Positions 1 through 35,636 of a DNA stretch of 35,636 nt are shown piece by piece (position 1 is the first letter of the stretch; each line of letters begins with the position of its first letter). A program made the translations under genes and the position numbers. Source of the DNA: Octopus sinensis (lineage: Eukaryota); NCBI RefSeq assembly GCF_006345805.1, contig NW_021826254.1, forward strand, positions 1 to 35,636, given 5' to 3'. The notes below the pieces were generated by a model, which saw nothing but the letters and a program-made list of their open reading frames with translations, did not search any database and was not told the origin of the DNA.

Positions 1-109
1 GATGGTTTCACGCGAACGTACGATGGCTATCAAAGGGGAACATGTTTGGACCGCTTTATGAACAACGAGAAGAAGTAGCAATATTTCTTTGTTGAATTAA
101 CTATTTTTA

Positions 110-509
110 ACTCTTTCACTTGTTTCAGTCATTTGACTGTGGCCATGCTGGAGCACCGCCTTTAGTCGAGCAAATCGACTAAAGCCCAGGACTTACTCTT
201 TGTAAGCCTAGTACTTATTCTATCGGTCTCTTTTGCCGAACCGCTAAGTTACGGGGACGTAAACACACCAGCATCGGTGGTCAAGCGATGTTGGGGGGAC
301 AAATACAAGACGCACAAACATACACACACACACATATACATATATACGACGGGCTTCTTTCTGTTTCCGTCTACCAAATCCATTCACAGAGCTTTGATCG
401 GCCCGAAACTATAGTAGAAGACACTTGCCCAAGGTGCCCCGCAGTGGGACTGAACCTAAAAACTATGTGGGTGGTAAGCAAGCAACTTACCACAGAGCCA
501 CTCCTACGC

Positions 510-510
<1 letters not shown>
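110..510 (-). mobile_element. OK-like tRNA-derived SINE, full length
   Basis: Minus strand: tRNA-like head (GGAGTGGCTCTGTGGTAAG...GGTTCAGTCCC), CACCTTGGGCAAGTGTCTT core, internal TA/TG microsatellite, tail ...GACTGAAACAAGTGAAAGAG. Homologous to copies at 3897, 10588, 22365 and 29711. Family name from recall. Confidence 0.9.
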
Positions 511-546
<36 letters not shown>

Positions 547-644
547 TTATATAAATAAGGATAAGATCGTTATTTAAAAAACCGATCATATCAAGTGGCC
601 AGCATGGGAATAAAAACCTTATAGGTGTTAATTATTATTAAAAC

Positions 645-675
<31 letters not shown>

Positions 676-964
676 ATACACATTAGAATAAATAGATAAT
701 GTGACCTCGTTTTTCTGTTTTTTAGATATCTAATTGGCACACCTGCTGACGACAAGGTGCAATAATTGCTGTGCCTGTAACACTTAGGGAGAGAGGAATA
801 CAGCTGTGATTTTGTCTCCAGACAATTACAGGATAATTCTCGATCCTTGAGAAAACTCCATTTCTGATTTAGAGTTATTAAATGCTGTGCCAGCCTCTCT
901 GGAATCGAATATAATTTCAATAAATTATTTAATATAGCATTATTCGACGTTATCACGCGCTCTT

Positions 965-1018
965 GCGTGTATGTGTGTGTGTGTCTGTGCGTGTGCGTGC
1001 GTGTGTGTGTGCGTGTGC

Positions 1019-1059
<41 letters not shown>

Positions 1060-1121
1060 GTGTGTGTGTGTGTGTGTGTGTGCGTGAGTGTGTGTGTTGT
1101 GTGTGTGTGTGTGTGTGTGTG
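965..1121. repeat. (TG)n compound microsatellite
   Basis: Direct reading; source of the HT/CV-repeat ORFs. Confidence 0.97.
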
Positions 1122-1371
1122 AATAGATATACAAGAATATGTTTGTATATATATGCACACCTGTGTGAATGCCTATACAGCTATACTGCTATGGCGCGCA
1201 TCCGCAGATGGTGGTTAACAGAACGGCCAATCAATCGCTATAGATTCTACCATTGACATTTGTTCCCGATGTGCTGTGCAGAGGAATTAAATCTGGAAAA
1301 TACGTGGATACGAAGCGAACTTCTGAACTACCGTTTTAAATTTATTTCTATAATAGTCCATAATTTTAGCA

Positions 1372-2300
1372 CCAGGGCAGCAGGTTTCTGGTACTTATTT
1401 TACCGGCCCTGATAAAAACGAAAGTAAAGTCGAACACGGCTTAGTTTGAATTTAGAATGTATAATCGGAAGAAATTCCACTAAGCGATTTCCCCGTCGTT
1501 TTGACTATTATGTCAGCTTCCCGATTTACCATAATGATAATTCTTTCTGTTATCGGCACAAGGCCTGAAATTTTTGAAAGGAGCCTATCCGATTAGATCC
1601 AGCACTCAGCTGGTACTTATGGCGTGCTAATGATTCTACCAGCTCGCCGACTTTACTGTAATAAAAATAATAATGGTTTCAAATTTTGGCTCACAAGGCC
1701 TCACATCGACCCAGGACTCAACTGGTACTTATTTTATCGATCCAGAAAGGATGAAAGTCAAAGTCGACCTCGGCAGAATTTGTAGGCAGAACGTTACGGC
1801 GGACGATATACCGCTAAGTGTTTTAATCGGCATGCTAACAATTCTGCCAGCTCACCGCCTTCAGTAGAATAATATTTTCTATTAAAGGTACAAGGCCTGA
1901 AATTTTAGGGGTGGGGACTTATTGAGTACATCGACCCCTGTGTTTCACTGGTATTTAATTTATTGACCTCGATTAGATTAAAGGCAAAGTCGGCCTCGGC
2001 GTAATTTGAACTCAGAACGTAAAGACGGATGAAATACCACTAAGCATTTCGTCCAGCGTGCAAACGTTTCTGCCAGCTCACCGTCTTCATAATGATTATA
2101 ATAATGGTTTCAGATATTGTTTCAAGGGTAGCCATTTTGGAGTAGGGGATGAGTCGGCCCCAGTGTTCAAATGGTAAATATCTTATCGACCCCGAAAGAA
2201 TGAAAAGCAAAGTCGGCTGAATTTGAACTCAGAATGTAGCAACGGGCGAAATACCGCGAAGCATTTTGTCCAGTGTGCTAACGACTGTCAGCTCGCCGTC
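1372..2300 (-). mobile_element. Stack of about five diverged Deu/Nin-domain SINE copies (short S-type tail), all minus strand
   Basis: Copies at about 1372-1515, 1543-1650, 1672-1860, 1872-2085 and 2104-2300. The three 3'-most copies on the + strand show the head CTGCCAGCTC(A/G)CCG and GAAAGGATGAAAG.CAAAGTCG; the first is heavily diverged and the second internally deleted. Separated by short ATAAT spacers. Confidence 0.85.
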
Positions 2301-2304
2301 TTGA

Positions 2305-2305
2305 T

Positions 2306-2393
<88 letters not shown>

Positions 2394-2528
2394 TAATAAT
2401 GATAATAATACACAACAAATCACAGCACATACCCAAGGCACACAGAGCTGCGCTCGGTAGTGAAGTGAAAGCACGCTAAAAAAAATAAAACTAAAGAAAT
2501 AATAATAATAATAATAATAATAACAATG

Positions 2529-2577
<49 letters not shown>

Positions 2578-2592
2578 TGATGATGATGATTA
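2305..2592. repeat. (AAT)n then (GAT)n microsatellite, interrupted at about 2410-2495
   Basis: Direct reading. Confidence 0.97.
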
Positions 2593-2711
2593 TCCGTTCT
2601 ACTAAAAGCACAAGGTCTGAAATTTGTTGGGAGGAGACCAATCGATTACATACATTGACTCCAGTACTCGATTGGTATAATAATAGTAATTATTATTATT
2701 ACTAATAATAC

Positions 2712-3870
2712 TGGTTTCCCTGCCAGGACCATTTGCACAACACCCAGAACAACAAGTGGTGTCCTACGTATCCTGGAAACCAAGTTTCCCCAACTCTGAA
2801 GGTCTTTGGGTGTGTCTCCAGTGATGTTGGCGTCACACCGTCTCAAATCTTTGGACTGGGTCTCAGGGTTAATTAAGACAGCTGTGTGAAGCTGATGGAG
2901 ACTGTGGTCAATCTCTGGCTGGTGACGATTGCTGCTGGAAAGCCGTGGATGTGGCAGAAGGATTCGGTTCCGTGACGTAACCCCGGAAAGAATCAGAAAT
3001 TGCTGTCGGAGTATTACTACGACTCCACCAGCCCCACTTTGTGGCCTCCTGATTTCTCTAGTTGTTATCACATGGATTATTATGAATGGGGCGAAGGCGG
3101 CGAGCTGGCAGAAACGTTAACACGCCGGGCGAAATGCGTTGCCGTATTTCGTCTGCCGTTACGTTCTGAGTTCAAATTCCGCCGAGGTCGACTTTGCCTT
3201 TCATCCTTTCGGGGTCGATAAATTAAGTACCAGTTACGCACTGGGGTCGATGTAATCGACTTAATCCCTTTGTCTGTCTTTGTTTGTCCCTTCTGTGTTT
3301 AACCCCTTGTGGGTAGTAAAGAAATACGTATTTCGTCTGCCGTTACGTTCTGAGTTCAAATTCTGCTGAGGTCGACTTTGCCTTTCATCCTTTCGGGGTC
3401 GATAAATTAAGTACCAGTTACGCACTGGGGTCTATGTAATCGACTTAATCCCTTTGTCTGTCCTTGTTTGTCCCTTCTGTGTTTAGCCCCTTGTGGGTAG
3501 TAAAGAAATACGTATTTCGTCTGCCGTTAAGTTCTGAGTTCAAATTCCGCTGAGGTCGACTTTGCCTTTCATCCTTTCGGGGTCGATAAATTAAGTACCA
3601 GTTACGCACTGGGGTCGATGTAATCGACTTAATCCCTTTGTCTGTCCTAGTTTGTCCCCTCTGTGTTTAGTCCCTTGTGGGTAGTAATTAAAATATATTA
3701 TGAATGGGACGCAGTTGAGAAAGACACCAACTACTTTATCTGCAAAACCAGGGCCGAACTGGTGGCCAAGATCGAAGAGGGGTTCGAAAACCTCAGAAAC
3801 CCAGCGAGGTACGCATGCACCAGGTTCTGGAGCCGTCTTAAGGTCATTGCGGAAGTTATCTCCCAGCCAT
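2712..3870 (+). pseudogene. Tc1/mariner-superfamily DD37D (maT-type) transposase relic, split by a SINE trimer
   Basis: Hand translation: CQDHLHNTQNNKW...VFGCVSSD...LRVN*...KLMETVVNLW...PWMWQKDSVP*...LWPPDFSSCYHMDYYEW | DAVEKDTN...RAELVAKIEEGFENL...ACTRFWSRL. There are 37 residues between the QKD and MDY aspartates. Stops and frameshifts present. Confidence 0.85.
3096..3695 (+). mobile_element. Deu/Nin-domain SINE, long (L) tail: one head plus three 184-bp bodies
   Basis: Head GGCGGCGAGCTGGCAGAAACG (A box) and GAGTTCAAATTCC (B box). Bodies start at 3144, 3328 and 3512. 13-bp TSD TATTATGAATGGG at 3078-3090 and 3696-3708. GCCTTTCATCCTTTCGGGGTCGATAAATTAAGTACCAG matches the Deu/Nin domain as I recall it. 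Confidence 0.92.
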
Positions 3871-3896
3871 AATCCAATTCTTTCTTTTTTTTTCTT

Positions 3897-4303
3897 TCTT
3901 TATCTTTTTACTTGTTTCAGTCATTTTGACTGCGGCCATGCTGGAGCACCGCCTTTAATCGAGCAACTCGACCCCGGGACTTATTCTTTTGTAAACCCAG
4001 TACTTATTCTATCGGTCTCTTTTGCCGAACCGCTAAGTGACGGGACATAAACACACCAGCATCAATTGTCAAGCAATGCTGGGGGACAAACACAGACACA
4101 CAAACATACACGCACACACGCATATATATATACATATATACGATGGACTTCTTTCAGTTTCCGTCTACCAAATCCACTCACAAGGCTTTGGTCGGCCCGA
4201 GGCTATAGTAGAAGACACTTGCCCAAGGTGCCACGCAGTGGGACTGAACCCGGAACCATGTGGTTGGTAAACAAGCTACTTACCACACAGCCACTCCTGC
4301 GCC
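3897..4303 (-). mobile_element. OK-like SINE, full length
   Basis: Near-identical to the copies at 10588 and 22365. Confidence 0.92.
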
Positions 4304-4896
4304 TATTTTATTTTTTAAATACTTTTATTTCTTAATGGGATGTTGCTTCTTTTTTATTTTCCTTTTATGCAAACTGTCAAATTTATCCCTAACACCCTGT
4401 ATACATTTAAGGTGCAGTACAGGATCACCACTTCTGACTTAAATTATATTTTATTCTCTCCACCAACGAGAAACGGAATCAAAGTTCAACACGTCGAGAT
4501 TTGATCTCAGATTGTAAGGATCCATCACACAGCTCGGTAGCAGCTTTGCCCAACCCATCGTCGCAGTGCTTCGGTATGTAATAGTGTTTTCCTTACATGT
4601 GTTTACTTAATGTTACAAGTGAAGATAACCGTATCTAATGAGAATAACAACGACAATACTTACAGGCATAACTGAGAAGGTGTCTAATCTAGACACATCT
4701 CTCACACATTTCATGGGAGAGGTGTTGTCGTACAAATTTCTATGTTCAAGCGTTCATAAACATATAAAAACTGTGTTATACAGACACATAGCTCACCTAT
4801 ACTTTATATGCACACACATACAGATATGTATGAGCTTACATCATTTATGAGTATGTGTGCGAGCGTGTGTGTGTGTGGTTAGAAACACTGTCAACA

Positions 4897-4928
<32 letters not shown>

Positions 4929-4950
4929 GATATATATATATATATATATA

Positions 4951-5180
4951 ATAAAATATTAGGGAATAAATCCAAACTTACAGGGAAAAATCAGATTTAG
5001 GATTGAATCCAATTTTATAGTAAAATATTATATTATATTAAATTAGAGATAAAACCACTATTAGGCAAATCATACAATGAAAAACTTAAGCCAATACATA
5101 AGATTAATTAATTTATATTATTTAAATATATATCAAAATTATTAAAAAAGATAATTAATATAACACTACGATCGTTTCAG
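4951..5180 (-). mobile_element. AT-rich element embedded in (TA)n, carrying the 3' half of a hammerhead; probable Penelope-like (PLE) remnant
   Basis: Flanked by (TA)n on both sides. The minus strand starts GAAACGATCGTA-GTGTT, the same GAAA + palindromic stem III + UA as the hammerhead at 7763. Confidence 0.45.
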
Positions 5181-5206
5181 TATATATATATATATATATA
5201 TATATA

Positions 5207-5371
5207 CTGGCGAAGGCGTAGCTTTGCGGCAAGAAGTTTGCTCCCCAACCACATGGTATCAGGTTTAGTTTGGGCAAAATATTTACAGTAGCTCCAATCC
5301 GACCAAAACCTTATAAGTTGATTTCTTAGACAGAAACTGAAAGAAGCCTGTCGTATATATATACATGTATG

Positions 5372-5405
<34 letters not shown>

Positions 5406-5578
5406 TGTATGTATGTATGTATGTGTGTATGTGTGTATGTGTGTATGTATGTGTGTGTGTCTGTATATGCGTATGTATGCATGTATATACATATATATAT
5501 ATATATATATAGATATATAAATGTATATATACGTATACATATATGTATGTATGTATATGAGTGAGTATATATCTATGT

Positions 5579-5615
<37 letters not shown>

Positions 5616-5712
5616 TTAAGTACCAGGCTTTTAAAGATAAGTACTGGATCGATACTTTCGACTAAGAGTTCTTTAAGGTGATATCCCAGCATAGACTGAA
5701 ACAAATAAAAAG
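5207..5712 (+). mobile_element. Old OK-like SINE with an expanded internal microsatellite
   Basis: Diverged head 5207-5350 (...GAAACTGAAAGAAGCCTGTCG), about 260 bp of TATG/TG repeats, tail remnant ...CCCAGCATAGACTGAAACAAATAAAAG. Confidence 0.75.
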
Positions 5713-5829
5713 TGCATATATTTACAAATATATATTTATATTTACATATTTGCTAATTGCTGGCAAGGGCACAGTATTTCGTTTTGCAACGAATGTTAAA
5801 CGTTTACAAGTGAATAGTGTGCCTTTCTT

Positions 5830-6841
5830 TTGTGTTAGCAGTGCGATATTCTCAGTTTAAAATTCCTCCCTACATATTTTCTATAAAATTCAGAGCCAGT
5901 GTGTATGAGTGGATCGAGAAATTTGAAAACAACTGGACAAACGCGAAGCACGAAGAGCAGGACATAAACCTCCATCACTAATGTGAAAGTTCAACAGGTT
6001 CGAAAAATGTTTCTAGTGAACCGACAAGTGATCATCGATGAGATGGCAAGTTTTCTGCAAATTAGACACGTTTCTGCGTACGAAATCATTTACAAGCCTC
6101 GCTTCTTCAAAGTGTATGTGAGATGGGTGCCATGAAAGGCTACGGAAGCGCATAAGCACGATCGTGTGGGTATTTGCGAATGTTTACTCGATCGCTACAA
6201 CGATGAATGCGAATATTTTGGGGAGAATAGTCACGCGAGAAGAGACCTAGTTCCGTCATCTTGAGCCAGAATCCAAAAGGCAGAGTACGGAGTGGAAATA
6301 CCTGGAATCACCAACAAAAGGGAAATTCAAGACAATATTCCGCAGAAAACGTGATAATAAACGTTTCTTGGGACGCAAAGGGGCCTATAGTGGAACATTA
6401 CCTGGAAAACGGGTGAAATACGGTGAAATACTCGCCATCAAACTGAAACCAGCAGTTCACACCAAACACCAATGTCTATTGTTAAAGCAAGTGTTATCGT
6501 TGCACGACAATGTACGTCCACATACGACCGCCCACACCGTTGAAACCATTGTAAAATTGTGTTTCGAGTTTATAGTTCAGATTTTGTCCCTCCCGACTAT
6601 TACGTATTTTGACTGCTCAGACATCCTTTCCGATGTCGTCAATTTACTACGGAGTGAGAAGCGAAGGAAGTCGTGTGAAAATGGCTGCAAAGACCTTCTT
6701 CTAACACGGTATAAGTAAGCCTGTGGACCACTTGACGACATGCATTGAAAAGAAAGAAGATTATGTCGAAAATGATGTAATTGGTCAACGCCTGCTTTGG
6801 TTTTCGCAAATTATAGAAACAAGAGTGCGTACAATTTTTGA

Positions 6842-6848
<7 letters not shown>
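5830..6848 (+). pseudogene. mariner (DD34D) transposase relic with part of the right terminal inverted repeat
   Basis: VYEWIEKF...KVYVRWVP*...RIVTREET*...EPESKRQSTEWK...LHDNVRPHTTAHTVET...YSSDFVPPDYYVF...CIEKKEDYVE, then GTGCGTACAATTTTTGACTCAC. Confidence 0.9.

Positions 6849-6897
<49 letters not shown>
6843..6897. repeat. (CA)n microsatellite
   Basis: Direct reading; abuts the mariner terminus. Confidence 0.97.
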
Positions 6898-6900
<3 letters not shown>

Positions 6901-7290
6901 TGTTTAAGAATATATTTACATACATGTATGTATGTAAATACATACATGCATTTACATACAAGAATTGAAAGGAAGCAACGCTTCTTTGGTCGTAACTGAT
7001 ATATTTAATCAATATAATATATCCCTTCATTATGAATAACATAATCCCATCTATTCGGCAAACTGTTGATTCCTCAGGCATAAAATTCCTCAGGTTGCGA
7101 TGCAAAGAAACATTCAATAATCATATTTAACCACTTCACAATTACTGAACCGTATTCCATGCAAATAATGTCTTATCAGAATCATGAAAACAACCTTGCT
7201 GAAGCCTTTATAAGAACCAAAAGGAATTCAAGGTGAAGTCGAACAGGTTGAAACTACGAACTCACTACTTCCATGTAATGGTTTTCTGCA

Positions 7291-7338
<48 letters not shown>

Positions 7339-7478
7339 ATATATTAACAATTGAGGATAAAATCTTTAAAAGAAATTATCAGTAGTCAGCGTGAAAAACT
7401 TCGTAAGAGAAAAAATCCGTAAATTCTTCCTCTTTGAAAATATTCATTTATATTTATATTATATTGAGGGTACTACTA

Positions 7479-7702
7479 TTCATAGATACCAACACGCTAA
7501 GAGGGACCAATGCGATCAAAACTACTAAAAACTACTAAAAATAAACAAAATTTTACCGAATGCAAAACTTCAAAACACATAATTTTAAAAAAGAATTCTT
7601 TTTTAAAATGATGTGTTTTGAAGTTTTGCATTCGGTAAAATTTTGTTTATTTTTAGTAGTTTTGACCGCATTGGTCCCTCTTAGCGTATTGGTATCTATG
7701 AA
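7479..7702. repeat. Near-perfect 224-bp palindrome (foldback/MITE-like)
   Basis: Arms TTCATAGATACCAACACGCTAAGAGGGACC... and ...GGTCCCTCTTAGCGTATTGGTATCTATGAA, centred on GAATTC (7593-7598). The left arm has a 10-bp duplication. Confidence 0.9.
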
Positions 7703-7727
7703 AAAAAATATATATATATATATATAT

Positions 7728-7992
7728 AATCAAAATAAGCAACAAGAATAACTTTGGTAATTTGGTACGATCGTTTCGCACTACATCATTTTATTAAATG
7801 TTGTAAGCATTACAACAGTTTTAAAATGCTGAGCACTCATCAGCCATTAATAGAGGTTTTCCATTAATACATAATTTTCATATCAAGTGATAATATAATC
7901 ACCCCATGGATTTATATGGATAACATCATTTACAATTCTGGTGCATCTAACTTAAGTACCATATTCATTTGAATCTAAATTTTGCTGAACTG
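7728..7992 (-). mobile_element. (TA)n-embedded non-autonomous element with a hammerhead (PLE/retrozyme-like)
   Basis: Flanked by (TA)n, contains the hammerhead below, and shares TCTGGTGCATCTAA.TTAAGTACC, AATCACCCCA and AGCAACAAGAAT with 28792-28955. Confidence 0.65.
7763..7846 (-). ncRNA. Type I hammerhead ribozyme, core intact
   Basis: Minus strand: UGG-CUGAUGA-[~59-nt stem II hairpin, G...C closing pair]-GAAA-CGAUCG-UA^CCA. Stem I is UGG/CCA; predicted cleavage between 7766 and 7765. Confidence 0.75.
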
Positions 7993-8063
7993 ATATATAT
8001 ATATATATATAATATATATATATATCAGTTGTATGTGGCAAAGTAATTTATTTTACTAAGCCC

Positions 8064-8148
<85 letters not shown>

Positions 8149-9062
8149 ATGGAAAAAAGTCAAGGTAGAAAATGGTAAAATAATTTTATAAAAAAAAATT
8201 CAGTACCGGTTTCAGTCATTGAGACTTTTTCAACTGTGAGTATGGAAGTTTTTTTTAGAAGAATATTTGCATAGTGTTCAAATATAAGGGATATTTTCCT
8301 TGTTTCTGCCTGTTTCTGTCTCTCTTGTTTACTTTTGTGGGTTCCACAATAATTTCTCCAGGAACTAAACAAAATATCATTTAAATTGCTCTAGAGTGGA
8401 AAACCGGATAAAATTAAGAGAGTGGTGGCTTGTAAGCCTGTTAAAAAAGGTGGACTTGGTATGGTCGAAGCTTTTGCTTACGCCAGCTCTTTAAAACTAT
8501 CCTGGACGAGAACGTTGCTGGACATTCACAACGAATCCAAATGGAAACACTTATGCTACGCCTCCTCCACAAAACTGAAAAATTTAGTTGTATTTGGAAA
8601 CGTTTTCCCGAGCAAACTCGCTAACACTATCAGGAAGGATTTTGGGCATGATCGTATTTCTGCCTTTGACAAGTTTACAAATACGAAGGAGCCTAATTCA
8701 TTTGACAGAACCAATTCCCTTTAATAAACATTTAAGGTTCGGGAAAGAGGTAATCTTCATTCCTGCGTGGTTTGAGAGAGGTGTTAGCAAGAATCGTGAC
8801 TTTATCAGTTTAGATGGATCTTACCGTCCCCTGGAAGAATTCCAGAATTTTTAAAAAACATATACAAATTTTCTCCAGTATAATGGGCGACTAAAAGCTA
8901 CCAAACAGAGTTAAAGATACGCAAATCTACTGCTTTCCAACATTTAGAGGATAATACCGCAATCCGAAAGCTCATGTCTGTTAGGAAAGGAGCCAAACGA
9001 TACTACTCTGTTTTAAACAATGTTGAGACTTACTTAATATTGAAACACAAATGGGAAGAATG

Positions 9063-9692
9063 GGATCTTTTCCTTTTGAGCGGCAGATGTCAACACAATT
9101 TCTAATTAACTAAACACTTTTAACTTCGTATACTGGTAGAATGTGTTTATAAAATATCATTTTCTCTTGGTTTTATTGAGAAAATTTTATAGTTTGTAAG
9201 ATATTTCGTCTGAAAATCCGAGCATTTCGGCAATTTTAACCAATCGATTACCTCCATTCAACTAAAATCATTTGCTGCGTCTAAAACTGAGACAACATCC
9301 TGTAACTAACCCTAAACCTCCCCCCTACCCTAACCCTAAATTTTTTTTCTTAATTGTTAAATTAATTCAATTCCATTGCTTTAGCTTTTTTACACGCGTA
9401 ACAATTAAATTAATTTAACAATTAAGAAAAAAAATGTTGGGTTAGCGGGGAGGTTTAGGGTTAGTTACAGGATGTTGTCTCAGTTTTAGACGCAGCAAAG
9501 GATTTTAGCTCAAAAGAGAGCATAGGATTGGTTAAAATTCGAAAAATTAAACTACGTTAAAAAAAAACAAATTACAATTTTCTCAAGAAAGCCAAGAGAG
9601 AAATATTTTATTTTGACATATTCTACCAGTATACGAAGTTTTAAAGTATTTAGTTAACTAGAAATTGTCTGCCGTTCAAAAGGAAAAGATCC
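9063..9692. mobile_element. Foldback non-autonomous DNA transposon with long inverted arms and internal telomere-like CCCTAA
   Basis: Ends GGATCTTTTCCTTTTGAGCGGCAG / CTGCCGTTCAAAAGGAAAAGATCC; arms complementary over most of the length. 8-bp TSD GAAGAATG at 9055-9062 and 9693-9700. Confidence 0.9.
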
Positions 9693-9996
9693 GAAGAATG
9701 TATGCTTGCTAAAGACAACAATAGATACTAAATTACGATGGTTCCAGTTTAGAACTAAACACAATATTTTAGCAACTAATTCTCTGTTATTCAAGATTAA
9801 ACTGACCGAAAGCAACTTGTGCACTTTTTGTCAATGGGAGGTGGAGACGGTGTCACACCTTTTCTGGTATTGTGAATGTGTACAGGCCTTCTGGTAACGC
9901 TTCTTAGATTTGCTGCATGAAAAGTGCATACATGTTCGCAACATGAAACTTGACTCACAGCTCATTCTATTCGGACTGAGAAAAAGCATGTATACC

Positions 9997-10420
9997 CATT
10001 TATTTACTACCCACAAGGGGCTAAACACAGAGAGGACAAACGGATTAAGTCGATTATATCGACCCCAGTGCGTAACTGGTACTTATTTAATCGACCCCGA
10101 AAGGATGAAAGGCAAAGTCGACCTCGGCGGAATTTGAACTCAGAACGTACATTTCACCCGGCGTGCTAACGCTCATGTCAGCTCACCGCCCTAGAAAAAG
10201 CATATATACCTATTTCTTTACTACCCACAAGGGGCTAAACACAGAAGGGACAAACAAGGACAGACAAACGGATTAAGTCAATTATATCAACCCCAGTGCT
10301 TAACTGGTACTTATTTAATCGACCCCGAGGGGATGAAAGGCAAAGTCGACCTCGGCGGAATTTGAACTCAGAACGTACATTTCGCCCGGCGTGCTAACGC
10401 TTCTGCCAGCTCACCGCCTT
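9997..10420 (-). mobile_element. Two L-tail Deu SINE copies separated and flanked by three copies of an 18-bp TSD
   Basis: AGAAAAAGCAT(A/G)TATACC at 9979-9996, 10193-10210 and 10421-10438. Both copies share the same head deletion. Confidence 0.9.
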
Positions 10421-10587
10421 AGAAAAAGCATATATACCGATAGCGTCTTTGACTTGCCAATATTATTAGCAAAATTTATATATATAAAAGCAAAGTGGCA
10501 GAAACACTCACAGCTTCAAACATTTTCGATACTTTCTGCCGGACAGATATCGAATTTAAGAAAAAAACAACAAAAAAAAAACAGATA

Positions 10588-10999
10588 GGCGCAGGAGTGG
10601 CTGTGTGGTAAGTAGCTTGTTTACCAACCACATGCTTCCGGGTTCAGTTCCATTGCGTGGCACCTTGGGCAAGTGTCTTCTACTATAGCCTCGGGCCGAC
10701 CAAAGCCTTGTGAGTGGATTTGGTAGACGGAAACTGAAAGAAGCCCGTCGTATATATGTATATATATATATATATGTGTGTGTGTGTTTGTGTGTCTGTA
10801 TTTGACCCCCTAGCATTGCTTGACAACCGATGCTGGTGTGTTTATGTCCCCGTTACTTAGCGGTTCGGTAAAAGCGACCGATAGAATAAGTACTGGGCTT
10901 ACAAAAGAATAAGTCCCGGGGTCGAGTTGCTCGATTAAAGGCGGTGCTCCAGCATGGCCGCAGTCAAATGACTGAAACAAGTAAAAGAGTAAAAGAGTA
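10588..10999 (+). mobile_element. OK-like SINE, full length, young
   Basis: GGCGCAGGAGTGGCTGTGTGGTAAG...GGGTTCAGTTCC...CACCTTGGGCAAG...tail AAGTAAAAGAGTAAAAGAGT. Confidence 0.93.
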
Positions 11000-11119
11000 T
11001 GCAATGAAAACAAGCAAGATTGATTTTATAAAAAAAATATAGAACCTCTACCTTGACTTTGTAAACACGTCGTAGTCCTCTAGTGTTACCTGTAGAACTG
11101 AATTAAGATTTAATGAGTG

Positions 11120-11780
11120 TGTTTCTTTATTACTGACAAGGGGCTAACACATGCGGGGACAATTAACACAGGTAAAATGGATTATTACAATGAAGGTGAA
11201 ACGGCCACCCCGATCCCGCTCCGGGACGGTTGCGTGATTTCAGTTATTTCAAACAATCTTAAACAGTTCTTTTAGAATGTTCATTATCAGGTCTTTAAAA
11301 TAATCTCAATAAATTTTACTCACCACTTTATATCTTTTTTAATGTCGTCATAATTCAGCACTGTGGCGCGGGGTTCAATACTCACCTCGGGCACCGTGGA
11401 TTCACATTTGATAGAAAAGCTTCTTTCGAAGTTCTATATTTTCTTTCATCTAACGGGATACATCTCATGTCCTTATCGTATGTCTGCGTATTGTGTCTGT
11501 GTGTCTGTGCTTGAATAAGGATCAGAATTGAACGTCTTCCAGCGCACATTTAAATATTTATTGAAAAACTTTAACACAGCCGCTGACTCTTTAACACAGC
11601 CGCTGATATAGAAGAGGAGACTGCAAATCACCAAACACCATCTATCAACCCATCCCGCCGTCAAAATTACACGATCGAACAAATTTCTCTTATCACTGAG
11701 TATTTGGGTACAGGTTAACGTTTCGCATAATCCATTTCTCTCAAGAATTGAACCTGCACCCTTATAACCATGAGCCAATT
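11120..11780 (-). mobile_element. Possible degraded LINE 3' end whose tail resembles the L-tail SINE
   Basis: Minus strand ends TGTCCCCGCATGTGTTAGCCCCTTGTCAGTAATAAAGAAA without an upstream Deu domain. The upstream sequence is only weakly ORF-like. Confidence 0.35.
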
Positions 11781-11844
11781 ATATCTCTAACCACTTAACC
11801 ACGTGCTTTCACAACAAATATAACAGTATATACATTAATAAGAA

Positions 11845-12428
11845 GGCGGCGAGCAGGCAGAAGCGTTAGCGTGTCATGCGAAATGCTTGGCGGTATTTCG
11901 TCTGTCGCTACGTTCTGAGTTCAAATTCCGCCGAGGTCGACTTTGCCTTTCATCCTTTCGGGGTCGATTAAATAAGTACTAGTTACGCACTGGGGTCGAT
12001 ATAATCGACTTAATCCGTTTGTCTGTCTTTGTTTGTCCCCTCTGTGTTTATCCCCTTGTGGGTAATAAAGAAATAGGTATTTCGTCTGCCGCTACGTTCT
12101 GAATTCAAATACCGTCGAGGTCGACTTTGCCTTTCATCCTTTCGGGGTCGATTAAATAAGTACTAGTTACGCACTGGGGTCGATATAATCGACTTAATCC
12201 GTTTGTCTGTCCTTATTTGTCCTCTCTGTGTTTAGCCCCTTGTGGGTATTAATGAAATAAGTATTTCTGAAGCTCAAATTCCGCCGAGATCGACTTTGCC
12301 TTTCATCCTTTCGGGGTCGATAAATTAAGTACCAGTTACGCACTGGGGTCGATGTAATCGATTTAATACCTATGTCTGTCCTTGTTTATCCCCTCTATGT
12401 TTAGCCTCTTGTGGGTAATAAAGAAATA
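11845..12428 (+). mobile_element. Deu/Nin SINE trimer (head plus three bodies)
   Basis: Junctions GAAATA|GGTATTTC at 12075/6 and GAAATA|AGTATTTC at 12259/60. 16-bp TSD AGTATATACATTAATA at 11825-11840 and 12429-12444. Confidence 0.92.
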
Positions 12429-12523
12429 AGTATATACATTAATATACACAGGTAGATTAATTTCCGTTTCTTCATACCATTCTACATATGAATTTTTATC
12501 ACCATTCCCGCCACCGAAATTAT

Positions 12524-12567
<44 letters not shown>

Positions 12568-13239
12568 GAATACACTCTACTTCAAGACCCCAATCATTCT
12601 CTCCCTTCATTAACCCTTAAAGCGCAAAATTCAATTTCATGGTTATTCCAGAAATTAGATCTGCCAAAAATTGAATTGCTATTTTTTTGAAAGTCACTCT
12701 GGCCTCATTAAAACTTGACATATCTCAACAGAAACTAGTTTCCATCCATGACATTCCGCAACAAAAGATAGAATGGTACATAAAACAGTTTTCTGTAGGT
12801 AAGAGTAATGAAATTTTGAGCGAATAAATCCGGTTTCCACTGTAAAGGTGTTAACCTTGATGGTCAAAGGTATGGAGTTAATAAAAGACCTCAGAGAGAA
12901 CTGTGTTGAGTGACTGGTGTCATTTGAAGACCATGCGATATAGCAAGATGAGGTACTAATCCATGGAGTACGTTTGCATGTAATAAAATTTTCTGTTCAT
13001 TACTTTATTTTACGATGTTCCTGAAGATCGAATTAAAGAGCGGTTTGACCCGTTTGACATTTGTTTAACTTCACTGATCGCTGCGTCTTACTCTGTAATT
13101 AGCACGAACTCACGTGTGCACACGCATGCGCCCAATCGCACATGCGTTCATGCATACATGCAACGCAAACAGGTTTCTCCGTATGAGAAGAGAACACGCA
13201 TTATATTCAAGGTGTTACAGAAACATACGCACACTCACA

Positions 13240-13379
13240 ATTGCACATACATATATATATATATATAATATATATATATATATGCACACACCTAATCACT
13301 AGTACATACATGCATGAGTACATATATACATACATACACAAACATGTACACCAACCTAAATACATGTATCTACCTATCT

Positions 13380-13422
<43 letters not shown>

Positions 13423-13561
13423 CATATATGCACAGGCAGACACACGTAATCCAGAAACTTCATACATACACACTAAAGCGTGTATATATTCACAACAATG
13501 GACGCCATTGAAAGCATAAATAAATACATGCCTACATATATATGTATATGTGTTTAAATAT

Positions 13562-13619
<58 letters not shown>

Positions 13620-13630
13620 ATGTATGTATG

Positions 13631-13666
<36 letters not shown>

Positions 13667-13700
13667 TTTATATACATGCATGTATGGAAGATAATGCGAA
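13240..13700. repeat. Compound (TA)n/(CA)n/(TATG)n microsatellites
   Basis: Direct reading. Confidence 0.9.
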
Positions 13701-13954
13701 ACGTGTGAAGATAACATGCACTCACACTCAAAGCTACACAAACAAGAAGCCTTTTATGAAAACATAAAAATGTATAGAACATAATGTCTATATTCACATC
13801 TACTATACACACATGCATGTATAGAGTACGTATAAAAAAATATAATGCCGATACATGTGCATACACACACACACGCACTTACATAATGCACTCCATCTTG
13901 CAGCACACAGCTCATTATTTTCCGTCAGTTGTTGACAACTCAGTATAACAGTTT

Positions 13955-13967
13955 TATTATTATTATC

Positions 13968-14011
<44 letters not shown>

Positions 14012-14018
14012 CATTATT

Positions 14019-14066
<48 letters not shown>

Positions 14067-14068
14067 TT
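13955..14068. repeat. (ATT)n/(ATC)n microsatellite
   Basis: Direct reading. Confidence 0.95.
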
Positions 14069-14444
14069 TATTGAAACAGTAAAGATTAATTGGGAATAAC
14101 ATTGAAGCAGTGAAGCCAAAGATATAACCGGGGGAAAAAAAAATGGTGGAAATTAACTGGTGCTGGAACGTAATAAGTTGATAAATAGCTCCCCGTGTCG
14201 AAGTTTAAAATCCCTAAAGCAATATTAAGCGCTCGCAAGCCAACGAGAAACAATTAAACTGTCAAGACACGTCTAATTTCTAAACCATCAACCATCTATT
14301 TGAATAATATAAAAATAAAATAAGAAAATGGCAACATTTTTATGAATCGAAAAGCAAAATCTACTTCAATTGACTCAGCGACTCTCAGCCAACCATTAGC
14401 GATTTTCGCCAGCTCTCGAGATTATGGGAGACTCTTTTCAGATG

Positions 14445-14476
<32 letters not shown>

Positions 14477-14569
14477 GATGATGATGATGATCTCATTATT
14501 ATTATTATTATTATTATTTATTATTATTATTATAACTACTACTGCTTAAGGCTGTTCAAAACCTTTACT

Positions 14570-14902
14570 GTAGCGGATAAAATGTCTTGCGGCAATTTTT
14601 CCGGCTTTACGGCTCGATAAATTAAGCACCAGTTACGCACTGGGGTCGACGTAATTGACTTAATCCGTTTCTCTGCCCTTGTTTGTCCTCCCTGTGTGTA
14701 ACCCCTTGTGGGCAATAAAGAAATAAGAATCGTCACTGCCCCTTCTTCTGACTTAACGTTCAAATGCCGTCGGAGTGGACTTTACTTTTCATCCTTTCGG
14801 GGGTCAATAAAATAAGTACCAGTTGAACACTGGGGTTGATGTAATCGACTCTTCCCCTCCCCCAAAATTGCTGGCCTTGTACCAAAATTTAAATCAATAT
14901 TT
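14570..14902 (+). mobile_element. Composite Deu SINE: deleted L-tail copy followed by an S-tail body
   Basis: L tail ends AAAGAAATA|AGAATCG at 14725/6; S tail CCCCTCCCCCAAAATTGCTGGCCTTGTACCAAAAT. Confidence 0.8.
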
Positions 14903-15849
14903 TGCCAATTTCGTATGAACTCGGCACTCGTAGAATATAATCCAGCTTTGGAAACCATTGTATTGAAAAGTTAAAAATACATTTTTGGAAAATTATTGTA
15001 TAGCTTCAAAAGATCTGGAAACTCGAAATTTCCAATGAAAAATGTTAAATTTACAACATATTTTTAACACATTTTGTATGTGTGTATGTGTTTTGTCGTG
15101 TGTCTGTATGTTTTTTTTTTATTTTTTGTTTGGTTATGGTTTAATTGTTGCTGCTGCTTAGTCAAGTAGGAAGTCTAAAGCCTTACAGCAACAAATAACG
15201 TCGTTGATTATTTGATAATGTGTTTATAATACTAAGATTATATTCTGTAATACAATAGTTATTTAATACTTTACAATGAATTTAGTCACGCTGTGAAATT
15301 ATTTCCTCTGATTAAACATCATGGCTTTCAGCAAGTTGGAAAGGAGGATGTATTCTAAATATTACTGCTGTCTGGATTTTAATCTTTTACCAAAATGAAA
15401 CAAAAGTATGTGTGAACAGACTTTCTTCAAAATAAAACACATTAATTCATATTTTTCAAACGAATACCCACCTTCTCATCGTATTTTTGGAACACAAACC
15501 ACCATTATTTATTTATTTATATTTTATATTTCGTCATGAAGTATTCTACATTTTGAAACACTTGTAATTTATATTTTTACAGAAAAAAAAAATGGAAAAC
15601 CTGTCATGCAAAAATCGAAATTTCTCGGTTTTTTTTAAATATTGTATTTTTATCTTGAAGCGGTGGAAGTGTGAAATTTTTTCTCTAAAATGCGTATTAC
15701 ATGTGTTTTAAAATTTGGAATTCTATATATCACTTAAGATATATTGTGTGCGATATACAAAGAACAACCAAATTTTGTTTGGTTAGGTATGTGTCTTTTG
15801 CATAACAATAAAAATTTGCTTCTTGTTTTCGTTTGTTTCGTCAAAGATT

Positions 15850-16400
15850 AACGTTTGGTTCAAAAGCTATTATTTCTAAGACAACTAGAAATAGATACAA
15901 AAGAAAAAGTAGTTAGTATTTCGTTTTTTAAGTTTCCTTCAATAGTACGAGTGAAGGTGCCATCATACATATATGCAGAAGATATGGAGGTAATAGTGAT
16001 TGAAAAGCACAACTACGGGAAATTGAAGGAGATGTGCGGAGATAGTGTTGACCCACCAGGAGTGAGGGTGTAATTCAAAGAGTTGCCACCTGAAGTGGGT
16101 CTAAGAGACATTGAACCACTGATGAAGTATTATTAAAAAGAAAAATATGTTAAATTGTAGGAAAAAAGAAAGAGTAAATCGCTTTGTTATCTTTAGGAAA
16201 ATAATGGTGAAAATGAAAAGATAAAAACAAAGAACAATTGTAGATAATGTATATAACGGTTCAAATGGGAGTTTTTTATTTTTATATAATTTCATCTCAT
16301 TTACATTCGTTTAATGTTTTTTTGTCCCCACTGTGGTCTTGTCTGTCCTTGTGGTGTCCCTGTCTGTGTTTACAGCTTTATGCCTAATAAAGAAATCAGT
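15850..16400 (+). mobile_element. Possible internally deleted L1/Tx1-like relic (ORF1-like piece plus tail)
   Basis: VRVKVPSYIYAEDM...GVRV*FKELPPEVGLRDIEPLMKYY resembles RRM-like ORF1 segments. Ends with TTGTCTGTCCTTGTGGTGTCCCTGTCTGTGTTT...AATAAAGAAAT. Confidence 0.35.
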
Positions 16401-16435
16401 CAGTATTTCGTTTTTTGAGCAGTAAATGGAATACC

Positions 16436-16845
16436 TATTTCTTTATTACCCACAAGGGGCTAAACACAGAGAGGACAAACAAGGACAGACATAGGTATTA
16501 AGTCGATTATATCGACCCCAGTGCGTAACTGGTACTTAATTTATCGACCCCGAAAGGATGAAAGGCAAAGTCGACCTCGGTGGAATTTGAACTCACAACG
16601 TAACGCAGACGAAATACCTATTTCTTTATTACCCACAAGGGGCTTAACACAGAGGGGACAAACAAGGACAGACATAGGTATTAAGTCGATTACATCGACC
16701 CCAGTGCGTAACTGGTACTTAATTTATCGACCCCGAAAGGATGAAAGGCAAAGTCGACCTCGGCGGAATTTGAACTCACAACGTAACGCAGACGAAATAC
16801 CGCTAAGCATTTCGCCCGGCGTGCTAACGTTTCTGCCAGCTCGCC
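16436..16845 (-). mobile_element. Deu/Nin SINE dimer (head plus two bodies)
   Basis: Junction at 16618/9 (minus GAAATA|GGTATTTC). 17-bp TSD GCAGTAAATGGAATACC at 16419-16435 and 16846-16862. Confidence 0.92.
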
Positions 16846-16862
16846 GCAGTAAATGGAATACC

Positions 16863-17680
16863 ATCGATGGTACGTTCTCGTCGCTGCCTCCTCCTCAGTT
16901 TATTGAAAATGTTACACATCCTGTGTTTCCACAGGATGCAAATAACTTTCGTAGATCTAACACATCGTTGAGCACTGTTATCAGAGCAGTAAATAAAATC
17001 AAGCATACGCTTTATAAAATCAATTCCCCACTGCTTCAACAGCTGAGAAATGATAATGCATTGAGAATGATAAAGATTTTCAAAATATTGTTGCTGCATA
17101 CAGAAGTTCGATGGATGGCAATGGGAAACTGCTTGAAAGGATTTTTTTCTTCCCCTTTTAAAACAGTTGTTGAATTATTGCATTGTGATGAACTAAGGCG
17201 CATGGCTCAGTGGTTAGAGCGTCGAGCTTACGATCGTGAGGTTGTGAGCTCGAATCCCGGACCGGGCTGCGTGTTGTGTTCTTGAGCAAGGAACTTTATT
17301 TCACGTTGCTCCAGTTCACTCAGCTGTAGAAATGAGTTGCGACGTCACTGGTGCCAAGCTGTATCGGCCCCTTTGCCTTTCCCTTGGATAACATCGGTGA
17401 CGTGGAGAGGGGAGGCTGGTATGCATGGGCGACTGCTGGTCTTCCATAAACAACCTTGCCCGGACTTGTGTCTAGGAGGGTAACTTTCTAGGTGCAATCC
17501 CATGGTCATTCATGACCGAAGGGGGTCTTTACCCTTACCTGATGAACTAAGAAACATCAAGCAGGAATCACAAAGCTCATTGAAATTAATTTGCAACCAC
17601 AAGGAAATGGGGGTTAATATTTACTAAGTTGAAATCAGCTCTCTCTACTTTTGCCCAAATCAAAGTTATTCAAATGTAAC
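16863..17680 (+). pseudogene. hAT (Buster/Charlie-like) transposase relic
   Basis: SLSTVIRAVNKIK...LLLHTEVRWMAMGNCLKGFF matches the LLLHTEVRWLS.G motif of Buster/Charlie transposases. Continues as ELR|NIK across the SINE at 17197. Confidence 0.8.
17197..17539 (+). mobile_element. tRNA-Arg(ACG)-derived SINE (OR-like head, CORE/Meta-like domain, tail X)
   Basis: GGCGCATGGCTCAGTGGTTAGAGC...CTTACGAT...TCGAATCCC, then TTGAGCAAGGAACTTTATTTCACGTTGCTCCAG. 12-bp TSD TGATGAACTAAG at 17186-17197 and 17540-17551. Confidence 0.9.
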
Positions 17681-17685
17681 ACAAG

Positions 17686-17923
17686 TTTACATTATTTACA
17701 TTTGATGGATATTTGTCCTCATCTTGTTTGTTGTTAACACAACATTTCGGCTGATATACCCTCCAGTCTTCATCAGGTGTCTTGGGGAAATTTCGAACCT
17801 GGGTTCTCATTCCTAAGGTATTTTTCGATGTTATTATTATTCGGGCCACTGCCTGGAATCTAACTCGGAATCTTGGGGTTAATAGCCCGCGCTCTTAACC
17901 ACTACGCCATATGCCCGTGGGCA
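17686..17923 (-). mobile_element. tRNA-headed SINE carrying a minimal hammerhead ribozyme
   Basis: Head 17843-17916 with A box TGGCGTAGTGG and B box GAGTTAGATTCC (one change from consensus). Then (AAT)n, a linker, the hammerhead, and tail AACAACAAACAAGATGAGGAC...TGTAAATAATGTAA. Confidence 0.85.
17736..17781 (-). ncRNA. Minimal type I hammerhead (copy 1)
   Basis: GACAC-CUGAUGA-A-GACUGG/AGGGUAUA/UCAGCC-GAAA-UGU-U^GUGUU. Stem I GACAC/GUGUU; loopless stem III. Confidence 0.75.
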
Positions 17924-17925
17924 TA

Positions 17926-18016
17926 CTTACATTATTTACATTTTACAGATAATTGTCCTCATCTTGTTTGTTGTTGACACAACGTTTCGGCTGATGTACC
18001 CTCCAGTCGTCATCAG
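17926..18016 (-). mobile_element. 5'-truncated tandem copy of the hammerhead SINE (hammerhead copy 2 plus tail)
   Basis: CUGAUGA-C-GACUGG/AGGGUACA/UCAGCC-GAAA-CGU-U^GUGUC followed by the same tail. 240 nt from copy 1 and truncated exactly at CUGAUGA. Confidence 0.85.
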
Positions 18017-18019
18017 TCC

Positions 18020-18340
18020 TACAGGGTTTACAGTGGAAATAGAACCATCTGGTTTCATCTTCCATTAAAGATTCTTCAGGGATTATGAAATCGGAGGGAT
18101 TGAGGAGTGAGGTACTTGCCTGAGATACCCTTGATGATCGGAGTGACTAGGGTGTGTGGAGTTCCTTAGTCCTCAGTGGAACTCCCGCCCCCCATTTGGG
18201 GATGGATTTTATTGTGTAATTTTTGTTGGTAATTGTTATTGTTTTATTGTATACACGAATTGCTAAGCCCCACTTGTCTCCGGTGTTATACTGTCCCTTT
18301 TCGTTTTGTATTCGGCCTTTGTGGCCAGTGAAGATTATCA
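18020..18340 (+). mobile_element. Probable LINE 3' UTR fragment
   Basis: Ends TGTCCC...GGCCTTTGTGGCCAGTGAAGATTA plus (ATT)n, resembling the L-tail GCCCCTTGTGGGCAATAAAGAAATA. Confidence 0.4.
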
Positions 18341-18354
18341 TCATTATTATTATT

Positions 18355-18671
18355 GCCTTTGCACAACTTCTAACGCTGCAGATGTACTACGGTGTCAGCT
18401 GTGCACTACCAGTGAACTAAAGTAACCCTCTTATTTTTCGAGTACCTTCCGGAATATTCGAGCGGTTCCAAGCAGTGCTGTTTTCTGCAAGTGTCCAATC
18501 CTTATTGCAGCCCTTATTTGTTCCACGTACTTCTCACGATTTTATACTCACCGTTCCCAGGGCTCCGACAATTATTGGTACTACTACCACCTTTTTCGGC
18601 GACCAGAACTGCTTAACCTCCCGAGCTTACCTGTCATGTCTATCAACTTTTCTTTCTTCCTTATCGCATAC

Positions 18672-18674
<3 letters not shown>
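18355..18674 (-). mobile_element. R4/Dong-type RLE non-LTR retrotransposon 3' end inside (TAA)n
   Basis: Minus: KEERKVDRHDR*AREVKQFWSPKKVVVVPIIVGALGTVS / EKYVEQI...HLQKTALLGTARIFRKVLEK* (stop at 18431-18433). (ATT)n on both sides. Confidence 0.85.
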
Positions 18675-18712
<38 letters not shown>

Positions 18713-19033
18713 GCAATGTATTTTTTCGTATTGTAAATATTTTCGTGTATAATTTTACTGGTTGACGTACAGCCAAGGATATTAAAATCCACTACACGGA
18801 GAGGGCCATCCAGAGTTTCATCCGTTAAATGTCACACAATGTAATGTCTATTTTTGCATATAAAACTTTAAAGATCACAGTTTTTCAAGTGGACCCAACA
18901 AGCATTCTTACTAAAGTTTATTTCTAATAGATACAGAAATAGATATTAACAATCTACTCCTTCCCCTATTTTCCAATGCCTCATACTGAGAAAACCGTTT
19001 CGAAATAATTGAACAGAATAGTGGTTGGCCTAA

Positions 19034-19447
19034 GGCGGCGAGCTGGCAGAAACGTTAGCACGCCGGGCGAAATGCTTTGCAGTATTTCGTCTACCGTTAC
19101 CTTCTGAGTTCAAATTTCGCCGAGGTTGACTTTACCTTTCATCCTTTCGGGGTCGATAAATTAAGTACCAGTTACGCACTGGGGTCGATGTAATCGACTT
19201 AATCCGTTTGTCTGTCCTTGAATGTCCCCTCTATGTTTAGCCCCTTGTGGGCAATAAAGAAATAAGAATTGCTAGCACGTTGGACGAAATTCGTCCGTCG
19301 CTACGTTCCAAGTTCAAATTCCGCCGAGGCCGACTTTGCCTTTCATCCTTTTAGGGGTTGAAGAAATAAGTACCGGTTATGCACTGGGGTCGATGAAATC
19401 GACTATCCCCCTCCCCCAAATTTCAGGCTTTGTGCATATAATAGAAA
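19034..19447 (+). mobile_element. Composite Deu SINE: L-tail copy nested in the head of an S-tail copy
   Basis: 19-bp TSD AGAATAGTGGTTGGCCTAA at 19015-19033 and 19448-19466. Internal junction GAAATA|AGAATTGCTAGCAC at 19264/5. Confidence 0.9.
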
Positions 19448-19539
19448 AGAATAGTGGTTGGCCTAAATAAGACTCTTCAGAATTAAGATGATTTGTGAAC
19501 ATTGGGTAGTTTGAAGCAGAGTGGATTTTCTATCTTTCA

Positions 19540-19915
19540 TCTTTTTTTACAGTTCTCAGTCATTGGAATGCAGCCATGCTAGGGCACTCCATCCCAGTAC
19601 TTTTTTTTAAAAAAAGTAGTACTTACCCTATCGCTCTCTTTTGCCAAACCACTTACTCACAGAAGCGTAAACCAACACCGGTTATCAAGCAGTGACAGGA
19701 GAAAGGGCGACAAACACAGACACGAAGACATGCACAGCTACACCCACGCATACATATAAACGACGGGCTTCCACATAGTTTCCATCTCCCACCAAATTCA
19801 CTCTCAAAGTATTGGTCGGTAGTAGAATAGCAGAATCATTTGCCAAGGCGTCGTGCAGCGGCACTGAACCGGAAAACATATGGTTACAAATCCAGCCTTT
19901 TAACCACGCTTGCAC
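19540..19915 (-). mobile_element. Old OK-like SINE
   Basis: CAGTCATTGGAATGCAGCCATGCT...CAAGGCGTCGTGCAGCGGCACTGAACCCGGAAACATATGG. Confidence 0.8.
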
Positions 19916-19939
19916 ATATCGATTAAATATATTCTAATT

Positions 19940-20504
19940 TTTATAGATCGATCTCGCTGATAAAAAGCATAAAGTGTTGTAAAGTAAAAGCCATACTCTC
20001 ACTGAAGACCTTGTGCCTCGGTAATACATAAAAATAAGTACTAGGTTGACTGGAGGTGCCCGAAGCAGCCTTGAATGAAATATATGTGCGTACAATCATA
20101 TTTAACACGTTCGTAAACATTTGGACGTGAGAAAACCTTTTGCTGCTGAAATAGTCGCTGGAGGAGAAAATTCTTCTTATAGATAATAGGTTTGAAAACA
20201 TATCGTTGGTCTATGAAAAATATCATCGGACCGTTAGACGCATGCGTTTCAGCACCGTTACGTTTCAATAGCTACGAATATGGAATCAATCATTCACAGC
20301 CTCGTTAAAAATGTTTGATCATGTATAAAAATATGGCAACTACTACATTTGCTGTCTTGCGCAAAACTTGGACAAGTTGGAATTAATTATCTGGAGGTGA
20401 TCGAAGCTGAGTTAAATGAAATATCGCTGCGCTTTTCTACAACGTCTCTCTAGATCTTTTCATCGCCACCAAGGGGGCAGTGCCGTCCACGTTGAGAACC
20501 ACTG
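19940..20504 (-). mobile_element. hAT (Buster/Charlie-like) 5' end relic
   Basis: Minus strand begins CAGTGGTTCTCAAC...GCCCCCTTGGTGGC, a typical Charlie-type terminus. Degraded ...FNEAV... resembles the FSNEAMKP segment of Buster transposases. Confidence 0.55.
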
Positions 20505-20790
20505 GTGTATACAATCATATATAAAACGTTACCCTCGAAGACAATTTCCGTTGCGAAAGATCCAGTGTGAAATACGTTTGTACACACTTTCAAATAGATC
20601 TTTTAATGAACAAATATTCTCAAATTTTTCACACACTTGTTGGAATAATATATCAAACGTCAGTTATGTAACAAAGATGGTAACCCAAAGAATCAATACT
20701 GGTTTTGTTTTACTTGATAAGTGGGGGTTGGAAGATGTGGAGGCGTTCATGTTTGTCCCCAAAGCATTAGGAACATATATTTCAGGAACG

Positions 20791-21022
20791 TGCTGGTAGA
20801 CTCGTTAGCGCGCCGGGCGAAATGCTTAGCGGTATTTCGTCTGTCGTTACGTTCTGAGTTCAAATTCCGCCGAGGTCGACTTTACCTTTCATCCTTTCGG
20901 GGTCGATAAATAAAGTACCAGTTTCGCACTGGGTGGGGGGGGGTCGATGTAATCGACTTAATCCCTTTGTCTGTCCTTGTTTGTCCCCTCTATGTTTAGC
21001 CCCTTGTGGGCAATAAAGAAAT
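20791..21022 (+). mobile_element. L-tail Deu SINE monomer
   Basis: 16-bp TSD ATATATTTCAGGAACG at 20775-20790 and 21023-21038. Confidence 0.92.
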
Positions 21023-21289
21023 ATATATTTCAGGAACGGTTACGTTATGATGCGATCCATCCGTTGCAGCGAAATGTGTAGATGAAGGGAAGATCAATAA
21101 GACTCTCTTTGGGAGGTTTATGAGTGTGTGAGCTTTTGTGTGTGTGTGAGTGTGTGTGTATGATTACGTGTCTGTACTCGTGTGGGTGTTTTAAACATGC
21201 GCACACACGTGTATGTAAATTGTTGATTGAATAAAACCATCATTGACGCTGATAACTTTAGGAAGAGAGGTAATGGAAAATTGTGTGTA

Positions 21290-21448
21290 TGCTTAAGTGT
21301 GCATATGTATATATATAAATATATACATATATATATATATGTGCATATACATATATATATACAAACATATATATACCTATACATACATATACACAGGCAT
21401 ATAACATATATATGTATATATACGCACATATACATACATATATATACG

Positions 21449-21492
<44 letters not shown>

Positions 21493-21667
21493 GTGCATAT
21501 ATATACATATACATATATATACAAACATATATATGCCTATACATACATATACACAGGCATGTAACATACGTACATATGCATACATATATATACGTATATA
21601 ATATATATATATATATATATATACACATACATATATACCTGTATATATGTATGTATTTATGTAAGTG

Positions 21668-21711
<44 letters not shown>

Positions 21712-21800
21712 ATATATATAATACTATAGGTGTGTGTATGTATATGCATGTAATATGTGTGGGTGTTCGTGATATATGTATGTGTGTGTGTGTGTGTCCA
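21290..21800. repeat. Compound TA/CA/TG microsatellite with an internal ~150-bp duplication
   Basis: ACAAACATATATAT.CCTATACATACATATACACAGGCAT occurs twice. Confidence 0.9.
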
Positions 21801-21889
21801 AATATGCAATCTCTAAATAAAGTTTTCTCTTCAGTTCTTTAGTCGTTCAATATCTCTAACATTTTGGAAATCCTCATAGAATACTCTGC

Positions 21890-22060
21890 TACTTAAGTTT
21901 TGAATTTGCTGCTCAACTTTGGAATGGTTTACTTTAGTCTCTCGGGTGTTAAAAAAAAAACGCCAACACGATAAAAGAAGCCTGGAGAGTTCAAAGAGAA
22001 ATTCTACAGCTCTCCATAGATACGTCTATAGAATTATACCATCGAACTGGGATTAGCCAT
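21890..22060 (+). pseudogene. Possible CR1/L2-type RT C-terminal relic
   Basis: EFAAQLWNGY...WRVQREI resembles LEYA..VWNPY...VQRRATK; highly degraded. Confidence 0.35.
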
Positions 22061-22364
22061 TAACAAGAATCTAAATCCTGTTGTTGTTAATGGAAATACG
22101 ACATCTAGCAGAAGAAATTAATCCTTTAGCAGACGAGACTGTACCCACTTACATACAGCTTGTGTCAGAGACGCAATATGGTGACTACAACGGGAAGAAA
22201 GAGAAAGATAATGATTGGCGATGATATTGTGTAGAGATGTGTTCGCTGACAGCTCAACCAGAATGGCTGAAAAGGCTGAATAGGCGGAGATGGAACAGAT
22301 AAGCAATCATTTGAGCCAAATCAAACACACAAACGTTGCTAAATAATAAATTCGTTCTATGTAT

Positions 22365-22772
22365 ACTCTTTTACTCTTTTACTTGTTTCAGTCATTCGAC
22401 TGCGGTCATGCTGGAGCACCGCCTTTAGTCGAGCAACTCGACCCCGGGACTTATTCTTTGTAAGCCCAGTACTTATTCTATCGGTCTCTTTTGCCGAACC
22501 GCTAAGTGAAGGGGACGTAAACACACCAGCATCGGTTGTCAAGCAATGCTAGGGGGACAAACACAGACACACAAACACACACATACATATATATATATAT
22601 ACATATATACGACAGGCTTCTTTCAGTTTCCGTCTACCAAATCCACTCACAAGGCATTGGTCGACCCGGGGCTATAGCAGAAGACATTTGCCCAAGATGC
22701 CACGCAGTGGGACTGAACCCGGAACCATGTGGTTGGTTAGCAAGCTACTTACCACACAGCCACTCCTGCGCC
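22365..22772 (-). mobile_element. OK-like SINE, full length, young
   Basis: Near-identical to the copy at 10588; short (C)TATGTAT duplication at both ends. Confidence 0.93.
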
Positions 22773-22789
22773 TATGTATGTCATTATTG

Positions 22790-23235
22790 AATTTATTTTA
22801 AGATTTCTTGTCGATTGAGAAAGAACTGGTTTCTAATCTAGATCCAAGGCTCCTTCATTGGAATTTCAACAACAGGGTATGTACGTATTTACGTATTTAT
22901 ATATGCATGTATGTGCAGATTTGTATGTTTTATGTATATATTCTCATGCATATAGTTACATATCTAGACATGCTCATATATACGTATTTAAATGATAAAC
23001 TTCTGGAAAGTTTTACAGCTTTTAACAGTTCTAGTGATGGATTGAATCTGTAGTCTTCGAATTAGCTTTCTCTTTTCTGGTTTTTACAAGCCTAATTTCT
23101 CAGCATTGATATATAGGCAGTGTGTTATATATCCCAGGGGCCCCAATGATTACAGGTATAAACCTGAACTTGTAATCTGGATAAAGAAACTGCAGATTCC
23201 TCAATAGTTCAGCATAGGTGTTTTCTTTTTCACGG
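22790..23235 (-). mobile_element. Second RLE-type (R4/Dong/NeSL-like) non-LTR 3' end
   Basis: Minus: KIREKENTYAELLRNLQFLYPDYKFRFIPVIIGA...RRLQIQSITRTVKSCKTFQKFII*, followed by a 3' UTR. Confidence 0.65.
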
Positions 23236-23291
23236 ATCTTCAAATTACGGGCCTTGTGCCTAGAGTAGAAAAGAATATTAAAGGTTTATAA

Positions 23292-23753
23292 GGCGGCGAG
23301 CTGGCAGAATCGTTAGCACGCCGGGCGAAATGCTTACCGTTATTTCGTCTGTCTTTACGTTCTGAGTTCAAACTCTACCGAGGTCAACTTTGCCTTTCTA
23401 TCATTTCTAGGTCGTTAAATTAAGTACCTATTTCTTTACTACCCACAAGGGGCTAAACACAGAAGGGACAAACAAGGACAGACAAAGGGATTAAGTCGAT
23501 TACATCGACCCCAGTGTGCAACTGGTACTTAATTTATCGACCCCGAAAGGATGAAAGGCAAAGTCGACCTCGGCGGAATTTGAACTCAGAACGTAGCGGC
23601 AGACGAAATACCGCTAAGCATTTCGCCCGGCGTGCTAACGTTTCTGCCAGCTCGTTAAATTAAGTACCAGTTGCGTACTGGGGTCGATCTAATCGACTGC
23701 CCCCCCCCCCCCAAAAAAAAATTCCAGGCCTTGTGTCTCGAGAAGAAAAGAAT
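23292..23753 (+). mobile_element. S-tail Deu SINE with an antisense L-tail SINE (23429-23652) inserted in its Deu domain
   Basis: 16-bp TSD CGTTAAATTAAGTACC at 23413-23428 and 23653-23668. Confidence 0.92.
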
Positions 23754-23769
23754 TACGCGGCTAGAGTGA

Positions 23770-23940
23770 ACGAGTGTTTTAATACATTTGGCTGTTTGTT
23801 GAAAAAATTGGGAATCGGATCAAAGAATGTTCGTGACTAGAACAGGAGACTCCTCCACAAAGGCGTTCCTAGATGTGTTCCAAAGCTGGAAAGCGTTCTG
23901 GAATCGATGCATCAAGAGTCGCTGATTGAAATCACCTTGA
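23770..23940 (+). pseudogene. mariner transposase C-terminal relic
   Basis: KAFLDVFQSWKAFWNRCIKS resembles EAFQDCFQSWK.RW.RCI. Confidence 0.45.
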
Positions 23941-23997
23941 AATCATTTGCAAGCCTAATTACATTGTAATTAAGGCCATATATGCGACTGAATGCAG

Positions 23998-24000
<3 letters not shown>

Positions 24001-24083
<83 letters not shown>
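24001..24083. repeat. (TC)n(CA)n microsatellite
   Basis: Direct reading. Confidence 0.97.
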
Positions 24084-24087
<4 letters not shown>

Positions 24088-24506
24088 TCACATACACACG
24101 CGCGCACTCACACACACACACGCTCACTACATTCGTACATAGGTACGTATATATGTTTATGTATGTTTATAGTTATATATCTATATATGTAACTGAGGGC
24201 ATATGAACAAGAGTGTGTGTGTGTGTGTTTGTGTGTGTACGTGCGTATGCAAGTGTGTGTGCACGCGCGCAAGCATATGTGTGTGCGTGTGCGCACGCGG
24301 GGGTGTGTGCATGTATGTAACTTACTGAAAGTACATTCATATGTATGTGTATAGTTCTCGCCTGAGATCACGTCAGGCGAGAACTGAAGATCGCCGTGGC
24401 ATGAAACTCAAGTAGCGGAATAAGAATTAAATTCCAATGAACCAAAACCATTACGGCATGTATTAAGCACCTCCTCTCTTACTTGCCAGATACACTTCAC
24501 CGTTTT

Positions 24507-24556
<50 letters not shown>

Positions 24557-24735
24557 TATGAGTATGTTTGTGCGTGTGTGTCTGTGACCTTCATAAAAAA
24601 AACATCATTCCTGGTCATGAAAATAAAAAGAAACAATCCATGTTTTATAATATCATTCGTATTCATTATAGTAACCTGTAACTTTGCACAGGTAGAAACT
24701 GGTTATTTAGGTACAAGATTATAGTATATTACTGG

Positions 24736-25161
24736 GGATCTTTTCGGTTTGACCGGCAGCTTTTTTTAAATAATTTTCACGTAACTAAACACTTTTAAAC
24801 TTCGTATACTGGTAGAATGTGTTTATAAAACATCTTTGTCTCTTGGCTTTATTGAGAAAAATTCTATAGTTTGTAAGATATTTATTGTTTTTTTCTTCAA
24901 TTTCTGCAATTTCAACCAATCAATGACGTCTATTGAGGTGAAAACATTCTGTGCCGTATGAATATGTCCCTCGTTTGAGAAACATATTGGGTATATTTAC
25001 ATTTTTGAAGAAAAAAAGATACCCTTCCCCCCCAACCCTAACCCTAACCCTAACCCTAAAACAGATTGAAATGCAATAGATCGGTACTAGGGTCATAATT
25101 ATGGGTAACAATTTCATATGACACTGCTAGAAAAAAACTGCTGTTCAAACCGAAAAGATCT
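24736..25161. mobile_element. Second member of the GGATCTTTTC foldback family, asymmetric, with (CCCTAA)4
   Basis: Ends GGATCTTTTCGGTTTGACCGGCAG / CTGCTGTTCAAACCGAAAAGATCT. 9-bp TSD TATTACTGG/TATTACCGG at 24727-24735 and 25162-25170. Left arm homologous to the 9063 element. Confidence 0.88.
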
Positions 25162-25489
25162 TATTACCGGTAGTTATTGTTAGGTTTTCTCGTAGACGTT
25201 TGACCCGGGGGTAAAGAAAAACACGTGTTTCAACGGGACCAGAGGATGAAAGCATAAAAATCAAGACCATTGACTCGCAGAACTAGAACATCAACAAGCG
25301 AAACAAGACGGATGCTTGCAAAATATTTCACACACAGACACACACACACACACACACACACCTATATATTTAGATAACCAGTGATGGTGATAGAGAGAGA
25401 GGGACCTTGATAGATTAATAAATTAGATAGGCGAATAGATCGATTCATAGATACATACATAGATACAATTGATTGCTAAGTAGCATTAT

Positions 25490-26080
<591 letters not shown>

Positions 26081-26399
26081 TACAACAAAAGATTGTTGAT
26101 ACAAAATGCTATACAATTTAGTCGTGTATCATTATTATTGTTTGAGAAAGGAATTCGAAAGAGAAAAGAATAATAATATAAAAAATGGAAACATACTTAA
26201 AAGCAGAAGGTGGACAATATGCGCAGAAATTCTGTGGTATTAGATTATGCAAACAATCAAGAAGATAATGTTCTTAGCTTAAGCTTACTTCTAGAACATT
26301 TCTGAATAAAAATAGATAAAAGAAAGAACAGAGAGAGAAAATAAAATGAGATACTAATCTTGCTAAGAATGTAAATTTGATGAGAAATACATAAGCGAA

Positions 26400-26412
26400 T
26401 AGATAAGTCAAC

Positions 26413-26476
<64 letters not shown>

Positions 26477-26518
26477 GGATAGAGAGAGAGATAGATAGAT
26501 ATATATATATATATATAT

Positions 26519-26555
<37 letters not shown>

Positions 26556-26652
26556 GAGATAGAGAGATGGATGGATAGATAGATAGATAGATAGATAGAT
26601 AGAGAGATAGAGAGATAGAGAGATACATAGATGGATAGATAGATAGATAGAT

Positions 26653-26714
<62 letters not shown>

Positions 26715-26720
26715 GAGTTA
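26400..26720. repeat. (GATA)n tetranucleotide array
   Basis: Direct reading. Confidence 0.95.
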
Positions 26721-27239
26721 GATAGATATGTAGGTAGATGAAAGGCGGGTGGCTTCTTTAATCACCTAGCACTATCTCGGATTCGATCTCGCGTATTTAT
26801 CTTTTATTTCCTATCACTCTACCTAGTTTTTTTTCGTGATAAGAACAATTGTGTTTCTCAAGAACGAAGTTCTCACAATCCTTCTATCTATTACTTTAAC
26901 ACTTCGACTAATTTGCATAAGATGTACAAGTGTTTTCTCTTAATCTTCTGTGATCTTACAACTCATATTACAAATTTTTATCAACTCGATTCATATTTTA
27001 TACAGAAGGAGTGTATTTATTTATTTGTTTCTTTATTTGTGTACGTCTTCAAGAAGTATGGATTTCTTCTTAAAATATTTCTACGGAAACGCAAACAACC
27101 ACCATTACCATCATTCTGCTTGCATCAATTTTTTTTTTATTAGGTGTGAAACAAAGTGAAAAATATTCAAGGAGAGTTATGATGTGTTTCAATTCCATTC
27201 GGTATAATGAGCTGGTAATGTTTTATTGCTCAAACAAAA

Positions 27240-27372
27240 TTGGTGAACTTCCCCGGATAAAATTTCTAGTGGCATTTCGTTCGGGTTTTACGTTCTAAAC
27301 TCAAATTCCGCCGAGCTTGACGATATCTTTCATTCTTTCAGCATCAACAGATTAAGTCCCAGTCGAGCACAA
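27240..27372 (+). mobile_element. Diverged Deu SINE fragment
   Basis: TTACGTTCTAAACTCAAATTCCGCCGAG...CTTTCATTCTTTCAG. Confidence 0.65.
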
Positions 27373-27487
27373 CCAGCATATCAATCCCTTCTCGAGTCAC
27401 ATAGATCCATAAGAACGTGTCCCAGTTTCAGCGGTGTATATACTTTCCCATTTGGCGGGACGCACGATTACTTATTTTTGTCATGCA

Positions 27488-27967
27488 TAAGACATGCATA
27501 AGATCTGGTCATCAAATCTAAGTAGAGACTTCAAACTTGAAATCTTCAAAGCCACAGTCGAACCAATTCTACTATATGGCGCAGAAACTTGGACGTTATC
27601 AAAGAAGCTTGAGAGGCGGTTGGATGGAACCTACACTCGCCTCCTTATGAGAGCTCAAAATCTCTCGTGGAAGCGCCATCCAACCAAAATGCAAATATAT
27701 GGGAAACTACCACCTGTGTCATCTCTTGTGAAAGGTAAGAGAGTCCAGTTTGCTGGACATTGTTGTAGAGGTAATTTCTACTCTTCTCCTCTGGAAGCCA
27801 TCTACTCGCAATACCAGAGGGCGCACACTCTCCTACCCTGATGTAATCTCCAGGGATACAGGCATCCAGCAACAGGACCTCCGTAATGCCATGATGGACC
27901 GTGAAGTCTGGCGTAGCATGGTAAATTCCATTGTCTCGACCACGGACGAACAATGATGATGATGATG
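27488..27967 (+). mobile_element. 5'-truncated RTE-clade LINE with a (GAT)n tail
   Basis: IWSSNLSRDFKLEIFKATVEPILLYGAETWTL...QFAGHC...DREVWRSMV; one frameshift; the stop runs into the (GAT)n tail. TSD ATTTTTGTCA(T)GCA at 27474-27487 and 27968-27980. Confidence 0.9.
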
Positions 27968-27984
27968 ATTTTTGTCAGCAGAAT

Positions 27985-28090
27985 AAACTGGAGCAACGTG
28001 AAATGAAGTGCTTTGCCCGTTCTAGAAATCGAAACTATAATCTTAAGATCATGACTGCAACAGCATAACCACTAAGCCATGCTGTGCACC
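27985..28090 (-). mobile_element. OR-like SINE head/core fragment
   Basis: GGAGCAACGTGAAATGAAGTG...AACCACTAAGCCATG. Confidence 0.65.
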
Positions 28091-28209
28091 TCACTTGCAC
28101 GTGTAGTGTAAAGAATTATTTTATTGACTCCAGAGGGATGAAAATCGAGTCGGACATGTTGTGATGCGAACCCAAATCATGAAGAAAACGAAACTTATGC
28201 ATCCTTGTT

Positions 28210-28415
28210 ATTATTCACTTGTTTCAGTCGTTAGACTGCGGCCATGCTGGGGCATCGCATTGAAGGGTTTATCGGACAAATCAAACACAGCGCTTGTGTT
28301 TTTAAAGCCTGGTAATTATTCTATTGGTATCTTTTTTTGTTGCCGAACCGTTGTCATGGGGCCATAAACAAACCAGCACCGGTTGTCATATCAAGCAGTG
28401 GTGCGGAAAAGATCA

Positions 28416-28490
<75 letters not shown>
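28210..28490 (-). mobile_element. OK-like SINE 3' half
   Basis: CTTGTTTCAGTCGTTAGACTGCGGCCATGCTGG...; ends in the internal CA/TA tract. Confidence 0.8.
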
Positions 28491-28496
<6 letters not shown>

Positions 28497-28760
28497 TACG
28501 ACCTGGTGGCATAACCCGAATTTACACAACCAACAATGCTAGGGTGAACCATGCGAAATTGATATGCCAATCCAATGCGTCTCAATTGCGGTGGGGGGGG
28601 GTTGTTCCCCCTGTCAGTAAATAGAAAATGTGCTTTTGTGTCTAAAGAATACTTTGGCTCTTAGTTCTAGTAACGCTTGTGCTCCCTCTACCGTTCGTCA
28701 CATTTTAGTGACGGTGAATAATTTTCTTTTTAGTTTTGAATTGCCTCTGGCCACCTTCAT

Positions 28761-28791
<31 letters not shown>

Positions 28792-28955
28792 GTAAAAACA
28801 ATTAAGATTCAAGGGAGTTCTATTGAATTCACTTGAATGCGGTACTTAACTTAGATGCACCAGAAAACTATATGGTATTAACCATACAATAATGTGGGGT
28901 GATTATAAACAAGAAAAAAAGCAACAAGAATGGATTCTTGTTGCTTTTTTCTTGT
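28792..28955 (+). mobile_element. Deleted relative of the 7728-7992 element, with a terminal hairpin
   Basis: GGTACTTAACTTAGATGCACCAGA and TGGGGTGATTAT match the 7728 element; (TA)n flanks; 22-bp hairpin at 28909-28955. Confidence 0.65.
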
Positions 28956-28974
28956 ATATATATATATATATATA

Positions 28975-29362
28975 TATTATATAAAATCCGTTCTGTCTGT
29001 CTGAGTGTCTTCTAGGATCTTGGGCATCCTCCATCCGATTGCGCTCAAATTTGATATGTAGATACCGACGGAATCAGGGCGTGTATAAGTCTTGAAAAAA
29101 ATTACAAAAATCGATTCCAGGTGAGAATGCGATCGATAAAGCCGTGGGAACGGGAATTTATACGCGCAAGTACATTAGCGTACGCGAGAAAAAGTCTATC
29201 TTTATTTTTTTCTTTTGCTGGTGTCTCAAATTTAGGTTAAATCAGTGTTTCTGAAAGGGAAACCTATGGGACGGTCGGACAAGTTGTTTTGAGAAAATTT
29301 GGTTTAAATGTTTGACAACTCAGCGCCGTCCATTGGACCGGGGGGAGGGGCGTTTTGCTCGT
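28975..29362 (+). mobile_element. Helitron/HINE-like non-autonomous element
   Basis: Starts TATTATATAAAATCCGTTCTGTCTGTCTG in a TA tract. Ends with a GC-rich stem (GTCC-ATT-GGAC) and GCTCGT, close to a CTAG-T end. Confidence 0.5.
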
Positions 29363-29375
29363 ATATATATATATC

Positions 29376-29694
29376 GTGGCACTTCGTCGGTTACGACGAC
29401 GACGAGGGTCCCAGCTGATCCGATAAACGGAACAGCTTGCGCGTGAAATTAACGTGCAAGTGGCTGAGCACTCTACTGACACGTGTACCCCTTCACGTAG
29501 TTCTCAGGGAGATTCAGCGTGACACAGAGTGTGACAAGGCTGGCCCTTTGAATAACACGTACTACTCATTTTTGCCAGATGAGTGGAGCAACGTGAAATA
29601 AAGTGTCTTGCTCAAGGACACAACGTCTCGCTGGGAATTGAACTCACGACCTTCCGATCGTGAGCCGAATACCCTAACTACTAAGCCACGCGCC
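29376..29694 (-). mobile_element. tRNA-Arg(ACG)-derived SINE (OR-like head, CORE/Meta-like domain, tail Y)
   Basis: Head and core as at 17197; tail ...TCGTCGTAACCGACGAAGTGCCAC as at 33952. Confidence 0.9.
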
Positions 29695-29710
29695 ATCATA
29701 TATATATATA

Positions 29711-29883
29711 TTCTTTTATTCTTTGACTGCGGCCATGCTGGAGCACCGTCTTTAGTGGAACGAAGCGACCCCAGGACTTACTCTTTGTAAGTTTAGTAAT
29801 TATTCTATCGTTCTCTTTTGCCGAACCGCTAAGTTACGGGACGTAAACACACCGACATCGGTTGTCAAGTAATGGTGGTGGGA

Positions 29884-29961
<78 letters not shown>

Positions 29962-30116
29962 ACGCGCTTCATTCAGTTTCCCTTATCAAATTCGGTCACA
30001 AAGCTTTGGTCGGTGCGGAGCCATTGTGGAAGACACTTACCCAGGGTGCCGCGTAGCGGGATTGAATCCAAGACCATATGATTGGGAAGTAAACTTCTTA
30101 CCACACAGCCACGCCT
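29711..30116 (-). mobile_element. OK-like SINE
   Basis: GACTGCGGCCATGCTGGAGCACCG...ACCACACAGCCACGCC. Confidence 0.88.
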
Positions 30117-30169
30117 GAACCTAGGCACCACATAATGAGAGTTCATCTTCATCTTGTGTGTCTGTGTGT

Positions 30170-30214
30170 GAGCTTGTGTGTGTGTGTTTGTGTTTGTGTT
30201 TGTGTGTGTGTGTG

Positions 30215-30245
<31 letters not shown>

Positions 30246-30865
30246 ATGTGTGTGTGTGTTTGTGTGTCTGTATTTGCGTTTTTGTGTGTCTGCGTGGTTG
30301 TGTGTGTTCGTGTGTGTATATGTGTTTGTGTGTGTGTGTGTGTGTGTTTGTGTATTCGTGTATTTGCGTGTATATTTGTATGTGCGTGTGTGTGTGTGTG
30401 TATGTGTTTGTGTGTGTGTGTTTGTGTATGTGTGTGTGTGTGTGTGTGTATGTGTTTGTGTGTGTGTGTTTGTGTGTGTTTGTGTGTGTTTGTGTGTGTG
30501 TGTATGTGTGTGTGTGTTTGTGTGTGTGTGTGTATGTGTTTGTGTGTGTGTGTGTATGTGTTTGTGTGTGTGTGTTTGTGTGTGTTTGTGTGTGTTTGTG
30601 TGTGTGCGTCTGTGTGTGTATGTGTGTGTTTGTGTGTGTGTGTATGTGTTTGTGTGTGTGTGTTGTGTGTGTGTTTGTGTGTTGTGCGTCCTGTGTGTGT
30701 ATGTGTGTGATGGTGTGTGTGTGTGTGTTTTTGGGTGTGCGTCTGTGTGTGTAGGTGTGTGGTGTGTGTGTATGTGTTTGTGTGTGTGTGTTTGTGTGTG
30801 TTTGTGTCTGTGTATGTCTGTGTGTGTGTGTGTGTGGTGTGTGTGTGTGTGTGTATTTGTGTGTG
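30170..30865. repeat. ~700-bp degenerate (TG)n/(TTTGTG)n tract
   Basis: Direct reading. Confidence 0.95.
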
Positions 30866-31314
30866 TTTTTCTAACATTCCATCTCTCTTTCAGAGTGGTA
30901 AACTGTGACATTCCCAAAGTCGTTAGCAGCAGAAGAAATGCTAATTCGATCCAAACGGTAATTGAATCTACCTCCAAGTTTTGGGCTTGCCAGCAGCTTC
31001 TCGTTTTAAACCGCTCGACATACGAACATAAATATCGATTTTTCATATTTATAGAAGGAAACAGATTTATCGACGAAGCACATAATCGATTAAATCAATA
31101 CTAGAATATCACTGGTACACTATTTCATCGACCCTGCGGAGACGGTAAGCAAAAACGAAGTCTTGGAAATTCGATCCCCAAACACCGAGATGTAACTATA
31201 TACTAAAAATTGTTTAGTTTACGGCAATCTAATTAGGATTACCTCCGTACCAGTTTTGTAGCAAGATTAATATTAATACTAATCCAAACTTAACCATAGC
31301 AGGAAGAATTAACA

Positions 31315-31452
31315 TGTCACCGGAATCGACTTAGCCATTCATTCTTTCGGGATCGACAAAATACATACCAGTTGAGCACTGGAGTCGATCAAATCGACTT
31401 ACCCCCCGCCCCCGAAATTGCTGGCCTTGTGCCAAAATTAGAAACCAATATT
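31315..31452 (+). mobile_element. S-tail Deu SINE 3' part
   Basis: CATTCTTTCGGGATCGAC...CCCCCGAAATTGCTGGCCTTGTGCCAAAATTAGAAACC. Confidence 0.8.
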
Positions 31453-31971
31453 CTTGGGGAAAGCATAACTGACGCAATAGTTCCTCTTGTCTGCAAAAGT
31501 CTCAGGCGTCAAAAGAATTTTTTGTCTTGCGGCCGTTTTCACCTCCTTTCACCCATACTTTCTTTACATACGATTGTACGCGCGCATGGCAATACACACA
31601 CACTCACTCTCTCTCTCTCACAACACAACACACACACACACACACATACACACACATACACAAACACACTAAACAACAACACCTCACAGCCTTACTTATC
31701 TACGTCACTATACTTCCGCACCTGCATACTTATACATACATATACACCACCCTCCCAAAACCACACGCACACACACACACACTAACAACCACCACCATCC
31801 CATTTATCCGCTTTCAGACAACGATATACACCTGTACTTTCACCTATGCAGCTACTCCCACTTTCTTAATCCTTCCCCTAGAACAGCATTCCCATTTGGT
31901 TTTTACCCTTCACCGATTTTTTTTTCTCTCACTATCTTTTCCCCTTCATCACTCCCTTTATAATTTTCTCT

Positions 31972-32010
31972 TTCTTTTGACGAAGGACTAAAGTCCGAAA
32001 CGTTTAGATT
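31972..32010 (+). ncRNA. Degenerate minimal hammerhead in pyrimidine-rich, PLE pseudo-LTR-like sequence
   Basis: (U)UGACGA-A-GGAC/UAAA/GUCC-GAAA-CGU-U^UAGA. C3 is changed to U and stem I is weak. Confidence 0.6.
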
Positions 32011-32519
32011 CTTTCTCTACTCATTTAAAGCGTTAAGTTAATACCGTATTTTTTAAACATAGTCCTCGCATCTTGTGCTTTTTTTTATTCTTCATTGCAT
32101 TTACACCTTATAATAAATTTTATCGGGAATCATTCAAATACACGGTTGAACTAATCCAATAACCTCGTTTCACCTTCGCCTTCCCAATAGATTCACCTTT
32201 TCCGCTTACAAACTTAAACACAGTCGTGTATAATTATCTCTCTAGTTGAGGCAGCAGAGTCTGTCTGTATCTTCTACTTCAATTCAGATTTTACGAAAAA
32301 CCTAACTACATTTTCAGTGCAGAGACGTCAATCTAAAAGAAGCAGAGAGAACGTAGAGGTGATGAAATCATTGTGCAGTGTATGACTTACACTAATCAGG
32401 GTGACACCACGGTAGACTTGTCCCAAAAACGTTAATGACAGGTGATTTATAGCAAACCAATTTCAATGGTATTTTACTACTAGTAGCAGTAGTAGCTGGC
32501 CATTGCCAAACACAGATAA

Positions 32520-32856
32520 TGGTAGTGGTTGCTGTTGTTGTCGGTGGTAGCGGTAGCGGCGTCGGGTTATGGTAGTGGTGATACTTGTAGTGATAATGGC
32601 AGTTGTGATGGTAGTGGCAGGAGTGGGTGCAGGGACGGGGATGTGGGACGCGGCGGGGGTGATGGTGATGATGGTGGTAAGTCAGTAGTAGTAATAGTAG
32701 TGAAAATTATGGTGGTGGTTGTGATGGTAGTGGTGGTGGTGGTTGTGATGATGATGATAACGGCGGTGATGGTAGTGTTGGTAGTGTTGGCGGCGATGGT
32801 GATAATATTAGTTGTAGTATTAGTAGTTGTAGTAGTGATTGTGGCGGTGGTGTTGG

Positions 32857-32903
<47 letters not shown>

Positions 32904-32919
32904 GATGATGATGATGATG

Positions 32920-32957
<38 letters not shown>

Positions 32958-32967
32958 AATGATGATG

Positions 32968-33041
<74 letters not shown>

Positions 33042-33860
33042 AATGGCAGCTGCAGGTATGCTTGAAGTGATAGCGACTGTAATGGTAGCCGTGGTCATAG
33101 AAACGAGCGATGATGATAATGGCGGGGATAGTAGACATGGCAGTGGTAGTGGTGATGGTAGCTGAGGGGGTGGTTGAGGTGGTGCTGAAGGAGATGCTGT
33201 TGTTGCTCTTGTTGTTGTTGTTGTTGTTGTTGTTGTGTTGTTGGTGGTGGTGGTGGTGGTGGTGGTGGTGGTAGTGCTAGTGGTGGTGCTAGTGGTGGTG
33301 GTGGTGGTGGTGGTACTGGTGGCGGCAGTGGTGGTGGTGATGGTGATGGTGGTAGTGATGGTGGTGGTGCTGGTGGTGGTGCTGGTGGTGGTGCTGGTGG
33401 TGGTGCTGGTGGTGGTGACATCGGCATCGGCAGCGGTGGTGGGGATAATAGTGGCGATTGTAATGATATTACAAGAGATAATTGGCGACGACGGCGGCGG
33501 TGCAGCGGCTGAGGCGGAGGAGCCGAGAGTGACAGGTGAAGAGGATGTCATTATCTCCATTACATAAGAAATCAAATGATACAAAAATTATGCAGAAACG
33601 CATTCGAACGTATCAGTGACTCAGGTAAATAGACAACGCCTTCCACAGATGCCTCTCTCTCCCGAGGGGAAACAATAATATTTACCGGAGTTAATTATTT
33701 ATTCATTCATTTATAAAAACGCCACCACCACAACCACCACCACCACCACCACCACCACCACAACCACCACCACAACCACCACCACCACCACCACCACCAC
33801 AACCACCACCACAACCACCACCACAACCACCACCACCACAACCACCACCACCACATCTAT
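32520..33860. repeat. Compound trinucleotide field: (GGT), (GAT)n, (GTT)n, (GGT)n, then (ACC)n
   Basis: Direct reading. Confidence 0.95.
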
Positions 33861-33951
33861 CGACACCGGTGGCGACGACTACGTCATCATGAACGGCAGA
33901 AAAGAGAAAGAAAAGAAACACTACTAAAATTATCTAATTTCTACTACTACT

Positions 33952-34332
33952 GGAGGCGCAATGGCCCAGTGGTTAGAGCAGCGGATTCGCGGTCGTAGGA
34001 TCGCGGTTTCGATTCCCAGACCGGGCTTTGTGAGTGTTTATTGAGCGAAAACACCTAAAAGCTCCACGAGGCTCCGGCAGGGGATGGTGGTGATCCCTGC
34101 TGTACTCTTTCACCACAACTTTCTCTCACTCTTACTTCCTGTTTCTGTTGTACCTGTATTTCAAAGGGCCGGCCTTGTCACTCTCTGTGTCACGCTGAAT
34201 ATCCCCGAGAACTACGTTAAGGGTACACGTGTCTGTGGAGTGCTCAGCCACTTGCACGTTAATTTCACGAGCAGGCTGTTCCGTTGATCGGATCAACCGG
34301 AACCCTCGTCGTCGTAACCGACGGAGTGCTTC
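33952..34332 (+). mobile_element. tRNA-Arg(TCG)-like SINE (OR-like, different head and body, tail Y)
   Basis: GGAGGCGCAATGGCCCAGTGGTTAGAGC...TTTCGATTCCC; tail shared with 29376; sits in (ACT)n. Confidence 0.9.
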
Positions 34333-34339
34333 CATCATC

Positions 34340-34728
34340 CACCACTACTACTGCTGCTGCTGTTGCTACTACTACTACTACTACTACTACTGCGATGACG
34401 ACGACGACCATGCCCACCACTACTACAACTAGCACCACTGTTAAGAATACTACCACCACTACCACAACTACTATCACAACAAGCACTAAAACCACTACCA
34501 TCCCCCCACCTCTACTACCATTTCTACTACGGCCACCACCACTACTGCTACCGGTACCACTACTATCTCCACCACCACTGCTACTACTACTACTACTAGC
34601 AGTTACAGTAGAGTAGTAGTAGTAGTAGTAGTAGTAGAGTAGTGTGGTTAAGAAGCTTGCTTCCCAATCACATAGTCCTGGGTTCAAGCTCACTGCGTGG
34701 CACCTTGGGCAAGTATCTTCTATTATAA

Positions 34729-34779
<51 letters not shown>

Positions 34780-34850
34780 ATGTGGTGGCTGCGGCGGCGG
34801 CGGTGGTGGTGGTGGTGATGGTAGTTGTAGCAGCAGTAACCACAGCAGCA
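34340..34850. repeat. (ACT/ACC)n followed by (AGT/GGT)n, containing an OK-like head fragment (34640-34725)
   Basis: Direct reading; GTGTGGTTAAGAAGCTTGCTTCCC...CACCTTGGGCAAG. Confidence 0.85.
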
Positions 34851-34988
34851 GCGTGTCATGTGAACTAGAGACTTCTGAACTACCGCAGCGACCTCCTCTT
34901 ATCCCCCTTCCCAGCCCCGATTAATAATAAAATCTCATCTAACCTTCTGATGTCAACCTGTCAACATCTCACATCGTCGTATCTCTTT

Positions 34989-35024
<36 letters not shown>

Positions 35025-35374
35025 CTCCTCCTACTCCTCCTCCAACATCCAGTAAGATTTAAAGTGAAACGGCAAGTAATCGTGATGGACAAAGAGACCC
35101 CTACTCTAACCCCATTCCCTTCTTAAACATCTTGAGCGACATCTACAATCCAGATAATTAATCATTTGGCTAGATTCCACAAGATTAAGTTGATCTCTTC
35201 TGTTGCTTCGAAAGATTAGGGGAATTGCTGCAAAACATTCAGTTCTTCACACAACTTTACGACTAAAATTCATGGCTTTTCCTTCGATTGCGCCGATTTT
35301 GCAGAATAGACGAAAGTACAGCCGAGAAGTTAAGCATAAGACTTGCAATTATAAAAAGATGTGTGATTCGTTAA

Positions 35375-35540
35375 TTGATAACGTTGAGTCCAGAACTAGA
35401 CTGGTACTTTATTTAACATCTGGAAGAGGTTATATACAAGGTCGTCTTCAGTGGGTTTTGAACTCGTTATGTAAAGCGCTGGAAGAAATACTGCGACGTG
35501 TTTTTTTTTTGTGTTTTTTTGACGTGCTAAGGATTTGGAT
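35375..35540 (-). mobile_element. Highly diverged Deu SINE
   Basis: CTGGTACTTTATTTAACATC...GAAGAGG...TTTGAACTC...GAAATAC...GTGCTAA. Confidence 0.5.
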
Positions 35541-35636
35541 GTGAGACATCTTGCCATAGCACTTTTGGCGCCGGCTGCTTGGCATCGCTGATTCGACGCT
35601 GACTTATTTGACTTTTTAAAGTTTCTCTCGTTTTAA

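What the first reader, a model, noticed from the sequence alone, without database searches (positions are those of the whole stretch)
17686..18016. tRNA-promoter SINE carrying a Penelope-type minimal hammerhead, arranged so tandem copies can form a dimeric ribozyme
Seen: a ~237-nt minus-strand unit made of a tRNA head (A and B boxes), (AAU)n, a linker, GACAC-CUGAUGA-A-stem II-GAAA-UGU-U-GUGUU and a tail, with no internal T4 terminator. A second copy, truncated exactly at CUGAUGA, lies 240 nt upstream in the same orientation, with no TSD. Stem III has no loop (A-C/U-G-U), so neither core can fold alone. Copy 1's core plus copy 2's ACGU-U^GUGUC would give a full hammerhead with a perfect 5-bp stem I (GACAC/GUGUC). 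Known: PLEs carry minimal hammerheads that act as dimers and integrate as partial tandems with a 5'-truncated upstream copy; Schistosoma Sm-alpha joins a tRNA-like promoter to a hammerhead. Inference: a Pol III-driven, PLE-mobilised 'retrozyme-SINE' whose tandem transcripts self-process into ~240-nt monomers, possibly circular. I do not know whether this is described for cephalopods.
Basis: partly seen in the sequence, partly recalled or inferred. Interest (0 to 1): 0.88.

Follow-up and report, generated by a model that had tools for sequence, protein, structure and literature searches.

The report
Hammerhead-bearing end module of octopus Penelope retrotransposon
The finding is real, but it is a short copy plus a truncated tandem copy of the end module of a very abundant Penelope-like retrotransposon of Octopus sinensis, a module that holds tRNA-type promoter boxes, the element's own start codon and a minimal hammerhead ribozyme; it is not a self-processing tandem "retrozyme".

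Summary

The family consensus is a perfect minimal hammerhead. Its exact 32-mer occurs 2,632 times in the genome, against 0 for the reversed control.

I found the autonomous partner. In 12 independent loci the whole "SINE" directly follows the stop codon of an ORF with reverse transcriptase and a GIY-YIG-type endonuclease. In tandem copies the element's ORF starts at an ATG inside the module and runs in frame through the hammerhead and the tail. This is the layout of the anole PAc Penelope element.

Insertions carry the Penelope hallmarks:
- head-to-head inverted partners enclosed by a single 9-14-bp target duplication;
- an optional 33-nt tail, usually on one arm only;
- partial tandems.

Tandems are rare. 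The window's tandem could build only one of its two active sites, and both window cores are degraded. So "Penelope-mobilised" is confirmed, but tandem self-processing into 240-nt circles is not supported.

About a fifth of copies start about 14 nt upstream of the A box, which fits a Pol III start, but this is unproven. A- and B-box matches and the hammerhead core recur in distant relatives.

The parts
17927..18016 (-). Upstream 5'-truncated tandem copy (pseudo-LTR-like), consensus positions 152-244. CUGAUGA 18016-18010; bulge C 18009; stem II GACUG 18008-18004 / CAGCC 17993-17989; GAAA 17988-17985; CG 17984-17983; U16.1 17982; U17 17981; predicted cut 17981/17980; GUGUC 17980-17976. Ends in AATAATGTAA with no 33-nt tail. 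Lacks the stem I 5' strand.
   Evidence: the same kind of upstream partial copy sits in front of full-length PLE bodies in L077-L079, L081 and L083
17925..17926 (-). 2-nt junction (GT) between the partial copy and the full short copy
17686..17924 (-). Short-form copy of the PLE terminal module (consensus positions 1-242), ending at the first of the family's two 3' end points (no tail)
17917..17924 (-). 5' end ATGCCCAC. TGCCCAC is collinear with the PLE 3' UTR; the preceding A differs from the PLE (T) and continues the inverted complement of GGGCAT (snap-back signature)
17843..17916 (-). tRNA-sized (74 nt) tRNA-like segment with A box 17909-17899 (TGGCGTAGTGG) and B-box-like 17865-17855 (AGTTAGATTCC; consensus AGTTCGATTCC). 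Not recognised as a tRNA by ARAGORN or Rfam.
17833..17841 (-). (AAT)3 microsatellite, 3 to more than 12 units in other copies; a frequent 5' end point of partial copies (consensus positions 83-84)
17808..17810 (-). ATG that starts the PLE ORF in tandem copies (consensus position 118). The frame stays open through the hammerhead, the (AATAATGTA)n repeat and the tail into the PLE N-terminal domain.
17736..17781 (-). Minimal type I hammerhead: stem I GACAC (17781-17777) / GUGUU (17740-17736); core CUGAUGA 17776-17770; bulged A 17769; stem II 17768-17764 / 17753-17749 with an A.C mismatch in this copy; GAAA 17748-17745; UG 17744-17743 (consensus CG); U16.1 17742; U17 17741; predicted cut 17741/17740
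17686..17735 (-). AC-rich stretch plus AAATGTAAATAATGTAAA: the region where family copies end (inferred internal start site 1 of reverse transcription). About half of sampled family members carry a further 33 nt, CATAATTCCTCATCTCTTAAATATAGAACTGTA (site 2), which this copy lacks.
   Evidence: PMC11167929 for the two-start-site model

Best explanation
The window holds two adjacent products of Penelope-like-element (PLE) retrotransposition: a 239-nt short-form copy and, directly upstream, a 90-nt 5'-truncated tandem copy of the terminal module (pseudo-LTR) of one high-copy PLE family of Octopus sinensis.

In the intact element the module lies between the stop codon of the RT/GIY-YIG ORF and the body of the next tandem unit. 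In order, it holds:
- 47 nt of 3' UTR;
- a 74-nt tRNA-like segment with A and B boxes;
- (AAT)n;
- the element's own ATG;
- a minimal hammerhead 29 nt after that ATG;
- an AC-rich stretch with an in-frame (AATAATGTA)n repeat;
- a 33-nt tail.

Shown here: the linkage to the PLE, the ORF running through the hammerhead, the two alternative 3' ends, the inverted and tandem insertion structures with a single target duplication, and the recurrence of box matches and hammerhead in distant relatives.

Inferred:
- The PLE protein binds this module, cuts both target strands, and starts reverse transcription inside the RNA at one of two sites. That would give copies with or without the tail, head-to-head pairs, and occasionally a partial tandem like the one in the window.
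- The short form arises because a template RNA begins about 14 nt upstream of the A box. I think Pol III initiation on the tRNA-like boxes is the most likely cause, at roughly even odds. Under that reading this class is a SINE spawned by the PLE's own end.
- The hammerhead is kept as part of the PLE's 5' coding and RT-recruitment module and, if active, needs a second copy or the PLE protein. The window's tandem is a by-product of integration, not a device for self-processing, and its two cores are decayed.
For: - Family and consensus.
- Perfect minimal hammerhead in the consensus; 2,632 exact 32-mers against 0 reversed.
- Optional 33-nt tail, in 23 of 47 sampled copies, usually on one arm of an inverted pair.
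- A 9-14-bp target duplication encloses whole inverted pairs (L004, L008, L012, L020, L021, L022, L027) and single copies (L014, L017). 28% of units have a repeat of at least 8 nt, against 3.9% in controls.
- Six head-to-head, 0 direct and 0 tail-to-tail HHR/tail pairs on C1.
- The module follows an ORF with an RT (RVT_1 E=2.8e-4; 37-40% identical to the RT of other octopus PLEs) and a GIY-YIG-type nuclease motif (VYSIQCSCGRLYRGETCRPLKIRVEEH). Relatives are named GIY-YIG by JGI or carry PF01541. Seen in 12 independent loci.
- A tandem junction continues past the tail into the PLE body; the frame is open for 320 aa from before the hammerhead.
- Word census: linker 3,629, hammerhead 2,632, tail 2,528, short-form 5' end 537, read-through 5' end 416, PLE junction 536.
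- 5' ends at consensus position 1: 17 of 33, that is 15 nt before the A box.
- Relatives in two other assemblies (50-56% aa identity) keep, in the same order, A- and B-box matches, the ATG context and the hammerhead, with one compensatory U-A/C-G pair in stem II.
- Literature: PLE tandem/inverted structures and tail (PMC8557442); two internal RT start sites, cutting of both strands, ORF start at the hammerhead in the anole PAc (PMC11167929); minimal hammerhead with a bulged base and missing helix III in PLEs (PMC4209133).
Against: - No intact autonomous copy was seen. Among the 150 best endonuclease matches the longest open frame is 442 aa.
- Pfam itself does not call GIY-YIG on this family's ORF, and the profile comparison is weak (E=1.3e-3, probability 18%).
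- The tRNA-like segment is not recognised by ARAGORN or the Rfam tRNA model, on copies or on the consensus.
- Short copies share all subfamily variants with PLE-linked copies and have no diagnostic substitutions of their own.
- Short copies are only about as numerous as read-through copies (537 against 416), and most family members lack the head. Pol III drive therefore did not produce a large independent amplification.
- Covariation support for the hammerhead is one pair only and not significant (53 of 500 shuffles).
- The designed double hammerhead is less stable than two separate monomers (-22.7 against -27.2 kcal/mol).
- No expression or cleavage data exist here.
Confidence: 0.7

Rival explanations
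1. No Pol III SINE. The short form is a by-product of the PLE's own RNA. Either the PLE mRNA starts at consensus position 1-2 from a Pol II promoter in the pseudo-LTR and reverse transcription starts at the 5'-proximal of its two internal start regions (a 'solo pseudo-LTR'), or long read-through RNA is cut at the tRNA-like segment by RNase P/Z-type processing. Short copies would then be dead on arrival.
For: - The ATG at position 118 needs a transcript start upstream of it, which places a start in this very region.
- Short and PLE-linked copies share all variants.
- The short form is no more numerous than the read-through form.
- Further 5'-end clusters at positions 8-12 and 83-84 coincide with the two ends of the 74-nt tRNA-sized segment.
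- Internal RT initiation is documented for a PLE (PMC11167929).
Against: - Matches to the A- and B-box consensus, in the right order and spacing, recur in relatives whose UTR is otherwise diverged. A Pol II start does not explain that.
- None of eight copies that reach the PLE 5' body has an upstream pseudo-LTR starting at position 1-2; they start at 83, 135, 136, 239 and 273.
- The segment is not recognised as a tRNA fold, which RNase P/Z would need.
Confidence: 0.3
2. One reading: a 'retrozyme-SINE' whose tandem copies are co-transcribed, form a dimeric hammerhead and cut themselves into about 240-nt monomers that may circularise and serve as transposition intermediates.
For: - The hammerhead lacks helix III and has a palindromic ACGU, so it can only act with a partner.
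- GACAC of the full copy can pair perfectly with GUGUC of the partial copy.
- Metazoan retrozymes and PLE tandems are described in PMC7229834 and PMC4209133.
Against: - Direct tandems are rare: the window itself, plus one locus that looks like a 499-nt segmental duplication, out of 30. On C1 there are 0 direct against 6 inverted pairs.
- The truncated copy lacks the stem I 5' strand, so the second cut (17741/17740) cannot form and no monomer is released.
- The promoter-like boxes lie between the two cores.
- Copy ends lie at position 1 and at positions 245/281, not at the cleavage site. None of 17 partial copies starts at G1.1.
- Cleavage would separate the RT start region from the body.
- In the anole PLE, uncleaved RNA is the substrate and no reads end at the hammerhead site (PMC11167929).
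Confidence: 0.06
3. An ordinary LINE-mobilised tRNA SINE in which the hammerhead-like motif is a chance resemblance.
For: - Target-site duplications of 9-14 bp exist.
- Octopus genomes hold many LINE families and hundreds of unclassified SINE families (PMC13282606).
Against: - The module is physically the 3' end of a PLE with RT and GIY-YIG-type nuclease in 12 loci.
- Inverted partners sit inside one target duplication; there is an optional 33-nt tail; sequence continues beyond the copy end in tandems.
- The hammerhead core is kept in relatives at 50% protein identity.
- Chance expectation is 0.005 hits per window.
Confidence: 0.01

Closest known systems
Penelope-like elements with minimal hammerheads in the pseudo-LTR, especially the anole Poseidon element PAc (PMC4209133, PMC8557442, PMC11167929)
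   Same: - RT plus GIY-YIG ORF.
- Partial tandems and inverted 5'-truncated partners.
- Optional 30-40-nt tail explained by two internal RT start sites.
- Type I hammerhead with a bulged base before stem II and no helix III.
- ORF start next to the hammerhead, with copy ends 100-160 nt into the ORF.
   Different: - A tRNA-like segment with A and B boxes sits in the pseudo-LTR between the stop codon and the ATG.
- There is a discrete short form starting just upstream of that segment.
- The hammerhead here has a canonical C3-G8 core and a 2-nt CG insert, whereas the other PLE families sampled in the same genome have the U3-A8 core variant and end in (TA)n.
- I found no description of tRNA-like boxes in a PLE in the searchable literature.
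Sm-alpha / Sj-alpha SINE-like elements of schistosomes (PMC2770079, PMC6765202)
   Same: A tRNA-derived head with a Pol III promoter joined to a hammerhead in a short, high-copy retroposon. The hammerhead has a weak helix III and works better in multimers.
   Different: - Sm-alpha carries a canonical hammerhead with loops and is recognised as tRNA-Gln-derived.
- It occurs in tandem arrays, and cleavage of multimers has been shown in vitro.
- Here the hammerhead is minimal, tandems are rare, the head is not recognised as a tRNA, and the whole unit is demonstrably the end of an autonomous-type PLE.
Metazoan non-LTR retrozymes (PMC7229834; bioRxiv 10.64898/2026.07.22.740005)
   Same: Short non-coding hammerhead repeats thought to be non-autonomous derivatives of PLE pseudo-LTRs.
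   Different: Retrozymes are defined by tandem arrays that yield circular RNAs. This family is dispersed, mostly as single or head-to-head copies, with copy ends away from the cleavage site. No circular RNA evidence is available.
Cassandra, Helenus and Ajax: LTR retrotransposons with 5S- or tRNA-like sequences inside their LTRs (PMC10886601)
   Same: A small-RNA-gene-like sequence with Pol III promoter boxes embedded in the terminal repeat of a retrotransposon.
   Different: Those are non-autonomous LTR elements. Here the host is a PLE, the repeat is a pseudo-LTR formed by tandem insertion, and the module also holds a ribozyme and the start codon.

Membership tests
Hammerhead ribozyme, type I, minimal (PLE type) | Conserved core CUGANGA ... 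GAAA ... U-H at a three-way junction | tested here: met
   Present in both window copies and in the consensus. The core is invariant in consensus sequences of relatives at 50-56% protein identity, including the four-fold degenerate codon sites U4, G12 and U16.1.
Hammerhead ribozyme, type I, minimal (PLE type) | Base-paired stems I and II | tested here: met
   Consensus: stem I 5 bp (one G.U) and stem II 5-6 bp. 78.5% of cells are paired in the true register, against at most 45.5% when slid. Window copies have an A.C mismatch in stem II, and the partial copy has no stem I 5' strand.
Hammerhead ribozyme, type I, minimal (PLE type) | Covariation supporting the stems | tested here: inconclusive
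   One pair (10.4-11.4) changes U-A to C-G with U-G intermediates. Overall 53 of 500 shuffles reach the observed score. The region is also coding.
Hammerhead ribozyme, type I, minimal (PLE type) | Helix III absent or a short palindrome, bulged base 5' of stem II (PMC4209133) | tested here: met
   GAAA-CG-U-U with palindromic ACGU, and an extra A between A9 and G10.1.
Hammerhead ribozyme, type I, minimal (PLE type) | Match to curated Rfam hammerhead models | tested here: not met
   No hit at gathering score, nor at E up to 10. This is expected for a motif without helix III.
Hammerhead ribozyme, type I, minimal (PLE type) | Self-cleavage after H17 | not testable with these tools
   Energy model only: the double hammerhead scores -22.7 kcal/mol against -27.2 for two monomers.
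Penelope-like element (terminal module / derivative) | Physical linkage to an ORF with a telomerase-like RT and a GIY-YIG endonuclease | tested here: met
   Seen in 12 loci. RT: RVT_1 E=2.8e-4 and 37-40% identity to the RT of other octopus PLEs. EN: GIY..YIG motif; relatives named GIY-YIG or carrying PF01541. Direct Pfam and profile tests on the ORF itself are weak.
Penelope-like element (terminal module / derivative) | Partial tandems (pseudo-LTR) and inverted 5'-truncated copy at the 5' end | tested here: met
   Inverted pairs are enclosed by one 9-14-bp target duplication.
Penelope-like element (terminal module / derivative) | Optional 30-40-bp tail at one end; RNA continues beyond the copy end | tested here: met
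   A 33-nt tail in 23 of 47 copies, usually on one arm. The tandem junction reads through the tail into the body.
Penelope-like element (terminal module / derivative) | An intact, potentially active autonomous copy in the genome | tested here: not met
   The longest open frame among the 150 best EN matches is 442 aa, and many have stops. Only a sample was seen.
tRNA-derived SINE | Internal Pol III promoter: A and B boxes at tRNA-like spacing | tested here: met
   TGGCGTAGTGG (11/11) and AGTTCGATTCC (10/11), 44 nt apart. Matches recur in relatives of other assemblies: A box perfect in L084, 1-2 mismatches in two others, and absent or degraded in the rest; B-box-like GGTTCAATCC.
tRNA-derived SINE | Head recognisable as a tRNA (cloverleaf, tRNA model) | tested here: not met
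   ARAGORN finds none, even on the consensus at relaxed score. Rfam tRNA gives no hit at E up to 5.
tRNA-derived SINE | Discrete 5' end at the expected Pol III start | tested here: met
   17 of 33 copies start at position 1, 15 nt before the A box. 537 exact short-form 5' ends against 416 read-through.
tRNA-derived SINE | Own lineage of master copies distinct from the partner | tested here: not met
   No fixed non-CpG difference; subfamily variants are shared with PLE-linked copies.
tRNA-derived SINE | Transcription by RNA polymerase III | not testable with these tools
   No expression data. The unit has no T4 terminator, so transcripts would end in flanking DNA.
Metazoan non-LTR retrozyme | Tandem arrays of monomers, each with a hammerhead | tested here: not met
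   1-2 of 30 loci have a direct repeat. On C1 there are 0 direct against 6 inverted close pairs. Among the first 100 linker words there is 1 direct against 4 head-to-head pairs.
Metazoan non-LTR retrozyme | Monomer-length circular RNA | not testable with these tools
   No RNA data.

The most novel reading that the evidence does not exclude
A clade of Penelope-like elements, in Octopus sinensis and in at least two other sequenced organisms, carries a conserved tRNA-like module in its pseudo-LTR. This module would act as an internal Pol III promoter, as a target for tRNA-processing enzymes, or both. The element would then spawn its own SINE from its end and define unit-length RNAs by tRNA-type punctuation together with a hammerhead that lies inside its coding region. 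The three observed 5'-end classes (positions 1-2, 8-12 and 83-84) would be the Pol III start, the RNase P site and the RNase Z site.
Probability: 0.35. Interest if true: 0.8.

Novelty: new variant of a known kind. Interest (0 to 1): 0.6.

Why it matters
- It links three things usually treated separately: tRNA-type promoter boxes, minimal hammerheads, and Penelope-like elements. All three sit in one module whose parent element and insertion signatures can be read directly from the genome.
- It offers a natural case for asking what the long-puzzling minimal hammerheads of PLEs do. Here the ribozyme sits 29 nt after the start codon and about 55-90 nt upstream of the points where reverse transcription appears to begin, the same layout as the only PLE studied biochemically.
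- It shows that thousands, probably tens of thousands, of octopus repeats that pipelines would call unclassified SINEs or unknown repeats are PLE ends.
- If Pol III use is confirmed, it would be a documented case of a SINE whose partner is a PLE, born from the PLE's own pseudo-LTR. I found no such case in the searchable literature.

Tried and rejected
- Rfam at gathering and permissive thresholds, and ARAGORN, on the window, on copies, on the consensus and on relatives: no tRNA and no hammerhead.
- Apparent similarity upstream of 18016 to the linker: not significant.
- First PLE sample, the 30 loci best matching Pfam GIY-YIG: other families, with U3-A8 hammerheads and (TA)n ends and no similarity to the module. 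This route did not find the partner. The partner came from following a 5' "leader" seen in 5 of 34 copies.
Replaced by cross-matching exact-word lists.
- Pfam on the nuclease and N-terminal ORFs: no family. The profile-profile comparison is weak.
- "Core more conserved than flanks across copies": no difference; judged uninformative for dead copies.
- Looked for diagnostic differences between short and PLE-linked copies: none.
- My own early estimate that the full short form dominates the family was wrong. The top-30 sample was biased towards full-length matches, and the word census corrected it.
- A fuzzy-regex scan timed out and was replaced by BLAST.
- Thermodynamic support for the dimer: none.
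Full report
**What is in the window.** Directly upstream (18016-17927, 2 nt away) lies a 91%-identical copy that begins exactly at C3 of CUGAUGA. The A box (17909-17899) matches TRGCNNAGTGG at 11/11. The B-box-like site (17865-17855) is mutated in this copy. There is no T4 run. The predicted cleavage sites 17981/17980 and 17741/17740 are placed correctly. Both window copies carry G10.2->A, an A.C mismatch in stem II, and the full copy has ACGU decayed to AUGU. ARAGORN and Rfam see neither a tRNA nor a hammerhead here. Similarity does not extend upstream of 18016.

**The family.** The window's genome is Octopus sinensis: 2.72 Gb, with source names. It holds thousands of copies. A consensus from 34 full copies reads: ATGCCCAC, a 74-nt tRNA-like segment (A box TGGCGTAGTGG, B box AGTTCGATTCC), (AAT)n, a linker, then GACAC-CUGAUGA-A-GGCUG-loop-CAGCC-GAAA-CG-U-U^GUGUU, an AC-rich stretch, and (AATAATGTA)n. 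This is a perfect minimal type I hammerhead with the traits described for PLE hammerheads: a bulged base before stem II, a short stem I, no helix III, and a palindromic insert (PMC4209133). A strict scan finds 0.005 such motifs per shuffled window. The exact 32-mer occurs 2,632 times, against 0 for the reversed control.

**Insertion signatures.**
- Copies end either inside (AATAATGTA)n or 33 nt further on, after CATAATTCCTCATCTCTTAAATATAGAACTGTA (23 of 47 copies; 2,528 exact tails).
- In about 18 of the 30 best loci an inverted 5'-truncated copy lies head to head with the full copy. The tail is usually on one arm only.
- Target duplications of 9-14 bp enclose the whole pair. Each pair is therefore one insertion event.
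- On contig C1, six close hammerhead/tail pairs are all head to head; none is direct or tail to tail.
- These are the features listed for PLEs (PMC8557442). They fit the biochemistry of the anole element PAc, which cuts and extends both strands and starts reverse transcription at two internal sites 30-40 nt apart (PMC11167929).
- Direct partial tandems like the window's are the minority outcome.

**The autonomous partner.** My first sample of PLEs, found with Pfam GIY-YIG, belonged to other families. They have a U3-A8 hammerhead variant and ends in (TA)n, and share nothing with the module. The partner emerged from a 5' "leader" present in 5 of 34 copies. In L064 the module follows, 47 nt after a stop codon, an ORF with RT fragments (RVT_1; 37-40% identical to the RT of other octopus PLEs) and a nuclease domain with the GIY..YIG motif VYSIQCSCGRLYRGETCRPLKIRVEEH. 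The same junction is seen in 11 more independent loci. Relatives of the nuclease ORF include one named GIY-YIG endonuclease by JGI and one carrying PF01541. Direct Pfam and profile tests on this family's own ORF are weak. First-look candidate numbers fall towards the 5' end (nuclease 4,635; RT 827; 5' region 288), as expected for 5'-truncated retroelements. The copies seen are degenerate, with a longest open frame of 442 aa.

**The hammerhead lies inside the ORF.** In copies that keep the PLE 5' body, an upstream partial module runs past the tail without a break, as ...AGAACTGTA-TTATCTAATCGG..., into the body (L077-L079, L081, L083). From an ATG at consensus position 118, the frame is open through the hammerhead, the 9-nt repeats (NNV codons) and the tail into the N-terminal domain (320 aa open in L078). 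The ribozyme thus starts 29 nt after the start codon, and copies end about 125 and 163 nt into the ORF. This closely matches PAc, where the ORF starts at stem II and reverse transcription starts 111-118 nt in (PMC11167929). Copy ends are therefore internal to the RNA.

**How common each form is.** My top-30 sample was biased towards full-length short copies. Exact-word counts (all reversed controls 0) are shown below.

| Word | Exact copies |
|---|---|
| Linker 31-mer | 3,629 |
| Hammerhead 32-mer | 2,632 |
| Tail 31-mer | 2,528 |
| Short-form 5' end, ATGCCCACGGGCATATGG | 537 |
| Read-through 5' end, TTGCCCACGGGCATATGG | 416 |
| PLE junction 31-mer | 536 |

Roughly 15% of linker-bearing copies continue into the PLE. 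A similar share stops at position 1-2, like the window's copy. Most stop between positions 18 and 103, often at the (AAT)n boundary (8 of 17 partial arms start at 83-84). Of 100 exact-hammerhead copies on C1, none has an exact short-form head upstream. From the share of sampled copies that match the words exactly (about 15%), the family has on the order of 15,000-30,000 hammerhead-bearing fragments. This is a rough figure.

**Is the short form a Pol III SINE?**
- For: position 1 lies 15 nt before the A box, where Pol III would start.
- For: about half of the cDNAs that reach this point end there, a far higher rate than elsewhere.
- For: matches to the A- and B-box consensus recur, in the same order, in relatives from two other assemblies (50-56% protein identity) whose UTR has otherwise diverged. 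The A box is perfect in one relative, has 1-2 mismatches in two, and is absent or degraded in others.
- For: the bases just before TGCCCAC differ from the PLE and instead continue an inverted repeat of GGGCATAT. The arm length varies from 8 to more than 200 nt around one fixed centre. That pattern is what snap-back at a real RNA 5' end would give.
- Against: no tRNA detector accepts the segment.
- Against: short copies have no substitutions of their own and share subfamily variants with PLE-linked copies.
- Against: they are not more numerous than read-through copies.

I put Pol III at about even odds. The main rival is a start or processing site of the PLE's own RNA.

- Across dead copies the core is no better kept than the rest (5.4% against 5.7%), as neutral decay predicts.
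- The two common variants in the motif fall at N7, the one free core position, and at 10.2, where G-C becomes A.C.
- In relatives the core is unchanged, although the encoded peptide changes (W->R, Q->R, V->T/K).
- The four-fold degenerate sites U4, G12 and U16.1 are invariant.
- Stem II pair 10.4-11.4 switches U-A to C-G through U-G. With so few lineages this is suggestive but not significant (53 of 500 shuffles).
- Energy models do not favour the dimer, in line with the low activity of PLE hammerheads in vitro and the protein-assisted cleavage of PAc (PMC4209133, PMC11167929).
- In the window's tandem, the full copy's GACAC, core and stem II can pair with the partial copy's ACGU-U^GUGUC. The reciprocal site has no stem I, so at most one cut (17981/17980) could occur and no monomer would be freed. 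The promoter-like boxes sit between the two cores.
- No partial copy starts at the cleavage site.

**Comparison and novelty.** PLE pseudo-LTR hammerheads, the tail, inverted and tandem insertion, and the idea that animal retrozymes are PLE derivatives are all known. So is a tRNA-derived SINE with a hammerhead (Sm-alpha). I did not find three things in the searchable literature: a PLE with tRNA-type boxes in its pseudo-LTR, a short form starting at those boxes, or any such description for cephalopods. A recent O. vulgaris repeat census lists 893 unclassified SINE families and does not mention hammerheads (PMC13282606). I rate this a new variant of a known kind.

**Limits.** There are no RNA data and no cleavage assay. 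Samples of a few dozen loci stand behind most structural counts. The organisms behind the two ENA assemblies are unknown.

Noticed in passing
L031-L060 (G000 loci found with PF01541), e.g. L038:2362-2400 (+): Other O. sinensis PLE families, some apparently young (open frames up to 883 aa, many identical nuclease domains). They carry a hammerhead with the U3-A8 core covariation (UUGAUAA-GGUUC..GAACC-GAAA-CAUG-UA) 600-900 nt after the nuclease domain, and end about 70 nt later inside (TA)n microsatellites.
   Followed up: partly
L039:850-1100 (+) and its mirror on the minus strand: A head-to-head palindrome of a small element with a C3-G8 hammerhead-like motif, CUGAUGA-A-UGACUGC..GCAGGCA-C-GAAA-CGAUC. 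It is unrelated in sequence to the window's module.
   Followed up: no
L084, minus strand, position 4575 in reverse-complement coordinates (plus-strand coordinates about 95-147): Another neat minimal hammerhead in the ENA contig: CUACA-CUGAUGA-GGCG-UAAUAA-CGCC-GAAA-CACGUG-UC-UGUAG, with a palindromic loop 3. It probably belongs to a different PLE.
   Followed up: no
family consensus positions 1-2, 8-12 and 83-84; in the window 17924, about 17916 and about 17842: Copy 5' ends cluster at three points that coincide with a predicted Pol III start and with the two ends of the 74-nt tRNA-sized segment. This is the pattern that RNase P/Z-type processing would give, but the segment is not recognised as a tRNA, and (AAT)n could simply be a joining hot spot.
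   Followed up: partly
window 17687-17705 and family copies: The 9-nt repeat AATAATGTA at the copy end varies from 1 to 4 units and is in frame with the PLE ORF (Asn-Asn-Val repeats), so length changes keep the frame.
   Followed up: partly
window 6251-6718 (+), 8395-8724 (+), 27491-27841 (+): Judged by eye from their translations, with no homology search run: what looks like a mariner-type transposase remnant (HDNVRPHTTAHT...) and two LINE-type reverse-transcriptase C-terminal remnants.
   Followed up: no
window about 450-554 (+), 4200-4335 (+), 10556-10700 (-): Three copies of another repeat sharing the translated motif GTEPG(T/S)MWLVNKLLTTQPLL. It is probably a different octopus SINE family. 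My scans found no hammerhead in it.
   Followed up: no
window 16464-16800 (+): Two tandem repeats of about 50 codons (TQRGQTRTDIGIKSI.STPVRNWYLIYRPRKDERQSRPR.NLNSQRNADEIP), lying about 0.9-1.2 kb from the finding's low-coordinate end (17686). Nature unknown.
   Followed up: no
L022:1501-2253: Two full short copies in direct orientation, 246 nt apart, share identical 3' flanks. This is a local 499-nt duplication, not a hammerhead-type tandem.
   Followed up: partly
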